Shown: positions 1-64,000 of the stretch, in pieces
How the letters are laid out: every line of letters begins with the position of its first letter
Position numbering within the stretch: position 1 is the stretch's first letter
Assembly: GCF_024223415.1 (NCBI RefSeq)
Contig: NZ_CP100502.1
Reading direction: 5' to 3' (one strand)
Length of the DNA stretch: 64,000 nucleotides
From: Escherichia coli
Lineage (GTDB): Bacteria > Pseudomonadota > Gammaproteobacteria > Enterobacterales > Enterobacteriaceae
The notes under the pieces: generated by a model
Database searches by the model: none
Told to the model about the DNA's origin: nothing
The model's input: the letters and a program-made list of their open reading frames with translations, nothing else
Translations under genes and position numbers: made by a program

Positions 1-1077
1 GTGTATAAATACACGGCACAATCGCTCCGCCATAAGCGACAGCTTGTGGCAGGTCTGAAGAATACTCCATATAACGCAGTACACTGGAGTCAGTTAGCAC
101 CCGAAGAGCAGATCCGTTTCTGGGAAGACTATGAAGCGGGAAGGGCGACCACTTTCCTGGTTGAACCGGAAAGGAAGCGCACGAAGCGTCGTCGTGGTGA
201 GCACTCCACCAAACCCAAATGCGAAAATCCGTCCTGGTATCGTCCTGAGCGCTATAAGGCGCTGAGCGGGCAGCTCGGGCACGCCTACAACCGTCTGGTG
301 AAAAAGGACCCGGTGACCGGCGAGCAGAGCCTGCGCATGCACATGTCTCTGCATCCTTTTTACGTGCAGAAACGAACGTATGCCGGTCGCAAATATGCTT
401 TCCGTCCGGAAAAACAACGCCTCCTCGATGCCGTCTGGCCGGTTCTGGTCAGCTTCAGTGATGCGGGCACACATACCGTAGGCATGAGTGTTTCCCGTCT
501 GGCCAGAGAAATCAGCCCGAAAGACAGCAAGGGGAAGGTTATTCCGGAACTGGAAGTGACGGTCTCCCGCCTTTCCCGTTTGCTGGCCGAACAGGTACGT
601 TTTGGTGTGCTGGGTGTTTCAGATGAAACCCTGTGGGACCGTGAAACCCGCCAGCGTCTGCCACGCTACGTCTGGATAACACCGGCAGGCTGGCAGATGC
701 TGGGCGTCGACATGGTAAAACTTCACGAACAGCAGCAGAAACGACTGCGTGAAAGTGAAATCCGCCAGCAGCTCATTCGGGAAGGTGTTCTGCGTGAGGA
801 TGAAGATATCTCCGTACATGCGGCCAGAAAACGCTGGTATCTGCAGCGCAGTCAGGATGCGCTGAAACACCGTCGTGCGAAAGCAGCAGCCAGTAAGCGC
901 GCCAGACGCCTGAAGAAACTGCCTGCCGACCAGCAGATTCATGAGATGGCAGAGTATCTCAGGAAGCGTCTGCCTCCGGATGAAGCCTATTTTTGTTCCG
1001 ATGACCATCTGAAGCGAATGGCCATCAGGGAGTTGCGTCAGCTTGAACTGACGCTGGCTGCCCCGCCACCGCACTAA
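1..1077 (+). CDS. Replication initiation protein, RepA/RepZ family (I-complex/IncFII-like replicon); ORF runs from the window edge so the true 5' end is probably upstream
   Basis: 358-aa ORF opening at position 1 with GTG; Arg/Lys-rich C-terminal half typical of RepA1/RepZ initiators; followed by hairpin-rich non-coding DNA; neighbouring backbone (cib, nikAB, trbABC, pnd) is IncI1-like. Confidence 0.55.
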   Translation: MYKYTAQSLRHKRQLVAGLKNTPYNAVHWSQLAPEEQIRFWEDYEAGRATTFLVEPERKRTKRRRGEHSTKPKCENPSWYRPERYKALSGQLGHAYNRLVKKDPVTGEQSLRMHMSLHPFYVQKRTYAGRKYAFRPEKQRLLDAVWPVLVSFSDAGTHTVGMSVSRLAREISPKDSKGKVIPELEVTVSRLSRLLAEQVRFGVLGVSDETLWDRETRQRLPRYVWITPAGWQMLGVDMVKLHEQQQKRLRESEIRQQLIREGVLREDEDISVHAARKRWYLQRSQDALKHRRAKAAASKRARRLKKLPADQQIHEMAEYLRKRLPPDEAYFCSDDHLKRMAIRELRQLELTLAAPPPH

Positions 1078-1650
1078 ACAGCACCATTCCCTCAGCACTG
1101 AATCATCACCAGCCCCTCCGGGGCTTTCGGCGCTGGTTCCGCTCAGCCCAAAATCCGCAGTAATCACCTTAAATCCCCTCAGAGGGGCATATCTGCCCAT
1201 AAAACCACGCATCAGTCATCAGAACATGGCCACGTTGTTTCAGTTATCCACATAAATCCGCAAACAAAGAACTTTAAGAAGCTGCAAACCTGAAACAGCA
1301 AACCTGCAATATAGTCTTAACCCCATTATTTAATCCCCTGCGTTGCTTCGCCGCAGGGAAAATCTTTATCTCTGAGACCACTGTGAACAAATACAAAGAG
1401 GCCTTCGCTTGCAGCGGCCAAGGCCGCGCCGCTCAGAATCTAAAAGCACCTCCCACGCTGACGCGCGGGCCCCGAACCTCACCGTTCTGAAACCACAACA
1501 AAAAAACATCAGGAATAAAAACACCACACAAACGCAGCACCGTGCCCACCCCTCATAACTGAAAAGCGAGGCCGCCCCCGCCCAAAGGGCGGGAACAACA
1601 TCGCTTTTAATTATGAATGTTGTAACTACATTTTCATCGCTGTCAGTCTT
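1078..1650. other. Non-coding hairpin-rich region downstream of rep gene (candidate CIS/origin region)
   Basis: No convincing ORF; GC-rich stem-loops at about 1336-1358 (ccctgcg...cgcaggg) and 1577-1593 (cccgccc aaa gggcggg); position matches where I-complex replicons carry CIS/ori. Confidence 0.3.
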
Positions 1651-2099
1651 CTGGCTGGATGTTCTCAGTACACGCTCGTAAGCGGCCCTGACGGCCCGCT
1701 AACGCGGAGATACGCCCCGACTTCGGGTAAACCCTCGTCGGGACCACTCCGACCGCGCACAGAAACTGTCTCATGGCTGAAAGCGGGTATGGCTTAGCAG
1801 GGCTGGGGATGGGTAAGGTGAAATCTATCAATCAGTACCGGCTGACGCCGGGCTTCGGCGGTTTTACTCCGGTATCACATGTAACCACAGCGTGCCGCCT
1901 TCCATGCCGCTGGCGCGGCATATCCTGGACGTATAGGAAATTGAAAAACCAGACGATACCGCTGTCCACGCCTTATGCCACGTGAGCCTTTCTGCTTTTC
2001 CCTCCACTCCGGTGGTTTCTCTCTCTGCATGGTCGATTTTTATACCGTAACAGGCTGTTTTTTATACCTGCACCGATTCCCGGGCACACTTAGCCTGTG

Positions 2100-2900
2100 T
2101 CAGGCCGGCATATACCTCAGCAGACTGATATCCCGCGCGTTTTTCTTCAGCCCTGATACATTCAGCCCCGCAATGGCCCGGCGGTATACCATCCGGCCGC
2201 CACACAGCACGCATTCGAACGGGTCACGACTCAGGAACTGTTTCACCATTTGTGCATAGCACACTTTCGCCACTGGTTCCGGCTTATCCATCCCCAGAGC
2301 ACGGTACACCTGCGGCAGCTTCTCTCCACACACCCGGTTGGCAAGGAACCCGAAGTATCTCACCATCTTAAAAAACTTCTCCGGGATGTGCTGTTTCAGC
2401 CTCGCGACCAGCTCCCGCTGTGTCAGCGTTTCCGTCGCCGTTTCTCCCGTTTTGTGGTCCAGGTAACGGAAGCTCAGACTCGCTCCTCCGTTGTAATGCG
2501 CCAGCCGGGAAGCCGCTATTGGTGGCTTCTTCAGATAACGACCCAGGTAGCGTGCCGTATTCCGCCCTCCGGCTGTCTTCTTCGACATGTACACATGCCA
2601 GTATTTTCCGCCGGCTTTCAGCACCAGGCTTCTCCACTGTGATTCCGTCGTGATATGTGACAACGATTCCGGCATCGCCAGACCTTCTGACCACGCTTTC
2701 AGAAGCAGCTGCCGCATATTCCACATCCACCGCGAACGCATCGCGTCTTTCAGGAAGCTCAGCTTTTTCCAGTGTCCGTGTTTATTCAGACCTCCGCAGG
2801 TCACTGACACATGCACATGCGGATGCCAGTTGAGACGACGGCCATACGTATGGATGGCGCAGAAGATACCGGGTTCCAGACCCCGTTTCCGGGCTGCATA
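2100..2900 (-). pseudogene. tnpA: IS91-family (rolling-circle, ISCR-like) transposase, C-terminal segment of a gene split by the Tn2-bounded insertion
   Basis: Reading frame continues upstream of the listed ORF to the insertion point; contains HTYGRRLNWHPHVH (HUH) and ARYLGRY (tyrosine) motifs; joins in frame with the 14248-14660 segment across the target duplication. Confidence 0.8.
2896..2900. repeat. 5-bp target site duplication GCATA (left copy)
   Basis: Identical pentamer directly flanks the outer ends of the two Tn2-type terminal inverted repeats (2896-2900 and 14248-14252). Confidence 0.8.
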
Positions 2901-2965
2901 GGGGTCTGACGCTCAGTGGAACGAAAACTCACGTTAAGGGATTTTGGTCATGAGATTATCAAAAA
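2901..2965. mobile_element. Tn2/Tn3 IRR-end fragment (38-bp inverted repeat at 2901-2938 plus 27 bp of adjacent Tn2 sequence)
   Basis: GGGGTCTGACGCTCAGTGGAACGAAAACTCACGTTAAG followed by GGATTTTGGTCATGAGATTATCAAAAAGG, identical to the bla-proximal end at 9298-9362. Confidence 0.85.
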
Positions 2966-3003
2966 GGGGAGCCCGCAGAATTCGGAAAAAATCGTACGCT
3001 AAG
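2966..3003. repeat. 38-bp terminal inverted repeat of a Tn21-subgroup transposon (Tn1721/Tn501-like, contains GAATTC)
   Basis: GGGGAGCCCGCAGAATTCGGAAAAAATCGTACGCTAAG overlapping the tnpA stop codon, as in Tn21-family elements. Confidence 0.7.
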
Positions 3004-5965
3004 GTTTTCCGGGCATCCGTAAGGGCCGAAACTTCCCGTCTTCCAGTCTGCGGCTCTGCCGCCAGACGTAATCGCCGGTTAGGTTGATGTGCTCCCAGCC
3101 CAGCGGCGACAGGAATTGCAGCAGCTCGCCGTCCACCGGCTTGCCGGCCTCGACCAACCCCTGGGTGGCGCGTTCCAGGTACACCGTGTTCCACAGCACG
3201 ATAGCCGCCGTCACCAGGTTGAGGCCGCTGGCCCGGTAGCGCTGCTGCTCGAAGCTCCGATCCCTGATTTCCCCAAGGCGGTTGAAGAACACCGCCCTGG
3301 CCAGCGAGTTGCGCGCCTCACCTTTGTTCAGGCCGGCATGCACGCGGCGGCGCAGTTCAACACTTTGCAGCCAGTCCAGGATGAACAGCGTGCGCTCGAT
3401 CCGGCCCAGCTCGCGCAGGGCCACGGCCAGTCCGTTCTGGCGCGGGTAGCTGCCGAGCTTGCGCAGCATCAGCGAGGCGGTGACGGTGCCCTGCTTGATC
3501 GAGCTGGCCAGGCGCAGGATGTCGTCCCAGTGGGCACGCACGTGCTTGATGTTCAGGGTGCCGCCGATCAGCGGGCGCAACGTCGGGTAGGCTTGCACGC
3601 CCTGCGGCACGTACAGCTTGGTTTCGCCGAGGTCGCGGATGCGCGGCGCGAAGCGGAAGCCTAGCAGGTGCATCAGGGCAAAGACGTGATCGGTGAAGCC
3701 GGCCGTGTCGGTGTAGTGCTCCTCGATCCGCAGGTCGGACTCGTGGTACAGCAGGCCGTCGAGCACATAGGTGGAATCGCGGACGCCGACATTCACCACG
3801 CGGGTGCTGAACGGCGCGTACTGGTCGGAGATATGGGTATAGAACAGCCGTCCCGGCTCGCTACCGTACTTCGGGTTGACGTGCCCGGTGCTCTCGCCCC
3901 GGCCACCCGCGCGGAAGCGCTGGCCATCGGAGGATGAGGTCGTGCCGTCGCCCCAGTGGGCGGCAAAGGCGTGGCGATACTGGTGGTTGACCAGCTCGGC
4001 CAAGGCCGCCGAATAGGTTTCGTCGCGGATGTGCCAGGCTTGCAGCCAGGACAGCTTGGCGTAGGTCAGGCCGGGGCTCGACTCGGCCATCTTGGTCAGC
4101 CCGAGGTTGATCGCATCACCGAGGATTGCGGACAGCAGCAACGTCCTGTCTTTGGCCTCGGCCCCGTCCTTCAAGTGGGTGAAGTGGCGGCTGAAGCCCG
4201 TCCAGTCGTCCACGTCCATCAGCAGTTCGGTGATCTTGATGCGCGGCAGTAACTGGCTGGTTTGGTCGATCAGCGCCTGCGCCCGATCCGGCACCGCCGC
4301 ATCCAGCGGGGTGATTTTCAGCCCTGACTCGGTGAGGATGGCATCGGGCAGCTCGTTGTCCTTGGCCAGGCGGGTGACGGTGGCCAACTGCTCGTCCAGC
4401 AGCTGCAAACGCTCTTCCAGGTACTGGTCGCTGTTCGGGTTGATCGCCAGGGGCAGGGCCTGCTCGCGCTTGAGTGCGGCGAACTTCTCGGCCGGCAGCA
4501 GGTAGTCGTCGAAGTCGCGGAACTGCCGCGAGCCCTTGACCCAGATGTCGCCGGAGCGCAGGGCGTTCTTCAGCTCGGACAGGGCGCAGATTTCGTAGAA
4601 TTTCCGGTCGAGGCCTTCCGGGGTGATCACCAGCGGCTTCCAGCGCGGCTTGATGAAGGCCGTGGGTGCATCGGCCGGCACCTTGCGCAGGTTGTCGGCG
4701 TTCATCTCACGCAGGGTCTGCACGGCTGCCAGCACGCCTTGCGCGGCCGGCGCGGCGCGCAGTTCCAGCACCTCCAGCAAGGCCGGCGTGTAACGGCGCA
4801 GGGTGGCGAAGTTCTCGCCGACCAGGTGCAGGTGGTCGAAGCCTTCCGGCCGGGCCAGCAGCTCGGCCTCGCTGACGCTCTCGGTGAACTCGTCCCAGGG
4901 AATCACCGCCTCGATGGCGGCATAGGGGTCGCTGCCGCTTTCCTTCGCTTCCAGCAGCGCCTGGCCGATCCTGGAGTACAGGCGCACCTTGTCGTTGATC
5001 GCCTTGCCCTGCTTCTGGAACTGCTGCTGATGCTTGTGCTTCGCGCCGCTGAACAGCTTGACCAGGATGCGGTCATGCAGATCGACCAGCTCATCGATCA
5101 CGGTCGCGGTGCTCTCCAGCACCACGGCGGCCAGGGTCGCGTAGCGGCGCTGCGGCTCGAACTTACCGAGGTCTTTGGGCGTCATCTGCCCACCCTCGCG
5201 GGCCAGCTTGAGCAGGCGGTTCTGGTGGATGTGCCGGCCCAGGCCTTCGGGCAAGTCCACCAACTGAAATGTCTTCAGCCGCTCGATGTGTTCCAGCATG
5301 TGCCGAGAGTTGGGTTTCAGCGGTGCCTGGCGCAGCCAGGTCAACCAGGTGATGCTGCTGCCGGCCTTGAGCTTCAACAGCTCGTCCAGCTTGGCCCGAT
5401 GCGAGTCCGTGAGTGGTTCGACCAGGGCGCGGTAGACCCGCCGATTGGCTCGCGCAATGGCTTCCGAGCAGGCCCGGTCAATCACGCTCAGCGCCGGCAG
5501 GATGCGTCGTTTCTGCCGTAGGCTCTCCAGGGCCTGACCGGCCAGCAGCAAGCCTTTGTCGGTCTGCTGGGCCAGCTCGGTTAGCTCGCGCACCAGGGCG
5601 CGGAAGTCGGACAGGCCGAACGGGGCCAGTTGCAGGTAGGTGCGCAGTTCCTGGGCATGCTCGCGACGGGTCACGTCGCGCTCGCCGTACTTTGCCCAGC
5701 TCGCCGGCTCGGCCTGGACTTGCTTCGCCACCCACAGGATGACCGGCTCGGGCAGCTCGCTGTCGGTTCCCAGCGCGTAACCGGGGTAGCGCAGCAGGCA
5801 GAGCTGCACGGCGAAGCCGAGGCGGTTGGCGTCGCCGCGTCGCTGGCGGATCAGCGACAGGTCGGAGTCGTTGAAGGTGTAGTAGCGGATCAGGTCATCC
5901 TGGCTTTCCGGCAGCGCAAGCAGGGTGTCCCGCTCCGTGGCCGAGAGGATCAAGCGACGCGGCAT
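2999..5965 (-). CDS. tnpA: Tn3-family transposase, Tn21 subgroup
   Basis: 988-aa ORF, recognised as Tn21/Tn1721-type TnpA by recall; immediately upstream of tnpR and res. Confidence 0.9.
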
Positions 5966-5968
5966 GTG

Positions 5969-6529
5969 TCAGTCGTCCGTGCGGAGGTACTGGTAGAGGG
6001 TTTCCCGGCTGATGTTGAACTCGCGGGCAAGCTGCGCCTTGGGCTCGCCGGCCGTCGCTCGCTGCCGCAGGGTAGCAGCCTGCTCATCGGACAGGGCTTT
6101 CTTGCGGCCCCGGTACGCGCCACGCTGCTTGGCCAAGGCGATGCCCTCACGCTGCCGCTCGCGGATCAGGGCGCGCTCGAACTCAGCGAAGGCCCCCATC
6201 ACCGACAGCATCAGGTTGGCCATCGGCGAGTCCTCGCCAGTGAACACCAGGCCCTCCTTCAGGAACTCGATGCGCACGCCGCGCTGAGTCAGCTTCTGTA
6301 CCAAGCGACGCAGGTCATCGAGGTTGCGGGCCAGCCGATCCATGCTGTGCACCACCACTGTATCGCCTTCGCGGACGAAGCTCAGCAGCGCTTCGAGCTG
6401 GGGGCGCTGGGTGTCCTTGCCCGATGCCTTGTCGGTGAACACCTTGCTCACCTGGGTTTGTTCCAGCTGGCGTTCCGGGTTCTGGTCAAAGCTGCTGACC
6501 CGGACGTAGCCGATGCGGTGCCCCTGCAC
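5969..6529 (-). CDS. tnpR: Serine resolvase of Tn21-subgroup transposon
   Basis: 186-aa ORF beginning MQGHRIGYVRVSS with catalytic serine motif and C-terminal HTH. Confidence 0.9.
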   Translation of the reverse strand: MQGHRIGYVRVSSFDQNPERQLEQTQVSKVFTDKASGKDTQRPQLEALLSFVREGDTVVVHSMDRLARNLDDLRRLVQKLTQRGVRIEFLKEGLVFTGEDSPMANLMLSVMGAFAEFERALIRERQREGIALAKQRGAYRGRKKALSDEQAATLRQRATAGEPKAQLAREFNISRETLYQYLRTDD

Positions 6530-6704
6530 GATGTCTCCTTGGTTGAAGGCGGCTTAAGTGCACTTTCTGTTCCGTTGTGCCTCAAAGCCCATTTCTGTCA
6601 GGCTGAAATCTATAACCTTCGCGGGCATGTGTCAAAAAATGGGAAAGCAGACTCTATTCTGACGAAGCGGCGCGGCCCTGCCTGACATCAAGTTAGGGTA
6701 TGCC
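6530..6704. promoter_or_regulatory. res (resolution) site region of the Tn21-like transposon
   Basis: Position between tnpR start and tnpM, as in Tn21; subsites not mapped. Confidence 0.5.
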
Positions 6705-7055
6705 TCAACCTGACGGCGGCGAATCACAAGCGTCCGGTTTGACGCTGGTTTCGGTCGCAGTGCTGGCCCGCGCCTGGAAGCGCTGATAGCACTCCAGCCC
6801 GCAGAAATGCTCCACGTACTCGGCCCCTTCCGGCGTGAAGGCGGCATCGAGCGGGATTTCCTTGCAGCACACGCAGCAACTGGTGCTCGGTTCATTGGCG
6901 TTCATGGTGGTGTTCCTCCATTGGTTGACGAAGCCGACGAAGGCCGCCGCCGGCATCGGCCTGGCGAACAGGAAACCCTGCACCGTGTCGCAACCCGCCT
7001 GCCGCAACCACGCAAGGCAGTCGGGTGTTTCCACACCCTCGGCTACCACCTCCAT
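6705..7055 (-). CDS. tnpM: TnpM (urf2M) of Tn21, start codon abutting integron IRi
   Basis: 116-aa C-terminal part of listed ORF beginning [21 protein letters not shown]; start lies directly against IRi at 7056. Confidence 0.6.
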
Positions 7056-7080
7056 TGTCGTTTTCAGAAGACGGCTGCAC
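7056..7080. repeat. IRi, 25-bp inverted repeat marking the intI1 end of a class 1 integron
   Basis: TGTCGTTTTCAGAAGACGGCTGCAC. Confidence 0.8.
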
Positions 7081-7257
7081 TGAACGTCAGAAGCCGACTG
7101 CACTATAGCAGCGGAGGGGTTGGATCCATCAGGCAACGACGGGCTGCTGCCGGCCATCAGCGGACGCAGGGAGGACTTTCCGCAACCGGCCGTTCGATGC
7201 GGCACCGATGGCCTTCGCGCAGGGGTAGTGAATCCGCCAGGATTGACTTGCGCTGCC

Positions 7258-8271
7258 CTACCTCTCACTAGTGAGGGGCGGCAGCGCATCAAGCGGTGAG
7301 CGCACTCCGGCACCGCCAACTTTCAGCACATGCGTGTAAATCATCGTCGTAGAGACGTCGGAATGGCCGAGCAGATCCTGCACGGTTCGAATGTCGTAAC
7401 CGCTGCGGAGCAAGGCCGTCGCGAACGAGTGGCGGAGGGTGTGCGGTGTGGCGGGCTTCGTGATGCCTGCTTGTTCTACGGCACGTTTGAAGGCGCGCTG
7501 AAAGGTCTGGTCATACATGTGATGGCGACGCACGACACCGCTCCGTGGATCGGTCGAATGCGTGTGCTGCGCAAAAACCCAGAACCACGGCCAGGAATGC
7601 CCGGCGCGCGGATACTTCCGCTCAAGGGCGTCGGGAAGCGCAACGCCGCTGCGGCCCTCGGCCTGGTCCTTCAGCCACCATGCCCGTGCACGCGACAGCT
7701 GCTCGCGCAGGCTGGGTGCCAAGCTCTCGGGTAACATCAAGGCCCGATCCTTGGAGCCCTTGCCCTCCCGCACGATGATCGTGCCGTGATCGAAATCCAG
7801 ATCCTTGACCCGCAGTTGCAAACCCTCACTGATCCGCATGCCCGTTCCATACAGAAGCTGGGCGAACAAACGATGCTCGCCTTCCAGAAAACCGAGGATG
7901 CGAACCACTTCATCCGGGGTCAGCACCACCGGCAAGCGCCGCGACGGCCGAGGTCTTCCGATCTCCTGAAGCCAGGGCAGATCCGTGCACAGCACCTTGC
8001 CGTAGAAGAACAGCAAGGCCGCCAATGCCTGACGATGCGTGGAGACCGAAACCTTGCGCTCGTTCGCCAGCCAGGACAGAAATGCCTCGACTTCGCTGCT
8101 GCCCAAGGTTGCCGGGTGACGCACACCGTGGAAACGGATGAAGGCACGAACCCAGTGGACATAAGCCTGTTCGGTTCGTAAGCTGTAATGCAAGTAGCGT
8201 ATGCGCTCACGCAACTGGTCCAGAACCTTGACCGAACGCAGCGGTGGTAACGGCGCAGTGGCGGTTTTCAT
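7258..8271 (-). CDS. intI1: Class 1 integron integrase
   Basis: 337-aa ORF beginning [49 protein letters not shown]. Confidence 0.95.
8156..8184 (+). promoter_or_regulatory. Integron cassette promoter Pc, weak variant (-35 TGGACA, 17-bp spacer, -10 TAAGCT); P2 inactive (14-bp spacer between TTGTTA and TACAGT)
   Basis: Hexamers read directly inside the intI1 coding region; no GGG insertion between TTGTTA and TACAGT near 8290. Confidence 0.7.
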
Positions 8272-8289
8272 GGCTTGTTATGACTGTTT

Positions 8290-8410
8290 TTTTGTACAGT
8301 CTATGCCTCGGGCATCCAAGCAGCAAGCGCGTTACGCCGTGGGTCGATGTTTGATGTTATGGAGCAGCAACGATGTTACGCAGCAGGGCAGTCGCCCTAA
8401 AACAAAGTTA
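8290..8410. other. attI1 recombination site region
   Basis: Sequence ending CCCTAAAACAAAGTTA at the cassette boundary upstream of dfrA1. Confidence 0.6.
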
Positions 8411-8427
8411 ACCTCTGAGGAAGAATT

Positions 8428-8901
8428 GTGAAACTATCACTAATGGTAGCTATATCGAAGAATGGAGTTATCGGGAATGGCCCTGATATTCCATGGAGTG
8501 CCAAAGGTGAACAGCTCCTGTTTAAAGCTATTACCTATAACCAATGGCTGTTGGTTGGACGCAAGACTTTTGAATCAATGGGAGCATTACCCAACCGAAA
8601 GTATGCGGTCGTAACACGTTCAAGTTTTACATCTGACAATGAGAACGTAGTGATCTTTCCATCAATTAAAGATGCTTTAACCAACCTAAAGAAAATAACG
8701 GATCATGTCATTGTTTCAGGTGGTGGGGAGATATACAAAAGCCTGATCGATCAAGTAGATACACTACATATATCTACAATAGACATCGAGCCGGAAGGTG
8801 ATGTTTACTTTCCTGAAATCCCCAGCAATTTTAGGCCAGTTTTTACCCAAGACTTCGCCTCTAACATAAATTATAGTTACCAAATCTGGCAAAAGGGTTA
8901 A
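8428..8901 (+). CDS. dfrA1: Trimethoprim-resistant dihydrofolate reductase DfrA1 (gene cassette)
   Basis: 157-aa ORF with GTG start, [52 protein letters not shown]. Confidence 0.9.
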
Positions 8902-8993
8902 CAAGTGGCAGCAACGGATTCGCAAACCTGTCACGCCTTTTGTACCAAAAGCCGCGCCAGGTTTGCGATCCGCTGTGCCAGGCGTTAAACATC
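8902..8993. other. attC (59-be) of the dfrA1 cassette
   Basis: Between dfrA1 stop and aadA1 start, ending GTTAAAC core. Confidence 0.5.
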
Positions 8994-9297
8994 ATGAGGG
9001 AAGCGGTGATCGCCGAAGTATCGACTCAACTATCAGAGGTAGTTGGCGTCATCGAGCGCCATCTCGAACCGACGTTGCTGGCCGTACATTTGTACGGCTC
9101 CGCAGTGGATGGCGGCCTGAAGCCACACAGTGATATTGATTTGCTGGTTACGGTGACCGTAAGGCTTGATGAAACAACGCGGCGAGCTTTGATCAACGAC
9201 CTTTTGGAAACTTCGGCTTCCCCTGGAGAGAGCGAGATTCTCCGCGCTGTAGAAGTCACCATTGTTGTGCACGACGACATCATTCCGTGGCGTTATC
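8994..9297 (+). pseudogene. aadA1: aadA1 streptomycin/spectinomycin adenylyltransferase, 3'-truncated (about 101 of 263 codons) by Tn2 IRR
   Basis: Begins MREAVIAEVSTQLSEVVGVIERHLEPTLLAVHLYGSAVDGGLKPHSDIDLL; reading frame runs straight into the Tn2 inverted repeat at 9298. Confidence 0.85.
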
Positions 9298-9335
9298 GGG
9301 GTCTGACGCTCAGTGGAACGAAAACTCACGTTAAG
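9298..9335. repeat. Tn2/Tn3 38-bp terminal inverted repeat (IRR, bla end)
   Basis: GGGGTCTGACGCTCAGTGGAACGAAAACTCACGTTAAG. Confidence 0.9.
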
Positions 9336-9444
9336 GGATTTTGGTCATGAGATTATCAAAAAGGATCTTCACCTAGATCCTTTTAAATTAAAAATGAAGT
9401 TTTAAATCAATCTAAAGTATATATGAGTAAACTTGGTCTGACAG

Positions 9445-10317
<873 letters not shown>

Positions 10318-10487
10318 TCAATATTATTGAAGCATTTACCAGGGTTATTGTCTCATGAGCGGATACATATTTGAATGTATTTAGAAAAATAAACAAATAG
10401 GGGTTCCGCGCACATTTCCCCGAAAAGTGCCACCTGACGTCTAAGAAACCATTATTATCATGACATTAACCTATAAAAATAGGCGTA

Positions 10488-11208
<721 letters not shown>

Positions 11209-14200
11209 ATGCCCGTTGACTTTCTGACCACTGAGCAGACTGAAAGCTATGGCAGATTCACCGGTGAACCGGATGAGCTTCAGCTGGCACGATATTTTCA
11301 CCTTGATGAAGCAGACAAGGAATTTATCGGAAAAAGCAGAGGTGATCACAACCGTCTGGGCATTGCCCTGCAAATTGGATGTGTCCGTTTTCTGGGCACC
11401 TTCCTCACCGATATGAATCATATTCCTTCCGGCGTCCGGCATTTTACCGCCAGACAGCTCGGGATTCGTGATATCACCGTTCTTGCAGAATACGGTCAGA
11501 GGGAAAATACCCGCCGTGAGCATGCAGCGCTGATACGTCAGCACTATCAGTATCGTGAATTTGCCTGGCCCTGGACATTTCGCCTTACCCGTCTTTTATA
11601 TACCCGGAGCTGGATAAGCAACGAACGTCCTGGCCTGCTTTTCGATCTGGCGACAGGGTGGCTTATGCAACATCGTATTATTCTCCCCGGAGCCACTACG
11701 CTGACCCGGTTGATTTCAGAGGTAAGGGAAAAGGCGACGTTGCGCCTGTGGAACAAACTGGCACTGATACCGTCAGCCGAACAGCGTTCACAGCTGGAGA
11801 TGCTGCTGGGGCCAACTGATTGCAGCCGCCTGTCTTTACTGGAATCACTGAAAAAGGGCCCTGTGACCATCAGTGGTCCGGCGTTTAATGAAGCAATTGA
11901 ACGCTGGAAAACTCTGAACGATTTTGGCCTGCATGCTGAAAACCTGAGTACACTCCCGGCTGTGCGCCTGAAAAATCTCGCACGTTATGCTGGTATGACT
12001 TCGGTGTTCAATATTGCCAGGATGTCACCGCAGAAAAGGATGGCGGTTCTGGTTGCCTTTGTCCTTGCATGGGAAACGCTGGCGCTGGATGATGCATTGG
12101 ACGTTCTGGACGCCATGCTGGCCGTTATCATCCGTGACGCCAGAAAGATTGGGCAGAAAAAACGGCTCCGCTCGCTGAAGGATCTGGATAAATCTGCATT
12201 GGCGCTCGCCAGCGCATGTTCGTACCTGCTGAAAGAAGAAACACCGGACGAATCGATTCGTGCTGAGGTGTTCAGCTACATCCCAAGGCAAAAGCTGGCT
12301 GAAATCATCACGCTTGTCCGTGAAATTGCCCGGCCCTCAGACGATAATTTTCATGAAGAAATGGTGGAGCAGTACGGGCGCGTTCGTCGTTTCCTGCCCC
12401 ATCTGCTGAATACCGTTAAATTTTCATCCGCACCTGCCGGGGTTACCACTCTGAATGCCTGTGACTACCTCAGCCGGGAGTTCAGCTCACGGCGGCAGTT
12501 TTTTGACGACGCACCAACGGAAATTATCAGTCGGTCATGGAAACGGCTGGTGATTAACAAGGAAAAACATATCACCCGCAGGGGATACACGCTCTGCTTT
12601 CTCAGTAAACTGCAGGATAGTCTGAGGCGGAGGGATGTCTACGTTACCGGCAGTAACCGGTGGGGAGATCCTCGTGCAAGATTACTACAGGGTGCTGACT
12701 GGCAGGCAAACCGGATTAAGGTTTATCGTTCTTTGGGGCACCCGACAGACCCGCAGGAAGCAATAAAATCTCTGGGTCATCAGCTTGATAGTCGTTACAG
12801 ACAGGTTGCTGCACGTCTTTGCGAAAATGAGGCTGTCGAACTCGATGTTTCTGGCCCGAAGCCCCGGTTGACAATTTCTCCCCTCGCCAGTCTTGATGAG
12901 CCGGACAGTCTGAAACGACTGAGCAAAATGATCAGTGATCTACTCCCTCCGGTGGATTTAACGGAGTTGCTGCTCGAAATTAACGCCCATACCGGATTTG
13001 CTGATGAGTTTTTCCATGCTAGTGAAGCCAGTGCCAGAGTTGATGATCTGCCCGTCAGCATCAGCGCCGTGCTGATGGCTGAAGCCTGCAATATCGGTCT
13101 GGAACCACTGATCAGATCAAATGTTCCTGCACTGACCCGACACCGGCTGAACTGGACAAAAGCGAACTATCTGCGGGCTGAAACTATCACCAGCGCTAAT
13201 GCCAGACTGGTTGATTTTCAGGCAACGCTGCCACTGGCACAGATATGGGGTGGAGGAGAAGTGGCATCTGCAGATGGAATGCGCTTTGTTACGCCAGTCA
13301 GAACAATCAATGCCGGACCGAACCGCAAATACTTTGGTAATAACAGAGGGATCACCTGGTACAACTTTGTGTCCGATCAGTATTCCGGCTTTCATGGCAT
13401 CGTTATACCGGGGACGCTGAGGGACTCTATCTTTGTGCTGGAAGGTCTTCTGGAACAGGAGACCGGGCTGAATCCAACCGAAATTATGACCGATACAGCA
13501 GGTGCCAGCGAACTTGTCTTTGGCCTTTTCTGGCTGCTGGGATACCAGTTTTCTCCACGCCTGGCTGATGCCGGTGCTTCGGTTTTCTGGCGAATGGACC
13601 ATGATGCCGACTATGGCGTGCTGAATGATATTGCCAGAGGGCAATCAGATCCCCGAAAAATAGTCCTTCAGTGGGACGAAATGATCCGGACCGCTGGCTC
13701 CCTGAAGCTGGGCAAAGTACAGGTTTCAGTGCTGGTCCGTTCATTGCTGAAAAGTGAACGTCCTTCCGGACTGACTCAGGCAATCATTGAAGTGGGGCGC
13801 ATCAACAAAACGCTGTATCTGCTTAATTATATTGATGATGAAGATTACCGCCGGCGCATTCTGACCCAGCTTAATCGGGGAGAAAGTCGCCATGCCGTTG
13901 CCAGAGCCATCTGTCACGGTCAAAAAGGTGAGATAAGAAAACGATATACCGACGGTCAGGAAGATCAACTGGGCACACTGGGGCTGGTCACTAACGCCGT
14001 CGTGTTATGGAACACTATTTATATGCAGGCAGCCCTGGATCATCTCCGGGCGCAGGGTGAAACACTGAATGATGAAGATATCGCACGCCTCTCCCCGCTT
14101 TGCCACGGACATATCAATATGCTCGGCCATTATTCCTTCACGCTGGCAGAACTGGTGACCAAAGGACATCTGAGACCATTAAAAGAGGCGTCAGAGGCAG

Positions 14201-14214
14201 AAAACGTTGCTTAA
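11209..14214 (+). CDS. tnpA: Tn2/Tn3 transposase
   Basis: About 1001 aa from MPVDFLTTEQTESYGRFTGEPDEL; stop codon lies inside the terminal repeat. Confidence 0.95.
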   Translation: MPVDFLTTEQTESYGRFTGEPDELQLARYFHLDEADKEFIGKSRGDHNRLGIALQIGCVRFLGTFLTDMNHIPSGVRHFTARQLGIRDITVLAEYGQRENTRREHAALIRQHYQYREFAWPWTFRLTRLLYTRSWISNERPGLLFDLATGWLMQHRIILPGATTLTRLISEVREKATLRLWNKLALIPSAEQRSQLEMLLGPTDCSRLSLLESLKKGPVTISGPAFNEAIERWKTLNDFGLHAENLSTLPAVRLKNLARYAGMTSVFNIARMSPQKRMAVLVAFVLAWETLALDDALDVLDAMLAVIIRDARKIGQKKRLRSLKDLDKSALALASACSYLLKEETPDESIRAEVFSYIPRQKLAEIITLVREIARPSDDNFHEEMVEQYGRVRRFLPHLLNTVKFSSAPAGVTTLNACDYLSREFSSRRQFFDDAPTEIISRSWKRLVINKEKHITRRGYTLCFLSKLQDSLRRRDVYVTGSNRWGDPRARLLQGADWQANRIKVYRSLGHPTDPQEAIKSLGHQLDSRYRQVAARLCENEAVELDVSGPKPRLTISPLASLDEPDSLKRLSKMISDLLPPVDLTELLLEINAHTGFADEFFHASEASARVDDLPVSISAVLMAEACNIGLEPLIRSNVPALTRHRLNWTKANYLRAETITSANARLVDFQATLPLAQIWGGGEVASADGMRFVTPVRTINAGPNRKYFGNNRGITWYNFVSDQYSGFHGIVIPGTLRDSIFVLEGLLEQETGLNPTEIMTDTAGASELVFGLFWLLGYQFSPRLADAGASVFWRMDHDADYGVLNDIARGQSDPRKIVLQWDEMIRTAGSLKLGKVQVSVLVRSLLKSERPSGLTQAIIEVGRINKTLYLLNYIDDEDYRRRILTQLNRGESRHAVARAICHGQKGEIRKRYTDGQEDQLGTLGLVTNAVVLWNTIYMQAALDHLRAQGETLNDEDIARLSPLCHGHINMLGHYSFTLAELVTKGHLRPLKEASEAENVA

Positions 14215-14247
14215 CGTGAGTTTTCGTTCCACTGAGCGTCAGACCCC
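14210..14247. repeat. Tn2/Tn3 38-bp terminal inverted repeat (IRL, tnpA end)
   Basis: CTTAACGTGAGTTTTCGTTCCACTGAGCGTCAGACCCC. Confidence 0.9.
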
Positions 14248-14252
14248 GCATA
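14248..14252. repeat. 5-bp target site duplication GCATA (right copy)
   Basis: Matches 2896-2900. Confidence 0.8.
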
Positions 14253-14660
14253 CAGCAGATTCTCCACCGCCAGACGGCACACGTCATTCAGCAGCCAGCG
14301 GTTGCTTTCGAACACCGGCCACAGCGTGTCCGGCAGGGTGAAGACCAGGTGCACCCAGTCGCAGTCAGGAAGACGATTCAGCTGTGTCGCTATCCACAGG
14401 TCTGTGGCCTTTTTTCCGCAGGACGGGCAGGCACGGCTGCCACATGAGTTAGTGACGTATCTGACGTGGGGGCACTCAGGTTTATCGCAGTTGTATTCCT
14501 TCACACCCAGTATCCGCGTGCCGCAGGCCAGCATTTTTGTGACAGCCTCAACCTCGATATCGCGCAGGCCGCCCGCATCCAGGAAGGATGTCCAGCACTG
14601 GTTGGCTGTGAACAGGCGTTTCAGCGGTCGGGGCTGAAAATCACCACCACTTCGGGTCAT
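14248..14660 (-). pseudogene. tnpA: IS91-family transposase, N-terminal zinc-binding segment of the gene split by the Tn2-bounded insertion
   Basis: CPHVRYVTNSCGSRACPSCGKK zinc-ribbon-like motif; frame joins 2100-2900 across the target duplication. Confidence 0.75.
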
Positions 14661-14913
14661 CCGCCTTCATCTCCGCTTCAGTTTCGTATAAATCAAAACG
14701 ACGGCAGGTATGGCAGAACGTGACGTATTCGTACGGTGAATCCGGGTACATTTTGTGGAAGGTTTCCCAGAAACAGACCGTACAGGAGGGATGACCGGCG
14801 ATAAAGTCTGTAAATACAGACTGATAAGGGTGATTATTGGCCCTGGCGACGGCTTTCAGAACCTCTTTCACCATTCTGGTGTGGACTTTCTGGTGCTCCA
14901 GGTTGTGTGACAT
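14641..14913 (-). CDS. Cys/His-rich ORF upstream of and overlapping the IS91-family tnpA start in another frame (upstream accessory ORF or frameshifted N-terminus)
   Basis: 90-aa ORF with HPSCTVCFWETFHKMY...CHTCRRF; overlaps tnpA by 20 nt in a different frame. Confidence 0.35.
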   Translation of the reverse strand: MSHNLEHQKVHTRMVKEVLKAVARANNHPYQSVFTDFIAGHPSCTVCFWETFHKMYPDSPYEYVTFCHTCRRFDLYETEAEMKADDPKWW

Positions 14914-15127
14914 GGGAACTCATTCTGGATGGTTACTCTGAAAGCTCATATTCTGCCACACCACGATTTGCAGCCGCCAGGCTGCCGTGGTTCATGGTTA
15001 GGTTTTGCGATAGTATATTTACGAGCTGATTAAGGTTTGGCATAGTGTGGTTCGTAAGAAAAATTACTATTATGCCTTGTCCTTAGTCAGCTTTTTTGTT
15101 TTTTGTCGTGTACAGAGAGAAGCCCCC

Positions 15128-15943
15128 ATGAATAAATCGCTCATCATTTTCGGCATCGTCAACATAACCTCGGACAGTTTCTCCGATGGAGGCCGGTATC
15201 TGGCGCCAGACGCAGCCATTGCGCAGGCGCGTAAGCTGATGGCCGAGGGGGCAGATGTGATCGACCTCGGTCCGGCATCCAGCAATCCCGACGCCGCGCC
15301 TGTTTCGTCCGACACAGAAATCGCGCGTATCGCGCCGGTGCTGGACGCGCTCAAGGCAGATGGCATTCCCGTCTCGCTCGACAGTTATCAACCCGCGACG
15401 CAAGCCTATGCCTTGTCGCGTGGTGTGGCCTATCTCAATGATATTCGCGGTTTTCCAGACGCTGCGTTCTATCCGCAATTGGCGAAATCATCTGCCAAAC
15501 TCGTCGTTATGCATTCGGTGCAAGACGGGCAGGCAGATCGGCGCGAGGCACCCGCTGGCGACATCATGGATCACATTGCGGCGTTCTTTGACGCGCGCAT
15601 CGCGGCGCTGACGGGTGCCGGTATCAAACGCAACCGCCTTGTCCTTGATCCCGGCATGGGGTTTTTTCTGGGGGCTGCTCCCGAAACCTCGCTCTCGGTG
15701 CTGGCGCGGTTCGATGAATTGCGGCTGCGCTTCGATTTGCCGGTGCTTCTGTCTGTTTCGCGCAAATCCTTTCTGCGCGCGCTCACAGGCCGTGGTCCGG
15801 GGGATGTCGGGGCCGCGACACTCGCTGCAGAGCTTGCCGCCGCCGCAGGTGGAGCTGACTTCATCCGCACACACGAGCCGCGCCCCTTGCGCGACGGGCT
15901 GGCGGTATTGGCGGCGCTGAAAGAAACCGCAAGAATTCGTTAA
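15128..15943 (+). CDS. sul2: Sulfonamide-resistant dihydropteroate synthase Sul2
   Basis: 271 aa from MNKSLIIFGIVNITSDSFSDGGRYLAPDAAIAQARKLMAEGADVIDLG. Confidence 0.95.
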   Translation: MNKSLIIFGIVNITSDSFSDGGRYLAPDAAIAQARKLMAEGADVIDLGPASSNPDAAPVSSDTEIARIAPVLDALKADGIPVSLDSYQPATQAYALSRGVAYLNDIRGFPDAAFYPQLAKSSAKLVVMHSVQDGQADRREAPAGDIMDHIAAFFDARIAALTGAGIKRNRLVLDPGMGFFLGAAPETSLSVLARFDELRLRFDLPVLLSVSRKSFLRALTGRGPGDVGAATLAAELAAAAGGADFIRTHEPRPLRDGLAVLAALKETARIR

Positions 15944-16029
15944 CTGCACATTCGGGATATTTCTCTATATTCGCGGTTCAGCAGGCATGTCCCCTTTGAG
16001 GGCGACCCGACGACAGGATAATCGACCTT

Positions 16030-16275
16030 ATGGTGCGCAAATATTTCGGCACAGACGGTATTCGTGGCAAAGCCAACGAAGGCGCGATGACGGCGGAAAC
16101 CGCCTTGCGCGTCGGCATGGCGGCTGGCCGTGTCTTTCGTCGCGGTGACCACCGCCATCGTGTCGTGATCGGCAAGGATACGCGCCTGTCGGGCTATATG
16201 CTTGAACCCGCGCTCACAGCCGGTTTCACCTCGATGGGCATGGACGTATTCCTTTTTGGCCCGCTGCCGACAACG
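16030..16275 (+). pseudogene. glmM: Truncated phosphoglucosamine mutase fragment, the usual sul2-associated relic
   Basis: [36 protein letters not shown]... then loss of similarity. Confidence 0.8.
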
Positions 16276-16507
16276 TATAGGAAGAATAAACGCCCTTTTC
16301 ACCCAAGTCCAACAGCTTTGGACCGCAGTTGACTCTTTCGACACCCCTGCGATGCAACCCAATCCGGCTGACGGGGAGCCAGCAACGCTGAAAATTTACC
16401 CTCCTCTTTCCCACTAGCGGCTCCTTTTCCGACAACCAGCACGGCGGATCCCTGCCGCGGCGCTGTGAACGCAGCATTTTGATTGGTATCGTTGGCCTTC
16501 AGGCTCG

Positions 16508-17644
16508 TCAGTCAAACAGACCCAGGAGCAGCTCAGCCGGTGGCGCCCGGCTTTCGGGTAACGCCCTGGTCCCGCTGGTTTCGGCTTTGTGCTTCAGGTG
16601 ATCAAGGATCTGCTTGATCACTATAGGGTCTTCAATGCAGGCGATGACTTTCATGGCGCCGCCGCAGCCGCTGCAGGTCTCGATGTCGATATTGAAAACA
16701 CGCTTGAGCCGTTGCGCCCATGTCATCGACGCTCGCCGTTGTGCTGGTGTTGCCGGTTCATCAGCCACCCTGACCTTGTTGCCCCTGCCCCGTTTTGCCG
16801 GCGTGACCAACGCCCGGTGCCGACTGTTGGGTGCGAACACCCCGTGGAAGCGGGTTAGGTTGACTCTGGGCTTCGGTACCAGGGCGGCCAGCCTTGCAAT
16901 GAAATCCAATGGTTCGAAAATGACGTGCGTGGTGCCGTCCCGGTACGGCGTCTTGAGCTGGTAGCGCACGTTGCCGCCTCGTGTTAACGACAGCCGCTTC
17001 TCGGATACCGCCGGGCGGCTGATGTACCGGCACAGCCGTTCGAGCTTCTTGCGTTCATCGGCCCTGGCCGCCACGCCGGCGTGCAGGCTGGACCCGGCTA
17101 CCTTGCCAATCCCGTCACCGAACGGATCACCACTGGTCGGCAGAGTTTGCAAAGTGAACACCTTTCGCCCCGCCTGTGAACCGACAGCGATACGGTAAGT
17201 GATCGAGTGCCCCAGCAGGGGTGTCATCGGGTCGTCATCCACCGCATCCGAGGCCAGATAGCTGTTTTCGACATCCCGTTCCAGCAGGCCTTGCCGTTCC
17301 AGATAGCGACCCACCCGGTGGGCGATGGTGTGCGTCAGCTGGGTGAGCTCTGGGGTGGTCGGCGCCTTGACCCAGCGGAAACGCGCTGAGCCGTGGGATT
17401 GCTCGACATACACACCGTCGAGAAACAGCATGTGGAAGTGAACATTCAGATTGAGCGCCGATCCAAAACGCTGGATCAGGGTGACCGCGCCCGTCTTGGC
17501 CACTTGGTGGGTATGGCCCGCTTTCTTGACCAGGTGCGTGGCAATGACGCGGTAAACGATGCCCAGCACCCACCCCATGATCTCGGGCCGGCTGGCAAAC
17601 AGGAAACGCAGCTGAAACGGGAAGCTCAACACCCACTGACGCAT
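16508..17644 (-). CDS. IS91-family ISCR2-like transposase, probably lacking the N-terminal zinc-binding region
   Basis: 378-aa ORF with HFH (HUH) and YxxxY motifs and ISCR-type C-terminus IDIETCSGCGGAMKVIACIEDPIVIKQILDHL; adjacent to sul2 and truncated glmM. Confidence 0.7.
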   Translation of the reverse strand: MRQWVLSFPFQLRFLFASRPEIMGWVLGIVYRVIATHLVKKAGHTHQVAKTGAVTLIQRFGSALNLNVHFHMLFLDGVYVEQSHGSARFRWVKAPTTPELTQLTHTIAHRVGRYLERQGLLERDVENSYLASDAVDDDPMTPLLGHSITYRIAVGSQAGRKVFTLQTLPTSGDPFGDGIGKVAGSSLHAGVAARADERKKLERLCRYISRPAVSEKRLSLTRGGNVRYQLKTPYRDGTTHVIFEPLDFIARLAALVPKPRVNLTRFHGVFAPNSRHRALVTPAKRGRGNKVRVADEPATPAQRRASMTWAQRLKRVFNIDIETCSGCGGAMKVIACIEDPIVIKQILDHLKHKAETSGTRALPESRAPPAELLLGLFD

Positions 17645-17971
17645 GGGTTGTTCGTCCTGGACGGCGAACCCGGCAAAGCTCCTGTAACATTGCTTCTTCC
17701 TGTTTTGTTAGCGTGACTGTCACGCTAGCGCCTTCCTCTTTGAGTCGCGCGCGGCGCCGGGCCTGGCGAATACGGGCTTGTTCACGCTGTCGGTCATTCA
17801 TATTTTTCCTCCACGTGACTGTCACGTTGAATTAAACTGGGCATTACCCCTGCGGGGCCGTTCTGCCGTGCTGCGCATCGAGCCGCTACGCGTCTCGCCC
17901 CTTCGGGCGGCGGCCACTAATGCCTCCGGCCTGCGGCCTCCGCGCTTCGCTTGTGACGATATCTGAATCGT

Positions 17972-17988
17972 TATATACTGTGTATATA
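17972..17988. promoter_or_regulatory. Palindromic operator-like site TATATAC-N3-GTATATA upstream of the toxin-antitoxin operon
   Basis: Perfect 7-bp inverted arms about 25 bp upstream of the antitoxin start. Confidence 0.4.
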
Positions 17989-18010
17989 CGTAGTAATGAC
18001 GAGGTGATAA

Positions 18011-18280
18011 ATGGCACAGGTTAATATGAGTTTAAGAATCGACGCTGAACTGAAGGATGCTTTTATGGCCGCTGCAAAAAGCATGGACCGTAATGGCTCT
18101 CAGTTAATTCGGGATTTTATGCGCCAGACCGTTGAACGGCAGCATAATACCTGGTTCCGTGACCAGGTTGAGGCAGGACGTCAGCAACTCGAGCGCGGCG
18201 ATGTGCTTCCCCATGACATGGTCGAATCTTCCGCTGCTGCATGGCGGGATGAAATGAGCAGGAAGGTTGCCGGTAAATGA
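18011..18280 (+). CDS. Antitoxin, ParD/RelB-like (YacA-like of IncI plasmids)
   Basis: 89-aa ORF with ribbon-helix-helix-like N-terminus; 4-nt overlap with downstream toxin gene. Confidence 0.7.
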   Translation: MAQVNMSLRIDAELKDAFMAAAKSMDRNGSQLIRDFMRQTVERQHNTWFRDQVEAGRQQLERGDVLPHDMVESSAAAWRDEMSRKVAGK

Positions 18281-18558
18281 TGGAGATATTCTGGACCATG
18301 CTGGCCAGCCAGGACAGGAAGCGCATTCGTAAGTACATTGCGGAGCAGAACCTGATGGCCGCCATTGAACTGGACGAACGGATTGGTTATTCAGCCAGCA
18401 GCCTGGCCGGGCAGCCGTATAAAGGCCGCAACGGTCGTGTGGAAGGTACCCGGGAACTGGTTATTCACCCGCATTTTGTTCTGGTTTATGAGGTCGACAG
18501 CCAGTGGGGAAAAGTGTATATCCTGCGCGTGTTGCATACTGCACAGAAGTGGCCATAG
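18277..18558 (+). CDS. Toxin, RelE/ParE superfamily (YacB-like)
   Basis: 93-aa ORF translationally coupled to the antitoxin; typical RelE/ParE size and composition. Confidence 0.7.
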   Translation: MMEIFWTMLASQDRKRIRKYIAEQNLMAAIELDERIGYSASSLAGQPYKGRNGRVEGTRELVIHPHFVLVYEVDSQWGKVYILRVLHTAQKWP

Positions 18559-18597
18559 AGGGGCTGTCCGGATATAAGGAAAGGAGATGCAATAACC

Positions 18598-19446
18598 ATG
18601 AATAATGATGAGCTGGCCACCAGACGTGCGCAGGCGATTGCCGAAGACAGGTGTTTCTCGAAAGGACGTTTGCGCGATGAATTCAGAATGAAACCAGCCC
18701 CCGGTGCTGAGCCGGTTAAGTGGTATAAAAATAGTTATGGTGGCAGGTTCGCTGTATACCGAATTGCAGACTGTGTTCCGATGCGTGAGAAACGCCCTCT
18801 GACGAGTAAACAACAGCTGGCTGGCCAGCGGCTTTCCGTTTTATCCCGACTAAACAGCACCAGTGGCCGGATGGCACGGCAGGCATATGACTGGCTGAGT
18901 CTGGCACCACTCTTTCTGGATACTGAAACGACAGGACTGGATAATACCGCGGAAGCCCTGGAAATCGGCCTGACCGATGCGGCCGGTCAGGTGGTATTTG
19001 AAACCAGGCTGAAGCCCACGGTCGCCATCGGGGCGCAGGCCGCCGCCGTGCATGGTATCAGTGAGCAGGCTCTCTGCGGCGCACCATCATGGACAGATGT
19101 GGCGCGGCAACTGCGTCATGCAATCGGGGACCGACCAGTAATTATCTTTAATGCCCGGTTCGACATCCGCATTCTGAAACAGACTGCTGCCGCACATAGC
19201 GATCCGGCTGACTGGCTGGAAGAACTGACGGTATATTGTGCGATGGAGCTGGCTGCAGGATATTATGGGGCCACCAACCGCTATGGCACGATTTCACTGG
19301 CCTGTGCTGCCAGTCAGGCCGGACTGACCTGGGAAGGGCAGGCACACTCAGCGATCGCCGACGCACGGATGACGGCAGGGGTGGTAAACGCTATTGCTGC
19401 ATATCATCTGGAACTGCTGCAGGAACAGGCACGGCTGAAAATCTGA
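18598..19446 (+). CDS. DEDD-family 3'-5' exonuclease (DnaQ-like) with N-terminal extension
   Basis: Exo I motif FLDTETTGL; 282 aa; strong SD AAGGAGA. Confidence 0.75.
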   Translation: MNNDELATRRAQAIAEDRCFSKGRLRDEFRMKPAPGAEPVKWYKNSYGGRFAVYRIADCVPMREKRPLTSKQQLAGQRLSVLSRLNSTSGRMARQAYDWLSLAPLFLDTETTGLDNTAEALEIGLTDAAGQVVFETRLKPTVAIGAQAAAVHGISEQALCGAPSWTDVARQLRHAIGDRPVIIFNARFDIRILKQTAAAHSDPADWLEELTVYCAMELAAGYYGATNRYGTISLACAASQAGLTWEGQAHSAIADARMTAGVVNAIAAYHLELLQEQARLKI

Positions 19447-19517
19447 CCGCCTGGCCTGTATACCGCAATCATTTACGTTATCCAGACGTAAATCCGCCGC
19501 TTGTTGCTGTCAGCATG

Positions 19518-19549
19518 TTAATGCTAATGTATGTGTACATTAGCATTAA
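19518..19549. repeat. 32-bp perfect palindrome TTAATGCTAATGTAT-GTG-TACATTAGCATTAA (copy 1)
   Basis: Read directly; near-identical copy at 20069-20108. Confidence 0.8.
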
Positions 19550-19562
19550 TGAGGGATGATAT

Positions 19563-20036
19563 GTGAGAGACAAAACCAGGGAGGCCATGCGGCTTTTTTT
19601 AGGCGGCAGGTGCTACACGGCTGAAAAACTTGAAAAGGATTATCTGGCTGAAGTGGCTAATTACAGTAACGACCGCTGGGAAGCACCGCAACGTGCCTCA
19701 CGCCTGGCTGCCAGCGTAAAGCGTTACAAGACATCAGAAATGCTGCGCTTTATTTTTGCTACCATTGCCTACGATCCCGATCCAGATTTAACCCCGCTAA
19801 CTGTGAGACGTTTGTGCAAGGCATTGTTCGGCAGAACCGGAAGCCAGTGGCTGGTTGTTGAAGTTTTTGGGGAGAAGGGGCGTCAGCACCGCAGCGCGGA
19901 CAGCAATCCGGAGATGGTGGAAAAAATGGCTGCCAGATATCGTCATGCCGCCGAACTACACTGGTCCGCAACGCTGGCAGAAATTGAACGGGTAAAGCGG
20001 CTTTATCAGACGAAAATTAAGAAATCCAAAAAATAA
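19563..20036 (+). CDS. Hypothetical protein bracketed by two copies of a long palindrome
   Basis: 157-aa ORF (GTG, or ATG at 19587); no recognisable domain. Confidence 0.5.
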   Translation: MRDKTREAMRLFLGGRCYTAEKLEKDYLAEVANYSNDRWEAPQRASRLAASVKRYKTSEMLRFIFATIAYDPDPDLTPLTVRRLCKALFGRTGSQWLVVEVFGEKGRQHRSADSNPEMVEKMAARYRHAAELHWSATLAEIERVKRLYQTKIKKSKK

Positions 20037-20068
20037 GTGGGTTGACTGCCATTGTTGTTCTTCTCCTT

Positions 20069-20108
20069 CATCATTAATGTTAATGTATGCATACATTAGC
20101 ATTAATGA
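20069..20108. repeat. Near-perfect palindrome (copy 2) downstream of the 19563-20036 ORF
   Basis: TCATTAATGTTAATGTATGCATACATTAGCATTAATGATG. Confidence 0.8.
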
Positions 20109-20170
20109 TGGTGCGTTAAAGTATCACTGGTATAATCTGGTAAAGAACATATTGAGAATGAGAACTTATC

Positions 20171-20404
20171 ATGTCGTCACGCAACTCTGTACATGATTTT
20201 ATAATGCTGCTCCCGGCGCTGCTGTTGGTTGGGTGGTTAGTTTTGGTGATAATTCTCATGTTTAGGGATGATAAATGTGACAAAACTTACCGTGAAGGTT
20301 CGTTTCCCGAATTTATTTGTCTCCATTCTGATCGCTCGTCACTTCGAGAAACCGATTCTGAGAGACTCATTGTCAAATATACAGAAATAAAATCACAAAA
20401 ATAG
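20171..20404 (+). CDS. Small predicted membrane protein (uncertain)
   Basis: 77-aa ORF with hydrophobic N-terminal helix; AT-rich; weak SD. Confidence 0.3.
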   Translation: MSSRNSVHDFIMLLPALLLVGWLVLVIILMFRDDKCDKTYREGSFPEFICLHSDRSSLRETDSERLIVKYTEIKSQK

Positions 20405-20778
20405 GTAAAACCAATAATACTATAGCTAAAAAATAGTTACTTTTCTGTATCACCCTGTCTCTCTCTGCTTTTTCATGGCTACTGTCATATTTATGTCTGT
20501 TGCGCGGTTTTGTTACTTTTTCATGACCGAACCCGAAATTTTGCGCGTCAATAAGAGACGTTGTGTAAACTCAGTCCTTTTATCTGGCAGGTTAACCCCT
20601 ATCAATCTTAGGATGAAACCACGCCATCCTCTGTTTGCCTGGTTATTAATTTCATAAAGACGATTGTTTTCCTCTCGTAGTTTTGTCCACTCTAAACAAA
20701 GTGTTATATCATCCAGTTCTGTGATGTGTTTCACTTTTCCATTGACAGTTACAGTGTTTATTCCATTTCCTGTGAGCA

Positions 20779-21312
20779 TCATCTTATGCCTTTTTTATCT
20801 TCATTTGGGACCGTGCTTTTCTTCGGAGTATCACTATTCGTTAACTGCTGTTTATCAATAAAATTCCTGATGTTATCAAGTGCTTCCTTTGTTTTTAGAA
20901 TGCGCTTGATATCCATTTCATCCCGCCCGGTCATTCTTTTTCCGGACAAAAGACGCTCAAGAAGCTCCTGTTTCGCATCAGGAGAATCTTTGGCGAGATC
21001 CATCAGGTTAAGCAAATCTTCACGATCGAGAGGAAAGAAGTATTTTACAAAATACTTGAAAAGCGAAAGAAAGTAGTATGCTGTCCATGCAATACAGAAA
21101 CCGATTCTGAGAAACTCATTGTCAACTATACAGAAATACAGGTATACAATCAGGAGAATAGGTAAAATCCATAATACTATAGCTAAAAAAATATATACGG
21201 GGATCAGGCGTCTGTATGCCCGTTCATGTTTATTCAGGATGAATAAAATCTTCTCCGCTTCTGAATCACACATAACATTCTCTTCCCATTTTTTCTGATA
21301 CGTAATGTCCAC
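20779..21312 (-). CDS. Predicted two-helix membrane protein
   Basis: 177-aa AT-rich ORF; hydrophobic stretch LIPVYIFLAIVLWILPILLIVYLYFCIV; contains one copy of a roughly 90-bp direct repeat. Confidence 0.5.
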   Translation of the reverse strand: MDITYQKKWEENVMCDSEAEKILFILNKHERAYRRLIPVYIFLAIVLWILPILLIVYLYFCIVDNEFLRIGFCIAWTAYYFLSLFKYFVKYFFPLDREDLLNLMDLAKDSPDAKQELLERLLSGKRMTGRDEMDIKRILKTKEALDNIRNFIDKQQLTNSDTPKKSTVPNEDKKGIR

Positions 21313-21328
21313 CTGTTATCAGGAGTGT

Positions 21329-21931
21329 TTATTGCCCAGAAATATTCTCCTGCTGTGCCTGCGTCCTGAGCCACTTTTGTTCTAATGTCGCCAGTCTGCG
21401 ACCGGCACTCTGTGCTTCAGAGTCTGAGACCTGCCCTTTGGGGTGACCATCCAGGCCATAACGTGGGACGCCGGCGACAGCTGTCCGCTGCAGATATACG
21501 CGGCGGGATGTGATGCAGGACACTGCACAGAGCCATTCGTCCATGGTCAGTTCTGTCTCCGGGTGTTCTGCCAGAAATGCCGAAATATCATTGCTTATGC
21601 CAATTTTCAGGGGAATAAATCCACCACCTTCAGCACGAAGATGAGGAAACAGGGCCTTTATTTTTTCCACGCACTCGTGAGTATACTCACGGGTCCAGTG
21701 GGAGGGACGTGGAAAACGGTGTCTTTTCTTTTTCTTCTTCCTGGCTGGCGCTTCGGGGATATGTGTTTCGACGGCAGATGAATTTATTCCGGCGGGGGCT
21801 GATTCTGCCGTCTGTTCAGTAAATACAGGTGCGATAATATCTGTTTTTTCGGATAAGGACGGTGGCGAAAAAGTACGACGTTTTTTCACCACAATGACGG
21901 GAGTTTTCCTTTCTTCCTGATTTTTTCCCAT
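21329..21931 (-). CDS. FinO/ProQ-domain RNA-binding protein (FopA-like)
   Basis: 200-aa ORF; basic N-terminus; C-terminal region resembling the FinO fold (KIKALFPHLRAEGGGFIPLKIGISNDISAFLAEHPE). Confidence 0.55.
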   Translation of the reverse strand: MGKNQEERKTPVIVVKKRRTFSPPSLSEKTDIIAPVFTEQTAESAPAGINSSAVETHIPEAPARKKKKKRHRFPRPSHWTREYTHECVEKIKALFPHLRAEGGGFIPLKIGISNDISAFLAEHPETELTMDEWLCAVSCITSRRVYLQRTAVAGVPRYGLDGHPKGQVSDSEAQSAGRRLATLEQKWLRTQAQQENISGQ

Positions 21932-22287
21932 AAATACCTCGGCTGGCTGGTTTTACTCTTTAATAATATCACAATCCATAAATTAGTAAATTTCCCATCA
22001 GGTGATTTTTCATGGCTAATAAGTCCATTCTCTGAATATTTATACTCGAGGTAGTTACAGTTATGGCGTGACAGTCGAATTGATATTCTACTGAACCCTG
22101 ACAGAAACATGGTTGATATATTCTATCACTTTAATGTTGTCATGATATAAATAAAAACAATTCATTTGAAAGGATATCAGAAGAAGATATCGGGGCGCAC
22201 AGTTCATCTCTGCCTTTGTTTCATGGGGGGTTCTTTGTATATTTTACTTACTGTTTAAGCATGTACATAAGGAGTGCTTTCATTATG

Positions 22288-23631
22288 CCAATGATACTTG
22301 TAAAGAAGAATCCCCGGGGCAAAGTGATTCGGGAGCTTAGCAGTGAGGAAGAGACTGCAGTAAAGACGGTCTGTGGACTGAAAAGGCCAGCAACCATGGC
22401 ACAACATAACCTGGCCAATGATCTTCTCCGGGAAATGCGTGAGTATGATGCATGGTTACAGTGTGACTGTATTCCGGGAGATTCGCCGGCCATGAATTTT
22501 GCTGCTCTTAAAAACAATACGGGTACTCTTTATCTGTCCAGTTTTAATCATGAGCATGCACCTGAATGCCCCATGTATCGTCAGTTATCCGGAAATGAAG
22601 AGGAAACATCCTTCGGAGCAAGCCGGCATCCCGTTAGCACCCGTATAAATTACAGAAACTTTTTACCACCTGATGACAGTAATTCTGTTATCAGACTGCA
22701 GGCCCGCTCTGCTTACCATAATGGTGAGCGCTCCTCCGTTCGCAAGAAACGTCCGCGCCTTGGCCGTTTACTCCTGTCGCTTATTGAAGATGCAGGGCTG
22801 AATAAACTGGATTCCCTGGCTAATCCCCGTATCCGGACTAATTATCGTGAGTGTCTTGATGCCATACGGCAGGTTACACTACAGCAGGAGTATATTCGGG
22901 GAAGAGCCTTATCTGAAATTATCCATTTCCGGCCAGGAATGTCTGAAAGGTCTCAGGAGCGGTTAATGGAAACGCTGGAGAATTCAGAACGACACTGGCC
23001 TGCCAGAAGAAAGCATATGTTCTTTCAGATTTTTATGGCGCAGCACATCTGTCGTGATGCTGTGGAAATTCACTGGGCGAACGGTAATATTCAGGTCATC
23101 AGACCTGTGCGGGGGATCAGTATTAATGGTGAAGCGCAGGGCGGAATACGTCCCCCTTACTGGGTTATTCTTGCTTTTTGCCGGAGTGCCGATGGCAGAA
23201 TCATCTGCAGTGAAGGGTATGCTCATGCTCTTTATCAACTGACATGTCCGGTGCCTGTGGACAGCAAACTGGAACGAAACACGCTCACTGCTCTTCTGAA
23301 TGTGGCCAGCTGGCTTAAAAGAAAGCCAGGTACGCCGGAATTAAGTCTGGAAAGGCCCCTGTTTGATACAGAAGTTTATGTTAATGGTGAAAAGAAATAT
23401 GTACTGCCGGATTTCATTGTCACAGCAAGGGCTCCTGACGGAAAGACGGCCAGAGTGGTCATCGAAACGATGGGATATGAAGACAGTGATTACTGCGCGA
23501 GAAAATCCAGGCAGCATACCGGCATGAAGCAGATTGGTGTTCTGCATACCGATCCACCGAAATGGCTGGATAACGATCATCCCCCTTTTAAGAAACATAT
23601 GTACGGTGTTTTTATGCATCTCAGGTACTGA
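22288..23631 (+). CDS. Hypothetical 447-aa protein, Cys/His-rich N-terminus and possible PD-(D/E)xK-like C-terminal motif
   Basis: Start MPMILVKKNPRG with SD; CDCIPG...HEHAPEC; C-terminal LPDFIV...VVIETMGYEDSDYCARK. Confidence 0.6.
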   Translation, partial: PMILVKKNPRGKVIRELSSEEETAVKTVCGLKRPATMAQHNLANDLLREMREYDAWLQCDCIPGDSPAMNFAALKNNTGTLYLSSFNHEHAPECPMYRQLSGNEEETSFGASRHPVSTRINYRNFLPPDDSNSVIRLQARSAYHNGERSSVRKKRPRLGRLLLSLIEDAGLNKLDSLANPRIRTNYRECLDAIRQVTLQQEYIRGRALSEIIHFRPGMSERSQERLMETLENSERHWPARRKHMFFQIFMAQHICRDAVEIHWANGNIQVIRPVRGISINGEAQGGIRPPYWVILAFCRSADGRIICSEGYAHALYQLTCPVPVDSKLERNTLTALLNVASWLKRKPGTPELSLERPLFDTEVYVNGEKKYVLPDFIVTARAPDGKTARVVIETMGYEDSDYCARKSRQHTGMKQIGVLHTDPPKWLDNDHPPFKKHMYGVFMHLRY

Positions 23632-23807
23632 GATATTTTGTGGCTCAGTTCTGTAACTTTTCCCGTAACATTGTCTGTTGTTACGGGAAAGTCCGGTTTT
23701 TGTATTGCACCAGAGAATACCCAGACTGTGATGCTGCCACAGTGTCAGCAGGCTTTCTGAACGGTATAACACCACTTCATGTTAATGATAATTACTATCA
23801 TTAAATC

Positions 23808-23868
23808 TTGACATGCCATTTTCTCCTTAATAAATTAGTACTGTATATGTATCCATATACGTAAGCAG
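23808..23868 (+). promoter_or_regulatory. Colicin promoter (-35 TTGACA) with overlapping LexA/SOS operator
   Basis: TTGACA at 23808-23813; TACTGTATATGTATCCATATACGTAAGCAGT at 23838-23868. Confidence 0.6.
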
Positions 23869-23909
23869 TTAATTCATTTGTTTTCCTCAGAGGATGAAGG
23901 AGATACCGA

Positions 23910-25790
23910 ATGTCTGACCCTGTACGTATTACAAATCCCGGTGCAGAATCGCTGGGATATGATTCAGATGGCCATGAAATTATGGCCGTTGATATTTATG
24001 TAAACCCTCCACGTGTCGATGTCTTTCATGGTACCCCGCCTGCATGGAGTTCCTTCGGGAACAAAACCATCTGGGGTGGAAACGAGTGGGTCGATGATTC
24101 CCCAACCCGAAGTGATATCGAAAAAAGGGACAAGGAAATCACAGCGTACAAAAACACGCTCAGCGCGCAGCAGAAAGAGAATGAGAATAAGCGTACTGAA
24201 GCTGGAAAACGCCTTTCTGCGGCAATTGCTGCAAGGGAAAAAGATGAAAACACACTGAAAACACTCCGTGCCGGAAACGCAGATGCCGCTGATATTACAC
24301 GACAGGAGTTCAGACTCCTGCAGGCAGAGCTGAGAGAATACGGATTCCGTACTGAAATCGCCGGATATGATGCCCTCCGGCTGCATACAGAGAGCCGGAT
24401 GCTGTTTGCTGATGCTGATTCTCTTCGTATATCTCCCCGCGAGGCCAGGTCGTTAATCGAACAGGCTGAAAAACGGCAGAAGGATGCGCAGAACGCAGAC
24501 AAGAAGGCCGCTGATATGCTTGCTGAATACGAGCGCAGAAAAGGTATTCTGGACACGCGGTTGTCAGAGCTGGAAAAAAATGGCGGGGCAGCCCTTGCCG
24601 TTCTTGATGCACAACAGGCCCGTCTGCTCGGGCAGCAGACACGGAATGACAGGGCCATTTCAGAGGCCCGGAATAAACTCAGTTCGGTGACGGAATCGCT
24701 TAAGACGGCCCGTAATGCATTAACCAGAGCTGAACAACAGCTGACGCAACAGAAAAACACGCCTGACGGCAAAACGATAGTTTCCCCTGAAAAATTCCCG
24801 GGGCGTTCATCAACAAATCATTCTATTGTTGTGAGTGGTGATCCGAGGTTTGCCGGTACGATAAAAATCACAACCAGCGCGGTCATCGATAACCGTGCAA
24901 ACCTGAATTATCTTCTGACCCATTCCGGTCTGGACTATAAACGCAATATTCTGAATGACCGGAATCCGGTGGTGACAGAGGATGTGGAAGGTGACAAGAA
25001 AATTTATAATGCTGAAGTTGCTGAATGGGATAAGTTACGGCAACGATTGCTTGATGCCAGAAATAAAATCACCTCTGCTGAATCTGCGATAAATTCGGCG
25101 AGAAATAACGTCAGTGCCAGAACAAATGAACAAAAGCATGCAAATGACGCTCTTAATGCCCTGTTGAAGGAAAAAGAGAATATCCGTAGCCAGCTTGCTG
25201 ACATCAATCAGAAAATAGCTGAAGAGAAAAGAAAAAGGGATGAAATAAATATGGTAAAGGATGCCATAAAACTCACCTCTGATTTCTACAGAACGATATA
25301 TGATGAGTTCGGTAAACAAGCATCCGAACTTGCTAAGGAGCTGGCTTCTGTATCTCAAGGGAAACAGATTAAGAGTGTGGATGATGCACTGAACGCTTTT
25401 GATAAATTCCGTAATAATCTGAACAAGAAATATAACATACAAGATCGCATGGCCATTTCTAAAGCCCTGGAAGCTATTAATCAGGTCCATATGGCGGAGA
25501 ATTTTAAGCTGTTCAGTAAGGCATTTGGTTTTACCGGAAAAGTTATTGATCGTTATGATGTTGCTGTGGAGTTACAAAAGGCTGTAAAAACGGACAACTG
25601 GCGTCCATTTTTTGTAAAACTTGAATCACTGGCAGCAGGAAGAGCTGCTTCAGCAGTTACAGCATGGGCGTTTTCCGTCATGCTGGGAACCCCTGTAGGT
25701 ATTCTGGGTTTTGCAATTATTATGGCGGCTGTGAGTGCGCTTGTTAATGATAAGTTTATTGAGCAGGTCAATAAACTTATTGGTATCTGA
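23910..25790 (+). CDS. cib: Pore-forming colicin of the Ia/Ib group (immunity partner favours Ib)
   Basis: 626-aa ORF MSDPVRITNPGAESLGYDSDGHEIMAVDIYVNPPRVDVFHG...; hydrophobic channel domain at C-terminus. Confidence 0.9.
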   Translation: MSDPVRITNPGAESLGYDSDGHEIMAVDIYVNPPRVDVFHGTPPAWSSFGNKTIWGGNEWVDDSPTRSDIEKRDKEITAYKNTLSAQQKENENKRTEAGKRLSAAIAAREKDENTLKTLRAGNADAADITRQEFRLLQAELREYGFRTEIAGYDALRLHTESRMLFADADSLRISPREARSLIEQAEKRQKDAQNADKKAADMLAEYERRKGILDTRLSELEKNGGAALAVLDAQQARLLGQQTRNDRAISEARNKLSSVTESLKTARNALTRAEQQLTQQKNTPDGKTIVSPEKFPGRSSTNHSIVVSGDPRFAGTIKITTSAVIDNRANLNYLLTHSGLDYKRNILNDRNPVVTEDVEGDKKIYNAEVAEWDKLRQRLLDARNKITSAESAINSARNNVSARTNEQKHANDALNALLKEKENIRSQLADINQKIAEEKRKRDEINMVKDAIKLTSDFYRTIYDEFGKQASELAKELASVSQGKQIKSVDDALNAFDKFRNNLNKKYNIQDRMAISKALEAINQVHMAENFKLFSKAFGFTGKVIDRYDVAVELQKAVKTDNWRPFFVKLESLAAGRAASAVTAWAFSVMLGTPVGILGFAIIMAAVSALVNDKFIEQVNKLIGI

Positions 25791-25807
25791 CACATAATGA
25801 TGCCCTT

Positions 25808-26155
25808 TCATTTTCCTGAAAGGGCTTTGCAGAGTATAAAAATTAAGTAAATGGCAACCACAGGAACTGATATAACGAAACAGAATAATTCAAATATTGC
25901 AGTTAAGCTTCCGCCAACTGGATTTGTAAAGAAGTCTTTTTGCCAGAATTCTTTCCCTGTAAACCTTATTACCATTTTCTGTATTATCCTCATTGAAAAA
26001 GGAAAAGTAATGGCACTGATAATGCATCCGATGAACGCATAAAACATTCTTGCATTTTCCTGGTTATCTTTCCATCCCAGATAAAAAACTGTAAGAATAA
26101 TGAGGATTGGTATCAGGCTTTTCAGTAAATACTTTACAGATATATCCAGTTTCAT
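25808..26155 (-). CDS. imm: Colicin Ib-type immunity protein (inner membrane)
   Basis: 115-aa hydrophobic ORF convergent with the colicin gene. Confidence 0.8.
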   Translation of the reverse strand: MKLDISVKYLLKSLIPILIILTVFYLGWKDNQENARMFYAFIGCIISAITFPFSMRIIQKMVIRFTGKEFWQKDFFTNPVGGSLTAIFELFCFVISVPVVAIYLIFILCKALSGK

Positions 26156-26273
26156 CTGGTTTCTCCTTTATTGTTATCGTGTACCGGTGCGTGATAACAT
26201 AATCACAGCATGATAATAATAATCAATAACAATAAGCTGTGTCACGTTTACATCATGGAACGGAGGTGCTCCT

Positions 26274-26594
26274 GTGACCTTTGAGCAGAAAAAAGCTCGG
26301 GCCATTGCCCTGATGGACAGCAAAAAGATGTGGCGGAGCAATTATGCCCCTCCTCTTCTGCGTATTCTCTGGCGGCTGGGTATCCGGCTTCCGCCATTAC
26401 CCTTTATGCCGTTCTGGCAGGTCACGGTGCTGACGGGGGGCTTATGGGGCATTTCCTGGGGATGTGCAATGTGGTTTATCTACTGGGGGCCGTCAGGAAT
26501 GGTGGCAGGTGAGGCCATTATTATAAGTATCACGGGGGGGGGTTTTGTCCGGACTGTGCATGGCCTCTTTCCACTGGTGGCGCAGGAAAGTTAA
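26274..26594 (+). CDS. Small predicted membrane protein
   Basis: 106-aa ORF with two Trp-rich hydrophobic segments. Confidence 0.45.
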   Translation: MTFEQKKARAIALMDSKKMWRSNYAPPLLRILWRLGIRLPPLPFMPFWQVTVLTGGLWGISWGCAMWFIYWGPSGMVAGEAIIISITGGGFVRTVHGLFPLVAQES

Positions 26595-26641
26595 CCGGCT
26601 GCCACCATGGGATGATGTGTAAACCGTGCACAGGCGTGTTC

Positions 26642-27232
26642 TTACGGAGCGGCACTTTCATTTATCTGTACGCGAACCTCCATTCCTGCATCGTGACAGG
26701 CCTGCAGCCACTGCGCCACTTCCAGCGGATCGCCCTCCCGGCGTACCACCCTGCCTTCTTTATTCCATAACTGCAGACAGGTGCTGCCGTCTAGACGCAC
26801 CACAAAATCCCCACGGCAGGCCTGATACGTTATGCCGTTCAGTTGCACCGCCAGATCAGTGGCAGAAGTGCCATCTGCGGGCAGACCTGCTGCCGGGACC
26901 AGCGGCAGTACGACGACTTCTGCCGCACGCTGTTCTGCCCGGAGGCGGTCCTGTTCTGCCAGCAGCAGAGGCTGTGCCACGGCCCGGCCGGCGTCCGTCA
27001 GCTCTACTGCCAGCTGCAGGTTCGGAGCGCGCAGGGTACGCAGCCAGCCGGCATCCTCCAGACGACGGCAGGAGGCGCGCAGGTTTGGCCCGTAGACCGG
27101 GGCTTCCCCGCTTCGCTCCAGCACCCGTTCTATGTCCCGCGTCAGCACGGGTCCTGGCCGTTTTTCATCAAGGGCAGCCAGCACAATCAGCACTCTCCGC
27201 TGCAGTGGCGACGGTCGGCGGCTCTGGGTCAT
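26642..27232 (-). CDS. Hypothetical protein with winged-helix-like N-terminus; markedly GC-rich gene
   Basis: 196-aa ORF; noticeably more GC-rich than flanking DNA; start overlaps stop of upstream ORF. Confidence 0.55.
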   Translation of the reverse strand: MTQSRRPSPLQRRVLIVLAALDEKRPGPVLTRDIERVLERSGEAPVYGPNLRASCRRLEDAGWLRTLRAPNLQLAVELTDAGRAVAQPLLLAEQDRLRAEQRAAEVVVLPLVPAAGLPADGTSATDLAVQLNGITYQACRGDFVVRLDGSTCLQLWNKEGRVVRREGDPLEVAQWLQACHDAGMEVRVQINESAAP

Positions 27233-27489
27233 TACCTGTCATCCTCCGGCCAGATGAGGTTTCTGAGGCGCTGAAAGTCGGCGTCAATGAGCTCCTGTCT
27301 CTTTATGGCATTCATTGAGGCATAGCCATTTATGGCCAGTTCATGCCAGAAGATCAGCACGGCTCCGGCTTTGGCTGACTCGCAGAGATAAATCGCGCCC
27401 TGGCTGTCCAGATTGCATTCCCGGATGCGTCGTTCCGCAAACCGGGTCAGTTGTTCATAGCTGAGTGAAAACGTCATTTCCTGATCCAT
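27232..27489 (-). CDS. Hypothetical small protein, first gene of a two-gene operon
   Basis: 85-aa ORF translationally coupled to the downstream gene. Confidence 0.5.
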   Translation of the reverse strand: MDQEMTFSLSYEQLTRFAERRIRECNLDSQGAIYLCESAKAGAVLIFWHELAINGYASMNAIKRQELIDADFQRLRNLIWPEDDR

Positions 27490-27839
27490 CCTGCACGCTC
27501 CATCTGATAATATTCTGACAGGTAATAATCATATCCTGAATGATTTGTGTGCTCCTGATTTCTGATAATATCAGATATGGTTTTATCATCAATGATGAAA
27601 ATCATATCTGATATGATTTTATGTGTATTTTTTATTATCATATCATTTGCGTCTTTTCTGCCGCGCAGATCCGGTTTCCGGCGGTTCCGGAGATTTAAAT
27701 TCCATCGGTACTGACAGGGCGTTAAACACAGGTATTATCGAACGGTTCTGTTTTCTAATGCTAAGCTTCAAACCAGCTGCCCATGCCGTCAATACAGATG
27801 CACCGATGCGCTTGCGTGGCTTTTCAGGGAGATAAAGTT

Positions 27840-28841
27840 ATGGCCGATCCATTCAATCTGCAGACCGATGTGGTCAGGCAGCATACGGTTCCCCGTTTTT
27901 TACTGAAGCATTTCAGTACGCCGGGAAAGGGTAAGCGGCAGCGCTTATACGCCTTTGACAAGGCTGCCGGGCGCGCCTATGCCACCACGCCGGATGACGC
28001 GACCGTCCGCAACACGTTCTACAACCTCGATAATCACCCGGACCGTCTGAGTCTTGAACCACTGCTGGGGATTTACGAGCACCACGCGGCACCGGTAATT
28101 GCAGCCCTGCTGGCGCACAGGGATATTCGCAGGCTGACAGATGATGAACGCTACAGGCTGGCCGTGTTTGTTGCCGTGCAGCGCGCACGAACCTTCGGTG
28201 AACTGGAGCGTATCTCAGGCATGATTTCGGTGCTTACCGATAAGATGGAGGCCATCGGCTCGACTAAAGAGCAGGCCATGGAAACCCTGGGCCTGTCGTC
28301 CGGGGGCGATACCAAGGATATTTTTCTGCGGCAGCTCGTCCAGCAGGTGTCACATATTGATCTCCTGCTGAAAAAGGACTGGTACCTTCTGGAAACCAGG
28401 CCAGAACGTCCGTTTTACGTATCAGACAATCCCGTAGTGCTTAAGAACAGCAATGACTTCGGTCCGTACGGTAATCTTGGTCTGGCCGTTCGCGGGATAC
28501 AGATTTACCTCCCCCTGTCATCGACGCTGATGCTGGCCATGTATTGCCCCTCCATCCGTGAACAGATGGTTCGTCAAAAGCAGCATCTTCAACATCTGCT
28601 CGCCAGGGCGCCGCATCTTATCCCCCGTCACATTCGGCCTTTTGAAAGACTGGAACATATCCGGAGGTATACGGACTATCTTCTTATGCCGCTTACCCCG
28701 GAGCATGTCACGCATTACAATTCCCTGCAGGTGGAGTTCGCGGAGCAGTACGTGTTCTGCGGTGAAAAGGATTTCTCTCTGGTTGAGAGAATGCTGGCCG
28801 ATAGTGAACGCTACCGGACTGGCCCGCGGTTTACGTTTTAG
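27840..28841 (+). CDS. DUF4238-family protein, candidate single-gene anti-phage defence
   Basis: N-terminal HTVPRFLLKHF matching the DUF4238 signature; 333 aa from MADPFNLQT with SD GGGAG. Confidence 0.65.
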   Translation: MADPFNLQTDVVRQHTVPRFLLKHFSTPGKGKRQRLYAFDKAAGRAYATTPDDATVRNTFYNLDNHPDRLSLEPLLGIYEHHAAPVIAALLAHRDIRRLTDDERYRLAVFVAVQRARTFGELERISGMISVLTDKMEAIGSTKEQAMETLGLSSGGDTKDIFLRQLVQQVSHIDLLLKKDWYLLETRPERPFYVSDNPVVLKNSNDFGPYGNLGLAVRGIQIYLPLSSTLMLAMYCPSIREQMVRQKQHLQHLLARAPHLIPRHIRPFERLEHIRRYTDYLLMPLTPEHVTHYNSLQVEFAEQYVFCGEKDFSLVERMLADSERYRTGPRFTF

Positions 28842-29016
28842 TCCGAATTCCGGCCTCACCTGTGCCGGAAAATGACGGCGGGAGCCCCTGTTGTACAGAG
28901 GAGTTTTGCCGTGTTGCACCCACGCGAAAGCGGCAGTGGTCACAGGGACCACCGCCGTAAGGAGATGGTGAGTATCTGTTGACATTCACCATCAGTTCGT
29001 GTAGCGTTGCGGCTAC

Positions 29017-29361
29017 TTACTTTAGCAGAGTAAATCTTCGGCAAGTGGCGGTAACCACTTTACCGATACCCCAGAGTAGTCCGCGCTTTACTGGCGTGAC
29101 CCATAGTGCCGAAACCGCAAATTTCGACACTATAAAGGCCTTCAGCCAGGGCACTACAAACCAGACCACCGCAGCACAGAGACCCACATAGGCCATAAGA
29201 AGCAAAATACAGAGACAGGCGCTCCAGTATTGCTTCTGGCAAATATGGTCCCTGGTTCCGATAACCAGGCGTTTAACGGTGGAGAAAATCGTCCAAATAA
29301 AATGGATTTCAGTCTGGAATGGGAATAGAACCGTTCCCTCGGTGTCTAACAAGTTTTTCAT
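29017..29361 (-). CDS. Predicted small membrane protein
   Basis: 114-aa ORF with SD GGGAGG 7 nt upstream; two hydrophobic helices. Confidence 0.4.
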   Translation of the reverse strand: MKNLLDTEGTVLFPFQTEIHFIWTIFSTVKRLVIGTRDHICQKQYWSACLCILLLMAYVGLCAAVVWFVVPWLKAFIVSKFAVSALWVTPVKRGLLWGIGKVVTATCRRFTLLK

Positions 29362-29859
29362 AGAACCCTCCCGGGTAAGTATTTACAAAAGTAACTGTCT
29401 TGATTTTGGTCATCTCAATAACCTCGTTTTTAAGTCAAAAGGCACCCGGCGCCTCACACACGTGAACGCTGTTAATGCCGTACAGAATGTTTTATCTTTC
29501 AGCTCTGTTATGATGTGTTCATTCGCATCCTCCTGTTTGTCATACCGATTTTAAGCTCGTTCCGGGGGCTCCCCGGAAAAAAATCCAAAAAAATCCGGGC
29601 CGGAATGGTGATAACCAGTCTGGCGGGAAATAAACGGATCTTGTTGGGGTGGAGCGGGACGGAACAATACTATGAGAGTAATGTTAACAGAAATCACCGC
29701 CTTTGTCAAGGCGCACTTATCCATTAAAGCAACTATAGCATAGTAATACTGATGTCAATTTAGCAAAAAGTGCTATCCGTCGTTCTGCTGTATGTCTATT
29801 TTCCTTCACCTCCGGGCAACCTGGCGAATACATTTTTACTTTTTTTGCCCCCTGCCCCC

Positions 29860-30114
29860 TCAGAGTACCGAGACGAAGAGATGTGTGGCCACGCCCTGCC
29901 GGCGTCCGGTAAACGGCCCCTGCGCCGTACCCGCTGACAGCCGGCATTTTCGCCCGGAACGGGTGAAGGCTGACTTGAGCGATTTGGAGGCCTCCCGCAG
30001 CGCATCCTCAAGACCGGTGTTCAGACAGAGCCTCACCACCGCCCCTGAAGGGAGACGGGCAATCTCCGCGAAACTCTCTCCGCCGGTAACATAGCGGCTC
30101 TGTCGTCCTTTCAT
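29860..30114 (-). CDS. Small GC-rich ORF downstream of the 308-aa gene
   Basis: 84-aa ORF with SD AGGAGG. Confidence 0.35.
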   Translation of the reverse strand: MKGRQSRYVTGGESFAEIARLPSGAVVRLCLNTGLEDALREASKSLKSAFTRSGRKCRLSAGTAQGPFTGRRQGVATHLFVSVL

Positions 30115-30158
30115 TGTATCCTCCTGATGATGCAGTTGTGCCCGCAGATCCGGGTCCG

Positions 30159-31085
30159 TTACAGCAGGTTTTCTTCCACCACGTTGATCAGCGCCTGAGC
30201 GACATCCCCGAGCGGGGTGGGATTGTGATCTTCTTCCACACCGTTGGTGTAAAGGTGAAGCTCACACACCCCGTCCACAAAACGGAAGGCCTTGTCCCAC
30301 CTGTCGGGTTCGGCGCTGATCAGGGCGCTGTAGCCCGGATCGGCGGTAAAGAGGCGGTATTCAAGCTCCGGGAACGGGATGTTCCACATCTGGGTGGCGT
30401 AATTTTCCGGGAGGCTCAGTGTAACGCGCCATGCGCCGCGGGCGTAATTTTCCGGGCGGTAGATACGCACCGTGATGCCATCCCGCGTCCAGCTGTCGCC
30501 GGTGAGGGCAGGCAGTTTTTTCAGGGCGCGGATGGCCTCGATATCTTGGTAAAAGCGGTGTTTTTTTTCCCTCAGTTGCGAGTAGAAGATATTTTTCCAG
30601 GCCTGGTCGATGGTTTCCCTGTCCCGGCCGGCGATCTCGGCAAACAGGGAGAAGGTCAGGGAGATCCCGCGCGGGATATTTTTCCACCCCTTAAGCACCT
30701 GGTCGGCACGGACCTGCAGGAAGGGGGTGTTGTTCAGTACCAACCGGCGGAGCTCCTCTTCCGTCGAGATCCCCAGCAGCTTCTGGTATTCCTGATTCCA
30801 GCGGGTGATAAAATGGCTCTGGTAGCGCTGCTCCATGACCTTAGCGTCCAGATAACTGGCCAGCTCCTCATCCAGGGAGGCGATGAGCGGGTTCTTCAGG
30901 GCAAAGCTGTCGATGACGTCGCGGAAGCTGTCTTCCAGGAACTCACGCAGAAACGTCGCCTTTGGCTTACGGGCGTGGCTTGCCAGGTCGGTGATCACCC
31001 GGTCGGTGTCAGCGGGGATGTTCCGCAGGGTATACGTTACGCTCTCTCCACCGTCGTTTGTCATGTCATGTTCTTTTTCACTCAT
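30159..31085 (-). CDS. Hypothetical protein with ribbon-helix-helix-like N-terminus and uncharacterised C-terminal domain
   Basis: 308-aa ORF; N-terminal VTYTLRNIPADTDRVITDLASHARKPKATFLREFL. Confidence 0.55.
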   Translation of the reverse strand: MSEKEHDMTNDGGESVTYTLRNIPADTDRVITDLASHARKPKATFLREFLEDSFRDVIDSFALKNPLIASLDEELASYLDAKVMEQRYQSHFITRWNQEYQKLLGISTEEELRRLVLNNTPFLQVRADQVLKGWKNIPRGISLTFSLFAEIAGRDRETIDQAWKNIFYSQLREKKHRFYQDIEAIRALKKLPALTGDSWTRDGITVRIYRPENYARGAWRVTLSLPENYATQMWNIPFPELEYRLFTADPGYSALISAEPDRWDKAFRFVDGVCELHLYTNGVEEDHNPTPLGDVAQALINVVEENLL

Positions 31086-31616
31086 CCCGCGTACCTTTTC
31101 ATGTGAGGGGGCATTGCTGCAATACTTATACTCTATCCTGGTTTTGAGTGTCTTTAAATACTGCGAAGCATACGTTTTTATAATTCGTATGCTTCGCTGT
31201 CTGTTTTCTGTTCACTTCCTTTTCTGAGATCCGAAAACCCCAGGTCACGGATCTTCCTCTCCCCCCACACAACGCCACCTCCTGTAAGCACAATATGTAG
31301 TGCTGCATTCAGCTGCTGATGACACTATATGTTGTGTTATTTCCCTTGCCTGTGATGCGCCGTGCAGGGGCGGAAAACAGCGATATGATTATTTCCTCAT
31401 CGTGGTACACTTCCGGAAAGTTGTGATATTCCGGAAAGTCGGATCTGACGGAAACGGCTCTCCGGTAATTTAACTGCGTGGTTATATGGATGCTTGTTAT
31501 CATGGTGATGATGATAACGGCATGATGTTATCAGACGGCGTGACGGTAAGGGCAGTGATGATGGATGACGTTATCGCATGACCGTCCCTGCCCGGAAAAG
31601 AAAAAAGGAGTCACCC

Positions 31617-32030
31617 ATGTTTTTTATTGAGAATGAAGGTCAGGCTGTCGCCAGAACGGATTACTGGCAGTCTGTACAGGCGCAGGCCGGATATGTCTAC
31701 CTCAGCTGGAATGCCGGCGCAGCCAGGCTGCTTGTCCCGGATGCGGCAAAACATTTACTCAGGGAGATGCGGGGAGCTGAGTACGTCATCATCAGTAAGG
31801 GAACGCTCCATGGCCGCGATGCGCTGGAACTGGTATTTGAAGACGGCAGCGATGCGCCGTTCGTGATCCACATGCTGAGTGAGCAGTGCGATCGCCTGCT
31901 CCCCGAAAACAACCAGGGAGGGGGTTTTGTTGTCACCGTCTGGACGCGTGGCGGTAACCAGCTCCGTTATCCGGGAAAATACCGGGTTGTGGAAAACCTG
32001 CCCGACGTTTCCCCGTGGAGTGAACACTGA
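31617..32030 (+). CDS. Hypothetical protein co-transcribed with tyrosine recombinase
   Basis: 137 aa from MFFIENEGQ with SD AAGGAG; stop overlaps recombinase start. Confidence 0.5.
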   Translation: MFFIENEGQAVARTDYWQSVQAQAGYVYLSWNAGAARLLVPDAAKHLLREMRGAEYVIISKGTLHGRDALELVFEDGSDAPFVIHMLSEQCDRLLPENNQGGGFVVTVWTRGGNQLRYPGKYRVVENLPDVSPWSEH

Positions 32031-32031
32031 T

Positions 32032-32811
32032 ATGCAGCACCTGCCGGCACCGATCCACCATGCCCGGGATGCCGCTCAGCTTCCTGTTGCCATCGATTAT
32101 CCGGCAGCGCTGGCACTCCGCCAGATGTCGATGGTTCATGATGAACTGCCCAAATACCTGCTGGCCCCTGAAGTGAGCGCCCTGCTCCATTACGTCCCGG
32201 ATCTGCGCCGCAAGATGCTGCTGGCCACACTGTGGAACACCGGTGCGCGCATTAATGAAGCACTGGCGCTGACGCGGGGGGATTTTTCGCTCACGCCTCC
32301 GTATCCGTTTGTGCAGCTTGCGACCCTGAAACAACGGACCGAAAAAGCCGCCAGGACGGCAGGAAGAACGCCCGCCGGGCAGCAGACTCACCGGCTGGTT
32401 CCGCTCTCCGACTCCTGGTACGTCAGCCAGCTGCAGACGATGGTGGCCACACTGAAAATCCCCATGGAACGGCGTAATAAACGAACAGGCAGGACAGAGA
32501 AAGCGCGGATCTGGGAAGTGACGGACAGAACGGTCAGGACCTGGATTGGGGAGGCGGTTGCCGCCGCTGCCGCTGATGGAGTGACGTTCTCTGTCCCGGT
32601 CACGCCACATACGTTCCGCCATTCCTATGCGATGCATATGCTGTATGCCGGTATACCGCTGAAGGTCCTGCAGAGTCTGATGGGGCATAAGTCCATCAGC
32701 TCAACGGAGGTCTACACGAAGGTGTTTGCACTGGATGTGGCTGCACGGCACCGGGTGCAGTTTTCGATGCCTGAGTCCGATGCGGTGTCTATGCTCAAAA
32801 GAATTCCATAA
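32032..32811 (+). CDS. Tyrosine site-specific recombinase (XerC/D-like; probable multimer-resolution enzyme)
   Basis: 259 aa; C-terminal HTFRHSYAMHMLYAGIPLKVLQSLMGHKSISSTEVYTKV (R-H-R-Y motif region). Confidence 0.8.
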   Translation: MQHLPAPIHHARDAAQLPVAIDYPAALALRQMSMVHDELPKYLLAPEVSALLHYVPDLRRKMLLATLWNTGARINEALALTRGDFSLTPPYPFVQLATLKQRTEKAARTAGRTPAGQQTHRLVPLSDSWYVSQLQTMVATLKIPMERRNKRTGRTEKARIWEVTDRTVRTWIGEAVAAAAADGVTFSVPVTPHTFRHSYAMHMLYAGIPLKVLQSLMGHKSISSTEVYTKVFALDVAARHRVQFSMPESDAVSMLKRIP

Positions 32812-32990
32812 GCTCTGACTTTTTTAAATCCCTTTCGGATATCTCATGGATATATTATCGGTATTTCATATTCTGTTGACATGCAGGACCGGTATAGAGT
32901 AAAAAAACATCTATTGAGTACCTCTTGGATATCCGAAAGGTGTCTTATGGGGTCTTTATGGGTATTACATGTGGATTCTGGAGATACACT

Positions 32991-33635
32991 ATGCCTGTTA
33001 TTGCTAATACGCATCCCAAAGGTGGTGTGGGTAAGACAACTTCATCCGTAAACATTGTTGGTGAAATGAAGTCTGATACAGTTGATCTGGATACTCATAC
33101 CGGGCTTTCTATCATTCTGGGGCTGAGACCTGAAGGAAAAGAAATTTCCGTGAAAGTACCCAAAACAGTGGATGAGTTAATCGAAATTATGACTCCCTAC
33201 AAGAACAGCGATAAGACGTTACTTATTGACTGTGGGGGATTTGACTCAGATCTTACCCGTACTGCGATTGCCTTTGCAGACTGCGTTATTGTTCCTTCAA
33301 AAGACTCCCTGACTGAACGTATTGGTTTGATGCATTTTGATGGAGTACTGGACGAAATCAGCTCTATCATGGGGACCGATATAACTGCTCACCTGTATCT
33401 CTGTAAAGTTAATCCTAACAAGAAGAAATTCCCTAAGCTTGATGCAATCCTGCCATCGTTCAAACATCTGAAGCTGATGAAGAGCCGCATTTCTGCTCGT
33501 GCAGAATTTGAGGATGTCATTGAGACTGGGATGGGAATCACTGAGTCTGTTCATGGGCGCTATTCGGCAGGAGGTAAGGAAGTTATTGCCCTGATCGAAG
33601 AAATCAATCATCTGATTGAAAATAACAAACAGTAA
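32991..33635 (+). CDS. ParA/ParF-like partition ATPase (small type Ib ParA)
   Basis: Deviant Walker A KGGVGKTT; 214 aa. Confidence 0.8.
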   Translation: MPVIANTHPKGGVGKTTSSVNIVGEMKSDTVDLDTHTGLSIILGLRPEGKEISVKVPKTVDELIEIMTPYKNSDKTLLIDCGGFDSDLTRTAIAFADCVIVPSKDSLTERIGLMHFDGVLDEISSIMGTDITAHLYLCKVNPNKKKFPKLDAILPSFKHLKLMKSRISARAEFEDVIETGMGITESVHGRYSAGGKEVIALIEEINHLIENNKQ

Positions 33636-33721
33636 GGTGTGTCTATTGGGTATCCATATAGTATCCTTTGGGCTTTTAATGGATATCTTTTAAGTATCTA
33701 ACAAACATCCTGGGTTATCTC

Positions 33722-34030
33722 ATGAGCAAAGCGAAATTTAGTGCACAGGCTGAAAAACTGAAAAACCTGGTGGATTCTGCCAGATTACAAACTTCTTCTT
33801 CTGCCGTAACAGCAACAGCCCCGTCTCAGCCAAATGAAGGTGCAGAGGAAGTTTCAGGTCGTCCCGTGGCTGCCAGGACGAAGGCTAAGAATCTTAAGGC
33901 CATACCGCTGTCGTATTTTGAAGCTCATGCGGAACTTAAAGCGACCAGTAAAACATCTCTGGATTTTAGCTCATATATTATTGAGGCTATAAGAGAGAAG
34001 CTTGAACGTGATGGTGCAATAGGTCAATAA
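33722..34030 (+). CDS. ParG/ParB-like small centromere-binding protein
   Basis: 102-aa ORF downstream of ParA; flanked by GGATATC/GGTATC-type repeats. Confidence 0.55.
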   Translation: MSKAKFSAQAEKLKNLVDSARLQTSSSAVTATAPSQPNEGAEEVSGRPVAARTKAKNLKAIPLSYFEAHAELKATSKTSLDFSSYIIEAIREKLERDGAIGQ

Positions 34031-34139
34031 ACTATCGGATACCTTAAGGGTATCTGATGTGTGTCTTTTAAATGCGTTATGGGGATTCTTCACGTACCTA
34101 AAGAGTCCCCATTAGACATCTTTCTGTTTATGGTGACAT

Positions 34140-34440
34140 GATTCGTCACCGCTTTCCTTTCCTCTCAGTTTCACCATTTCATTCCTTTTCCCTTAACCTG
34201 AACCATGATGTCCACGATGTTTTTATATTGCATTTATGTATCACATATAACCTTCATAATGTTTTTGTATCTATGATTTCCTCTGGTCTTAAAGTTGTGT
34301 GTACAATGTACATGCAATTTATCGTGTTTTTATGTTACATTTGTCCTTTCAAAAAGACCGTTTTTTCATTATAATTGAATATACATTGCATGTATGAAGC
34401 ATGTTTGTTTTTTCTATTTGTTTATGAGCAACGGAGACTG
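34140..34440. promoter_or_regulatory. parC-like centromere/promoter region upstream of parM
   Basis: AT-rich with reiterated short motifs. Confidence 0.4.
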
Positions 34441-34443
34441 GTT

Positions 34444-35424
34444 ATGAAAATCTTTATTGATGATGGTTCTACCAACATTAAACTTGCCTGGTTGGAGGAT
34501 GGTGACGTGAAAACGTTAATCAGCCCTAACAGCTTTAAACCGGAATGGTCTTTTAGTTTACTGGATGATGCTGCTCCGGCTAATTACGAGATCGACGGCG
34601 AGAAGTTTTCATTTGATCCATTAAGTGCTGATGCTGTCGTAACGACTGAAACACGCTATCAGTACAGTGATGTGAATGTTGTGGCCATTCAGCATGCGCT
34701 ACAGCAGACCGGCCTGAAAGCGCAGCCTGTTGATGTCATCGTCACATTGCCGATCTCTGAATACCTTGACGCCAACAATCAGAAAAATAAGCAAAACATT
34801 GAAAGAAAGAAAAAAAATGTGATGCGTGAAGTACGGGTGCAGGGGAGTGATGCATTTGTTATTCGCAGTGTTTCCGTTCTTCCTGAAAGTATTCCCGCTG
34901 GTTTCAGTGTTCTTGCGGGGCTTGAGGATGATGAATCCCTTTTGATCGTAGATCTCGGTGGTACAACTCTTGATGTGTCGCATGTTCGTAGCAAAATGAC
35001 AGGGATTACAAAAACCTGGTGTGATCCGAATATCGGCGTGTCCCTGATTACATCCGGGGTTAAGGAACAGATGGCTGTACATGCTAATACAAGAGTGAGC
35101 TCATTCCAGGCTGACAATATCATTGTGCACCGTAATGAACCTGACTACCTTTCCCGTCGCATTTATAATGCTGAACAGCGTGAGTCTATCATTAATGTTA
35201 TCAATGAACGGCAGAAGTTGCTTATTAAACGAGTTAATGATGTCATCAGCCGTTTCACCGACTATACACATGTAATGTGTGTTGGTGGTGGGGCTGAAAT
35301 TGTGGCCGAGGCTGTGAAGAACCTGACTAAGGTTCCTGATGAGCGCTTTTATCTGAGCTCATCCCCGCAGTTTGATTTAGTCATGGGAATGATAAAAATG
35401 AAAGGTGGTGTGACTAATGAGTGA
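34444..35424 (+). CDS. parM: ParM/StbA actin-like segregation ATPase
   Basis: MKIFIDDGSTNIKLAW...DLGGTTLDV, close similarity to R1 ParM. Confidence 0.9.
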   Translation: MKIFIDDGSTNIKLAWLEDGDVKTLISPNSFKPEWSFSLLDDAAPANYEIDGEKFSFDPLSADAVVTTETRYQYSDVNVVAIQHALQQTGLKAQPVDVIVTLPISEYLDANNQKNKQNIERKKKNVMREVRVQGSDAFVIRSVSVLPESIPAGFSVLAGLEDDESLLIVDLGGTTLDVSHVRSKMTGITKTWCDPNIGVSLITSGVKEQMAVHANTRVSSFQADNIIVHRNEPDYLSRRIYNAEQRESIINVINERQKLLIKRVNDVISRFTDYTHVMCVGGGAEIVAEAVKNLTKVPDERFYLSSSPQFDLVMGMIKMKGGVTNE

Positions 35425-35833
35425 TGAAAATAAATCCAGACGCTGCTCATTTGAACTTTTCCCGGATGAACGGACAGGAGATAAGATAGCAGATGAGCTC
35501 ATTGCAAATGAAAAACTGAAGGAGCGGGGACGTTTCATGCGCGCGATGTTAGTTACTGGTGCGGCGTTTGCAGCTATAGATAAACGTCTTCCTTTGCTGA
35601 TATCGGAGTTACTGACAGAAAATACGACTCTGGATGATATTAATAAGGTGATTTCCAGCGTAATACCAGGTGCTTTTTCGGTTGAAAAGAAATTGCTTGA
35701 ATTACTGGAAAAACAATCTGGTCTCCATACGTCTGTGGATTGCAGTACTCCTCTTACAGAGCAGAGTCTGTCGAGAAATGACGGTGAAGACCAGACCAGA
35801 AGAAACGCTGAAAATATGTTCGGAGATGACTGA
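35417..35833 (+). CDS. parR: ParR/StbB centromere-binding adaptor
   Basis: 138-aa ORF overlapping parM stop; resembles R1 ParR. Confidence 0.8.
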   Translation: MSDENKSRRCSFELFPDERTGDKIADELIANEKLKERGRFMRAMLVTGAAFAAIDKRLPLLISELLTENTTLDDINKVISSVIPGAFSVEKKLLELLEKQSGLHTSVDCSTPLTEQSLSRNDGEDQTRRNAENMFGDD

Positions 35834-35834
35834 A

Positions 35835-37109
35835 CTAACCCAGCCTGGCCAGGGGAATATCTCGCCATTTAGTTGTATAACACTGACTCAACATTTCCCG
35901 TTTCATTTGCCATTCAGGGGCGGTTCCTCGCCCCGCAAACCACACTTTCCCTTTTCCCGACTGGTTCAGTTCATCGAGTGTTTTCATTAACTTTTCACTG
36001 TTTTTACGGGGCTGGATTTCATCAAATAATCCCGGCTGCGCTATACCCGATGGTGTGAAATCAGCCAGCATGACACCTGCCTTCATATAGCGGTACCCTT
36101 CACGCCAGACATGGTTTAAGGCTCTGCATGCGGCGGCAATAATGTCCCGGCTGTCCTGTGTGGGCAATGGAAGCTTTTCCACAGCGGCATTGCTGTAACA
36201 GGGTTCTTTTACTGCAAAGGGTGATGTCCGTACAAATGTCGTCACCTGCCGGCAATACTGACGCTCCCCACGTAGTTTCTCTGCGGCCCGCTCTGCATAC
36301 TGAACAACAGCCTGGTGCATGGCATCTTTGTCTGTGATTCGTTCACCAAAACTGCGACTACAGACAATCTGCTGTTTTGCCGGTGGTGCTTCTTCCAGGG
36401 ATATGCAGGACTCGCCGTTGAGTTCGCGTACCGTACGCTCAAGAATGACGCTGAAGTTTTTCCGGATGAATGCCGTGTTAGCCTGCGCCAGCTGCAGTGC
36501 TGTGTTAATACCCAGCGCATTCAGCTTTTCCGTCAGTCTGTGTCCTACTCCCCAGACCTCACCAACTGGCTGCAGCCCCAGTAGCTTCAAGATCCGATTA
36601 CGGTTTTCTGCCGTCAGCGCGACCACTCCGGAAAACTGTGGCCATTGCTTTGTTGCCCACTGTGCACTTTTAGCCAGCGTTTTTGTAGGCGCAATGCCCA
36701 CCCCCATGGTGAGTCCTGTCCAGCTCTTTACCTGTTTCCTGAGCTGATGACCAAAAAACTCCGGAGAGATGCAATGATTTATCCCCCGCAAATCAATGAA
36801 CATTTCATCAATTGAGTAGGGCTCAACTGCGGGAGAAAGCGACTCCAGAACAGCCATAACCCGTTGGCTCATGCTGTGGTACAGCGCATAATTGCTGGAA
36901 AATACATGTATTTTCTTCTCCAGGCGCATTTGTCTCACCTGAAACCAGGGCTGCCCCATTCTGATGCCAAGGGCTTTTGCCTCCGGGCTGCGCGCGATCA
37001 CACAGCCATCGTTATTGCTGAGTACGATGACCGGTTCGTTGCGAAGGTCCGGGCGGAAAACTTTTTCACATGAGGCGTAGAAACTGTTGATATCAGCCAG
37101 TGCAAACAT
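35835..37109 (-). CDS. impB: Error-prone polymerase subunit, UmuC homologue
   Basis: 424-aa Y-family polymerase ORF (MFALADINSFYASCE). Confidence 0.9.
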   Translation of the reverse strand: MFALADINSFYASCEKVFRPDLRNEPVIVLSNNDGCVIARSPEAKALGIRMGQPWFQVRQMRLEKKIHVFSSNYALYHSMSQRVMAVLESLSPAVEPYSIDEMFIDLRGINHCISPEFFGHQLRKQVKSWTGLTMGVGIAPTKTLAKSAQWATKQWPQFSGVVALTAENRNRILKLLGLQPVGEVWGVGHRLTEKLNALGINTALQLAQANTAFIRKNFSVILERTVRELNGESCISLEEAPPAKQQIVCSRSFGERITDKDAMHQAVVQYAERAAEKLRGERQYCRQVTTFVRTSPFAVKEPCYSNAAVEKLPLPTQDSRDIIAAACRALNHVWREGYRYMKAGVMLADFTPSGIAQPGLFDEIQPRKNSEKLMKTLDELNQSGKGKVWFAGRGTAPEWQMKREMLSQCYTTKWRDIPLARLG

Positions 37110-37546
37110 CAGCGTAACTCCCGCGTCCTGTGTATCACGTGAGTGACAACACCAAAAATACAGATGTTTTCCGGATACAGTGTGCGGAACTCCGGGCTGT
37201 CTGAAACCGGCTCCAGTGCCGGGCGTGGGCGCAACAGCAGTCGTTTGACGGTGAACTCACCGTCGATCTCAGCGATAACGATGTCCCCGTGTTGTGGTTT
37301 TTCGGCCCTGTCCACTACCAGCAGATCACCATTCTGCACGCCAGCCTGGTTCATCGATTCACCGCTGGCGCGCAGAAAGAAGGTGGCTGCAGGTCTGCTG
37401 ATGCAATAGCTGTTCAGATCCAGTTCCTGCTCAGCATAATCAGTGGCAGGCGAAGGAAAACCGGCCTGGCAACGATCGGCAAACAACGGTCGCACGTAAC
37501 TGTCATCGCCTGAAGGGTCAGCCGGACGGTGATAAACGGTACTCAT
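37109..37546 (-). CDS. impA: UmuD homologue
   Basis: 145-aa ORF with LexA-like self-cleavage domain. Confidence 0.85.
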   Translation of the reverse strand: MSTVYHRPADPSGDDSYVRPLFADRCQAGFPSPATDYAEQELDLNSYCISRPAATFFLRASGESMNQAGVQNGDLLVVDRAEKPQHGDIVIAEIDGEFTVKRLLLRPRPALEPVSDSPEFRTLYPENICIFGVVTHVIHRTRELR

Positions 37547-37791
37547 GCTGCAGGCAGCCAGCTGTCGTCCTGCCAGATTTCTTCCAGCAGAGACAGGATA
37601 CGTTCTTTATCCTTGTCGTTGCGGGCTCCTGTGACAGATACAGACGGGGCGCTGCCCTGGTCTATACGCAGCCAGATTTCCGGGTAGTGTGGTTTCAGAC
37701 GTTGTTCGATTTCATTCTGTAGCGCCTGAAGTGTGCCTGATTTGAGGTTTTTTGTGCTCTGGCGGTCGAAAAGAATTTCAATGCGGATCAT
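37543..37791 (-). CDS. impC: ImpC, small first gene of the impCAB operon
   Basis: 82-aa ORF upstream of and overlapping impA. Confidence 0.75.
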   Translation of the reverse strand: MIRIEILFDRQSTKNLKSGTLQALQNEIEQRLKPHYPEIWLRIDQGSAPSVSVTGARNDKDKERILSLLEEIWQDDSWLPAA

Positions 37792-37814
37792 GTTCTCATC
37801 TCCCTTTTCTTTTG

Positions 37815-37830
37815 CTGTATGTATATACAG
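37815..37830. promoter_or_regulatory. LexA box (CTGT-N8-ACAG) in the impCAB promoter
   Basis: CTGTATGTATATACAG just upstream of impC. Confidence 0.8.
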
Positions 37831-38184
37831 TATTCTAATAACTGAATCCGCACACAGTCAAATGTCATTGTTGTGACTAAAAAACGCTCAATTCTCTGAG
37901 TGTGTGGCTGTATGCCTGCTGTGGGCTGCTGTGTCCAGCTTATCCACAGCATTTTGTGCACGGTTCTGTGGACAAAATACCTGGTTACCCAGGCCGTGCC
38001 GGCACGTTAACCGGGCTGCATCCGATGCAAGTGTGTCGCTGTCGCCGGCCTCCTCACCCGGTCACGTTTCGTCGTTCCTCCTCCACGCGCTGCGGCTTCG
38101 GGGCCGCACCTGCATTCGTATGCGGTCGCCCGGTAACAGGTGCGGCACGGCCTGATGGAGGCCGCATGTGAGAGGAGAATTCCC

Positions 38185-39111
38185 ATGCCAAACTGGTGCT
38201 CGAATCGTATGTATTTTTCTGGTGAACCGGCACAGATCGCTGAGATTAAACGACTGGCCAGCGGTGCAGTTACACCGCTTTATCGCCGCGCCACAAATGA
38301 AGGTATTCAGCTGTTTCTGGCCGGAAGTGCCGGACTTCTGCAGATCACTGAAAATATCCGCTCTGAACAGTGCCCCGGAGTGACGGCTGCCGGACGTGGT
38401 GCTGTATCGACGGAAAATATCGCGTTCACCCGCTGGCTGACACACCTGCAGAACGGTGTACTGCTGGATGAGCAAAACTGCCTGATGCTGCATGAACTCT
38501 GGCTGCAGAGCGGTACTGGACAGCGTCGCTGGGAAGGATTACCGGATGATGTCAGGGAAACCATCACTGTGCATTTCACCGCAAAAAGAGGTGACTGGTG
38601 TGACATCTGGGGTAGCGAGGATGTATCGGTGTGGTGGAACCGTCTGTGTGACAACGTAGTGCCGGAAAAAACCATGCCGTTTGACCTGCTGACGGTTCTG
38701 CCGACCCGCCTGGATGTTGAAGTGAATGGCTTTAATGGTGGTGTTCTGAACGGTGTTCCTTCTGCATATCACTGGTATACAGAACGGTATGGCGTGAAGT
38801 GGCCTTGTGGGTATGACCTGAATATCAGTAGTCAGGGAGACAACTGCATTCAGGTGGATTTCGACACGCCGTGGTGTCAGCCGGAAAGCGACGTTGTTGC
38901 AGCATTAAGCCGCCGTTTCGGCTGCACGCTGGAGCACTGGTACGCCGAACAGGGCTGCAATTTCTGTGGCTGGCAGTTGTATGAGCGCGGAGAGCTCGTT
39001 GATGTGCTCTGGGGGGAACTGGAATGGTCTTCCCCGACAGATGACGATGAGCTGCCGGAAGTCACCGGACCTGCGTGGATAGTCGACAAGGTGGCGCATT
39101 ACGGGGGATGA
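38185..39111 (+). CDS. Hypothetical leading-region protein
   Basis: 308 aa from MPNWCSNRMYF with SD GAGGAG. Confidence 0.55.
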   Translation: MPNWCSNRMYFSGEPAQIAEIKRLASGAVTPLYRRATNEGIQLFLAGSAGLLQITENIRSEQCPGVTAAGRGAVSTENIAFTRWLTHLQNGVLLDEQNCLMLHELWLQSGTGQRRWEGLPDDVRETITVHFTAKRGDWCDIWGSEDVSVWWNRLCDNVVPEKTMPFDLLTVLPTRLDVEVNGFNGGVLNGVPSAYHWYTERYGVKWPCGYDLNISSQGDNCIQVDFDTPWCQPESDVVAALSRRFGCTLEHWYAEQGCNFCGWQLYERGELVDVLWGELEWSSPTDDDELPEVTGPAWIVDKVAHYGG

Positions 39112-39495
39112 AGTATGACGGAGACGGGCGGGCAACCGCCCGTTTCTTTTCCGACAAAGGATGTCGCCGTGCTCCTCTGTTTACTGCGCCGGCTGATGCG
39201 GCGCGGCATAAACGCTGCCTGTGGTCAGTGTCCCGCGTCCGGCGGGCACGGGACGGGCGCTTTTACCGCTCCCGGCTGGCGTCGGTGACAGTGTACGCCA
39301 GCCTGTCGCCCTTTTCTGATGAACGCCCTTCAAGCCGCTTTCGCGGCATATTCTCGCCGTCAAAAAGACGACGGCTGCGATATTCCACGGTCGGCCTGAC
39401 CCGTTACCGGACGCGGTGAACAGCCCACAGGCAGCGGGGAACGGGCACCACAGGGGTGCCCTCCCGGTGCCCTCTGAGAAAGAAGGAGTGTTGTT

Positions 39496-40179
39496 ATGTC
39501 CCGTTTTGTCCTCGGTAACTGCATTGATGTTATGGCGCGTATTCCTGATAACGGCATTGATTTCATACTGACTGACCCGCCATACCTCGTCGGTTTTCGT
39601 GACCGACAGGGGCGTACCATCGCCGGCGATAAAACCGATGAATGGCTGCAACCAGCCTGTAATGAAATGTATCGCGTACTCAAAAAAGATGCGCTGATGG
39701 TCAGCTTCTACGGCTGGAACCGCGTCGATCGCTTTATGGCCGCCTGGAAAAATGCGGGATTCAGTGTGGTTGGGCACCTGGTCTTCACCAAAAACTACAC
39801 ATCGAAGGCCGCATATGTGGGTTATCGCCACGAATGCGCCTACGTTCTGGCAAAAGGCCGTCCGGCGCTGCCTCAGAAGCCATTACCCGACGTGCTGGGC
39901 TGGAAATATTCAGGCAATCGTCATCACCCGACGGAAAAGCCTGTTACCAGCCTGCAACCACTGATTGAGAGCTTCACACATCCGAACGCGATTGTGCTGG
40001 ACCCGTTTGCAGGCAGCGGCTCAACCTGCGTGGCTGCCCTTCAGTCCGGACGCCGGTATATCGGTATCGAGCTGCTTGAGCAGTATCACCGTGCCGGACA
40101 GCAACGTCTGGCTGCCGTACAGCGGGCCATGCAGCAGGGGGCCGCAAATGATGACTGGTTTATGCCGGAGGCTGCGTAA
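39496..40179 (+). CDS. Orphan DNA methyltransferase (N6-adenine/N4-cytosine type, DPPY motif)
   Basis: 227-aa ORF; DPPY motif and FAGSGST AdoMet-binding motif. Confidence 0.85.
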   Translation: MSRFVLGNCIDVMARIPDNGIDFILTDPPYLVGFRDRQGRTIAGDKTDEWLQPACNEMYRVLKKDALMVSFYGWNRVDRFMAAWKNAGFSVVGHLVFTKNYTSKAAYVGYRHECAYVLAKGRPALPQKPLPDVLGWKYSGNRHHPTEKPVTSLQPLIESFTHPNAIVLDPFAGSGSTCVAALQSGRRYIGIELLEQYHRAGQQRLAAVQRAMQQGAANDDWFMPEAA

Positions 40180-40401
40180 ATGAACTATGCCGGACATGAA
40201 AAACTTCGCGCCGAAGTGGCGGAGGTGGCCAATGCCATGTGCGACCTGCGTACAACCATGAATGAGATGGAGCGGCGGTACAGCTTTAATGCTGACACCC
40301 TGCCGGAACGTCTGGTGCGTCAGACGTTGTTTCGCGCAAACCGCCTCCTGATGGAGGCATATACCGAAATTCTGGAACTGGATTCCTGCTTCAAAGATTG
40401 A
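40180..40401 (+). CDS. Hypothetical small protein
   Basis: 73-aa ORF starting at the methylase stop. Confidence 0.45.
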   Translation: MNYAGHEKLRAEVAEVANAMCDLRTTMNEMERRYSFNADTLPERLVRQTLFRANRLLMEAYTEILELDSCFKD

Positions 40402-40412
40402 GGGGAGAGAGT

Positions 40413-40847
40413 ATGTACGGAACATGCGAAATACTCTGCCGGGAGCTGGCAGCAAAGTATCCGGCAGACACGCCACTGATGCTGGTTGTCTGGTCCCCTG
40501 AAGAGATTCAGGCCCTCGCTGACGGAATGGATATTTCCCTGTCCGATCATGAAATCAGGACCGTCCTGGCGCGCCTGGAGGACATCCCGGAAGACCAGCG
40601 GATTGAGTCCGGTATTTCTTCCGGCGTGGCGATGGAGATTATCAGCAACGTGAGAGAAAACCGCCAGGTGACCGTCCCTGCTGAACTGCTGGCGTCCCTG
40701 ATTCAGACCGCTGAACAGGCACTGTGGAAACGTGAATGGGCCGCCCGTGATAACGGCCTTGCCGTCCCGGAATGTGTTACCCGCCGTCAGGCAGTGATTA
40801 ATCAGGCCCGCACCCTGCTGAAAAACAACACACACGAAAACAACTGA
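40413..40847 (+). CDS. Hypothetical leading-region protein
   Basis: 144 aa from MYGTCEIL with SD. Confidence 0.5.
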
Positions 40848-40897
40848 TGTTATCGCCGCCTGCCCTGCGGGCGGCGATACAGGGAGAACGCTTAATC

Positions 40898-41668
40898 ATG
40901 AACAAAACGCTGAATGCACTGGTTTGTCGTCACGCCCGTAACCTGCTGCTGGCGCAGGGCTGGCCGGAAGAGACGGATGTTGACCAGCGAAATCCGAACT
41001 ATCCGGGCTGGATCAGCATTTACGTGCGGCTGGATGCGCCCCGGCTGGCGACGTTACTTATCAACCGTCACGGCGGCGTACTGCCGCCGCTCCTGGCCTC
41101 CGCCATTCAGAGACTGACCGGAACCGGGGCGGAACTGGTACTGTCCGGCAGTCAGTGGCAGTCGCTGCCGGTACTTCCGGCAGACGGAACGCAGGTGTCT
41201 TTCCCGTATGCCGGAGAATGGCTGACCGAAGACGAAATCAGGGCTGTTCTTGATGCGGTGCACGATGCGGTACGAAGCATCTGTTACCAGGTGGCAGAAG
41301 ATGCGCGGCGTATCCGTGCGGCGCTGACCACCACCGGTCAGACGTTGCTGACCCGCCAGACGCGCCGCTTTCGCCTGGTCGTGAAGGAAAGCGATCACCC
41401 CTGCTGGCTCGATGAAGATGACGAAAACCTGCCCGTGGTGCTCGATGCCATCGTGAACCGGGGAGCACGTTTTTCGTCGGTGGAAATGTACCTGGTCAGC
41501 GATTGTATTGAGCATATCCTGTCCTGTGGGCTGGCCTGCGATGTGCTGCGTATACCCGATGAACCGCCCCGCCGCTGGTTTGACCGTGGTGTTCTGCGGG
41601 AGGTGGTCCGGGAAGCCCGGACCGAAATCCGCAGCATGGCGGATGCCCTGGCAAAAATCCGGAAATGA
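40898..41668 (+). CDS. Hypothetical leading-region protein
   Basis: 256 aa from [10 protein letters not shown] with SD AGGGAGAA. Confidence 0.5.
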
Positions 41669-41726
41669 TGACACTGGCGGGGTAAATCCCCGCCTTTTTC
41701 CTGCCGGTCCCCGGACAGAGCACAAA

Positions 41727-42058
41727 GGAAGTCGCCGCCGGCTCCGCTTTACCCGGCCATGCGGGGCATGGCCTTGTGGGTTTTCAGTTATGTGGCCACC
41801 GTGTCGTGTGCGGGCTGTGCCGTGCCTCCATCTTAGCCGGGCTGGCAGGGATGCAAGGGTACGCTTCGCCGCTGCGGTCACCCGGTCCCTCCTTCCCGTC
41901 TGCCGTGATTTTCCGGTCGTTCACCCGCTCAGATTTCGCGGTCTCACCCTCCAACTCCCGCCAGCCGTGTGCGTCAGGCTGCGGCTTCCCTTGCGCCCTG
42001 TGCATCCCCGCCTTATCGCCCGGCTTTTATGGAGGCACGGCACCGCCCGGTGTCGCGG
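41727..42058. repeat. Leading-region GC-rich repeat, family B copy 1 (Frpo/ssi-like single-strand promoter candidate)
   Basis: About 330 bp nearly identical to 48711-49040; directly upstream of klcA/ardB-like gene. Confidence 0.7.
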
Positions 42059-42085
42059 AATATGTGAACAACGGAGGAATACATC

Positions 42086-42511
42086 ATGCAATATGCGAAA
42101 CCTGTCACTCTGAATGTTGAAGAGTGCGACCGTCTGTTTTTTCTGCCTTACCTGTTTGGCCAGGATTTTCTGTATGTCGAAGCGTCTGTGTACGCGCTGG
42201 CGAAAAAAATGATGCCGGAATATGAAGGCGGATTCTGGCACTTCATCCGCCTGCCGGACGGTGGCGGCTACATGATGCCGGATGGCGACCGTTTCCACAT
42301 AGTGAACGGTGCAAACTGGTTTGACCGTACCGTGAGTGCTGATGCCTGCGGCATCATTCTGACTTCCCTTGTGATTAACCGCCAGTTGTGGCTGTACCAC
42401 GACAGCGGTGATGCAGGACTGACCCAGCTTTACCGGATGCGCGATGCGCAGTTGTGGCGTCACATCGAATTTCACCCTGAATGCAACGCGATTTACGCGG
42501 CTCTGGACTGA
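42086..42511 (+). CDS. klcA: Antirestriction protein, KlcA/ArdB family
   Basis: 141 aa; [17 protein letters not shown] and C-terminal NAIYAALD motifs recalled from KlcA. Confidence 0.75.
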
Positions 42512-42557
42512 TTAACGGACGGGGCGGCAATGCCGCCCCTGTAAAGGAGACGAGAAA

Positions 42558-42980
42558 ATGTACTGTACTGTTAAAGAAATTATCCGCGAAGTGCTGGATA
42601 CAGACGTGCCGGACAGTGAATGCGTTTTTGCCGTGGTGCTGACCCGTGGGGATGTGCGTCACATAGCCCAGGACTGGAACCTGTCAGACGATGAGCTGGA
42701 AACCGTCATGCAGCGGCTGGACGATGCCTTTGAGCATGGTGCGGATGTCAGCGTTGTTCACGACGTTGTTCGTGAACTGATGGAAGAAAAGCGCGCCAGC
42801 CGTCATGTGACAGTCCCGGCGATGATGCTGGAAAAAGTGATGGCGCTGGCAGGCAGTGAAATGAAGCGCCTGTATGCCGTCGGAAGTGAGAACGGGGGCG
42901 ACGGTGACGCATTCGTCAGGGAGGAACGCGAAGCAATGGACGTTGTGTTACAGGCGCTGGACGGGGAGACGATGTCATGA
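42558..42980 (+). CDS. Hypothetical acidic leading-region protein
   Basis: 140-aa ORF with SD AAGGAGA. Confidence 0.5.
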   Translation: MYCTVKEIIREVLDTDVPDSECVFAVVLTRGDVRHIAQDWNLSDDELETVMQRLDDAFEHGADVSVVHDVVRELMEEKRASRHVTVPAMMLEKVMALAGSEMKRLYAVGSENGGDGDAFVREEREAMDVVLQALDGETMS

Positions 42981-43168
42981 ATATCAGCACAGAAACCCGC
43001 GAAATTCTGCGTAATTACAGGGCCGTGATTAATGCGCGGCGTCGTGAAATGGGGCAGAAACCGCTCACCACCGCGCAGATTGTTGATGAAATCTGCGATT
43101 TTGTGGCGAATCAGCAGGCGGTTTTCCTGGGCGGTCACTACATCTTACAGGGCAGCAGAAACAGGTGA
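42977..43168 (+). CDS. Hypothetical small protein
   Basis: 63-aa ORF overlapping upstream stop. Confidence 0.4.
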   Translation: MNISTETREILRNYRAVINARRREMGQKPLTTAQIVDEICDFVANQQAVFLGGHYILQGSRNR

Positions 43169-43404
43169 TACAGGGGCAGGCGGTGGAGGCCGCCTGTCAG
43201 CCCGCGCGAAAACCCCTGGCAGGCTGACGCCTGCCGGAAGGGAAGCGGGCCACGCTGGCGCGTCGCCCGTTACCCTTCCCGTCTGTGATGTGTCTGACTC
43301 AGGAGTGTTTCTTTCTTATGTTATGGAACTGTTCCTGATGTTGTTGTTCCTTTATCTGCTGCTCTGATTCTGACTACTGCAGTGTTGTTCTGTCTGCCGG
43401 GCGC

Positions 43405-43920
43405 ACCTTCGGCTCCCGGCTGCCTGGCGGCATCCGGTCGTCAGGCCCGACTCCGACAGGCAGCTGCTGGCGCACCCGCCAGTCTCCGCCGAACCCGCTG
43501 GCGCGGTTTCGGGCTGTCGCTACGGTCCGATGCGTGAAAACCCGGGCTTGCAGCGACCGTTCCGGTCGCGCCGCCTCTGTCGCGCCGTGACCTGCGCTCC
43601 CTGCACACCTGACGGTGTGTGAGGAAACTGCGCCTGATGGCGCAGCAGTCCTCCCTCCTGCCGCCACCTCTGCGGCCTGTTTCCCGCTGTGGACTTTCCG
43701 GGGGGCAGACGTAACCCCCTCCCGTTCCATCTGTCCAGGGTGAGATGCACCGGCCACAAAATTTTTAGCCATGAACCCGGCAAAAAATTTTGCGTCCGCC
43801 CCCGGACAGCTGTCCCGTGAGGCGGTAAACGGGCCCCCATCGGAAAGGTCCACTGCGGGGAGAAACCCCTGTGAAGTGGACGGCAGGAGGAGCTTTCGCT
43901 CCTCTGAAGGGGCACATGAA
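43405..43920. repeat. Leading-region GC-rich repeat, family A copy 1 (Frpo/ssi-like)
   Basis: About 515 bp highly similar to 49739-50255 and, in part, 52815-53150; directly upstream of ssb. Confidence 0.7.
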
Positions 43921-43973
43921 CGTCCCGTCTCCGGTATCCGGTTTATCTCACATCTTTCAGTCAGGAGGTTCTT

Positions 43974-44501
43974 ATGAGTGCACGTGGTATCAACAAGGTC
44001 ATCCTCGTCGGGCGTCTGGGCAATGATCCGGAGGTCCGTTACATCCCCAACGGTGGCGCAGTGGCAAACCTGCAGGTGGCCACGTCAGAAAGCTGGCGCG
44101 ACAAACAGACGGGGGAGATGCGGGAGCAGACGGAATGGCACCGTGTTGTGCTGTTCGGCAAGCTCGCGGAAGTGGCAGGTGAATATCTGCGCAAGGGCGC
44201 GCAGGTCTACATCGAGGGGCAACTCCGTACCCGTAGCTGGGACGACAACGGCATCACCCGCTACATCACTGAAATTCTTGTTAAGACCACGGGCACCATG
44301 CAGATGCTGGGGAGTGCACCACAGCAGAACGCTCAGGCGCAACCGAAGCCTCAGCAGAATGGGCAGCCACAGAGTGCTGACGCGACGAAAAAAGGTGGCG
44401 CGAAAACGAAAGGCCGTGGACGTAAGGCCGCGCAGCCCGAGCCTCAGCCGCAAACGCCGGAGGGGGAGGATTACGGGTTTTCAGACGACATCCCGTTCTG
44501 A
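43974..44501 (+). CDS. ssb: Plasmid single-stranded DNA-binding protein
   Basis: 175 aa; OB-fold N-terminus, Gln/Pro-rich linker, acidic tail DDIPF. Confidence 0.95.
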
Positions 44502-44516
44502 TCGGGCTGACTGTGA

Positions 44517-44792
<276 letters not shown>

Positions 44793-44850
44793 GAGAGGTG
44801 CCGGACGCGCGAACGTCCGGCAGGACATAAGCAATTATAAGGGGATGATT

Positions 44851-46809
44851 ATGCCTGTAACGAAGTGTGAACCAGAAACCACCCGCAAAGCAAGCCGTAA
44901 ATCTGCAAAAACGCAGGAAACTGCCCTGTCTGCCCTGCTGGCGCAGACGGAGGAAGTGAGCGTGCCGCTGGCCTCACTGATTAAATCACCGCTGAATGTG
45001 CGCACGGTGCCGTATTCTGTGGAGTCCGTCAGCGAACTGGCTGGGTCCATTAAGGGCGTTGGCCTGTTGCAGAATCTGGTCGTGCATACCCTGCCTGGTG
45101 ACCGTTACGGTGTCGCCGCAGGTGGTCGCCGACTGGCTGCACTCAACATGCTGGCAGAGCGCAACATCCTTCCGGCTGACTGGCCTGTCCGTGTGAAGGT
45201 CATCCCGCAGGAACTGGCGACTGCCGCATCGATGACCGAGAACGGTCATCGTCGGGATATGCACCCTGCCGAACAGATTGCCGGATTCCGCGCATTGGCG
45301 CAGGAAGGCAAAACACCTGCACAGACTGGCGACCTGCTGGGCTATTCACCCCGCCACGTTCAGCGAATGCTGAAACTGGCAGACCTTGCGCCTGTCATCC
45401 TCGATGCGCTGGCAGAGGACCGCATCACCACCGAGCACTGTCAGGCGCTGGCGCTGGAGAGCGACACCGCGCGTCAGGTGCAGGTGTTTGAAGCGGCCTG
45501 CCAGTCAGGATGGGGCGGTAAACCGGATGTGCGGGTTATCCGCAACCTGATTACGGAAAGTGAAGTGGCAGTGAAGGACAACACTAAATTCCGCTTTGTG
45601 GGGGCTGATGCCTTCTCGCCAGACGAATTGCGCACCGATTTGTTCAGCGATGACGGGGACGGTTATGTCGACCGCGTGGCGCTCGATGCCGCCCTGCTGG
45701 AAAAACTCCAGGCTGTTGCAGAGTTCCTTCGGGAAGCCGAAGGCTGGGAATGGTGCGCCGGGCGCATGGAGCCTGTCGGTGAGTGCCGTGAGGATGCCGG
45801 AACATACCGCTGTCTGCCGGAGCCGGAAGCGGTGCTGACGGAGGCGGAAGACGAACGCCTGAACGAACTGATGACGCGTTACGACGCGCTGGAAAACCAG
45901 TGTGAGGAATCCGACCTGCTGGAAGCAGAAATGAAGCTGATGCGCTGCATGGCGAAGGTCAGAGCGTGGACGCCGGAGATACGTGCCGGAAGCGGTGTGG
46001 TGGTGTCCTGGCGTTATGGCAACGTATGTGTCCAGCGTGGTGTGCAGTTGCGCAGTGAAGATGACGCGACTGACGACGCTGACCGCACGGAACAGGTGCA
46101 GGAGAAAGCGTCAGTGGAGGAAATCAGCCTGCCGTTGCTGACGAAAATGTCCTCAGAGCGCACGCTGGCAGTCCAGGCGGCACTCATGCAGCAGCCGGAC
46201 AAATCTCTGGCACTGCTGGCATGGACGCTCTGCCTGAATGTGTTTGGCAGCGGGGCGTACAGTAAACCAGCACAAATCAGCCTGGAATGTGAACATTATT
46301 CGCTGACCAGCGATGCGCCATCGGGGAAGGAAGGTGCCGCATTCATGGCGCTGATGGCAGAAAAATCCCGTCTTGCAGCCCTGCTGCCGGAGGGATGGTC
46401 ACGGGACATGACGACATTCCTGTCCCTCAGTCAGGAGGTGCTGTTATCCCTGCTCAGTTTCTGCACCGCATGCAGCCTTAACGGTGTCCAGACCCGTGAG
46501 TGTGGTCACACGTCACGCAGTCCGCTTGACTCGCTGGAAAGCGCTATCGGATTCCACATGCGCGACTGGTGGCAGCCGACAAAAGCAAACTTCTTCGGAC
46601 ACCTGAAAAAGCCGCAGATTATCGCAGCCCTGAATGAGGCCGGACTGTCCGGTGCCGCACGGGACGCGGAGAAGATGAAGAAAGGTGATGCGGCTGAACA
46701 TGCAGAGCACCATATGAAAGACAACCGCTGGGTTCCAGGCTGGATGTGTGCACCACATCCACAGACAGATGCCACTGAACGCACCGATAACCTGGCTGAT
46801 GCCGCCTGA
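44851..46809 (+). CDS. ParB-like nuclease-domain protein of the leading region
   Basis: 652 aa from MPVTKCEP; N-terminal ParB/Srx-like region. Confidence 0.75.
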   Translation: MPVTKCEPETTRKASRKSAKTQETALSALLAQTEEVSVPLASLIKSPLNVRTVPYSVESVSELAGSIKGVGLLQNLVVHTLPGDRYGVAAGGRRLAALNMLAERNILPADWPVRVKVIPQELATAASMTENGHRRDMHPAEQIAGFRALAQEGKTPAQTGDLLGYSPRHVQRMLKLADLAPVILDALAEDRITTEHCQALALESDTARQVQVFEAACQSGWGGKPDVRVIRNLITESEVAVKDNTKFRFVGADAFSPDELRTDLFSDDGDGYVDRVALDAALLEKLQAVAEFLREAEGWEWCAGRMEPVGECREDAGTYRCLPEPEAVLTEAEDERLNELMTRYDALENQCEESDLLEAEMKLMRCMAKVRAWTPEIRAGSGVVVSWRYGNVCVQRGVQLRSEDDATDDADRTEQVQEKASVEEISLPLLTKMSSERTLAVQAALMQQPDKSLALLAWTLCLNVFGSGAYSKPAQISLECEHYSLTSDAPSGKEGAAFMALMAEKSRLAALLPEGWSRDMTTFLSLSQEVLLSLLSFCTACSLNGVQTRECGHTSRSPLDSLESAIGFHMRDWWQPTKANFFGHLKKPQIIAALNEAGLSGAARDAEKMKKGDAAEHAEHHMKDNRWVPGWMCAPHPQTDATERTDNLADAA

Positions 46810-46863
46810 TGAACAACCACACCGCCCCGCCGGAGACGGGGCGGCAGCAAGGGAGATACCGTG

Positions 46864-47298
46864 ATGAAAACTGAACTGACCCTGAATGCCCTGCAGTCCA
46901 TGAACGCACAGGAATATGAAGATATCCGTGCTGCGGGAAGCGATATGCGCCGTAATCTCACTCACGAGGTGATGCGTGAAGTGGACGCACCGGCTAACTG
47001 GATGATGAATGGCGAGTATGGCAGTGAGTTCGGGGGCTTTTTCCCCGTCCAGGTTCGTTTCACGCCAGCCCACGAACGTTTCCACCTGGCATTATGTTCG
47101 CCGGGAGACGTCTCTCAGCTCTGGATGCTGGTTCTGGTGAATTGTGGTGGACAGCCTTTCGCCGTCGTTCAGGTGCAACATATCTTCACGCCTGTCGCTA
47201 TCAGTCACACGCTGGCGCTTGCCGCGACACTTGATGCGCAGGGGTACAGTGTTAACGACATCATCCATATCCTGATGGCAGAAGGAGGTCAGGCATGA
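46864..47298 (+). CDS. psiB: Plasmid SOS inhibition protein PsiB
   Basis: 144 aa [32 protein letters not shown]. Confidence 0.9.
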
Positions 47299-48014
47299 GC
47301 GCACGTTCACGGGCACTGATCCCCCTCAGCGCAGAGCAACAGGCCGCCATGCAGGCTGTGGCTGTCACCGAACAACGTCGTCGTCAGGGACGCACACTTT
47401 CAGCATGGCCTTATGCCAGCGCTTTCTTTCGCTGCCTGAATGGCAGTCGCCGGATTTCGCTGACCGATCTCCGCTTTTTTGCTCCTGCGCTGACGAAGGA
47501 GGAATTTCATGGCAACCGTCTCCTGTGGCTGGCTGCCGTGGATAAACTGATTGAAAGTTTTGGTGAAGTCTGTGTTCTTCCCCTGCCATCCGATGCGGGG
47601 CATCGTCTGTTCCCGTCCGTTCCTTTTCGTGAAGGTGAGCGGCGTCGTCAGAAAACCACGCTGACAGAGCAGAAATACAGCCGCCAGCGGGAACGTGAGG
47701 CAGAACGACGGGAACTGGAATACCAGACATGTTTTGCTCAGGCGCAGATTGACCTTGCGTTTCATACTCCCGCCACGGTCGGAAGCTGGTTGTCCCGCTG
47801 GTCTGGTGTTGTTGAGGAGCATGATCTGGAAACGATTTTCTGGGGGTGGTGCGGGCGTTTTCCATCACTGTCATCATTTGACCGGTTTTTCTGGCAGGAG
47901 GAACCACTCTGGCGGCTGATTTTTGAAGCCGGTGAGGCCGGTCGTGGTGCACCGGTACAGGTACGTGCACTTGAGCAGTGGATGATCCCGAACAAGCTGG
48001 AGAACGCAATATGA
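47295..48014 (+). CDS. psiA: PsiA
   Basis: 239-aa ORF overlapping psiB stop. Confidence 0.85.
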
Positions 48015-48607
48015 TGAAATCAGACGAACAATATCAGGTTCCCGTGTGGATGCGACCTCTGTTGCCGTTGCTCTGCAATACCGGTGGTAATGATCCGGAG
48101 GAACTGCTGAATGATACAGAAACCACCGCCAGTGCGAATATTGTCCGTTATGTACTGATAGTTGCAGTGCGGTCGCAGATTGATCTGCTGCAGCTACTGT
48201 ACAGGAAAGGACTGTTGCGCACAGAGATACCAGGTGGCTTTTCACCGGAAGAAGCGCAGGAACTCCTGGATAATCTGGTGCGCAGCCATATCAGCAAGGC
48301 GTTGTCGGGTGAGCGAATGGCAGCCCGTGACAGAAATGCCGATCTGACCTGGATTCGCCAGCAACTGGTCGATGCCGCCTGGTTTGTCCGTGCCACACTG
48401 GAAGCGCATGGGATGGGCGTCGGAAATGAGAGTCCCTCTGCTCCGCCGGAGACAATGCCGGACATACAGACACGGGAACTGGTTATGTTGATCAAGCGAC
48501 TGGCATCATCGCTGAAAGCGGTGAAACCCGACAGTAGCGTGGTGCGTGAAGCGCAGGACTGGCTGTGCGACAGAAAACTTGTGGATATCACAGATATTCT
48601 CCGGTGA
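48011..48607 (+). CDS. Hypothetical leading-region protein
   Basis: 198-aa ORF overlapping psiA stop. Confidence 0.5.
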   Translation: MMKSDEQYQVPVWMRPLLPLLCNTGGNDPEELLNDTETTASANIVRYVLIVAVRSQIDLLQLLYRKGLLRTEIPGGFSPEEAQELLDNLVRSHISKALSGERMAARDRNADLTWIRQQLVDAAWFVRATLEAHGMGVGNESPSAPPETMPDIQTRELVMLIKRLASSLKAVKPDSSVVREAQDWLCDRKLVDITDILR

Positions 48608-48710
48608 ACCAGACATGTATATTTTACGCAGGGACACGCCGATCATGATCGTTTCATATCAGGGGTGGTCTGGAGGTCATGCGGCGTGTCCTCTGCACTC
48701 GCCGGAATAA

Positions 48711-49040
48711 GGAAGTCGCCGGCGGCTCCGCTTTTACCCGGCCATGCGGGGCATGGCCTTGTGGGTTTTCAGCTCTGTGGCCTCAGCGTCGTGTGCGGGC
48801 TGTGCCGTGCCTCCATCTTAGCCGGGCTGGCAGGGATGCAAGGGTACGCTTCGCCGCTGCGGTCACCCGGTCCCTCCTTCCCGTCTGCCGTGATTTTCCG
48901 GTCGTTCACCCGCTCAGATTTCGCGGTCTCACCCTCCAACTCCCGCCAGCCGTGTGCGTCAGGCTGCGGCTTCCCTTGCGCCCTGTGCATCCCCGCCTTA
49001 TCGCCCGGCTTTTATGGAGGCACGGCACCGCCCGGTGTCG
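48711..49040. repeat. Leading-region repeat, family B copy 2 (Frpo/ssi-like)
   Basis: Nearly identical to 41727-42058; directly upstream of ardA. Confidence 0.7.
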
Positions 49041-49069
49041 CAGAACATGTGACTATGGAGGATTCGGGA

Positions 49070-49570
49070 ATGTCTGTTGTTGCACCTGCTGTATACGTTG
49101 GAACCTGGCACAAATACAACTGTGGAAGCATCGCTGGCCGCTGGTTTGACCTGGCCACGTTTGATGATGAACGCGACTTTTTCGCCGCCTGCCGCTCTCT
49201 TCACCAGGATGAAGCCGATCCTGAACTGATGTTTCAGGATTATGAGGGATTCCCGGGGAATATGGCCTCAGAATGCCATATCAACTGGGCCTATGTTGAA
49301 GGCTTCCGCCAGGCGCGGGATGAAGGCTGCGAAGAGGCTTATCGTCTCTGGGTGGATGATACCGGTGAGACGGATTTTGACACCTTCCGCGATGCCTGGT
49401 GGGGCGAGGCTGACAGTGAGGAGGCTTTTGCGGTTGAGTTCGCCAGTGATACCGGCCTGCTGGCTGACGTGCCGGAGACGGTGGCGCTCTATTTTGACTA
49501 TGAGGCGTATGCGCGGGATTTATTCCTGGACTCCTTCACCTTTATTGACGGTCATGTGTTCCGTCGGTGA
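49070..49570 (+). CDS. ardA: Antirestriction protein ArdA (DNA mimic)
   Basis: 166-aa highly acidic protein [28 protein letters not shown]. Confidence 0.9.
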
Positions 49571-49738
49571 TTTACTCCCCCGCTCCGGCGGGGGTATGGC
49601 CTGCCAGGCCGCCGGAAAACCCTGGCAGGCTTACGCCTGCCTGAAATGCAGGAGGGCCGCGCCTGCGGCGCTGCCCTTCCTGCCCGTCATGGTGTGAGGC
49701 ATTTTTCTGTTATGTCGTTTCTGTTGTTCTGATTTCCG

Positions 49739-50255
49739 GAGGCGGGGACACCTTCGGCTCCCGGCTGCCTGGCGGCATCCGGTCGTCAGGCCCGACTCCG
49801 ACAGGCAGCTGCTGGCGCACCCGCCAGTCTCCGCCGAACCCGCTGGCGCGGTTTCGGGCTGCCGCTACGGTCCGATGTCTGAAAAACCAGGCTTGCAGCG
49901 ACCGTTCCGGTCGCGCCGCCCCTGTCGCGCCGGAAACGGCGCTCCCTGCACACCTTACGGTGTGTAAGGCAACTGCGCCTGATGGCGCAGTCAACCCTTC
50001 CGCCGCCACCCCTGCGGCCTGTTTCCCGCTGTGGACTTTCCGGGGGCTGGAGTAACCACATCCCGTTTCAGCAGTCCAGGGGAAGATATACCGTCCACAA
50101 AATTTTTAGCCATAAACCCGGCAAAAAATTTTGCGTCCGCCCCCGGACAGCTGCCCCGTGACGTGGTGACGGACGCCCCATCGGAAAGGTCCACTGCGGG
50201 GAGAAACCCCGAAGAAGTGGACGGCAGAAGGGGCTTTCGCCCCTCCGGGGAGCAA
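49739..50255. repeat. Leading-region repeat, family A copy 2 (Frpo/ssi-like)
   Basis: Highly similar to 43405-43920. Confidence 0.7.
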
Positions 50256-50298
50256 CCGGTCGGCCCGGCGACCTGATTCAGCAGAAGGAGATGTTTTC

Positions 50299-50733
50299 AT
50301 GACAGTCAGCAGCACGATTTCCGTTTTTTGCCGCGACGGGGTGTTCCGTACCGTTTACTGCCACCTGCACGGGGAGCCGACCTGGAACGGTCGCATCCTG
50401 CATACTCACTATGCCACCGGTCAGCAGGCCGAAGCCCTGGTTGAACACGGTGATATCCGTTGCCTCGGTCCCCGTTGTGACAAACCCGCCGGGCATACGC
50501 TTCAGAACCCGGTGGACGGTGTGACGGCTTATTACGGACGTGACAGTGGTTTCCGGATGGACAGTGAGGCGCGTGAGTACCGTTCTTTCAGGGAGGCTAT
50601 TGCCACTGAAAGCACTGAAGAGGTGCGCTTCCATTATGTGTTCATCGACGGCTACTGGAAGGTGATGTACCGCACGCCGGAAGGCTGGAAGATGAAAGCG
50701 CTCGCGCTGGCACTGCGTCGCTGTCCGAAATGA
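50299..50733 (+). CDS. Hypothetical protein directly downstream of a family A repeat
   Basis: 144-aa ORF with SD AGGAGA. Confidence 0.55.
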   Translation: MTVSSTISVFCRDGVFRTVYCHLHGEPTWNGRILHTHYATGQQAEALVEHGDIRCLGPRCDKPAGHTLQNPVDGVTAYYGRDSGFRMDSEAREYRSFREAIATESTEEVRFHYVFIDGYWKVMYRTPEGWKMKALALALRRCPK

Positions 50734-50824
50734 AAAAAAGGCAGGGCGATAAACCCTGCCTCTCTCCGCCGTTACTTCCCCGCCAGGAAGAGCGGCAGTC
50801 ATCAACAACATAAGGAGTAATATT

Positions 50825-51091
50825 GTGAGACCATCAATTATCTTCGCAACCGCCGAGTATGTAAAGCGTCTGCGTGAAGAGTGCCTGCGGGAGAATAAAC
50901 CCCTGCACCGCCATACCCGCTTCAGACGTCAGGAGCTGGCACAGGATGAGATTAACCCGGACGTCCTGGCGATGAGCGGCCATATCGCCAGACGCTGCAG
51001 TGAGCAGAAGCGGGTGCGTATCCCCGCTATGAAAGTCAGCGAATGGGGCCACCTGCTCCGCGCGCTTGAAATTGAGCGGGTCTGCCACTGA
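50825..51091 (+). CDS. Hypothetical small basic protein
   Basis: 88-aa ORF, GTG start, SD AAGGAG. Confidence 0.45.
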   Translation: MRPSIIFATAEYVKRLREECLRENKPLHRHTRFRRQELAQDEINPDVLAMSGHIARRCSEQKRVRIPAMKVSEWGHLLRALEIERVCH

Positions 51092-51155
51092 TTAACCCTT
51101 GCCGTCTGCCTGTGCAGGCGGCAGGATACGTTCAGACATCTCACCAGGAGGAACC

Positions 51156-52097
51156 GTGAGTAAGAAGAAAAACACCACAACGCCCACGCCGCATGATGCC
51201 GCGTTCCGGTCGTTCCTGGCGAATCCCGACGTCGCCAGAGATTTTCTGGAACTGCATCTTCCTGCGGAGTACCGGCAGTTGTGCGACCTGTCCACGCTGA
51301 AGCTGGAACCCGCCACCTTTGTTGAGCCGGACCTGCATCAGTACGCCAGCGATATCCTCTGGAGCGTGAAAACCACCGGGGGTGAAGATGGTTATGTTTA
51401 TACGCTCATCGAGCACCAGAGCACCGAAAATCTGTACATGCCTTTTCGCATGTTACGCTACAGTGTGGCGGCGATGCAGAGACATCTGGAGCAGCACAAA
51501 ACGTTGCCACTGGTCATTCCGGTGCTGTTCTATCACGGTGAGCGCAGCCCGTACCCGTACAGCATGAACTGGCTGGACTGTTTTGAGAATCCGGCGCTTG
51601 CGGCTAAAATATACACAAAGCCGTTTCCGCTGGTTGATATCACTGTCGTTGATGACAATGAAATCATGAACCATCGCCGGATGGCCGCACTGACGCTGCT
51701 GATGAAGCATATCCGTCAGCGGGATATGCTGATGTGTCTGGACAACCTGGTCAGAGCACTGCAGGACATCCAGGATGAAGAGCAGATTACAGTTCTTTTC
51801 AACTATCTGCTTAATGGCAGCGAACATGTAACGGTTGAATTTTTGCAGACGCTGGCGCAGCGACTGCCGCAGCACGAGGACAGCATTATGACACTGGCAG
51901 AACGTCTTAAGCAGGAAGGTATCCAGCAAGGTATCCAGCAGGGTATCCAGCAGGGTATCCAGCAGGGAGTTCAGCAGGGGGCGCTTCAAAAAGCACGGGA
52001 AATCGCCCGGGAGCTCCGGAACGCGGGAATGCCGGCAGCACAAATCTGTCAGCTGACCGGACTTTCTGAAGCTGAACTGAAGAACATCACTCACTGA
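51156..52097 (+). CDS. Rpn-family (YhgA-like) recombination-promoting nuclease
   Basis: 313 aa from GTG; PD-(D/E)xK-type N-terminal region, C-terminal QQGIQQG repeat. Confidence 0.75.
   Translation: MSKKKNTTTPTPHDAAFRSFLANPDVARDFLELHLPAEYRQLCDLSTLKLEPATFVEPDLHQYASDILWSVKTTGGEDGYVYTLIEHQSTENLYMPFRMLRYSVAAMQRHLEQHKTLPLVIPVLFYHGERSPYPYSMNWLDCFENPALAAKIYTKPFPLVDITVVDDNEIMNHRRMAALTLLMKHIRQRDMLMCLDNLVRALQDIQDEEQITVLFNYLLNGSEHVTVEFLQTLAQRLPQHEDSIMTLAERLKQEGIQQGIQQGIQQGIQQGVQQGALQKAREIARELRNAGMPAAQICQLTGLSEAELKNITH
51918..51977 (+). repeat. Five tandem 12-bp repeats (GGTATCCAGCAG-like) encoding (QQGI)n within the Rpn gene
   Basis: Read directly. Confidence 0.85.
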
Positions 52098-52158
52098 TGA
52101 GAGCCAAAAGGCCCGGCAAAATGCCGGGCCTTTTGCCAGCAGGAGCAGAGAAAACAGT

Positions 52159-52329
52159 ATGACGATTGCAGAACGTCTTATACAGAAAGGTTTTGAAAAA
52201 GGTGCTCTTGAAGTGGCGCGGGAAATAGCCTGCCGGCTTCGGGATATGGGCTGGACGCCGGAACGGATTCAGGAGGCCACGGGACTTTCCGGTGAAGAAC
52301 TGAAAAAACTGTTTCCTGATGAGCAGTAG
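52159..52329 (+). CDS. Small ORF resembling the C-terminal domain of the adjacent Rpn protein (RpnS-like)
   Basis: 56-aa MTIAERLIQKGFEKGALEVAREIACRLRDMGWTPERIQEATGLSGEELKKLFPDEQ; parallels Rpn C-terminus; SD AGGAGCAGAG. Confidence 0.5.
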   Translation: MTIAERLIQKGFEKGALEVAREIACRLRDMGWTPERIQEATGLSGEELKKLFPDEQ

Positions 52330-52359
52330 CCTGGCATTCTGCCAGGCTGTGAACCACGC

Positions 52360-52611
52360 TCACACATCCTCTGCCGTTTCCCCCAGTTCATTTTCCAGAC
52401 GCCTGATGATATCTGCCTTGCGCATCCCCTGCATGTGAGGCAGCAGGTCACGGACTGAAAGTGCCTGGGTGGTCCTCCAGACGGTGACATCCACCTGTTC
52501 CGCATTTTCCCAGGCGTGCCATGTTCTCTGTGTCACGCCAAATTCTCTGGCCGCTTTTTCGCGTGACCAGAGCATGCTTTTTCGCCAGATTCGCAGTTCC
52601 CAGCCGGTCAT
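52360..52611 (-). CDS. Small helix-turn-helix regulator (XRE-like)
   Basis: 83-aa ORF with HTH-like segment. Confidence 0.5.
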   Translation of the reverse strand: MTGWELRIWRKSMLWSREKAAREFGVTQRTWHAWENAEQVDVTVWRTTQALSVRDLLPHMQGMRKADIIRRLENELGETAEDV

Positions 52612-52814
52612 AAAACACCTTTGAAAAAGTGAAAAAACTTCACTTTATTTTATCACCATAACCACCAAATCAGCGCGAAAAATAAGTGTGAAAAAGTGAA
52701 GGAATTTCACTTTTTTTGATTGTAGGTGTCGTGCTGTTTTCTCTGTTTTCACCTGTGCGGGAGTGGTGTGCCAGTGACCACCACATGCCATTGTTGCGCC
52801 GTCGTTTTTCTTCA

Positions 52815-53150
52815 GTCGCGCCGGATGCGGCGCTCCCTGCACACCTTACGGTGTGTAAGGCCACTGCGCCTGATGGCGCAGCTGTCTCTGCCTGTCTGCC
52901 GCCGCACTGCGGCCTGTTCTCCGCAGATGGACTTTCCGGGGGTACATACACGACCACATCCCGTTTCAGTCGTCCAGGGGAGAGATGTACCAGCCACAAA
53001 ACTTTTTGCCGCAGGCGTCAAAAACTTTTGCGTCTGCCCCCGGACAACTGCCCCGTGACGTGGTGAGCGTCCCCCGTCGGAAAGGTCCACTGCGGGGAAA
53101 TCCCCGAAGACCCGGACGGCAGAAGGAGCTTCGCTCCTCCGGGAAATGAC
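52815..53150. repeat. Leading-region repeat, family A copy 3 (partial)
   Basis: Aligns with the distal two-thirds of the family A repeats. Confidence 0.65.
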
Positions 53151-53187
53151 CTGGCTGACCCGGCAGTCGTGACGATGAGGAGACAAT

Positions 53188-54039
53188 GTGATGAATCAGA
53201 CTTTACCCACTGCTGACCTGAATACTGCCGGCACGACAGATGTTATTCCGTCTGTGGCCATCGACCGCATCATCGCGCAGCGTAACGAAGGTATTGCACT
53301 GTTCATGCAGGCGATGGAATGCCTGGCGACAGCGCGCAGGATTCTGCTTGATGCGTCAGGTGATATTTTTCTTTACGGTTTTGAAGACTGCGTGACCGAC
53401 TCCGTTCGGTGCATGGATAAACCGGAAGAAGCGAAAAGGAATATCACCCGTCTTGCCGACCGGAAAATCTGGGACCGCCTGATGACGGATACGGGGATGT
53501 ACACCTTCATGAGTTCATGTCAGCGTGATGAGTGGAACAGCCAGCTGATGAGCGACACCTGTCCTGAAATCACCCTGGACAATGTACTGGCAACTTTTCG
53601 CCATCTGAATGCCAGTAAGATGCAGACATTTGAACAGGGACTGATTGATGTCTACCGGAAATTGTCATGGGATTACAGAACCAATAATCCCTGCCGTCTG
53701 GGCAAGAGAATCATTATTGAAAACCTGCTGTACCGCTGGAGTAACGGGCGTGTTACGCTGGACTGCAGCGGACGGGAGGCACTGGATGACCTGGTACGTC
53801 CGTTTTATCTGCTGGAGGGGCGCAACGTTCCTGACTTCCGGAGCAGCATCGGGGCGCAGTACGGTGAATTTATCGGGAACGGCGACAATGTCGGTAAGCT
53901 GTTAGAAGGGGAATATTTTACGGTGCGTGGCTACCAGAAAGGGACCGTACACATTGTCTTTAAGCGTCCTGACCTTGTTGAAAAACTGAATGATATTATT
54001 GCACGGCATTATCCTGGTTCATTGCCGCCACGAGTCTGA
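53188..54039 (+). CDS. Hypothetical protein directly downstream of the partial family A repeat
   Basis: 283-aa ORF with SD GAGGAG. Confidence 0.55.
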   Translation: MMNQTLPTADLNTAGTTDVIPSVAIDRIIAQRNEGIALFMQAMECLATARRILLDASGDIFLYGFEDCVTDSVRCMDKPEEAKRNITRLADRKIWDRLMTDTGMYTFMSSCQRDEWNSQLMSDTCPEITLDNVLATFRHLNASKMQTFEQGLIDVYRKLSWDYRTNNPCRLGKRIIIENLLYRWSNGRVTLDCSGREALDDLVRPFYLLEGRNVPDFRSSIGAQYGEFIGNGDNVGKLLEGEYFTVRGYQKGTVHIVFKRPDLVEKLNDIIARHYPGSLPPRV

Positions 54040-54123
54040 TTAAACAGAAAAGCCCTGGTATTTATGCCGGGGCTTTTTTTCTGTAATCATCATAATATCA
54101 GAACATGATGTGACATTGTCACA

Positions 54124-54465
54124 TCAATTGTTGTTCATATCGATGCCATCTTTCCTGGCTGAATCTGTCTTTTTAGATGCTGTTTTAGAGGAAGAACGGC
54201 GGGATGGCTTTTTCGATTCTGCTTCCCGAATAATGTCACGAAGTGCCTTCTCTCCTACTTCATACCCTGCATTTTTGAGCGTATCACGAACATCTGCCAG
54301 TGTATAACCCTTTGTCCTTACCAGAACAATAATGTCATCACGAATGGCATCAAGAAAATCACGCAATGTTTTCCGTTGAGCGGTGAGATCTGGCAATTCC
54401 GATAAAGCAGCTTTTGCCAGCTGGATGTCATCATCTGAGTAAAATTTTTTAGAAGCCATTGGCAC
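54124..54465 (-). CDS. Hypothetical protein transcribed divergently from nikA next to oriT
   Basis: 113-aa ORF with Lys/Ser-rich C-terminal tail. Confidence 0.45.
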   Translation of the reverse strand: MPMASKKFYSDDDIQLAKAALSELPDLTAQRKTLRDFLDAIRDDIIVLVRTKGYTLADVRDTLKNAGYEVGEKALRDIIREAESKKPSRRSSSKTASKKTDSARKDGIDMNNN

Positions 54466-54559
54466 TTTCTCTCCGTTTCATGTTGAAGTCTGATTTTATC
54501 ATCAAAAACTGACTCCTGGCAGGGCTGCGCCCTGCCTCTGCCGTCTGCATAAGACTATG

Positions 54560-54692
54560 ATGCACAAAAATAACAGGCTATAATGGCCTGAAAAACGGGA
54601 CAGGATGTGCAATTGTAATACCGTCACACGCGACGCTATTACAATTGCCATCTGGTCAGGGCTTCGCCCCGACACCCCGTAAGGAGCCTGAA
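54560..54692. other. Putative origin of transfer (oriT)
   Basis: Immediately upstream of nikA; inverted repeat GCAATTGTAATAC ... TATTACAATTGC around 54609-54658. Confidence 0.5.
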
Positions 54693-55025
54693 GTGAGTGA
54701 TAGTGCGGTAAGAAAGAAAAGTGAGGTACGGCAAAAGACAGTTGTCAGGACACTCAGATTCTCTCCTGTTGAGGATGAAACCATCAGGAAAAAAGCTGAA
54801 GATTCCGGACTTACTGTATCTGCTTACATCCGAAATGCAGCACTGAATAAGCGAATTAACTCCCGTACAGATGATGCTTTTCTGAAGGAGTTAATGAGAC
54901 TGGGAAGGATGCAGAAGCATCTGTTTGTTCAGGGAAAAAGAACCGGTGACAAGGAATACGCAGAAGTGCTTGTTGCCATAACCGAACTTACAAATACATT
55001 GCGTAAACAGTTAATGGAAGGTTGA
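54693..55025 (+). CDS. nikA: Relaxosome accessory protein NikA (ribbon-helix-helix)
   Basis: 110 aa from GTG, MSDSAVRKKSEVRQKTVVRTLRFSPVEDETIRKK. Confidence 0.85.
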   Translation: MSDSAVRKKSEVRQKTVVRTLRFSPVEDETIRKKAEDSGLTVSAYIRNAALNKRINSRTDDAFLKELMRLGRMQKHLFVQGKRTGDKEYAEVLVAITELTNTLRKQLMEG

Positions 55026-55035
55026 GGATTCTCCG

Positions 55036-57735
55036 GTGAATGCAGTCATTCCGAAAAAGAGAAGGGACGGCAAGTCTTCGTTCGAAGACCTGGTATCCTA
55101 CGTCTCTGTCCGGGATGACATGACCGATGAGGAACTGGATTTATCTTCTTCTTCGCAGGCTGAACAACCGCACCGAAGCCGTTTCAGTCGCCTTGTTGAT
55201 TATGCGACACGTCTTCGAAATGAGTCATTCGTGGCGCTGGTTGATGTCATGAAGGACGGCTGCGAATGGGTCAACTTTTATGGTGTCACCTGCTTTCATA
55301 ACTGTACTTCTCTTGAAACTGCCGCTGCAGATATGGAGTACATTGCCCGGCAGGCACACTATGCAAAAGATGACACTGATCCTGTTTTTCACTACATCCT
55401 TTCCTGGCAGTCACATGAAAGCCCGCGTCCGGAACAGATTTATGACAGTGTACGTCATACGCTGAAATCACTCGGCCTTGCCGACCATCAGTATGTCTCT
55501 GCCGTGCATACTGATACAGATAATCTGCACGTCCATGTGGCTGTTAACCGGGTACACCCTGAAACGGGTTATCTGAACCGGTTATCCTGGAGTCAGGAAA
55601 AACTCAGTCGTGCCTGCCGTGAGCTTGAACTGAAGCATGGTTTTGCTCCGGATAACGGTTGCTGGGTCCATGCACCGGGAAATCGTATCGTTCGCAAAAC
55701 CGCCGTTGAACGTGATCGCCAGAACGCGTGGACACGCGGGAAAAAACAAACTTTTCGCGAGTATGTCGCGCAGACAGCGGTCGCTGGTTTACGCAGTGAA
55801 CCTGTAAATGACTGGTTATCCCTGCATCGTCGTCTTGCGGAAGATGGTCTGTACCTGTCTCAGATGGACGGAAAATTTCTGGTGATGGATGGCTGGGATC
55901 GCAACAGGGAAGGTGTACAGCTTGACTCGTTTGGTCCCTCCTGGTGTGCAGAAAAACTCATGAAAAAAATGGGTGACTACACGCCAGTACCAAAAGACAT
56001 TTTCAGCCAGGTGGAAGCACCAGGACGCTATAATCCGGACTTCATTGCCGCTGATGTTCGCCCGGAAAAAATCGCTGAAACAGAAAGTCTGCAGCAGTAT
56101 GCCTGTCGTCATCTTGGAGAACGTCTGCCGGAAATGGCACGGGAAGGACGGCTGGAAAACTGCCAGGCTATTCACCGCACACTGGCTGAAGCGGGATTAT
56201 GGATGCGTGTTCAGCATGGTCACCTGGTTATCTGTGACGGTTATGATCATAACCAGACTCCCGTTCGTGCTGACAGCGTATGGTCGCTGCTGACGCTCGA
56301 CAATGTGAATCAACTCGATGGTGGCTGGCAGCCTGTACCAACAGATATTTTCCGCCAGGTTACGCCAACAGAACGCTTCCGTGGTCGTCGTATGGAGAGC
56401 TGTCCTGCGACCGATAAAGAATGGCACCGTATGCGTACAGGCACGGGGCCGCAGGGGGCTATCAAACGCGAACTGTTTTCTGACAAAGAAAGTCTGTGGG
56501 GATACAGCATCAGCCATTGTAGCCCTCAGATTGAAGAAATGATCACACAGGGTGAGTTTACCTGGCAGCGTTGTCATGAGCTGTTTGCACAACAGGGACT
56601 GATGCTACAGAAACAACATCACGGGCTTGTTGTCGTTGATGCCTTTAATCATGAGCAAACGCCGGTGAAGGCCAGCAGCATTCATCCTGATCTGACACTG
56701 GGGCGTGCAGAGCCACAGGCCGGACCTTTTGTGAGTGCCCCAGCAGATTTGTTTGACAGGGTGCAACCTGAAAGTCGCTATAACCCGGAGCTGGCTGTCA
56801 GTGACAGGTACGGGGTCAGCAGTAAACGTGACCCAATGCTGCGCCGGCAGCGACGTGAAGCCAGAGCTGAGGCCCGTGCTGACCTGCGTGCCCGCTATCT
56901 GGCATGGCGTGAACAATGGCGTAAACCAGATCTGCGTTATGGGGAACGTTGTCGGGAAATTCATCAGGCATGCCGTCTGCGGAAGTCACACATTCGTGCG
57001 CAGTACGATGATCCGGCATTACGTAAGCTGCATTATCACATTGCAGAAGTTCAGCGAATGCAGGCATTGATCAGGCTGAAAGAAGACATCAGGGATGAGC
57101 GACAGAAACTTATTGCTGATGGGAAATGGTATCCACCCTCTTACCGTCAGTGGGTCGAAATTCAGGCTGCTCAGGGAGACAGGGCTGCTGTATCGCAGCT
57201 GAGAGGCTGGGATTATCGCGATCGCCGTAAAGACAGGTCACGCACAACGACGACAGACCGCTGTGTCGTGCTTTGTGAACCGGGCGGAACGCCGGTATAC
57301 GGTAATACCGGTGATCTCGAGGCCCGTCTGCAGAAGAACGGGAGTGTTCGTTTCCGTGACCGTCGGACGGGAGAGTTTGTCTGTACGGATTATGGTGACA
57401 GGGTTGTTTTCCGTAATCACCATGACCGCAATGCGCTGGCAGATAAACTGGATTTGATTGCACCGGTATTATTCGGGCGTGATCCACGCATGGGTTTTGA
57501 ACCAGAAGGAAACGACAAACAATTTAACCAGGTCTTTGCTGAAATGGTTGCCTGGCATAATGTGACAGGCCGTACCGGTCACGAAGACTACAGGATTACG
57601 CGACCGGACGTGGATCATCACCGTGAAGGAAGTGAACGCTACTACCGCGATTATATCGCGGCGAACAGCAACAATGACGCATCACTGCCTCCGCCGGAGC
57701 AGGATAAACGCTGGGAACCGCCTTCTCCAGGTTAA
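55036..57735 (+). CDS. nikB: Relaxase NikB
   Basis: 899-aa ORF with relaxase histidine motif HVHVAVNRVHPETG. Confidence 0.9.
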   Translation: MNAVIPKKRRDGKSSFEDLVSYVSVRDDMTDEELDLSSSSQAEQPHRSRFSRLVDYATRLRNESFVALVDVMKDGCEWVNFYGVTCFHNCTSLETAAADMEYIARQAHYAKDDTDPVFHYILSWQSHESPRPEQIYDSVRHTLKSLGLADHQYVSAVHTDTDNLHVHVAVNRVHPETGYLNRLSWSQEKLSRACRELELKHGFAPDNGCWVHAPGNRIVRKTAVERDRQNAWTRGKKQTFREYVAQTAVAGLRSEPVNDWLSLHRRLAEDGLYLSQMDGKFLVMDGWDRNREGVQLDSFGPSWCAEKLMKKMGDYTPVPKDIFSQVEAPGRYNPDFIAADVRPEKIAETESLQQYACRHLGERLPEMAREGRLENCQAIHRTLAEAGLWMRVQHGHLVICDGYDHNQTPVRADSVWSLLTLDNVNQLDGGWQPVPTDIFRQVTPTERFRGRRMESCPATDKEWHRMRTGTGPQGAIKRELFSDKESLWGYSISHCSPQIEEMITQGEFTWQRCHELFAQQGLMLQKQHHGLVVVDAFNHEQTPVKASSIHPDLTLGRAEPQAGPFVSAPADLFDRVQPESRYNPELAVSDRYGVSSKRDPMLRRQRREARAEARADLRARYLAWREQWRKPDLRYGERCREIHQACRLRKSHIRAQYDDPALRKLHYHIAEVQRMQALIRLKEDIRDERQKLIADGKWYPPSYRQWVEIQAAQGDRAAVSQLRGWDYRDRRKDRSRTTTTDRCVVLCEPGGTPVYGNTGDLEARLQKNGSVRFRDRRTGEFVCTDYGDRVVFRNHHDRNALADKLDLIAPVLFGRDPRMGFEPEGNDKQFNQVFAEMVAWHNVTGRTGHEDYRITRPDVDHHREGSERYYRDYIAANSNNDASLPPPEQDKRWEPPSPG

Positions 57736-57771
57736 AAAAAAGGCCGCGCCAGAATCCGGCGCGGCCACTGT

Positions 57772-60063
57772 TCAGTACATTCCGTCCCAGTCCGGACGGT
57801 TGGTTTTTTTATGATGAAACCCGTTTACAGGACGCCCTGTCGGGTGGTTATTGTCCTGTGGAAGCGTTAACAGGTTTATACCTGCTCTTTCTGCTCTCAC
57901 TGATATCTGATTTTCCTCTTTTGTTTCAGGTAGTTCTGGTCTGTTCAGCGTGATATAGCGAATTCGTCGCTCTTCCCGTGTGGTCGTTTTAAGCGTATTC
58001 ACCGCTGTTTCCCACAAGGCACTTTCACGTGCGTTGATATCTGTGTCGTACTCTTCCAGCATTGCCATAGCCGCCTGACGTCCTGCAATGCGTTGCTGGA
58101 ATGTATCCACGATCGTGTGCGGCTCTGTGCGAATTTTTCGTCTTTTTCTGGAGGGTTTTGCAGTCAGGACGCCAATGATGGCACTGACATTTTCCGGTGA
58201 CGGTATTCGACGTTGAGTAGTACGGGGAACAAGACGGCGGAGACGGTCCAGGCGTGGCGCATCCACGCTGATATACCTGTTTATAACAACGGGATCGCTG
58301 CTGCAGCTTTTCTCATCGTCAGGGATGAAGAATGATGCTGATGGTACGGTTTCTCCCCGGAAAATAGAAAAGAACTCGCCAGGATGAAGTTCAATCAACT
58401 CCTGAACATTTATCTTGCTTTCCATCAGGATGCTGATTTGTGGGCTGTCAATCCATGATTCACCAAATATGCCGTCCTGACGCTGCAGGTTGTTCATTCT
58501 CGCCCTGGCTTCTTCACCGGCGGCGCTTTTCAGCGTTCTGGCCGTACTACCCTCGCTGACAATCCTGCCGGCAAATTTTGTCCCCGTGTTCTGCATCAGT
58601 GTTGCAGTATTCGTGGCTGTTGTCTGTCCTTCTATACGTTCCTGGTCCTGTGCCATCAAAATCAGAGCAAAATCCAGTGAACGCACCTGAGTGGCTTCCA
58701 CAGCAATACGGTCCGTATAGTATGCCCCCACTTCATCAAGGAAACACAGATAAGGGAAACGCCCCTTATATTTTTTGACTTCCAGTGCATCGGAATCAGT
58801 TCCTTCGAGGCGGTAGCCCAAATCACGGGCGAGAATCATACTTTTCTGGGTGATAAACATTCGTCCAAGAGCAGACGTTGTATGCGCTGATGTATCCAGA
58901 GCGGGGATCATTACCATCAGAATCCTGTCGCTGTGAATGCTGTCACGGATATCGATATCACCGGAATCTTCAGCAAAAATATCCCCGAATGCTTCCGTGA
59001 ATGTGCTGAAAGTTTCAGAAAACTGCCCGGAGAGATAAGCATGTTGTTTTCTGGGTTCTTCCGTCCAGGCTGATGGTGTCCTGACCAGCGACAGGTCGAA
59101 ACCGGGAACGTCCTGAAGGTAGTTACGTAACGGTGCGATAGCTTCTTCCGGCCACTGATCATCGAGGCCACGACAGTAAAGTTTGGCCATCCCTTCGAGA
59201 GTCATATGTTCACGGAGCATCTGCAGCGACATTGTTTTGCCTTCGCGCACACACCAGAATTTAGTACCAAATACTAGTGCCTTATTCATGGCAATGGCCC
59301 GGGACTGCCACTCGCCCCCCTGGACGTTCTGGGGCAGCATTGACTGCATTGTCTCCGCTGTGAATGCCTCAGTGCTGTAACAGAAGGGATTCCAGGTATT
59401 TGACTGAGGACGCGTTTTTTCACCACTCAGAATGATTTCACTGCGGGATTTTCCTCCGTTCATGAAGTTAATGACTTCCACATCGTCTTCACGTCCAAAG
59501 CGTCTGGCCAGATACCAGATCGTTCTTGCCGTATCATTCTGTGCCTTGCCATCGACAAGGGTGAATCCTCTTGCCCAGCAAAGTGGGTTAATCGCCCAGG
59601 CAAAGATGGTTTCCGTTTTACCGCCACCGGTGGTGGCGAAAAACATTATATGGCGGGTCAGATCGTCCATACTCAGCCATAACTCCCTGCCAATATCCCT
59701 GACGCGTTGATAACCAACATAGAATATGCCGCTGGCCGGTGATTCCAGAATGACCTCATACTGGAACAGGGTTGGCCAGAAGCTGAAAAGACTTCTTTTA
59801 ATCATTCTGTCCTGTGACGGGTCAGCACATTCCAGCGTCATGGGCATACGAAGAGGGCAGCGCCATCGCTGCAGACTAAATACCAGCATTGTTATCAGTG
59901 TGAACAACAGACATGCCGGTAATGCAAGTGGCCAGATAAAACTGGCCACAAGACTTGCCACCAGGCAAAAGCCATAGATATTGAGACTCTGGAGTGCATT
60001 CCAGACAGGATTTCCCCAGGCTGTACGGTGTAAAAGCTCGGGGTTAACGCGATGTTCACTCAT
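57772..60063 (-). CDS. trbC: Conjugation protein TrbC (Walker A ATPase)
   Basis: 763-aa ORF; N-terminal membrane helices; FATTGGGKTE. Confidence 0.8.
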   Translation of the reverse strand: MSEHRVNPELLHRTAWGNPVWNALQSLNIYGFCLVASLVASFIWPLALPACLLFTLITMLVFSLQRWRCPLRMPMTLECADPSQDRMIKRSLFSFWPTLFQYEVILESPASGIFYVGYQRVRDIGRELWLSMDDLTRHIMFFATTGGGKTETIFAWAINPLCWARGFTLVDGKAQNDTARTIWYLARRFGREDDVEVINFMNGGKSRSEIILSGEKTRPQSNTWNPFCYSTEAFTAETMQSMLPQNVQGGEWQSRAIAMNKALVFGTKFWCVREGKTMSLQMLREHMTLEGMAKLYCRGLDDQWPEEAIAPLRNYLQDVPGFDLSLVRTPSAWTEEPRKQHAYLSGQFSETFSTFTEAFGDIFAEDSGDIDIRDSIHSDRILMVMIPALDTSAHTTSALGRMFITQKSMILARDLGYRLEGTDSDALEVKKYKGRFPYLCFLDEVGAYYTDRIAVEATQVRSLDFALILMAQDQERIEGQTTATNTATLMQNTGTKFAGRIVSEGSTARTLKSAAGEEARARMNNLQRQDGIFGESWIDSPQISILMESKINVQELIELHPGEFFSIFRGETVPSASFFIPDDEKSCSSDPVVINRYISVDAPRLDRLRRLVPRTTQRRIPSPENVSAIIGVLTAKPSRKRRKIRTEPHTIVDTFQQRIAGRQAAMAMLEEYDTDINARESALWETAVNTLKTTTREERRIRYITLNRPELPETKEENQISVRAERAGINLLTLPQDNNHPTGRPVNGFHHKKTNRPDWDGMY

Positions 60064-61126
60064 GGCCAGACTCGCTGTCGGTGGTTTTCAGGAATAAATT
60101 AAGCGTGCCAGTTTCCTGCAGAATTCCTGTAGGCAGATGCCAGCCGGTGTCGGACAGCACCCATGGGGTACCGGCAAATCCGAACTTACGGAAGGCGACA
60201 TTGTTAACATCAATCGCAGCTCTGGCTGCTTTCAGGCATGTTTCATCTGCAGGCGTTGTTTCTTCTGATGGCGTCATCATTCCGTTATCTGCGGAATACA
60301 GTCGGTGCCAGCCGGCAGCACGTTTCTGAGCATCTTTTTCACACAGCAGTGGTGCCACACGGTCGGTGGATTCCTCTCCACCAATAACTGAAACCGGGTA
60401 GATAACGACATTGAAGTCGCTGGCCAGGCGTTTTAAGGCCGGCTCCAGAAGTCTGCAGTTAGGACAGGCAGGATCGAGAAATGCGAACAGGGTTCGTTCA
60501 TGACCGGATGACAGGTTGATGGTAAACATGCCCCGATCGGCGTTCCGCTTCAGAACAGTAGCCAGATTATGTCGCGCAGCTGCGGCTTCCGGATTTTTGC
60601 TTGTGATTGTTTTCTCCGGGACCTGGACGTCTTTTTTCGGGGGAACCGGGAGTTGAATGCCTTCATTTAATGGCACAGTGTGATTCAGGTGAGGGGGTAG
60701 CAGTCGTGGCTCACCTGCTGTCTGTACTGCTTCGGGCGTTGTATCATCCCAGAATACACGATCAACATAGCGGAACAGAGAGAAGCCAATCGTTGCCATT
60801 ACGAACAGCACAACGCTGGCGATTATGCCACGGAACAAAGGTGTTCTGCTGAAGCGGCGTTCCATCAGATATTCAAGGCGCAGGCAGGAATCAATAGCTG
60901 TAAGTATCTGGTCAGCGTTATGCTCCTGTTTATCAATCAGGACGGTTTCTCTGTTACGGGTGCCCATGGCGTCAAAGGCTATATGAATCAGTTGATTATT
61001 TCGTGTTACCAGCCCTGACAGGGCATCCCGTGGAAGGACGGCAATAATTTCTGTCCTGCCATCCGGCCAGATTGCCTGCACGGAAATATGTTTTGCAATG
61101 CGTGTTGCAAAGTACTCGATTGTCAT
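60056..61126 (-). CDS. trbB: Conjugation protein TrbB, thioredoxin-fold disulfide isomerase-like
   Basis: 356-aa ORF with CPNC motif. Confidence 0.8.
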   Translation of the reverse strand: MTIEYFATRIAKHISVQAIWPDGRTEIIAVLPRDALSGLVTRNNQLIHIAFDAMGTRNRETVLIDKQEHNADQILTAIDSCLRLEYLMERRFSRTPLFRGIIASVVLFVMATIGFSLFRYVDRVFWDDTTPEAVQTAGEPRLLPPHLNHTVPLNEGIQLPVPPKKDVQVPEKTITSKNPEAAAARHNLATVLKRNADRGMFTINLSSGHERTLFAFLDPACPNCRLLEPALKRLASDFNVVIYPVSVIGGEESTDRVAPLLCEKDAQKRAAGWHRLYSADNGMMTPSEETTPADETCLKAARAAIDVNNVAFRKFGFAGTPWVLSDTGWHLPTGILQETGTLNLFLKTTDSESGHE

Positions 61127-61144
61127 TTTCAGTTCTCCGGATAA

Positions 61145-62353
61145 TCAGAATTCGTTGTCTGTAGCAGGTGTGCGGGGCAGGATGTCGTCGGTGAGGGACC
61201 AGTTGGTCAGGATGCGGCGTTTCCGGTCGCGATCTGGTTGTGGTTCATCCCAGATAAGACCGAGACTGAGCATATCCCGCCGTAAGCCTTCCACCGCTTC
61301 ATCAACACAGGGTTCAGGGCAGGGAAGACCAAAACGCATGGCTTCGGCCTCTGCACGTGCAACGGCCACCACGCCAGCGCCTTCAATAAATCCTTTCGTG
61401 GTATTGGCGCGGTGTAATGCATAAAACAGCGTCCTGTCCACGCCTTTCAGCCAAATCCAGTTGGGTGGCGTAAGCCGCAGGTCATGTGCATACAGCCAGA
61501 CCAGCCCACTGCGGACGTAGCGATGTTGTTTCAGCCATTGCTGTGCTCCGTTGCTTTTAATCACTCTCTGGAAAGCTGATTTGGCCAGTGAATAAACAGG
61601 GGTACAGAATTTCCCACTGTCCCGTTTGCTTTTAATTCTGCATGAGAGGTTCAGTGTATCCATGAGCTTTAATGCTGCCTTACGATCATCCAGGAAATAC
61701 TGAAGACCAAATATGGCAAAGAGCGCTTTTTCATGTGGTGCCATGTCTTTCCAGGACGTTAAAGGTTTACCCAACTGGGCCATGAAACATCGTCTTGCAG
61801 CTGCAACATCGAGCTGCATATTGGTGATGAGAGTATGCTGCTCGACAAATGCTTCCGGGGTGAGAGCAACCCGCCGTTCAGGTCGTTTGCCACCATGAAA
61901 GAGTTTTTCCGGATCACCATCTGCCAGTACAGGGGCGATAGCAGGGGACAACGAAGCAAAGATGTGTGGCAGTCGGGTAATATCTACTGGTCTGCGGGTG
62001 AAACGACTTTGTCCCGGATGTTGATACCACTCCCACAAACACCAGAGTGTCACAGGTAAGAGGTACATCCACAGAATACCTATGGTCTGCTCCATGACAT
62101 TAACCCACTGGCTATAGCTTATGTTGGCGGCGTTGTTACCGGTCATGGCAAGCAGGTTGTATCGTGGTGCTGCATAGTTATGAAATGGTCCCCAGTCAAC
62201 CAGTCCCCATAAGGTATGAAGAATCAGGCAGCTGGCGTAAACCACTTCCGGCAAGAATAACCATATAACGAATAGCAGCAGGATAAGAAGGACACCAACA
62301 GCGCCCCATATCTGCATAGGATCTTCTGCGACAGGCTGTCGATTGTAAGACAT
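61145..62353 (-). CDS. trbA: Conjugation protein TrbA
   Basis: 402-aa ORF with N-terminal membrane segment. Confidence 0.75.
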   Translation of the reverse strand: MSYNRQPVAEDPMQIWGAVGVLLILLLFVIWLFLPEVVYASCLILHTLWGLVDWGPFHNYAAPRYNLLAMTGNNAANISYSQWVNVMEQTIGILWMYLLPVTLWCLWEWYQHPGQSRFTRRPVDITRLPHIFASLSPAIAPVLADGDPEKLFHGGKRPERRVALTPEAFVEQHTLITNMQLDVAAARRCFMAQLGKPLTSWKDMAPHEKALFAIFGLQYFLDDRKAALKLMDTLNLSCRIKSKRDSGKFCTPVYSLAKSAFQRVIKSNGAQQWLKQHRYVRSGLVWLYAHDLRLTPPNWIWLKGVDRTLFYALHRANTTKGFIEGAGVVAVARAEAEAMRFGLPCPEPCVDEAVEGLRRDMLSLGLIWDEPQPDRDRKRRILTNWSLTDDILPRTPATDNEF

Positions 62354-62644
62354 GACAAAGTCTCCATTTCTGGAATTTAAATCAAACGGAAAGGTTAAAA
62401 ATTTATTTGCAGGCGATAAGAGCTAACCAGAGGAATTAGCCGTGCGATAAAAGGATTGTTGCAGATACGAAAGTCGTTAGAATAGCTGCGGGCGCTTGAG
62501 GCTGTATGCCGAAAGCGTTTTGTGGACGGTATACAGCAGAAAGCCCCTGGAGATTTTTTTATCAATCAACCAAGGGCTCTACTGTAATGCCTAGACAACA
62601 TTATAGTAGCCCGATAACCGCCGTAAGGCAATGGAGGGGCTATG

Positions 62645-62797
62645 ATGCCACAGCGAACGTTTTTAATGATGTTAATCGTCATCTGTGTGACGATTCTGTG
62701 TTTTGTCTGGATGGTGAGGGATTCGCTTTGCGGACTCCGGCTCCAGCAGGGAAACACAGTGCTTGTGGCAACGTTAGCCTACGAAGTTAAACGTTAA
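62645..62797 (+). CDS. pndA: Hok-family toxin PndA (type I toxin-antitoxin); overlapping pndC-like frame and antisense RNA expected upstream
   Basis: 50-aa MPQRTFLMMLIVICVTILCFVWMVRDSLCGLRLQQGNTVLVATLAYEVKR; below the size cutoff of the ORF track. Confidence 0.85.
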   Translation: MPQRTFLMMLIVICVTILCFVWMVRDSLCGLRLQQGNTVLVATLAYEVKR

Positions 62798-62868
62798 CGG
62801 GCAACACGGCGGCAGGTTTTCTGCCGCCGCTTTGTTGCGAAGGCTGACCTCATTGCGCCCTTTCTTCT

Positions 62869-63120
62869 TCAATGAAGCGTATCCGGTATTGTTTCATTTT
62901 CCCTGAAGCCGATTAGCTCCAGCCGAATGCCTTTGCCATCGGGGGCCACGTTCTGCATTTCGCAGATACCACGTCGGGTCATGAGTGTGAAGGCTGTCAT
63001 TGCCAGCATGGCTAACGCGTTTTCCTCGCTTCCGCTGCGTTTCTCGAGAGCATCGGCAATTTCTTCTATGCTCCCCACCTGAAAGCAAGAGTCGAATTCT
63101 TTACTCCACTTTTCTGACAT
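62869..63120 (-). CDS. Hypothetical small protein
   Basis: 83-aa ORF. Confidence 0.4.
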   Translation of the reverse strand: MSEKWSKEFDSCFQVGSIEEIADALEKRSGSEENALAMLAMTAFTLMTRRGICEMQNVAPDGKGIRLELIGFRENETIPDTLH

Positions 63121-63606
63121 CGGATTTTCTCTCTGTATTTATGGGTAGTTATCGAACTGAATGTGCCAGTTTTTTCAGGAGACGGCAAAGTTGAGATGAT
63201 TGGTTCTGATTCAGAGCATGAGTTTCCTCGGTGTGACGGGCATGTCGGGCGGATTTTGAGAAACAACAGATGTAAAAAAACCGACTGGTGAGGTCGGTTT
63301 TTTTACTGTTCCGTTACAGAGTGGGTGGCCCTGACCGGAGGAAATCTCTTTTCAACTAACGTTCTTATAATAGCGAGCTGTTCATTTGATAGCAACCATC
63401 CTTATAATCCGCAGGTTAGCTCTGTCTGGCGACACTTCTGCCGTGATATCCATCGGGACTATGGATGCAAGATTTTAAGTCCTGGCTGAACAAACAGGTG
63501 GTGCTGTGTTCAGTGCTCTGGCAGGAGGAAGTCTCTTTTCAACTAACACTGAAAGTGCCGTTGTGACAGGCAATGTAAGAGTAAGCAACGGTGATTTCCT
63601 CCAGTG

Positions 63607-63714
63607 ATGGAGAAGCGGATGATTAATCTGTTAATCATCGTTCTCAGGGCAGTAGTTGCCGTTGCAAACGCGCTGATTGCTGTTCTGGAACTGATCCGGG
63701 AACTTGTCGACTGA
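63607..63714 (+). CDS. Candidate small hydrophobic peptide
   Basis: MEKRMINLLIIVLRAVVAVANALIAVLELIRELVD; followed by a hairpin at about 63735-63762; not in ORF track (<60 aa). Confidence 0.3.
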   Translation: MEKRMINLLIIVLRAVVAVANALIAVLELIRELVD

Positions 63715-63778
63715 TAAGCCTGGAAACGTAACTAAGGGCAGGGAGTTACCGCTTCCTGCCCTTTAACAAAAAGAGATC

Positions 63779-63955
63779 TCACGTTAAAAATTTGTACCCT
63801 TCTTTAACTTCCAGTGCCTGCTCCTTTGACTCAAACATCAGTCTTGTTTTCCCGGGAACGCCCCATGAAATGTATTCAACATCTATCCACCATTTTCCAT
63901 ATTCTTTATATGGCCCGGATATTACTTTTTTGACAAAGGCGTCTACCAGATTCAT
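63779..63955 (-). CDS. Candidate small protein convergent with the hydrophobic peptide ORF
   Basis: 58-aa MNLVDAFVKKVISGPYKEYGKWWIDVEYISWGVPGKTRLMFESKEQALEVKEGYKFLT with SD AAGGA; not in ORF track. Confidence 0.3.
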   Translation of the reverse strand: MNLVDAFVKKVISGPYKEYGKWWIDVEYISWGVPGKTRLMFESKEQALEVKEGYKFLT

Positions 63956-64000
63956 TATTTTTTCCTTTTTGTGTTGAAAATAATTAATGCCAGAGCACAG

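Follow-up and report, generated by a model that had tools for sequence, protein, structure and literature searches.

The ydfA-ydeA gene pair lies on the minus strand of an IncI1 'Col-type' plasmid backbone from Escherichia coli (contig NZ_CP100502.1), which makes up the window, i.e., the whole stretch of 64,000 nucleotides that was analyzed. The 2.7 kb around the pair are 100% identical to many IncI1 plasmids and are also found in ColIb-P9 (NC_002122, nt 11026-13225). Leftward, the pair is flanked by the colicin Ib region and a DUF6404 gene; the latter is convergent with ydeA, and no co-oriented gene directly follows ydeA in the window. Rightward, the intergenic region separates ydfA from a divergent gene that had been labeled DUF4238 in a preliminary description of the locus, a label borne out by a Pfam match, and further ORFs are then followed by a tyrosine recombinase gene and parA (Table 1). 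An Rfam scan of positions 25500-32000 returned no credible RNA family, and the fold stability of a hairpin at 27655-27700 was not unusual (z = -1.3).

Table 1. Genes, predicted protein regions, and sequence elements at the ydfA-ydeA locus; positions are those of the window unless residues are given.
Feature	Position	Strand	Basis or remark
yagA	left of cib		gene order
cib, colicin Ib	23910-25790		gene order
imm	25808-26155	(-)	
DUF6404 ORF	26274-26594	(+)	between imm and ydeA
ydeA, 196-aa ORF	26642-27232	(-)	ORF listing
YdeA winged helix	residues ~9-78		N-terminal; AlphaFold2
YdeA long helix	residues 80-104		followed by a flexible linker; AlphaFold2
YdeA β-rich C-terminal domain	residues 127-190		AlphaFold2
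Coupling junction	27230-27247	(-)	TAATG stop/start 27230-27234 and GGAGGA ribosome-binding site 27242-27247; read from sequence
ydfA, 85-aa ORF, first gene of the operon	27232-27489	(-)	ORF listing; name from the literature
Intergenic region ydfA/DUF4238	27490-27839		350 bp
Repeat copy TCTGATAATAT	27503-27513		predicted 5' UTR of ydfA
Imperfect palindrome AATCATATCCTGAATGATT	27527-27545		predicted 5' UTR of ydfA
Palindrome 1, TCTGATA-A-TATCAGA	27561-27575		overlaps predicted -10; unchanged in 3 of 5 divergent backbones
Predicted sigma-70 promoter of ydfA-ydeA	27565-27592	(-)	consensus scan
Palindrome 2, TCATCA-A-TGATGA	27586-27598		overlaps predicted -35; in 2 of 5 backbones, the least conserved of the three
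Palindrome 3, AAAATCATATC-T-GATATGATTTT	27598-27620		11-nt arms; abuts the upstream side of predicted -35
Distal half-site ATCATATC	27637-27644		within ATTATCATAT
Hybrid rfsF-like site, 28 bp, AGATCCGGTTTCCGGC followed by GGTTCCGGAGAT	27667-27694		ends the ydfA-ydeA module
Cassette, 3.56 kb	27683-31244		outside the operon; indel relative to pCol1B9_SL1344
DUF4238 promoter-like site	27711-27738	(+)	consensus scan; inside the cassette
DUF4238 gene	27840-28841	(+)	Pfam PF14022, E = 9e-42
Historical ColIb 'ibfA' ORF	29017-29361	(-)	in the cassette; coordinates from PMC8004404
84-aa ORF	29860-30114	(-)	in the cassette
308-aa ORF	30159-31085	(-)	in the cassette
Second rfsF-like site	31227-31254		closes the 3.56-kb cassette

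The ydfA-ydeA gene pair and its products

The coupling of the 196-aa gene to an upstream 85-aa ORF, proposed from the sequence beforehand, was recovered: both ORFs were found, and their stop and start codons overlap in TAATG. The ribosome-binding site of ydeA, GGAGGA, precedes its start codon by 9 nt and falls in the terminal part of ydfA. The overlap is kept in other plasmids in a 1-nt or a 4-nt form, and dN/dS values of 0.06-0.39 for ydeA and, at deeper divergences, of 0.33-0.43 for ydfA indicate purifying selection on both genes. In pUA1135, which carries a close homologue of the pair, ydfA, ydeA, and ibfA are co-transcribed according to RT-PCR (PMC12111858), and ydfA/ydeA transcripts were detected for pS88 (PMC3438092). 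The in silico analysis supports ydfA-ydeA as a real, translationally coupled two-gene operon. The names YdeA and YdfA are those used in PMC3438092 and PMC12111858, and the proteins correspond to WP_000194553 and WP_000371888, respectively, with 100% matches in many IncI1 plasmids. Reports on ColIb-P9, R64, and pS88 annotate both genes as 'conserved hypothetical', with no function assigned (PMC3438092, PMC12111858), and no description of the operator architecture, the YdeA fold, or the module boundary was found in the literature searched. The pair is a widespread plasmid backbone unit, ordinary in kind, that is already named yet uncharacterized.

AlphaFold2 modeling of YdeA from a 19-sequence alignment gave a confident model (pLDDT 87.6) with a wHTH fold at the N-terminus. 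No close structural relative of the C-terminal domain was found. YdeA is rich in Leu, Ala, Arg, Val, Pro, and Gly, and its family is small: of 1.84 billion cluster representatives, 217 belong to it, and many of these are fragmentary. A 169-aa variant without residues ~92-118 is very common, and the full architecture may therefore be dispensable. YdfA is an acidic protein for which no family was detected in Pfam, NCBIfam, PADLOC, PHROGs, or PDB; across the same collections, searches with both proteins returned nothing significant save one unnamed PHROG covering the wHTH of YdeA. Sub-threshold Pfam matches of YdeA were to AbiEi_4 (E = 0.057) and PaaX (E = 0.016), and comparison with Pfam profiles of the MarR, PadR, and HTH_20 types and with NCBIfam gave no significant match. 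YdeA thus shares a modeled winged-helix fold with the MarR/PadR/ArsR autorepressors but no significant Pfam or NCBIfam similarity; it lacks the helical dimerization frame of MarR, having instead a long single helix and an orphan β-rich C-terminal domain, and its gene differs from theirs in being preceded by a translationally coupled small gene.

The preliminary description had called ydeA conspicuously GC-rich and suggested its separate acquisition. Its GC content of 64.0%, compared with a window mean of 53.1%, does rank second among 40 long ORFs; however, the deviation amounts to z = 1.59 only (the 94th percentile among segments of 591 nt), and the window contains several further stretches that equal or exceed it. 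At third codon positions ydeA is ordinary (GC3 0.645, rank 11 of 40 long ORFs, z = 0.64) and practically the same as ydfA (0.640) and the DUF4238 gene (0.641). Since the excess is located in codon positions 1 and 2 (GC1 0.79), with an ordinary GC3, the GC content of ydeA reflects its amino-acid composition. A foreign origin based on GC-richness was rejected by this GC3 analysis, and the joint travel of the pair in ~2,000 plasmids likewise lends no support to separate acquisition.

Palindromes at the predicted ydfA promoter

The consensus scan detected a sole minus-strand sigma-70-like site in the intergenic region, the predicted ydfA promoter, which combines the -35 hexamer TTGATG (27592-27587), a 16-nt spacer, and a TG-extended -10 hexamer TATTAT (27570-27565). 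The transcription start site (TSS) implied by this consensus prediction lies near 27558, 69 nt upstream of the ydfA ATG, and a BProm prediction for the pUA1135 homologue placed the TSS at the same distance of 69 nt (PMC12111858). On this predicted promoter, palindromes are distributed over the -10, the -35, and the adjoining upstream DNA, an arrangement typical of autorepressed promoters. Two of them had been reported before: CTGATAATATCAG at 27562-27574 is present as described and forms the core of the longer palindrome 1, and the second, given as 27599-27617, exists but was placed one base off and cut too short, corresponding to palindrome 3.

Palindrome 3 is kept with 0-1 mismatch in four of the five divergent backbones and is the sole convergent AATCATAT/ATATGATT pair within 64 kb; we regard it as the best candidate for a YdeA operator. 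The surroundings of the distal half-site, ATTATCATAT, are invariant in all five. In dinucleotide shuffles of the intergenic region, 0 of 1000 reached 11-nt arms or as many palindromes. The half-site ATCATATC occurs in eight copies in the window versus 1.4 expected, four of them within 27528-27644, and TCTGATAATAT, with at most one mismatch, in five copies versus 0.4 expected, three of them in the intergenic region. No further operator pairs were found elsewhere in the 64 kb, and none at other promoters of the window. Isolated half-sites near 31382 and 31525 are probably unrelated, since F conserves them as well and contains no ydeA in the 14 kb examined. These in silico results support palindromes that exceed chance, are conserved, and occupy operator positions on the predicted promoter of their own operon.

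Megablast detected the ydfA-ydeA-operator block in 3,954 plasmids, with at least 80% of the block in 2,036. Carriers include IncI1, IncK, and IncF plasmids as well as Klebsiella IncF plasmids at about 82% identity, and across these groups the operator block is kept along with the genes at 82-97% nucleotide identity, with degenerate sites in the Klebsiella IncF copy. When five divergent backbones are aligned, similarity persists across the palindromes and is lost after ~27692. The 260 nt preceding ydfA contain half-sites (ATCATAT or AATCATA) at a density of 8-15 per kb, compared with 0.1-0.4 per kb elsewhere in those loci. Inverted AATCATA/TATGATT pairs also lie just upstream of more distant YdeA homologues, namely AGATATGATTTT...AAAACCATATCTGATAT in L018 (54% identity), TATGATTTA-N13-TAAATCATA in L011 (47%), and TATGATTA-N17-TAATCATA in L019 (55%). 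The small partner in L018 differs from YdfA, and L011 and L019 have no called ydfA-like gene upstream. Because the pairs persist beside homologues with another partner or none, the half-site motif appears to follow YdeA rather than YdfA; this pattern is suggestive only, a clear inverted pair being absent in four of seven distant homologues. The 88-aa partner in L018 was also considered as a relative of YdfA and rejected: BLASTP returned nothing and hhalign a probability of 1.4%, with two short motifs lining up.

The rfsF-like site and the adjoining cassette slot

The 28-bp element at the edge of the module is an inverted repeat, AGATCCG-N14-CGGATCT, located constantly 180 nt from the ydfA ATG, and can be interpreted as an 11-6-11 core site of a tyrosine recombinase, its junction lying in the center. 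Empty slots, as in pCol1B9_SL1344 and two Klebsiella plasmids, contain a single complete copy. In occupied slots, the left copy consists of the constant left 16 nt, AGATCCGGTTTCCGGC, and a cassette-specific right half, and the far copy of a cassette-specific left half and the constant right half GT(T/C)ACGGATCTTCC; pF1053-1 (IncF) carries two tandem cassettes with a third copy of the element between them. A gene for a 259-aa 'site-specific integrase' is situated a few hundred bp rightward. F carries the same element in its pifC-ccdA/resD intergenic region, exactly where its homology to the window sets in; rfsF maps to this region of F. A published rfsF sequence was not found in the literature searched, so we infer that the element is rfsF and call it rfsF-like. 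[quoted passage not shown]

The alignment with pCol1B9_SL1344 runs to 27691 and resumes at 31244, so the segment from the DUF4238 gene through the 308-aa ORF constitutes one 3.56-kb indel. In other plasmids, the slot holds a 1069-aa protein with a RES gene, a 499-aa RES protein, a PDC-S06 ATPase (E = 5e-286), a PDC-S35/TIR-like gene together with a different DUF4238 gene, DUF3800, or colicin V-associated genes, and it is sometimes empty. The operator array always lies 45-180 nt from the 28-bp core site, and many of the inserted cassettes are anti-phage (DUF4238, RES, PDC-S06, TIR-like).

Alternative readings and a model of negative autoregulation

The preliminary description had interpreted the palindromes as operators shared by both divergent units; in that reading, the 196-aa protein controls DUF4238 as well as its own operon, and its GC-rich gene was acquired separately. 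The units are indeed divergent and 350 bp apart, the palindromes are real, and the GC rank of ydeA is high; however, homology with ~2,000 plasmids stops at the recombination-site-like element, at 27682-27691, ahead of the DUF4238 promoter-like site, and this site and its gene lie on the cassette that is missing from pCol1B9_SL1344 and swapped elsewhere. Moreover, this DUF4238 gene is present in just 328 of the 2,036 module-bearing plasmids, no operator-like site occurs within ~90 nt of its -35 hexamer, the nearest palindrome being ~90 nt away, and GC3 is equal among the genes. We consider shared control very improbable. As the cassette is lost or swapped elsewhere while the module stays, the palindromes belong to ydfA-ydeA, and the DUF4238 gene does not appear to be controlled by the pair; the proposed operator role is thus retained for the predicted ydfA promoter, and its extension to DUF4238 is unsupported. 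A host factor was also considered, the AT-rich palindromes being taken as Fur boxes, as at the neighboring colicin promoter, and not as YdeA operators. The words GATAAT, AATCAT, and AATGAT do resemble the Fur consensus, which the cib promoter matches at 16 of 19 positions, and ydfA mRNA of pS88 changed 0.17-fold with an iron chelator (PMC3438092), but this change is a non-significant decrease (p = 0.119), the opposite of Fur de-repression. The best GATAATGATAATCATTATC match in 27490-27700 reached 12 of 19, equal to composition-matched shuffles (P = 0.70), and the 16/19 sites sit elsewhere, at 23781-23799 and 26212-26230. With a consensus scan no better than shuffles, the Fur reading was rejected, and we regard it as extremely unlikely.

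Two small overlapping plasmid genes with palindromes on the -10 and -35 also bring to mind a toxin-antitoxin pair, in which a toxin YdfA would precede a DNA-binding antitoxin YdeA, the reverse gene order seen in HigBA and MqsRA, or an AbiEi-like system with an unrecognized partner. YdeA resembles AbiEi (AbiEi_4, PF13338) in combining an N-terminal wHTH with a C-terminal domain, in being plasmid-borne near defence genes, and in the inverted repeats in its own promoter, which for ydfA-ydeA is a predicted one; the partner gene is, moreover, swapped in L018 in a mix-and-match fashion. However, the weak AbiEi_4 match to the wHTH is non-significant, no AbiEii/DUF1814 nucleotidyltransferase was found beside ydeA in about 15 contexts examined, and an acidic YdfA would be unusual as a toxin. 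Neither protein matched toxin or antitoxin families in Pfam, NCBIfam, or PADLOC, and no recognized toxin fold or family was retrieved for either one when PHROGs and PDB sequences were included. Natural loss of ydeA is tolerated, and each gene was found without the other in a single natural example: in pEC556_1, ydeA was destroyed by IS91 with an identical ydfA and its promoter intact, and pDC71-2 keeps ydeA without ydfA. Distant homologues of YdeA occur singly, and deletion of the operon from pUA1135 was possible (PMC12111858). Given the lack of a family match and these single-gene survivors, a toxin-antitoxin function is disfavored and, in our view, improbable. Somewhat less so, though still unlikely, is a defence-island regulator comparable to BrxR/CapW, with YdeA sensing, by way of its C-terminal domain or YdfA, a phage or stress cue and de-repressing co-transcribed or neighboring defence cargo. 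Like BrxR/CapW, YdeA has a predicted wHTH and is encoded upstream of a defence gene in a defence-rich variable region. R64-type plasmids co-transcribe ydfA-ydeA-ibfA with a FinO-family gene, and protection by the whole operon is slightly stronger than that by ibfA alone, with an EOP of 0.01 versus 0.05 (PMC12111858). HEC-04/IbfA is located downstream of ydeA in four loci (L003, L021, L024, and L025), a position it takes in several IncF and IncI plasmids, and flanking slots hold PDC-S06, PDC-S35/TIR-like, RES, DUF3800, and DUF4238 genes. On the other hand, ibfA has its own promoter and works alone (PMC12111858), nothing co-oriented follows ydeA here, the other promoters of the window carry no operator copies, and some plasmids carry the module without an adjacent defence gene. 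YdeA also differs from BrxR/CapW in the absence of a WYL (Sm-like) domain by sequence or fold and in the extra small upstream gene.

The reading we favor, with slightly better than even confidence, is that ydfA-ydeA constitutes an autonomous backbone operon under negative autoregulation, carried by IncI-complex and IncF plasmids. In this autoregulatory model, the N-terminal winged helix of YdeA, probably as a dimer, would bind half-sites of the AATCATA(T) type arranged as palindromes and distributed over the -10 and -35, the immediately preceding DNA, and the 5' UTR at its own promoter. Binding would repress ydfA-ydeA and anything co-transcribed downstream, which in R64-type plasmids would include the defence gene ibfA and the FinO-family gene. 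The β-rich C-terminal domain and the small acidic YdfA may modulate binding, as sensor or partner. The operon ends at the 28-bp rfsF-like recombination site, and DUF4238 is independently acquired cargo with its own predicted promoter and would not be a target of YdeA. The in silico results establish the gene structure, the selection on both genes, the fold, the enrichment, conservation, and position of the motif, and the module boundary. We infer the binding of the palindromes by YdeA, the resulting repression, and the role of YdfA; alternatively, the palindromes could be bound by YdfA or by a host protein.

A bolder extension, to which we assign little probability, casts YdfA-YdeA as the resident gatekeeper of an integron-like cassette hotspot. 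Were this so, a signal perceived by YdfA or by the orphan C-terminal domain of YdeA would be coupled, through YdeA occupancy, either to expression of the cargo at the flanks or to the exchange of cassettes by ResD, and the pair would contribute to the ibfA/ibfB (abi) phenotype of ColIb-P9 against T5 and BF23.

The pair marks the fixed edge of a slot bounded by recombination sites that repeatedly holds phage-defence genes. This slot adjoins the region to which the classical abi/ibf determinant of ColIb was mapped, a determinant whose products were never identified (PMC10644984). The favored model of an autorepressed operon would give a testable function and an operator to two 'hypothetical' genes carried by thousands of clinically relevant IncI, IncF, and IncK plasmids.

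Probable cassette integration at a 28-bp element

The DUF4238 cassette is flanked on both sides by a 28-bp element, AGATCCG-N14-CGGATCT, which recurs in homologous loci of other plasmids (table). Empty sites carry a single complete copy of this element, occupied sites carry hybrid copies, and pF1053-1 holds two cassettes in tandem at such elements; the hybrid copies are consistent with site-specific integration of the cassettes. The element is also present in the pifC-ccdA/resD region of F, and therefore it is probably the core of rfsF. In the window, a tyrosine recombinase gene lies a short way to the right of the cassette.

In other plasmids, the slots on either side of ydfA-ydeA contain known or candidate defence genes. 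Matches include HEC-04/IbfA (E ~1e-41) and PDC-S06 (E = 5e-286), as well as a PDC-S35/TIR-like gene that forms a pair with another DUF4238 gene, distinct from that of the window. RES-domain proteins, DUF3800 and a 1069-aa protein without annotation make up further cargo of these slots.

Coordinates of features in the window and in homologous loci of other plasmids (L-numbers)
Feature	Location	Coordinates	Strand	Remark
28-bp element	window	27667-27694; 31227-31254
28-bp element	L003	7027; 10653; 12452
28-bp element	L004	7027
28-bp element	L020 (IncK2/Z pSH287-2)	6024; 8633
28-bp element	L028 (F plasmid)	5923
Flanking-slot cargo	L021	6202-8340
Flanking-slot cargo	L023	3692-5955
Flanking-slot cargo	L003	4393-5736; 7237-10446
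Flanking-slot cargo	L020	6113-7612
Flanking-slot cargo	L025	6136-7257
114-aa ORF	window	29017-29361	-	inside cassette 27683-31244
DUF6404-family gene	window	26274-26594	+	adjoins ydeA
G/T tract	window	26534-26546		in DUF6404-family gene
Mosaic alleles	window	26642-27489
Mosaic alleles	L020	5001-5845
Fur-box-like site	window	23781-23805		upstream of cib
Fur-box-like site	window	26206-26230		upstream of DUF6404 gene
First operator word	window	31382-31389		upstream of recombinase operon
Second operator word	window	31525-31535		upstream of recombinase operon
GC equal to or above ydeA	window	2871-7600; 16500-17000; 43000-43500; 49300-49850		>= 62% in 591-nt windows

Variation in YdeA and the adjoining DUF6404-family gene

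Comparison of the window with pSH287-2 revealed mosaic alleles: at dS 0.06 the two ydeA copies are almost identical, whereas those of ydfA differ strongly (dS 0.77, 57% amino acid identity), implying that recombination had its breakpoint where the two genes meet. The Klebsiella IncF copy diverges most in the C-terminal domain of YdeA. A 169-aa variant (P0101, P0108) arises by in-frame deletion of residues ~92-118, comprising the end of the long helix and the linker. This variant is very common, with at least 1000 contigs for one cluster, and the full-length architecture may therefore be dispensable; alternatively, the 169-aa form may represent a decayed allele. Long homologues of 300-428 aa (P0241, P0243, P0245, P0248, P0250 and P0251) carry some 100-230 additional residues at the C-terminus; this extension is conserved among them, and Pfam returned no match for it. 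P0251, the sole long homologue whose context (L014-L016) was inspected, stands alone and adjoins RND efflux genes.

The DUF6404-family ORF is truncated by a +1 frameshift in a homopolymeric G9T4 tract; the equivalent in pAZ1114 is G7T5, and in pCol1B9_SL1344 the G/T run is interrupted and shorter by one base. PLSDB lists no gene at this position in identical plasmids. The tract could reflect a pseudogene, a slippage-prone sequence or a sequencing artefact.

Fur-box-like sites and operator words

Two strong Fur-box-like sites, each with 16/19 consensus matches, precede cib and the DUF6404 gene, in agreement with the iron responsiveness of cia and ybaA reported in pS88 (PMC3438092). Upstream of the recombinase operon, one copy each of two candidate YdeA operator words was found. 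Judging from sequence conservation, both are probably unrelated to YdeA, since the first (GATATGAT) is kept in F too, where no ydeA was found within the 14-kb region examined.

Candidate abi determinants

The 114-aa ORF of the cassette contains a long hydrophobic stretch and has no PGAP call; its length of 345 bp and its relative position both match the ColIb-P9 gene annotated as 'ibfA' (NC_002122 nt 13401-13745; PMC8004404). The ColIb abi/ibf products acting on T5 and BF23 have reportedly never been identified (PMC10644984). Besides this ORF, the cassette encodes DUF4238, an 84-aa ORF and a 308-aa ORF, the last with no match in Pfam. Considering that the entire cassette, with all four genes, is missing in pCol1B9_SL1344, any of them could be the true abi determinant.

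Follow-up and report, generated by a model that had tools for sequence, protein, structure and literature searches.

Genes and signals at the locus

The window, the whole stretch of 64 kb analysed here, represents a ColIb-type IncI1 plasmid. Within it we focused on a gene for a DUF4238 protein and on its surroundings (Table 1). As stated in the original prediction, this gene is preceded by a ribosome-binding site of its own and lies between the colicin operon and the partition loci, the genes for colicin Ib and its immunity protein being upstream of it and those for ParA and ParM downstream. An identical protein (WP_000774874.1) is encoded by ColIb-P9 (NC_002122, nt 12224-13225). RefSeq already lists a "DUF4238 domain-containing protein" under that name in hundreds of plasmids.

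Table 1. Position of the DUF4238 gene, the convergent abi/ibfA gene and associated features in the window
Feature	Position	Strand	Remarks
Colicin Ib ORF, 626 aa	23910-25790		upstream of the DUF4238 gene
Colicin Ib immunity gene	25808-26155		upstream of the DUF4238 gene
Sigma-70-like promoter, CTGACA-16-TATTAT (putative)	27711-27738	+	10 of 12 positions matched in a consensus scan; ~100 nt before the ATG
Ribosome-binding site, AGGGAGA	27826-27832	+	identified by reading the sequence; 7 nt before the ATG
DUF4238 protein gene	27840-28841	+	ORF of 333 codons plus stop
3' hairpins of the DUF4238 cassette (probable terminator)	28848-28908	+	TTCCGGC...GCCGGAA, then CCCCTGT..ACAGAGG and TTTT; found by eye
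Conserved 3' region of the abi module	28930-29016	-	two hairpins, on the abi strand
Promoter-like site, TTGACA-17-TAGCGT	within 28930-29016		strand opposite the abi hairpins
abi/ibfA, small hydrophobic protein of 114 aa	29017-29361	-	convergent ORF, 175 bp downstream of the DUF4238 gene
ParA	~32990		downstream of the DUF4238 gene
ParM	~34443		downstream of the DUF4238 gene

In five other genomic contexts the position of the ribosome-binding site is occupied by GAGAGAT, GGGAGAT or TGGAGAT, and the cassette of the IncI-variant and IncFIA plasmids (L004, L008, L074) has an unrelated leader (AAGGATGAT) at this position. Translation probably does not start at an in-frame ATG at 27783, since the methionine encoded at 27840 is the first residue of homologues from many genera and the sequence upstream of it is unrelated between contexts. 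The CTGACA-16-TATTAT site is the putative promoter of the gene, and is also found upstream of the orthologue on an Enterobacter hormaechei island (L076) and a Klebsiella pneumoniae plasmid (L087). Palindromes at 27558-27620 were considered as an operator of the DUF4238 gene and rejected, homology assigning them to the divergent 85/196-aa genes. Downstream, the hairpins that we regard as the probable terminator were not flagged by a terminator scan. Of five intergenic regions that were compared, four retain a TTTTGCC run 3' of the gene and that of E. hormaechei (L076) lacks it. Given that its upstream neighbour is divergent and its downstream neighbour convergent, the DUF4238 gene is read as monocistronic.

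The convergent neighbour corresponds to the abi/ibfA gene of ColIb. On the annotated map of ColIb-P9, ibfA occupies nt 13401-13745 (PMC8004404), which in NC_002122 coordinates equals the 114-aa ORF of the window, and residues 1-71 of its product are identical to residues 18-88 of the Swiss-Prot entry ABI_ECOLX (89 aa). The same ORF is annotated as "abortive infection protein" in some plasmid records. A hydrophobic stretch spans about residues 44-86, which fits the membrane depolarisation reported for ColIb abortive infection (PMC10644984). Based on the ColIb-P9 map and the ABI_ECOLX match, the T5/BF23 phenotype is already assigned to abi/ibfA, so that abortion of these phages belongs primarily to abi rather than to the DUF4238 gene. 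The original prediction had overlooked this ORF, and its proposal that the DUF4238 gene explains T5/BF23 abortion is not supported by the mapping of ibfA to 29017-29361 on the minus strand. The Abi family comprises 107 clusters, all of them from Enterobacterales. Five contexts retain the region 3' of abi, in Serratia with a compensatory change in a stem, and it accompanies abi also where a DUF4145 gene is the convergent partner. Ten other large ORFs spread over the window (~11-39 kb) were scanned with PADLOC, and only a generic DEDDh exonuclease was found.

A divergent member of the DUF4238 family

The assignment of the 333-aa protein to DUF4238, originally made from the motif HTVPRFLLKHF (residues 15-25), was borne out over its full length by an HMM search against Pfam (PF14022; E 8.9e-42, 143.9 bits, residues 13-310, model positions 1-280 of 281). 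PF14022 is precomputed on all but one, a fragment, of the 120 homologues listed. At E <= 0.001 the family comprises 2,817 representative clusters, those listed being mostly single-domain proteins of 310-350 aa, and the ColIb protein likewise displays a single-domain architecture in the ~300-350 aa range with the family fold. Among 49 sequences extending down to 20% identity, nine residues are invariant (H15, L22, F25, E73, R117, D196, P198, N294 and F312) and nine further residues nearly so (D40, K41, Y61, E80, Q114, K179, N203, C236 and Q297), while V17 and P18 of the N-terminal motif are at least 90% conserved. This set of conserved polar residues resembles an active site, which suggests that the protein may be an enzyme.

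AlphaFold2 modelled the protein at pLDDT 83.7 and pTM 0.82. No solved structure clearly resembles it, and profile searches of the PDB with full-length and N-terminal DUF4238 profiles returned no HNH protein. Even at E <= 10, DUF4238 was the sole Pfam family matched, with no HNH family among the results, and the N-terminal profile retrieved only PF14022 proteins from 5.8 billion sequences. No match to the ColIb protein was found among NCBIfam models or PHROGs, and tblastn against 50,697 phage records identified no relative. The protein contains no hydrophobic segment.

A precedent for single-gene defence by this family comes from Rousset et al. (2022), who took a single DUF4238 protein from the P2-prophage hotspot in the E. 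coli strain TA007 and, on cloning it, obtained strong resistance to T7; the authors describe the molecular function of this protein as unknown (PMC9122126). The precedent invoked in the original prediction is therefore genuine as regards protection against a phage, although the hotspot is one of P2 phages and not of phage satellites (PMC9122126). Comparison with the TA007 sequence, taken from Table S2 of that study (PMC9122126), revealed 25% identity over 249 residues (BLASTP E 8e-07), and alignment of the two proteins by hhalign gave a probability of 93.4% (E 2.5e-07). The PADLOC DUF4238 model (PDLC03000), a check proposed at the outset, yielded only a partial and weak match (E 0.0084, 13.6 bits, residues 174-233), such that the ColIb protein falls short of a convincing score on the curated HMM of the "DUF4238" system (PADLOC DUF4238-Pers). 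By sequence comparison, the two proteins are homologues from distant subfamilies, and for this reason the anti-T7 phenotype is not simply transferable to the ColIb protein.

Linkage of the DUF4238 and abi genes

In seven contexts, an Abi homologue (61-100% identity) is encoded convergently with a DUF4238 protein of 333 aa. These contexts comprise ColIb IncI1 plasmids; IncI variants with GmrSD, DUF3800 or HEPN-RES/YobI/PIN genes as upstream cargo; a chromosomal island of Citrobacter freundii with Bil-like and UvrD-PDDEXK genes; an E. hormaechei integrase island, where the pair adjoins HipA; an 82.7-kb contig of Serratia marcescens, where it adjoins a different colicin and a KAP NTPase; and plasmids of Cronobacter (IncFIB) and Klebsiella (IncFIA/FII). 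The other ColIb neighbours, encoding proteins of 84 aa and 308 aa, are absent from the C. freundii and S. marcescens contexts. The blastn block common with these two contexts starts 16-56 bp upstream of the DUF4238 gene (at 27784 for C. freundii and 27824 for S. marcescens) and ends at 29596 or 29869.

The linkage is broken in both directions. A block of 1,245 bp with DUF4238 as its only gene, which includes 185 bp ahead of the ATG and 58 bp after the stop codon, is shared at 99.4% identity between IncI-variant and IncFIA plasmids, and the IncFIA copy adjoins a Ppl gene (1,826 bits) and lacks abi. Conversely, on plasmids of Leclercia and E. kobei a DUF4145 protein, weakly matching the PD-T7-4 model (E 0.002-0.006), replaces DUF4238 in the position convergent to abi, and homology between the two arrangements ends ~87 bp past the abi stop codon. 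At all 57 genome loci with a DUF4238 homologue of 60% identity or less, abi is absent, and one abi homologue (54% identity) has neither a DUF4238 nor a DUF4145 gene nearby. A test of co-evolution from pairwise identities across five contexts gave r 0.22, offering no support for tight co-evolution of the two proteins. Further, the orphan genes for 308-aa and 84-aa proteins, which lie upstream of abi on the abi strand, accompany it in most plasmid contexts. From these breaks, the poor correlation of divergences and the company that the 308-aa and 84-aa genes keep with abi, the DUF4238 and abi genes have the appearance of neighbouring cassettes that can be exchanged independently of one another within a defence hotspot. 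The gene originally described as stand-alone is thus so in its transcription and in its mobility (as a 1.25-kb block), but on ColIb-type plasmids it is habitually linked to abi.

Both are real genes. Across six contexts the DUF4238 gene has a dN/dS of 0.12-0.20 with dS reaching 0.65, compared with 0.32-0.74 for abi, the length of which is strictly 114 aa; the DUF4238 gene is hence under strong purifying selection and is more constrained than abi, while the dS of the two genes is similar. By tblastn against PLSDB, DUF4238 was identified in 703 plasmids and abi in 459. Among complete E. coli genomes the region occurs in 297 of 5,426, with both genes present in 188 and the DUF4238-only form in about 100; nearly all of the DUF4238 places in E. 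coli (305 of 310) are on plasmids.

Close relatives of the DUF4238 gene are situated amid defence genes in every context found. These include GmrSD, HEPN-RES, YobI ATPase, PIN/MazE and NACHT genes in the IncI variants, and Bil-like E2/multi-ubiquitin, UvrD-PDDEXK and PIN_12 genes in the C. freundii island. No antitoxin-like partner is conserved with the gene. Among distant DUF4238 loci, PADLOC-matching neighbours were found at 3 of 15 (PDC-S39; PDC-S31; Old with a reverse transcriptase), so the association of the family as a whole with defence is modest.

Possible functions and comparison with known systems

We rate at slightly better than even the prospect that the DUF4238 gene is an autonomous single-gene cassette for anti-phage defence, the product of which would be a cytoplasmic enzyme. 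A cytoplasmic single-domain protein would be made from the gene's own promoter, and the cassette would fill a defence slot of IncI1/ColIb-type plasmids beside abi/ibfA while being genetically separable from it. That this protein might block phages is argued by analogy with the 25%-identical anti-T7 protein of the P2 hotspot. The cassette reading further draws on membership of the family, strong purifying selection, the mobility of the 1.25-kb block, the recurrent defence genes nearby and the exchange for DUF4145 at the slot. H15, E73, R117, D196 and N294 are candidate catalytic residues, and one possibility is a nuclease, bearing an HNH-like histidine motif at its N-terminus, that acts after a phage component has been sensed. 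Our best guess for the target is T7-like phages, to which three weak analogies point: T7 is blocked by the distant validated relative; the slot has a PD-T7-4-like protein as its alternative occupant; and the Col-type IncI1 plasmids of Hiley et al. are without the T7-exclusion gene pifA of R64 (PMC8004404), with no known defence protein beyond the DEDDh exonuclease among the ten other ORFs of the window. Evidence against the cassette consists of the unconvincing score on the PADLOC model, the absence of matches among phage records, PHROGs and NCBIfam, and the low proportion of distant loci (3 of 15) with defence neighbours. The presence of abi beside the DUF4238 gene in seven contexts would also fit a functional partnership.

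Such a partnership could take the form of a two-gene abortive infection system, in which the DUF4238 protein acts as a cytoplasmic sensor or activator, possibly the product of ibfB, that detects the T5/BF23 pre-early protein A2, whereupon Abi collapses the membrane potential. The title of Uemura & Mizobuchi (1982), as cited in PMC12111858 and PMC10644984, names two ColIb genes, ibfA and ibfB, while the ColIb-P9 map places ibfA and no ibfB (PMC8004404); a 2023 paper still described the ibf/abi gene products and their mechanism as unidentified (PMC10644984). The convergent pair recurs in seven contexts, two of them without other ColIb neighbours, the common blastn block spans both genes, their dS values are similar, and the hydrophobic stretch of Abi is suited to membrane depolarisation. 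Set against this, the two genes are convergent and form no operon, DUF4238 moves and persists without abi (in the IncFIA block, and in roughly 100 E. coli genomes), abi is paired elsewhere with DUF4145 or, in its 54% homologue, with neither, and the divergence of one protein is a poor guide to that of the other. Equally good candidates for ibfB, moreover, are the 308-aa and 84-aa genes, which follow abi at least as faithfully. The DUF4238-only blocks and the abi-DUF4145 pairs rule out an obligate two-gene system as the main reading, and we regard the sensor model in general as unlikely. Were it correct, the abi-linked DUF4238 and DUF4145 proteins might be interchangeable sensors for one small membrane effector, so that convergent genes would make up a modular sensor-effector design.

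A function outside defence, such as plasmid stability or an addiction toxin, interference with other plasmids or with conjugation, or a metabolic or regulatory enzyme, would reduce the defence genes nearby to the contents of a variable accessory region. In favour of such a function, most members of this very large family (2,817 representative clusters) are chromosomal, recognisable defence neighbours are missing at 12 of 15 distant loci, no curated defence, phage or NCBI family model beyond Pfam is matched, and toxin-antitoxin and partition genes also occur in the neighbourhoods. Yet a family member cloned alone protects against T7 (PMC9122126), close relatives repeatedly adjoin Ppl, GmrSD, Old, reverse transcriptase and KAP NTPase genes, the gene is swapped at its slot for another defence-type gene (DUF4145), and a conserved antitoxin-like partner is lacking; a role of this kind therefore appears rather improbable. 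Least credible, and in our estimate very improbable, is that the DUF4238 protein alone determines the abortion of T5/BF23 by ColIb. The gene is situated in the ColIb-specific region near the mapped abi locus and its family includes a validated single-gene defence, but ABI_ECOLX and the ColIb-P9 annotation both assign the adjacent 114-aa ORF, the DUF4238 protein offers no hydrophobic segment to explain membrane damage, and the validated relative acts on T7.

The historical literature leaves room for a second phage-exclusion determinant on ColIb. Judging from its title, as cited in PMC8004404, Duckworth & Pinkerton (1988) dealt with ColIb genes inhibiting both T5 and T7; our literature search, with the primary papers of the 1980s outside its reach, found no further detail on ibfB or on inhibition of T7 by ColIb. 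The DUF4238 gene could tentatively be proposed as such a determinant, either as ibfB, sensing A2 to switch on Abi, or as an unmapped T7-inhibiting gene, though we hold this to be doubtful; the 308-aa and 84-aa genes are further candidates. Returning to the single-gene cassette, we regard the DUF4238 gene as a plausible extra phage-defence gene of the plasmid, and not as the cause of T5/BF23 abortion.

The abortion of T5 and BF23 by ColIb ranks among the earliest abortive-infection systems to be described, and the layout of its locus is now fixed, with abi/ibfA as the 114-aa ORF, the DUF4238 gene convergent to it, and the pieces that move together and separately delineated. The RefSeq label of DUF4238 and the presence of the family on lists of defence systems were already known, and the ColIb protein is a divergent member of that family; new are the position of the gene relative to abi, the boundaries of the cassette, the exchange of DUF4238 and DUF4145, and the shortlist of second determinants. 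Should the DUF4238 protein prove active, an extra barrier to phages, of relevance to phage therapy and phage typing, would be present in about 3-5% of complete E. coli genomes and on some 700 plasmids, many of which are resistance plasmids of poultry, livestock and patients. The large DUF4238 family (about 2,800 clusters) would then also gain a second entry point, highly divergent from the first.

Among known systems, the one from TA007 (pFR101; "DUF4238" in DefenseFinder and PADLOC) is, like the ColIb protein, a single-domain PF14022 protein of ~310-330 aa that is encoded and acts, or for ColIb would act, alone. The two have in common the motif H-x-(V/L)-(P/S)-x-x-(L/Y)-L-K-x-F, an LE opening a long helix, QR, DW-L, SDNPV and P(L/V)S, and each resides on a mobile element amid other defence genes. 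They differ in that the ColIb gene is plasmid-borne and the TA007 system prophage-borne, and in that their C-terminal ~80 residues do not align. Abi/IbfA of ColIb (ABI_ECOLX), responsible for T5/BF23 abortion and triggered by the phage protein A2, shares with the DUF4238 gene one plasmid and one 1.7-kb segment that is usually co-inherited in Enterobacterales, and both are presumed to function in phage exclusion. Abi is, however, an unrelated protein encoded on the opposite strand in its own transcript, and is separable from DUF4238 by recombination.

The IbfA of R64/pUA1135 (HEC-04) is a 518-aa protein with ABC-ATPase and TOPRIM domains that inhibits BF23 (PMC12111858, PMC8004404). Being encoded by an IncI1 gene in the equivalent variable region, it corresponds to ColIb ibfA in gene name and in the phenotype of BF23 inhibition, whereas it has no sequence identity to either ColIb gene and is found on "Delta"-type rather than "Col"-type IncI1 plasmids. 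Finally, the PD-T7-4-like DUF4145 genes of the Leclercia and E. kobei plasmids occupy exactly the position of DUF4238, convergent to abi. PD-T7-4 is an anti-T7 system, as is the validated DUF4238 protein. Despite having no sequence relationship to one another, DUF4238 and DUF4145 are suggested by this exchange to be interchangeable cargo of one defence slot.

Exchange and mobility of the DUF4238 cassette

In plasmids of Leclercia and Enterobacter kobei (loci L084 and L086, respectively), the position convergent to abi is occupied by a DUF4145 protein instead of DUF4238, with a weak match to the known defence system PD-T7-4. The site thus acts like a defence slot whose occupant can be swapped. 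Comparison of L074 4816-6060 with L004 7816-9059 also revealed a 1,245 bp block carrying DUF4238 only, which IncI-variant and IncFIA plasmids share at 99.4% identity; the IncFIA copy lacks abi and adjoins the defence gene Ppl. In Pectobacterium and Pantoea, where the DUF4238 homologues are 59-60% identical, a DUF2971 gene lies directly upstream on the same strand, its product matching the PADLOC defence candidate PDC-S31 (E 1.3e-50). The pairing of DUF2971 with DUF4238 may represent a different two-gene arrangement in this DUF4238 subclade.

Features of the window and of the related plasmids (window coordinates unless a locus is named)
Feature	Position	Strand	Remarks
Integron attI / AAC_AAD_leader	8361-8432		Rfam, 70.6 bits; beside a 337-aa ORF (-), then a 157-aa cassette ORF
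DEDDh 3'-5' exonuclease, 282 aa	18598-19446	+	PADLOC: DEDDh E 8e-29, PDC-S48 E 8e-22
196-aa gene	26642-27232	-	between colicin immunity gene and DUF4238
85-aa gene	27232-27489	-	between colicin immunity gene and DUF4238
Palindromes	27558-27620		AT-rich divergent region
Two conserved hairpins	28930-29016		directly 3' of abi
abi/ibfA	29017-29361	-	historic ColIb T5/BF23 abortive infection gene; 114-aa hydrophobic ORF
Spacer	29362-29869		~500 bp, between 84-aa gene and abi
84-aa orphan gene	29860-30114	-	upstream of abi, same strand
308-aa orphan gene	30159-31085	-	upstream of abi, same strand
sok antitoxin RNA	62490-62647	+	Rfam, 134 bits; hok/sok-type post-segregational killing
AgrB antisense RNA	63272-63359	-	Rfam, 55 bits
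DUF4145 gene (L084)	1492-2247		convergent to abi; Leclercia plasmid
DUF4145 gene (L086)	3384-3992		convergent to abi; E. kobei plasmid

Other elements of the window

For the 196-aa protein there was a match to phrog_19460 (E 3.5e-07) and a weak one to a JetA model (E 0.0037). The sequences AAAATCATATC-T-GATATGATTTT and ATTTCTGATA-A-TATCAGATAT both form almost perfect palindromes. By homology they group with the 85-aa and 196-aa genes and, on this basis, are probably an operator of that operon. Elsewhere, a class 1 integron signature was observed at 7258-8901, a resistance insertion absent from ColIb-P9. The DEDDh exonuclease gene is part of the accessory region and is located downstream of yacAB, a set of toxin-antitoxin genes.

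The abi locus and its surroundings

In RefSeq the abi ORF is often left without annotation or named 'hypothetical'. It mismatches the 89-aa Swiss-Prot entry ABI_ECOLX at both ends, differences which probably reflect sequencing errors from 1988. The 84-aa and 308-aa genes accompany abi both in an E. hormaechei island and on plasmids of the IncI1, IncFIB and IncFIA/FII types, and are alternative candidates for ibfB, the second ColIb gene named in 1982. Searches of both proteins against NCBIfam, PHROG and PADLOC, and a Pfam scan of the 308-aa protein, returned no match. Although no convincing ORF was found in the spacer, it is conserved together with abi (to 29869 in the Serratia context and to 29596 in that of Citrobacter), and may thus serve as an extended leader, hold a promoter, or contain a small gene or RNA missing from the annotation.

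Both hairpins 3' of abi, CGGCAGTGGTC-ACAGG-GACCACCGCCG and GATGGTGA-N14-TCACCATC, are conserved, the latter with a compensatory stem change in Serratia. The same interval contains a conserved promoter-like TTGACA-17-TAGCGT on the + strand, oriented antisense into abi. This could point to control of a small membrane toxin by an antisense RNA, an arrangement that would resemble type I toxin-antitoxin systems.

What the first reader, a model, noticed from the sequence alone, without database searches (positions are those of the whole stretch)
29860..31085. 308-aa protein with ribbon-helix-helix-like N-terminus plus a small downstream ORF
The N-terminus (VTYTLRNIPADTDRVITDLASHARKPKATFLREFL) resembles ribbon-helix-helix DNA-binding modules, fused to an uncharacterised domain of about 250 aa. 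An 84-aa GC-rich ORF with a strong ribosome-binding site follows on the same strand. The pair could be a regulator-effector or toxin-antitoxin-like unit.
Basis: inference. Interest (0 to 1): 0.4.

Follow-up and report, generated by a model that had tools for sequence, protein, structure and literature searches.

The report
Regulator pair heading plasmid phage-abortion cassette
Two real but unnamed genes on a ColIb-type IncI1 plasmid, a 308-residue DNA-binding protein and an 84-residue basic partner, travel as a fixed unit with the membrane gene annotated as the classical ColIb "abortive infection" gene ibfA. They are therefore most likely the control or sensor half of a phage-defence cassette whose workings have never been solved.

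Summary
Both ORFs exist exactly where stated, on the minus strand: 308 aa at 30159-31085 and 84 aa at 29860-30114. Both are under purifying selection (dN/dS 0.13-0.40 and 0.13-0.22). The window is a ColIb-P9-type IncI1 conjugative plasmid.

The ribbon-helix-helix (RHH) guess is right. Distant homologues of the N-terminus hit FitA-like_RHH, RHH_1 and HicB models. The rest of the 308-aa protein is a helical middle domain plus a C-terminal domain of about 105 aa that has no Pfam model and no clear structural match.

The 84-aa protein is basic (pI 11.2). It has a confident small alpha/beta model that resembles no known toxin.

The pair is not free-standing. It forms a conserved, mobile triplet: the pair, a conserved leader of about 500 nt, then a 114-aa membrane protein. 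That 114-aa gene is the one annotated ibfA in ColIb-P9, linked to abortive infection of phages T5 and BF23. Relatives of the 308-aa protein repeatedly sit directly upstream of Abi_2 / PD-T4-5 effectors on other plasmids.

My best reading is an autoregulated RHH regulator or sensor, with a small partner, at the head of an abortive-infection cassette. A toxin-antitoxin pair is not excluded. Function is inferred throughout, not shown.

The parts
30159..31085 (-). Gene for the 308-aa acidic protein (35.7 kDa, pI 5.2): RHH + helical middle domain + conserved C-terminal domain. RefSeq WP_001290416.1, 'hypothetical protein'.
   Evidence: ORF. Annotation. dN/dS 0.13-0.40. Frame conserved in 7 loci. 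52 word-indexed homologues and 222 deep-search homologues. AF2 pLDDT 81. Mass and pI.
30924..31040 (-). Ribbon-helix-helix DNA-binding module, residues about 16-54: strand TYTLRNI, helix 25-37, G/R-K-P-K turn, helix 42-54.
   Evidence: Homologues' N-termini hit FitA-like_RHH (E 2.1e-7), RHH_1 and HicB. PDB profile hits VapB, MazE7 and FitA. Helices in the model.
30522..30917 (-). Helical middle domain, residues about 57-188. It occurs together with the RHH as stand-alone proteins of about 190 aa elsewhere.
   Evidence: AF2 secondary structure. Proteins of about 190 aa matching profile positions 9-195. Such proteins directly precede Abi family genes in L027 and L030.
30162..30497 (-). C-terminal beta-rich domain, residues about 197-308, with no Pfam model. 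Signature: P211, Y214, G217-A218-W219, P239, R244, Y279, N281-G282, E285, N288-P289-T290.
29860..30114 (-). Gene for the 84-aa basic protein (9.0 kDa, pI 11.2), RefSeq WP_000678527.1. AGGAGG at 30125-30120.
31160..31200 (-). Candidate operator: inverted repeat ACAGCGAAGCATACG-N11-CGTATGCTTCGCAGT, 75-115 nt upstream of the 308-aa ATG.
   Evidence: Repeat found. Equivalent GTATGC/GCATAC repeats, with changed arms and in L011 as direct repeats, sit at the same place upstream of homologues in L011-L013 and L004. The half-site occurs nowhere else in the module.
31125..31158 (-). Candidate sigma-70 promoter of the 308/84 operon: AAGACA-18-TATAAG or TTTAAA-17-TAGAGT. It abuts the repeat.
   Evidence: Hexamer scoring. 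The CAGTATTTA and CCAGGATAGAGT blocks are conserved in L011-L013. The stricter scan found no promoter here, so this part is tentative.
29362..29859 (-). Conserved non-coding leader between the 84-aa gene and ibfA. It holds a palindrome TAGCACTTTTTGCTA (29775-29761), two promoter-like sites (29758-29732 and 29709-29681), a 4-codon mini-ORF with a ribosome-binding site (29535-29508), an invariant hairpin followed by T4 (29453-29437), and a uORF from 29413 that overlaps the ibfA start.
   Evidence: Alignment of 5 loci. Scans. RNAalifold: 68 pairs, 10 with compensatory changes. No Rfam match.
29017..29361 (-). 114-aa membrane protein (hydrophobic stretch at residues 44-86, pI 9.8). It is the gene annotated ibfA / 'abortive infection protein' in ColIb-P9-type plasmids and is the probable effector of the cassette.
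   Evidence: PMC8004404 gives ColIb-P9 ibfA as NC_002122 nt 13401-13745. With the offset, that equals window 29017-29361. Annotated ibfA or abortive infection protein. Hydropathy. dN/dS 0.35-0.61. Always 3' of the pair in L011-L013, L005, L033 and L036.

Best explanation
The 308-aa protein is a dimeric RHH DNA-binding protein. It has a FitA/VapB-type RHH, a helical domain and a previously undescribed C-terminal domain. With its small basic 84-aa partner, it forms the regulatory or sensing head of a mobile three-gene abortive-infection cassette. The effector of that cassette is the 114-aa membrane protein annotated IbfA, from the ColIb locus that aborts T5 and BF23 infection.

Proposed working, all of it inferred:
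- The RHH dimer binds the GTATGC/GCATAC repeats that abut its own promoter and represses the 308-84 operon.
- The helical and C-terminal domains, together with the 84-aa protein, receive an infection signal or gate the effector.
- IbfA, itself held down by a long structured leader with upstream ORFs, then damages the membrane.

What is shown:
- Both genes are coding.
- The N-terminus is homologous to RHH modules.
- The triplet is conserved and moves between plasmid backbones.
- Family members are repeatedly coupled to Abi-type effectors.
For: 1. Coding status and RHH homology.

2. The triplet 308 / 84 / gap of about 495 nt / 114 aa keeps the same spacing in different surroundings:
- L011, L012 and L013.
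- An IncFII Klebsiella aerogenes plasmid, L033.
- A 36%/55%/34%-identical copy in L005.

3. Plasmid record counts are similar for the three genes: 388 (308-aa gene at 60% identity or more), 413 (84-aa gene) and 459 (114-aa gene).

4. The 114-aa gene is ColIb-P9 ibfA (PMC8004404 coordinates; annotations). According to PMC10644984, ColIb ibf/abi aborts T5 and BF23 infection with loss of membrane potential, is triggered by the T5 A2 protein, comprises ibfA and ibfB, and its products have not been identified.

5. Other effectors sit downstream of relatives:
- Abi_2 / PD-T4-5 follows the 308-like gene in L003.
- Abi_2 / PD-T4-5 follows the 309 + 84-like pair in L004.
- Abi family genes follow the RHH + helical-only relatives in L027 and L030.
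- Abi_2 / PD-T4-5 (E 1e-65 to 1e-70) follows RelB-type RHH + C-domain proteins in L004, L021 and L022.

6. Repeats at the promoter change their sequence between homologues but keep their position.

7. No terminator-like site was found between the 308-aa and 84-aa genes on the minus strand.
Against: - There are no functional data for either gene.
- PD-T4-5 was reported as a single-gene defence (PMC9519451), so an upstream RHH gene is not generally required for Abi_2 activity.
- The operator half-site does not recur in the ibfA leader, so direct control of ibfA by the 308-aa protein is unsupported.
- ibfA seems to have its own promoter-like sites.
- The family often sits next to plasmid resolution sites and integrases, so linkage with defence genes could partly reflect a shared cargo hotspot.
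- I could not read the 1982 and 1988 papers that mapped ibfA and ibfB. Whether either gene corresponds to ibfB is therefore unknown.
Confidence: 0.5

Rival explanations
1. The pair is a type II-like toxin-antitoxin (addiction or Abi) module in its own right. The acidic 308-aa RHH protein would be an enlarged antitoxin and autorepressor, and the basic 84-aa protein a new kind of toxin. IbfA would be a neighbour only.
For: - Gene order, 44-nt spacing and strong ribosome-binding site fit.
- An acidic partner (pI 5.2) with a basic one (pI 11.2) is typical.
- The RHH is of the FitA/VapB antitoxin type.
- The small protein is more conserved than the large one, 55% against 36% in L005.
- The pair occurs without ibfA in L004.
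- C-domain proteins are annotated as RelB/DinJ antitoxins in some records.
Against: - The 84-aa protein matches no toxin family in Pfam, NCBIfam or PADLOC.
- Plasmid CP165586.1 has three indels in the 308-aa gene but an identical, intact 84-aa gene. This is weak evidence: the indels could be sequencing errors, and an N-terminal 120-aa fragment remains.
- Several 308-like genes lack any 84-like partner (L003, L005 first copy, L009).
Confidence: 0.22
2. The 308-aa protein is a plasmid housekeeping regulator tied to the adjacent multimer-resolution and partition region (rfsF site, ResD-type recombinase, ParA). Its linkage to defence genes is incidental, because cargo is exchanged at that site.
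For: Family members lie divergently next to a ResD-type integrase in the window, L004, L005, L009, L012, L026, L027, L028 and L031. R64 carries a different RHH-headed ORF in the same position. PMC8004404 reports exchange of the variable gene sets at rfsF.
Against: The triplet keeps its own promoter and repeats, and occurs with no integrase beside it, in L011, L013, L033 and L030. Homology to the R64 backbone starts only at 31226, outside the gene and its repeats. The partner downstream on the same strand is repeatedly an Abi-type gene.
Confidence: 0.15
3. The 84-aa ORF is a chance open frame in G+C-rich DNA. The real gene would lie on the other strand, as in the 'ybeA' annotation.
For: 62.7% G+C. 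An antisense ORF exists in the window and is annotated in pSTM709.
Against: dN/dS is 0.13-0.22, with most differences at third codon positions in the sense frame. Homologues at 54-59% identity are intact in L004, L005 and L033. The AF2 model has pLDDT 88.8. Antisense frames are broken in other loci.
Confidence: 0.02

Closest known systems
FitA / VapB-type ribbon-helix-helix antitoxins (Pfam FitA-like_RHH, RHH_1)
   Same: The N-terminal strand-helix-helix carries the 'IRN(I/V)P...' strand and the G-K-x-K turn. The gene lies upstream of a small basic partner. Repeats sit at its own promoter.
   Different: The protein is 308 aa rather than about 70-90 aa. It has a helical domain and a conserved domain of about 105 aa instead of a short toxin-wrapping tail. 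The partner is not a PIN domain or any recognised toxin.
AbiE (AbiEi/AbiEii) type IV toxin-antitoxin abortive-infection system (comparison from my own knowledge)
   Same: A protein of about 300 aa with an N-terminal DNA-binding module and a C-terminal functional domain precedes a smaller partner, in an abortive-infection context.
   Different: AbiEi uses a winged helix-turn-helix, not an RHH, and AbiEii is a nucleotidyltransferase. There is no sequence or fold match here.
Lambda RexA/RexB (comparison from my own knowledge)
   Same: A cytoplasmic DNA-binding sensor is paired with a small membrane protein whose activation collapses membrane potential. ColIb ibf/abi likewise causes loss of membrane potential (PMC10644984).
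   Different: No homology was detected. This cassette has three genes, and the membrane gene lies behind a long separate leader.
ColIb-P9 ibf/abi locus (ibfA and ibfB; abortive infection of T5 and BF23)
   Same: Same plasmid type and position. The 114-aa gene 498 nt downstream of the pair is the annotated ibfA (PMC8004404).
   Different: Neither the 308-aa nor the 84-aa gene is named or implicated in any text I could read. The ibf products are reported as unidentified (PMC10644984).
PD-T4-5 / AbiD-AbiF (Abi_2, HEPN-type) defence genes
   Same: In related loci these are the genes directly downstream of relatives of the 308-aa protein.
   Different: No such gene is present in this window, where the downstream gene is the IbfA membrane protein. 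PD-T4-5 was described as a single-gene system (PMC9519451).

Membership tests
Ribbon-helix-helix (MetJ/Arc/CopG) superfamily | Sequence-profile match to RHH families | tested here: met
   The window protein itself has no significant hit. N-terminal segments of homologues do hit: FitA-like_RHH (4 of 20, best E 2.1e-7), RHH_1 (6 of 20), HicB, NikA-like, RHH_4 and RHH_5. Several of those homologues match the family profile at E around 1e-29 to 1e-54.
Ribbon-helix-helix (MetJ/Arc/CopG) superfamily | Strand-helix-turn-helix topology with a glycine or small-residue turn before helix 2 | tested here: met
   Helices 25-37 and 42-54 follow the segment TYTLRNI. The family consensus turn is A-G-K-P-K. 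The strand is not modelled in the monomer (pLDDT below 50 for residues 1-21), which is expected if it forms only on dimerisation.
Ribbon-helix-helix (MetJ/Arc/CopG) superfamily | Dimerisation and binding to repeated operator sites | not testable with these tools
   Only indirect evidence: repeats abut the promoter and are maintained in position among homologues.
Type II toxin-antitoxin system | Adjacent co-directional genes, with the upstream one carrying a DNA-binding domain | tested here: met
   44-nt gap, same strand, RHH upstream.
Type II toxin-antitoxin system | Downstream protein belongs to a recognised toxin family or fold | tested here: not met
Type II toxin-antitoxin system | Toxicity of one partner, neutralised by the other | not testable with these tools
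   Needs expression assays. One natural plasmid has a frameshifted 308-aa gene and an intact 84-aa gene, which argues weakly against this.
ColIb ibf/abi abortive-infection locus | Physical linkage to the annotated ibfA gene on a ColIb-type IncI1 plasmid | tested here: met
   ibfA is window 29017-29361, 498 nt downstream on the same strand (PMC8004404). The triplet is conserved in at least 6 divergent loci.
ColIb ibf/abi abortive-infection locus | Genetic requirement for inhibition of T5/BF23; identity with ibfB | not testable with these tools
   [quoted passage not shown] No text I could read names these two genes.
Known anti-phage defence proteins (PADLOC-DB 2.0) | Profile match | tested here: not met
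   No PADLOC hit for the 308-aa, 84-aa or 114-aa proteins.

The most novel reading that the evidence does not exclude
The 308-aa and 84-aa proteins are the missing, never-identified component (possibly 'ibfB') of the classical ColIb abortive-infection system. They would be a sensor and regulator that detects the T5/BF23 pre-early DNA-binding protein A2 and releases the IbfA membrane effector. The unannotated C-terminal domain (signature GAW...R...Y-x-N-G-x-x-E-x-x-N-P-T) would be a general sensor or adaptor domain that couples RHH regulators to different Abi effectors (IbfA, or Abi_2 / PD-T4-5) on more than 1,100 enterobacterial plasmids.
Probability: 0.22. Interest if true: 0.7.

Novelty: new variant of a known kind. 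Interest (0 to 1): 0.5.

Why it matters
ColIb-mediated abortive infection of T5 and BF23 has been known since 1968. Its trigger (the phage A2 protein) and its outcome (membrane depolarisation) are known. A 2023 paper still states that the gene products are unidentified and the mechanism is unknown (PMC10644984).

Showing that annotated ibfA always travels with these two unnamed genes gives a concrete three-gene unit, about 2.2 kb, to clone and dissect.

The cassette is on about 400 sequenced plasmids and in 193 of 5,426 complete E. coli genomes. Many of these are IncI1 plasmids from poultry and clinical isolates, so it may affect phage typing and phage therapy.

More broadly, relatives of the 308-aa protein head Abi_2 / PD-T4-5 genes on many Klebsiella and E. 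coli plasmids. Defence-gene catalogues currently list those effectors as single genes.

Tried and rejected
- **R64 gene names.** I first suspected the pair were ydfA/ydeA of R64, which are co-transcribed with R64 ibfA (PMC12111858). They are not. R64 ydfA/ydeA correspond to window 27232-27489 and 26642-27232, and R64 has no homologue of the 308-, 84- or 114-aa genes.
- **Genome-collection scan.** Scanning with the family alignment returned only 2 loci.
- **Phage records.** tblastn of the 308-aa protein found nothing.
- **Rfam.** Nothing real on the region.
- **pESBL-EA11.** I hoped to use its published Tn-seq, but this plasmid lacks the cassette.
- **Literature.** Searches for ibfB and ibfC returned only unrelated acronyms.
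- **Complex prediction.** A fused 308+84 prediction was not attempted, because the structure tool returns no coordinates or PAE, so an interface could not be judged.
- **'ibfC'.** This 48-aa ORF, annotated in the leader in pSTM709, is not a conserved ORF. I treat that stretch as regulatory RNA/DNA.

Full report
**Observation**

The window carries two co-directional ORFs on the minus strand: 308 aa at 30159-31085 and 84 aa at 29860-30114, separated by 44 nt. An AGGAGG lies 5 nt before the second ATG. The small ORF is 62.7% G+C against 53.1% for the window.

The DNA is 100% identical to an E. coli IncI1-type conjugative plasmid and 99.9% identical to many others. RefSeq calls both products hypothetical proteins, WP_001290416.1 and WP_000678527.1.

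**Are they genes?**

Yes, both are.
- Across divergent copies (L011, L012, L013, L005), dN/dS is 0.13-0.40 for the large gene and 0.13-0.22 for the small one.
- Differences pile up at third codon positions of the sense frame.
- The sense frames stay open in seven loci. The long antisense ORFs, which one author annotation (pSTM709) named 'SeT3' and 'ybeA', do not.
- AF2 models are confident: pLDDT 81 for the 308-aa protein and 88.8 for the 84-aa protein.

**The 308-aa protein**

It has no direct hit in Pfam, NCBIfam, PADLOC, PHROGs or PDB sequences.

A word-indexed search found 52 relatives, all in Enterobacterales, down to 39% identity. An exhaustive profile search found 222 relatives.

The model shows four parts:
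- residues 1-21, disordered;
- two helices, 25-37 and 42-54;
- a helical domain, 57-188;
- a beta-rich domain, 197-280, closed by helix 292-307.

The RHH reading rests on transitive homology. N-terminal segments of 20 family members were scanned one by one. Four hit FitA-like_RHH (best E 2.1e-7), six hit RHH_1, three hit HicB, and others hit NikA-like, RHH_4 and RHH_5. A profile of these segments ranks the antitoxins VapB, MazE7 and FitA first in the PDB, at non-significant E-values of 0.1-0.7. The unmodelled first strand is what one expects of an RHH predicted as a monomer.

The C-terminal domain of about 105 aa is a mobile unit. In 74 diverse sequences it occurs in three settings:
- alone;
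- behind short RHH modules, in proteins of about 170 aa;
- behind other N-termini, including RelB/DinJ-type RHH.

**The 84-aa protein**

**Context: a three-gene cassette**

In L011, L012 (Lelliottia), L013, L033 (an IncFII plasmid of Klebsiella aerogenes) and L036, the pair is followed by a gap of about 495 nt and then a 114-aa gene, while the flanking genes differ. A second, much more divergent copy of all three genes (36%, 55% and 34% identity) lies in L005.

tblastn finds the three genes in similar numbers of plasmid records:
- 388 records for the large gene at 60% identity or more;
- 413 for the small gene;
- 459 for the 114-aa gene.

The cassette is in 193 of 5,426 complete E. coli genomes, with 217 of 220 copies on plasmids.

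The 114-aa product has a hydrophobic stretch at residues 44-86. It is the gene annotated ibfA in ColIb-P9. PMC8004404 gives NC_002122 nt 13401-13745, which maps to window 29017-29361 using the offset. Several records call it 'abortive infection protein'.

According to PMC10644984, the ColIb ibf/abi locus has these properties:
- it aborts T5 and BF23 infection;
- it is triggered by the phage pre-early protein A2;
- it causes loss of membrane potential;
- it was defined genetically as ibfA and ibfB;
- its products have not been identified.

bioRxiv 10.1101/866236 adds that A2 is a dimeric dsDNA-binding protein and is sufficient for the effect.

**Other effectors behind relatives**

Relatives of the 308-aa protein precede other Abi-type effectors.
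- In L003 the 308-like gene is followed by an Abi_2 gene that matches the PADLOC model PD-T4-5.
- In L004 a 309-aa homologue is followed by an uncalled but intact 84-like ORF (54% identity), and then by an Abi_2 / PD-T4-5 gene.
- RHH + helical-only relatives directly precede 'Abi family protein' genes on Klebsiella IncFII plasmids (L027, L030).
- RelB-type RHH + C-domain proteins precede strong PD-T4-5 homologues (E 1e-65 to 1e-70) in L004, L021 and L022.

In all, tblastn finds relatives of the 308-aa protein on 1,169 plasmid records, 517 of them from Klebsiella. None was found in phage records.

**Regulatory DNA**

Between 75 and 115 nt upstream of the 308-aa ATG lies an inverted repeat with 15-bp arms (31160-31200). 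It abuts a promoter-like pair of hexamers.

Homologous loci carry GTATGC/GCATAC repeats at the same place. Their sequences are altered, and in L011 they are in direct orientation. That pattern fits a protein-binding site better than an RNA hairpin. The half-site occurs nowhere else in the module.

The 498-nt stretch between the 84-aa gene and ibfA is a conserved leader. It contains:
- a palindrome;
- two promoter-like sites;
- a 4-codon mini-ORF with a ribosome-binding site;
- an invariant hairpin followed by T4;
- an upstream ORF that overlaps the ibfA start.

**Interpretation**

The best-supported reading is an autoregulated RHH protein with a small partner at the head of an abortive-infection cassette. 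The domains other than the RHH would serve sensing or gating. This is inference from anatomy and linkage.

Points against it:
- PD-T4-5 works as a single gene (PMC9519451).
- ibfA appears to have its own control region.
- The family often sits beside plasmid resolution sites. Homology to the R64 backbone begins at 31226, and integrases are adjacent in many loci. Some of the linkage could therefore come from a shared cargo hotspot.

A toxin-antitoxin reading is still open. In its favour are the acidic/basic pairing, the antitoxin-type RHH and the better conservation of the small protein. It is weakened by the lack of any toxin-like feature in the 84-aa protein. It is also weakened by a natural plasmid with a frameshifted 308-aa gene and an intact 84-aa gene.

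**Novelty**

The general kind, an RHH regulator or antitoxin-like protein coupled to an Abi effector, is known. This particular architecture, its C-terminal domain and the 84-aa protein are undescribed in every library searched. The possible link to an abortive-infection system known since 1968 is new as far as the texts available to me show.

Noticed in passing
window 31202-31336: A stretch of about 75-100 nt (31202-31300) matches more than 2,800 plasmid records, including IncF types. Homology of the window to the R64 backbone begins at 31226. The stretch holds a GATCCG...CGGATC hairpin and is followed by imperfect repeats CACAATATGTAGTG / CACTATATGTTGTG. It is probably the rfsF-type site of the adjacent ResD-like recombinase and the boundary of the exchangeable Col/Delta gene sets (PMC8004404).
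   Followed up: partly
window 29362-29859: The ibfA leader is conserved in 5 loci. It holds the palindrome TAGCACTTTTTGCTA, two promoter-like sites, a 4-codon mini-ORF (MNTS) with a strong ribosome-binding site, an invariant hairpin followed by T4, and a 34-codon uORF overlapping the ibfA start. RNAalifold also predicts pairing of the leader's 5' end with the ibfA start region. This recalls hok/mok-type control of small membrane toxins. The annotated 'ibfC' ORF inside it is not conserved.
   Followed up: partly
window 29792-30094 (+) and 30114-31106 (+): Long antisense ORFs lie opposite the two genes. pSTM709 (HG428759) annotates antisense ORFs as 'ybeA' and 'SeT3' opposite the 84-aa and 308-aa genes. 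They are broken in related loci and are almost certainly spurious.
   Followed up: yes
window 27783-28841 (+): A DUF4238 gene lies convergent with ibfA. The same arrangement sits next to the cassette in L012 and L033, while L011 and L013 have a DUF4145 gene there instead. It has no PADLOC hit.
   Followed up: partly
window 26642-27489 (-): An 85-aa + 196-aa overlapping gene pair is homologous to R64 ydfA/ydeA. In R64-type plasmids these are co-transcribed with the unrelated R64 ibfA (ATPase-TOPRIM, HEC-04) defence gene (PMC12111858). The 196-aa protein hits phrog_19460 (E 3.5e-7).
   Followed up: partly
L015 12368-14011 (R64 nt 42367-44010): R64 has, at the position equivalent to the 308-aa gene next to rfsF, an unannotated minus-strand ORF of 276 aa. 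It has a different RHH-like N-terminus (LNLRFHKKLIEALKTRAGRENTSVNALAERFL) and continues in another frame, so it is possibly a pseudogene.
   Followed up: no
L036 2615-3540 (CP165586.1): A natural plasmid has three indels in the 308-aa gene, while the 84-aa and 114-aa genes are identical to the window's. This is either pseudogenisation or sequencing error.
   Followed up: partly
L005 6001-11116: One metagenomic plasmid contig carries two paralogues of the 308-aa gene. One stands alone beside the integrase. The other is part of a full triplet. A HEPN_RES_NTD1-RES gene lies between them and a KAP NTPase gene lies after them.
   Followed up: partly
window 33722-34030 (+): The 102-aa ORF after the ParA gene ends in an RHH-like segment (SLDFSSYIIEAIREKLERD). 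It is probably the centromere-binding partner of ParA.
   Followed up: no

Follow-up and report, generated by a model that had tools for sequence, protein, structure and literature searches.

Co-oriented type Ib and type II partition modules in the R64-type stability block of an IncI1 plasmid

Double partition loci and the R64-type block

Plasmids with two partition systems have been described before; pB171, R27 and pINV are published precedents. The double par locus of the EPEC plasmid pB171 (Ebersbach & Gerdes 2001) consists of par1, a ParMRC system, and par2, a type Ib ParABC system. The two operons are divergent with one shared regulatory region, and par2 has repeat arrays both upstream and downstream (PMC7602700). 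Among IncI1 plasmids, the type Ib par locus of pESBL-EA11 has been characterised experimentally (Daniel et al. 2020, PMC7602700), and we found no other IncI1 partition locus with experimental characterisation. The R64-type parAB ('parAB_R64') was counted in 48% of 460 I-complex plasmids (PMC10286972).

IncI1 plasmids, which are major ESBL and AmpC carriers in people as well as in poultry and other livestock, rely for their persistence on maintenance modules of this kind. The R64 type is the most common IncI1 partition locus and appears to be experimentally uncharacterised; in the searchable literature we found no direct experiments on R64-type ParAB or its ParMR. The par locus of pESBL-EA11 is a different system in the same slot, and at least one paper equates it with the R64 type.

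The window analysed here, a stretch of 64,000 nt, comes in its entirety from an IncI1 plasmid. It belongs to the R64 / ColIb-P9-type IncI1 backbone, with the order resD-parA-parB-parM(stbA)-parR(stbB)-impCAB, and shows no substantive difference from it. Compared with the prototype R64 (NC_005014), the gene order is the same, ParA (WP_001144036), ParB and ParR do not differ in protein sequence, and the two DNAs are ~99-100% identical. The par block has the accessory region on one side and the impCAB/leading region on the other, and the 3.2-kb block is found at 100% identity in many E. coli and Salmonella plasmids. We consider it probable that the region is a conserved R64-type IncI1 stability block made of three independent, co-oriented maintenance modules.

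The original prediction placed a ParA/small RHH-like pair at 32991-34030, followed by a ParM/ParR pair at 34444-35833, and four intact open reading frames are indeed found there. Neither locus has a frameshift, which would make it non-functional, and each has at least a candidate centromere. The tandem of type I and type II systems was also said to be uncommon, which the plasmid counts do not support. The 3.2-kb block is present at a coverage of at least 80% in 1075 PLSDB records, R64 has it as well, and according to a 2026 survey 971 PLSDB accessions combine an RHH-ParB type I system with a type II system (PMC13245405). The tandem pairing is common and already annotated, and the finding is ordinary, with nothing conceptually new.

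The parAB module and its repeat arrays

The first gene of the type Ib module, parA (32991..33635, + strand), was identified from the ORF list, Pfam and NCBIfam. It encodes a small Walker-type partition ATPase of 214 aa with a deviant Walker A motif, KGGVGKTT, at residues 10-17; both its size (~200-230 aa in type Ib) and the lack of an N-terminal DNA-binding extension are as in type Ib ParA proteins. The matching Pfam families are AAA_31, MipZ and CbiA. The NCBIfam model ParA_partition aligns over the full length of the protein (E 1.6e-14), with a score of 53.9 bits that is below the curated equivalog cut-off of 180.

The second gene, parB (33722..34030, + strand), encodes a predicted centromere-binding protein of 102 aa. 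Its N-terminal helix (aa 3-19) is conserved and rich in Lys, the linker that follows is variable, and the C-terminal region (aa ~56-98), again conserved, is predicted to form an RHH DNA-binding domain. Neither Pfam nor NCBIfam assigns ParB to a family. Searches against PDB, with the single sequence and with a family profile, gave chance matches alone (annexin, periplasmic binding protein; E > 0.4). Since AlphaFold left most of the monomer disordered (pLDDT 65) and a Foldseek search of PDB with this model gave no match, the protein was modelled as a single-chain dimer joined by an Arc-style linker, and the RHH prediction comes from this artificial fused dimer. The R64-type ParB is at present systematically misnamed "GroEL", and the protein has no family model.

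Three intergenic stretches of the module contain the motif GGRTAYC, and together they form the candidate parS. The upstream parS/operator array (32830..32985) has ~8 GGRTAY-type heptads, some of them spaced 11-13 bp, which flank a promoter-like site with TTGACA (32876-32881), an 18-nt spacer and TAAAAA (32900-32905). The Salmonella and Pectobacterium relatives keep the motifs of this array as well as the -35 hexamer. A second array (33640..33720) fills the 86-bp spacer between parA and parB, and the proximal half of the upstream array resembles it. All relatives examined have an equivalent of the spacer array, including Enterobacter and Vibrio loci with motifs of their own. The downstream parS (34033..34059) is an inverted pair, GGATACC / GGGTATC, whose RNA would fold into a hairpin with a T run behind it, similar to a terminator. 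There are two copies here, compared with 5-9 in relatives. In the 85%-identical copy of locus L008 the half-sites are kept while the spacer and the flanks vary.

Eight of the 35 matches to GGRTAYC in the window are within ~375 bp, in these three intergenic stretches, where ~0.2 would be expected. When the three stretches are joined they exceed 100 out of 100 dinucleotide shuffles; taken one at a time, none of them is significant in the same test. The support for the arrays is that of the joined arrays, the window-wide motif counts and the conservation across loci. GGRTAYC is found at the same three positions in relatives from Salmonella, Pectobacterium and Klebsiella, and in the relatives that share the motif ParB is 64-72% identical. 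In two loci with 45% and 39% identity, both lacking ParMR, arrays of other motifs are arranged at the same three sites. Short-repeat arrays thus flank the operon, as in type Ib systems.

Elsewhere in the window, GGRTAYC also forms a cluster at 51918-51960, where four GGGTATCC repeats are found inside an Rpn-like gene. A remote centromere was considered here and judged improbable: the motif is part of a 12-bp coding repeat, (QQGI)x4, in a gene of the Rpn/YhgA family, and the match is probably a coincidence. The pESBL homologue of this gene carries a different repeat.

It is very improbable that the ParA/small-protein pair serves a process other than partition, as an ATPase and regulator for conjugation or for the positioning of another complex. 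The 53.9 bits against the 180 demanded by NCBIfam and the partner protein without a family would be compatible with such a role, but the operon has the type Ib layout of a small Walker ATPase, a predicted RHH protein of ~100 aa and arrays on both sides, and the motif arrays are conserved. Further, in relatives the pair adjoins a Rep_3 replicon or is the sole par-like locus of small plasmids.

The parMR module and the ResD-like recombinase

The type II module starts with parM (34444..35424, + strand), an actin-like partition ATPase according to Pfam (StbA_N, E 5e-82; ParM_N, E 2.5e-72). The protein matches the R1 ParM structures with E 6e-104 and ~55% identity over 317 aa, and it keeps the phosphate-binding motifs DDGSTN and VDLGGTTLD. 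Directly downstream, and overlapping the end of parM by 8 nt, is parR (35417..35833, + strand), which encodes the ParM adaptor, a predicted parC-binding protein (Pfam Plasmid_stab_B, E 7.6e-28). Its N-terminal 83 aa align to the pB171 ParR structure 2JD3 (E 2e-6). An actin-fold ATPase followed by its ParR adaptor is the gene content of a type II system.

Purifying selection acts on parA, parB and parM. Against diverged copies pN/pS is 0.04-0.11 for parA and 0.10-0.31 for parB, and parM differs from its copy in locus L009 by 10 synonymous and 0 non-synonymous changes. For parR the substitutions are too few to show any selection.

parAB and parMR are separate transcription units with hairpins between them. 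The parB-parM interval holds three hairpins (34033-34150) and a 10/12 promoter match. Besides the one just after parB, these are two further strong hairpins (34079-34112 and 34132-34150, + strand), with a terminator-like site at 34131-34151, and the RNA fold has an energy of -45.2 kcal/mol (z = -5.1 against shuffles). The promoter-like site, TTCAAA-16-TATAAT (34348-34375), is located inside a candidate parC (34217..34430) and is surrounded by its repeats. These are 25-nt direct repeats at 34217, 34324 and 34401 and a shorter copy at 34259; ATTGCATKTAT occurs three times in the same region, and three of the seven matches to TGTTTTTRT in the window fall into a stretch of 110 bp upstream of parM. 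In a test with local dinucleotide shuffles the repeats did not reach significance. In the L008 copy the repeat cores and the -10 are kept and the intervening DNA varies; more distant ParM loci show no DNA similarity upstream of parM. That the repeats around the promoter are parC is plausible. Of the repeat-rich candidate centromeres that were originally proposed upstream of each pair, the motif arrays of parAB are thus enriched and conserved, and the parMR repeats are plausible but statistically weak.

The tyrosine recombinase that was predicted just upstream of the parAB pair is a ResD-like gene (32032..32811, + strand), with a match to Pfam Phage_integrase (E 2.4e-18) and XerC/XerD-like NCBIfam matches. 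The protein is 95% identical to an integrase of an IncF plasmid, encoded by the gene that directly follows ccdAB, which we take to be the equivalent of F ResD from the ccd-resD arrangement of F. As a ResD-family tyrosine recombinase, of the kind used in the ResD/rfsF-type multimer resolution of the F plasmid, it is presumed by analogy to be a plasmid multimer resolvase. No dif/rfsF-like resolution site was found when up to three mismatches were allowed. The segment 31244-31470 is 87% identical to the stretch that precedes ccdA in the IncF plasmid, and no site was identified there. A co-oriented ORF of 137 aa from the ORF list (31617..32030, + strand) abuts the recombinase gene; it is labelled hypothetical in pLH09-a-B and R64, and searches of Pfam and NCBIfam gave no match.

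Origin, function and relation to known systems

The segment that varies between plasmids is 32801-35891 of the window. Three par cassettes, of the R64 type, the pB171 type and the pESBL-EA11 type, have the right-hand breakpoint 35892 in common, and this shared breakpoint points to the exchange of cassettes in a conserved slot. From these comparisons, the interval from resD to impB is apparently a hotspot at which partition cassettes are exchanged, which bears on partition-based incompatibility and on plasmid typing. The R64-type ParAB is itself combined, in varying arrangements, with three different ParM alleles (identities of 39% and 52% among them), and it is also found without any ParM.

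The original prediction suggested that the tandem may reflect cointegrate ancestry, that is, a relic of the fusion of two replicons that each brought its own partition system. We consider such a fusion unlikely, even if one part of the idea is in agreement with the relatives. In the Salmonella and Pectobacterium relatives, parAB of this family has a divergently oriented Rep_3 initiator gene as its direct upstream neighbour. With 28.5-30 bits this gene passes the gathering score of Pfam Rep3_N, and ATTATGAAAGTRACCGC iterons lie on its flanks; in relatives with an 82%-identical ParA, the initiator and the iterons are directly upstream of parA. Because of this neighbourhood, the type Ib module may once have been part of a separate replicon. 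The par block also has a lower G+C content (40-44%) than its flanks (52-58%), and the same block is hosted by both IncI1 and IncF backbones. However, no rep gene, iteron or remnant was found in the resD-parA interval of 180 bp, and no rep gene or remnant flanks the block. The single breakpoint at 35892 for alternative cassettes fits recombinational cassette exchange, and the ParMR partner varies independently of ParAB. The low G+C is similar in both par modules, so that composition cannot tell them apart. Most likely, the two modules are partly redundant systems that were independently assorted into a recombination-prone slot, and not the scar of a recent cointegrate.

As three maintenance modules, the block could work as follows. 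The ResD-like tyrosine recombinase would resolve plasmid multimers. In the second module, dimers of ParB, with its predicted RHH fold, would bind the GGRTAYC arrays upstream, in the parA-parB spacer and downstream, and ParB on the array over the parA promoter would lead to autorepression. The conserved N-terminal helix of ParB would stimulate the ATPase of nucleoid-bound ParA, and a ParA gradient (diffusion-ratchet) would space the plasmid copies over the nucleoid. In the third module, which is separately transcribed, ParR would bind the parC repeats around its own promoter and cap the growing actin-like ParM filaments, by which sister plasmids would be pushed apart. For either module, DNA binding, autoregulation and stabilisation are suggested by analogy with R1 ParMRC, pB171, TP228 and pSM19035.

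Both par modules need not contribute equally. One possibility, which we regard as less likely, is that only one locus partitions the plasmid in E. coli, and that the other is redundant, specific to a host or a temperature, or a regulator or incompatibility determinant. In other dual-par plasmids, with pINV, SCP1 and pMS7163B as examples, it is often one system that prevails, or both are dispensable in the laboratory. Both systems of pINV are active on a test vector, yet the native plasmid is hardly affected by their deletion, with temperature-dependent effects, and in SCP1 only parABS1 matters. In the work of Daniel et al., post-segregational killing and re-transfer were shown to mask plasmid loss. 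One type Ib system, in the absence of ParMR, is enough to keep the IncI1 backbone of pESBL-EA11 stable, ParMR is also missing beside ParAB in Klebsiella relatives, and the downstream parS array is here down to two sites. On the other hand, all four genes (parA, parB, parM and parR) are intact in more than 1000 plasmids, three of them are under the purifying selection described above, and each unit has a promoter-like site of its own and conserved repeats.

A more speculative reading, which we think is doubtful, is that the R64-type ParA/ParB is a distinct type Ib subfamily with a three-array centromere, one array of which is inside the operon, and possible cross-talk of the unclassified ParB with the neighbouring parMR or with the remote motif copy at 51918-51960. 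If true, the two loci in tandem would act as a single regulated unit and not as two redundant systems.

The pESBL-EA11 locus is similar in having a small Walker ParA, a ParB of ~100 aa, arrays on both sides and the same backbone site beside impB. It differs in that its ParA is 24% identical, its ParB is unrelated, its orientation is opposite and it has no ParMR. Its motif is the octamer TTGTTATC, while the motif here is GGRTAYC; the octamer (GATAACAA/TTGTTATC) has three scattered matches in the window against 1.6 expected and is not enriched. Given this and the protein comparisons, we rejected identity with the locus of Daniel et al.

The pB171-type locus occupies the same slot, with a 95%-identical resD on one side and umuD/DinI/DUF1281 on the other, and likewise has adjacent type Ib and type II systems. 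What is shared is limited to these flanks, resD and the umuD side. The ParA proteins are 19% identical and the ParM proteins 37%, ParB gives no alignment, and the proteins are not orthologs by these values. Unlike in pB171, the operons are co-directional (+ strand) with the three hairpins between them, and they have no shared intergenic centromere region; the divergent arrangement of par1 and par2 is seen in locus L010.

In TP228 ParF/ParG and pSM19035 delta/omega, the centromere-binding protein is small, has an RHH fold and a flexible N-terminal tail, and binds short direct or inverted repeats; RHH proteins of the ParG and omega type double as repressor and activate the ParA ATPase. The domain layout and the predicted fold of ParB match this pattern, although its sequence is not similar to that of any RHH partition protein of solved structure, and in contrast to TP228 and pSM19035 there is an extra array inside the operon, between parA and parB. 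The parMR module differs from R1, where the parC iterons are 11 bp, in an unrelated candidate parC sequence with an apparent repeat unit of ~25 nt, and it is like R1 ParMRC in a ParM similar over its full length, in the small parR that overlaps the end of parM and in the candidate repeats that surround the promoter upstream of parM.

A widespread tandem partition block

The window belongs to an IncI1 conjugative resistance plasmid. Two partition modules follow each other on the plus strand, parA (32991-33635) with the gene of a 102-aa partner, parB (33722-34030), and parM (34444-35424) with parR (35417-35833), downstream of the ResD-like tyrosine recombinase gene resD (32032-32811, plus strand). 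The open reading frames lie exactly where the original prediction placed them, and the tandem that it described is real and was correctly read; it is the known, widespread stability block of the R64 type. Over the 3.2 kb around the par loci, many IncI1 plasmids of E. coli and Salmonella have exactly the same sequence (100% identity). In R64, the prototype IncI1 plasmid, the gene order is unchanged, and ParA, the small protein and ParR are identical to those of the window.

In PLSDB, 4218 records match part of the 3.2-kb block and 1075 cover 80% or more of it at a single location. The tandem of type I and type II loci had been called uncommon, which these 1075 records and the published surveys contradict. 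R64-type parAB has been reported for 48% of the I-complex plasmids surveyed (n = 460; PMC10286972). About 19% of the PLSDB plasmids with any partition system have multiple ones, and 971 PLSDB accessions combine a type I system with an RHH ParB and a type II system (2026 survey, PMC13245405). Dual systems were already described for pB171, R27 and pINV (PMC13245405 among the sources). The searchable literature yielded no work directly on the R64-type ParAB or on the accompanying ParMR. The remaining interest is modest and lies in the uncharacterised, apparently misannotated, predicted RHH ParB family, the putative three-part centromere and the seemingly recombination-prone par slot.

The gene context was read in the best-matching record, pLH09-a-B. 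There, a Tn3/class 1 integron resistance region and the yacAB toxin-antitoxin pair are followed by colicin Ib with its immunity gene, a hypothetical ORF, a site-specific integrase, a ParA family protein, a 102-aa hypothetical protein, ParM and a plasmid stability protein, then by impB/umuC, umuD and DinI on the opposite strand and by the leading region (ardA, psiAB). By the same comparison, the accessory genes in window 1-30000 are Tn3-family transposons, a class 1 integron (dfrA1, aadA), blaTEM-1, sul2, yacAB and colicin Ib with its immunity gene. In the leading region, an orphan 682-aa ParB-like ORF (ParB_N and HTH_ParB; 44761-46809) without a ParA partner lies between a DUF905 gene and psiB. 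Its position matches that of "parB_2" of pMS7163B, which is dispensable for maintenance (PMC10286972).

Type I proteins and putative centromere arrays

ParA is 214 aa long, lacks an N-terminal extension and has a deviant Walker A motif, KGGVGKTT, from residue 10. It matches Pfam AAA_31, MipZ and CbiA, and its alignment to NCBIfam ParA_partition is full-length (E 1.6e-14, under the equivalog cut-off). The 102-aa partner has no match in Pfam, NCBIfam or a PDB sequence search. In most NCBI records its name is "molecular chaperone GroEL", apparently a wrong label that has spread between entries for what is predicted to be an RHH centromere-binding protein. When 18 homologues are aligned, among them ones from Enterobacter and Vibrio plasmids at 47% and 45% identity, the N-terminal part is Lys-rich and conserved, the middle is a variable low-complexity linker, and the C-terminal 45 aa are nearly invariant (…KAIPLSYFEAHAELK…TSLDFSSYIIEAIREKLERDG). 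DndE and F-plasmid TraY underlie the RHH prediction, so the partner's description as RHH-like is supported only at the level of prediction.

A repeat-rich candidate centromere had also been described upstream of parA, and motif arrays are indeed present there and kept across relatives. The heptad GGRTAYC has 35 matches in the window, eight of them inside three short intergenic stretches, against about 0.2 expected. These are an array upstream of parA (32830-32985), an array in the 86-bp parA-parB spacer (33640-33720) and an inverted pair directly 3' of parB (34033-34059). When degenerate copies are counted, about eight units make up the array upstream of parA, several of them at 11-13 bp spacing, and they flank a promoter-like TTGACA, 18-nt spacer and TAAAAA. 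Taken singly, no stretch has a repeat content above its own dinucleotide shuffles, but the three joined exceed 100 out of 100 shuffles.

Comparative data are stronger evidence for this putative centromere than the shuffle tests. In relatives from Salmonella, Pectobacterium and Klebsiella (ParA about 82%, ParB 64-72% identical to the window's), GGRTAYC clusters at the matching three positions, and the -35 hexamer and individual motif copies can be aligned with the window; downstream copies number two in the window vs 5-9 in the relatives. In L008, an IncF copy with an 85%-identical parB-parM spacer, both downstream half-sites are kept and the DNA between them is changed. Distant loci have a three-site (Enterobacter, ParA 45% identical) or two-site (Vibrio, 39%) layout with motifs of their own and no ParMR nearby.

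Elsewhere in the window, four 12-bp tandem repeats CAGCAGGGTATC at 51918-51960 encode (QQGI)n in an Rpn/YhgA-family nuclease gene (ORF 51156-52097). They contain the GGGTATCC motif, which also occurs in the putative parS arrays, probably by coincidence; the homologue in the IncI1 plasmid pESBL-EA11 has a different repeat.

Type II module and intactness

ParM matches Pfam StbA_N (E 5e-82) and ParM_N. Across 317 residues it shares about 55% identity with R1 ParM, and the phosphate-binding motifs, DDGSTN and VDLGGTTLD, are retained. The gene parR overlaps the end of parM; ParR matches Plasmid_stab_B (E 7.6e-28), and residues 1-83 can be aligned with 2JD3, a structure of pB171 ParR (E 2e-6). The stretch from the parB stop to parM holds three strong hairpins (z = -5.1 vs shuffles). 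The first is formed by the palindrome of the putative downstream parS and has a T run behind it. Separate transcription of parAB and parMR is therefore probable.

A promoter match of 10/12 (34348-34375) precedes parM. Around it lie 25-nt direct repeats (34217, 34324, 34401; a shorter copy at 34259) and three copies of ATTGCATKTAT, and three out of seven window matches to TGTTTTTRT fall within 110 bp. The repeats of the candidate centromere described here are present, and L008 keeps their cores and the -10, with variable DNA in between, but in this AT-rich stretch a local shuffle test is not significant. The repeats are a plausible candidate parC.

Selection was estimated against two diverged IncF-borne copies. 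The pN/pS is 0.04-0.11 for parA and 0.10-0.31 for parB, parM has 0 non-synonymous vs 10 synonymous changes, and parR has too few changes for an estimate. Single-base gaps occur in parM of L008 (3420-4398) and in parA and parM of L007, a second record. Each of the two L008 gaps falls in a homopolymer (a G run, and an A8 shortened to A7), and the gaps in the two records are more likely assembly or long-read sequencing errors than real pseudogenes; the gapped genes are consequently missing from the annotation of these records. In the window, neither locus has a frameshift or lacks a candidate centromere, the signs that would have counted against the original prediction.

By analogy with characterised families, ParB dimers of this type Ib system would load onto the heptad arrays and repress the parAB promoter, and the ParB N-terminal segment would stimulate nucleoid-bound ParA-ATP, leading to plasmid copies spaced along the nucleoid. 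ParR on parC would capture the ends of ParM filaments, which would push sister plasmids apart, and the ResD-like recombinase would provide monomers to both systems. Depending on host or temperature, one of the two systems may be dominant, cf. pINV and SCP1.

The par slot and known systems

A pB171-type double locus occupies the same slot as the window's par block. A pB171-like IncF plasmid has the order ccdAB, integrase, ParB and ParA on the opposite strand, ParM, ParR, umuD, DinI and DUF1281. The integrase shares 95% identity with the window's, whereas ParA is 19% identical, ParB unalignable and ParM 37% identical. Homology in blastn ends at window 32800 and is back at 35892, inside the 3' end of impB, and homology to pESBL-EA11 (NC_018659), with a single type Ib system as third cassette, starts at exactly 35892. 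Because both resume at this position, 32801-35891 appears to behave as an exchangeable partition slot, an apparent hotspot of par-module exchange.

Upstream of the hypothetical ORF and resD, the non-coding 31244-31470 shares 87% identity with the sequence immediately ahead of ccdA on an IncF plasmid and contains two TTCCGGAAAGT repeats. This stretch is a possible resolution site for the recombinase; a search revealed no dif-like core.

The suggestion that the tandem reflects cointegrate ancestry meets mixed and indirect evidence. It finds some ground in related Salmonella and Pectobacterium loci, where a Rep_3-family initiator gene lies directly upstream of and divergent from parA, between integrase and parA (L016 2640-4060, L012 2870-3733), flanked by ATTATGAAAGTRACCGC iterons as in a typical plasmid rep-par core. 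The G+C of the par block (window 33001-36000) is also 40-44% vs 52-58% on the recombinase and impCAB sides. However, the Rep_3 gene and iterons are absent from the window, the 180 bp between resD and parA hold nothing replicon-like, and the shared breakpoint suggests cassette exchange. The ParM that accompanies R64-type ParAB moreover varies (alleles of 39% and 52% identity), and ParAB also occurs separated from ParMR by umuDC, or without any ParMR. We consider cointegrate ancestry unlikely.

The pESBL-EA11 par system was characterised by Tn-seq, mini-F stabilisation, GFP foci and EMSA (PMC7602700). R64 parAB was stated to be 100% conserved in pESBL (PMC10286972), but for pESBL-EA11 this does not hold: its ParA is 24% identical to the window's, its ParB unrelated, and it has an TTGTTATC octamer repeat, the opposite orientation and no ParMR. 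Across the compared plasmids, three different partition cassettes occupy the resD-impB interval.
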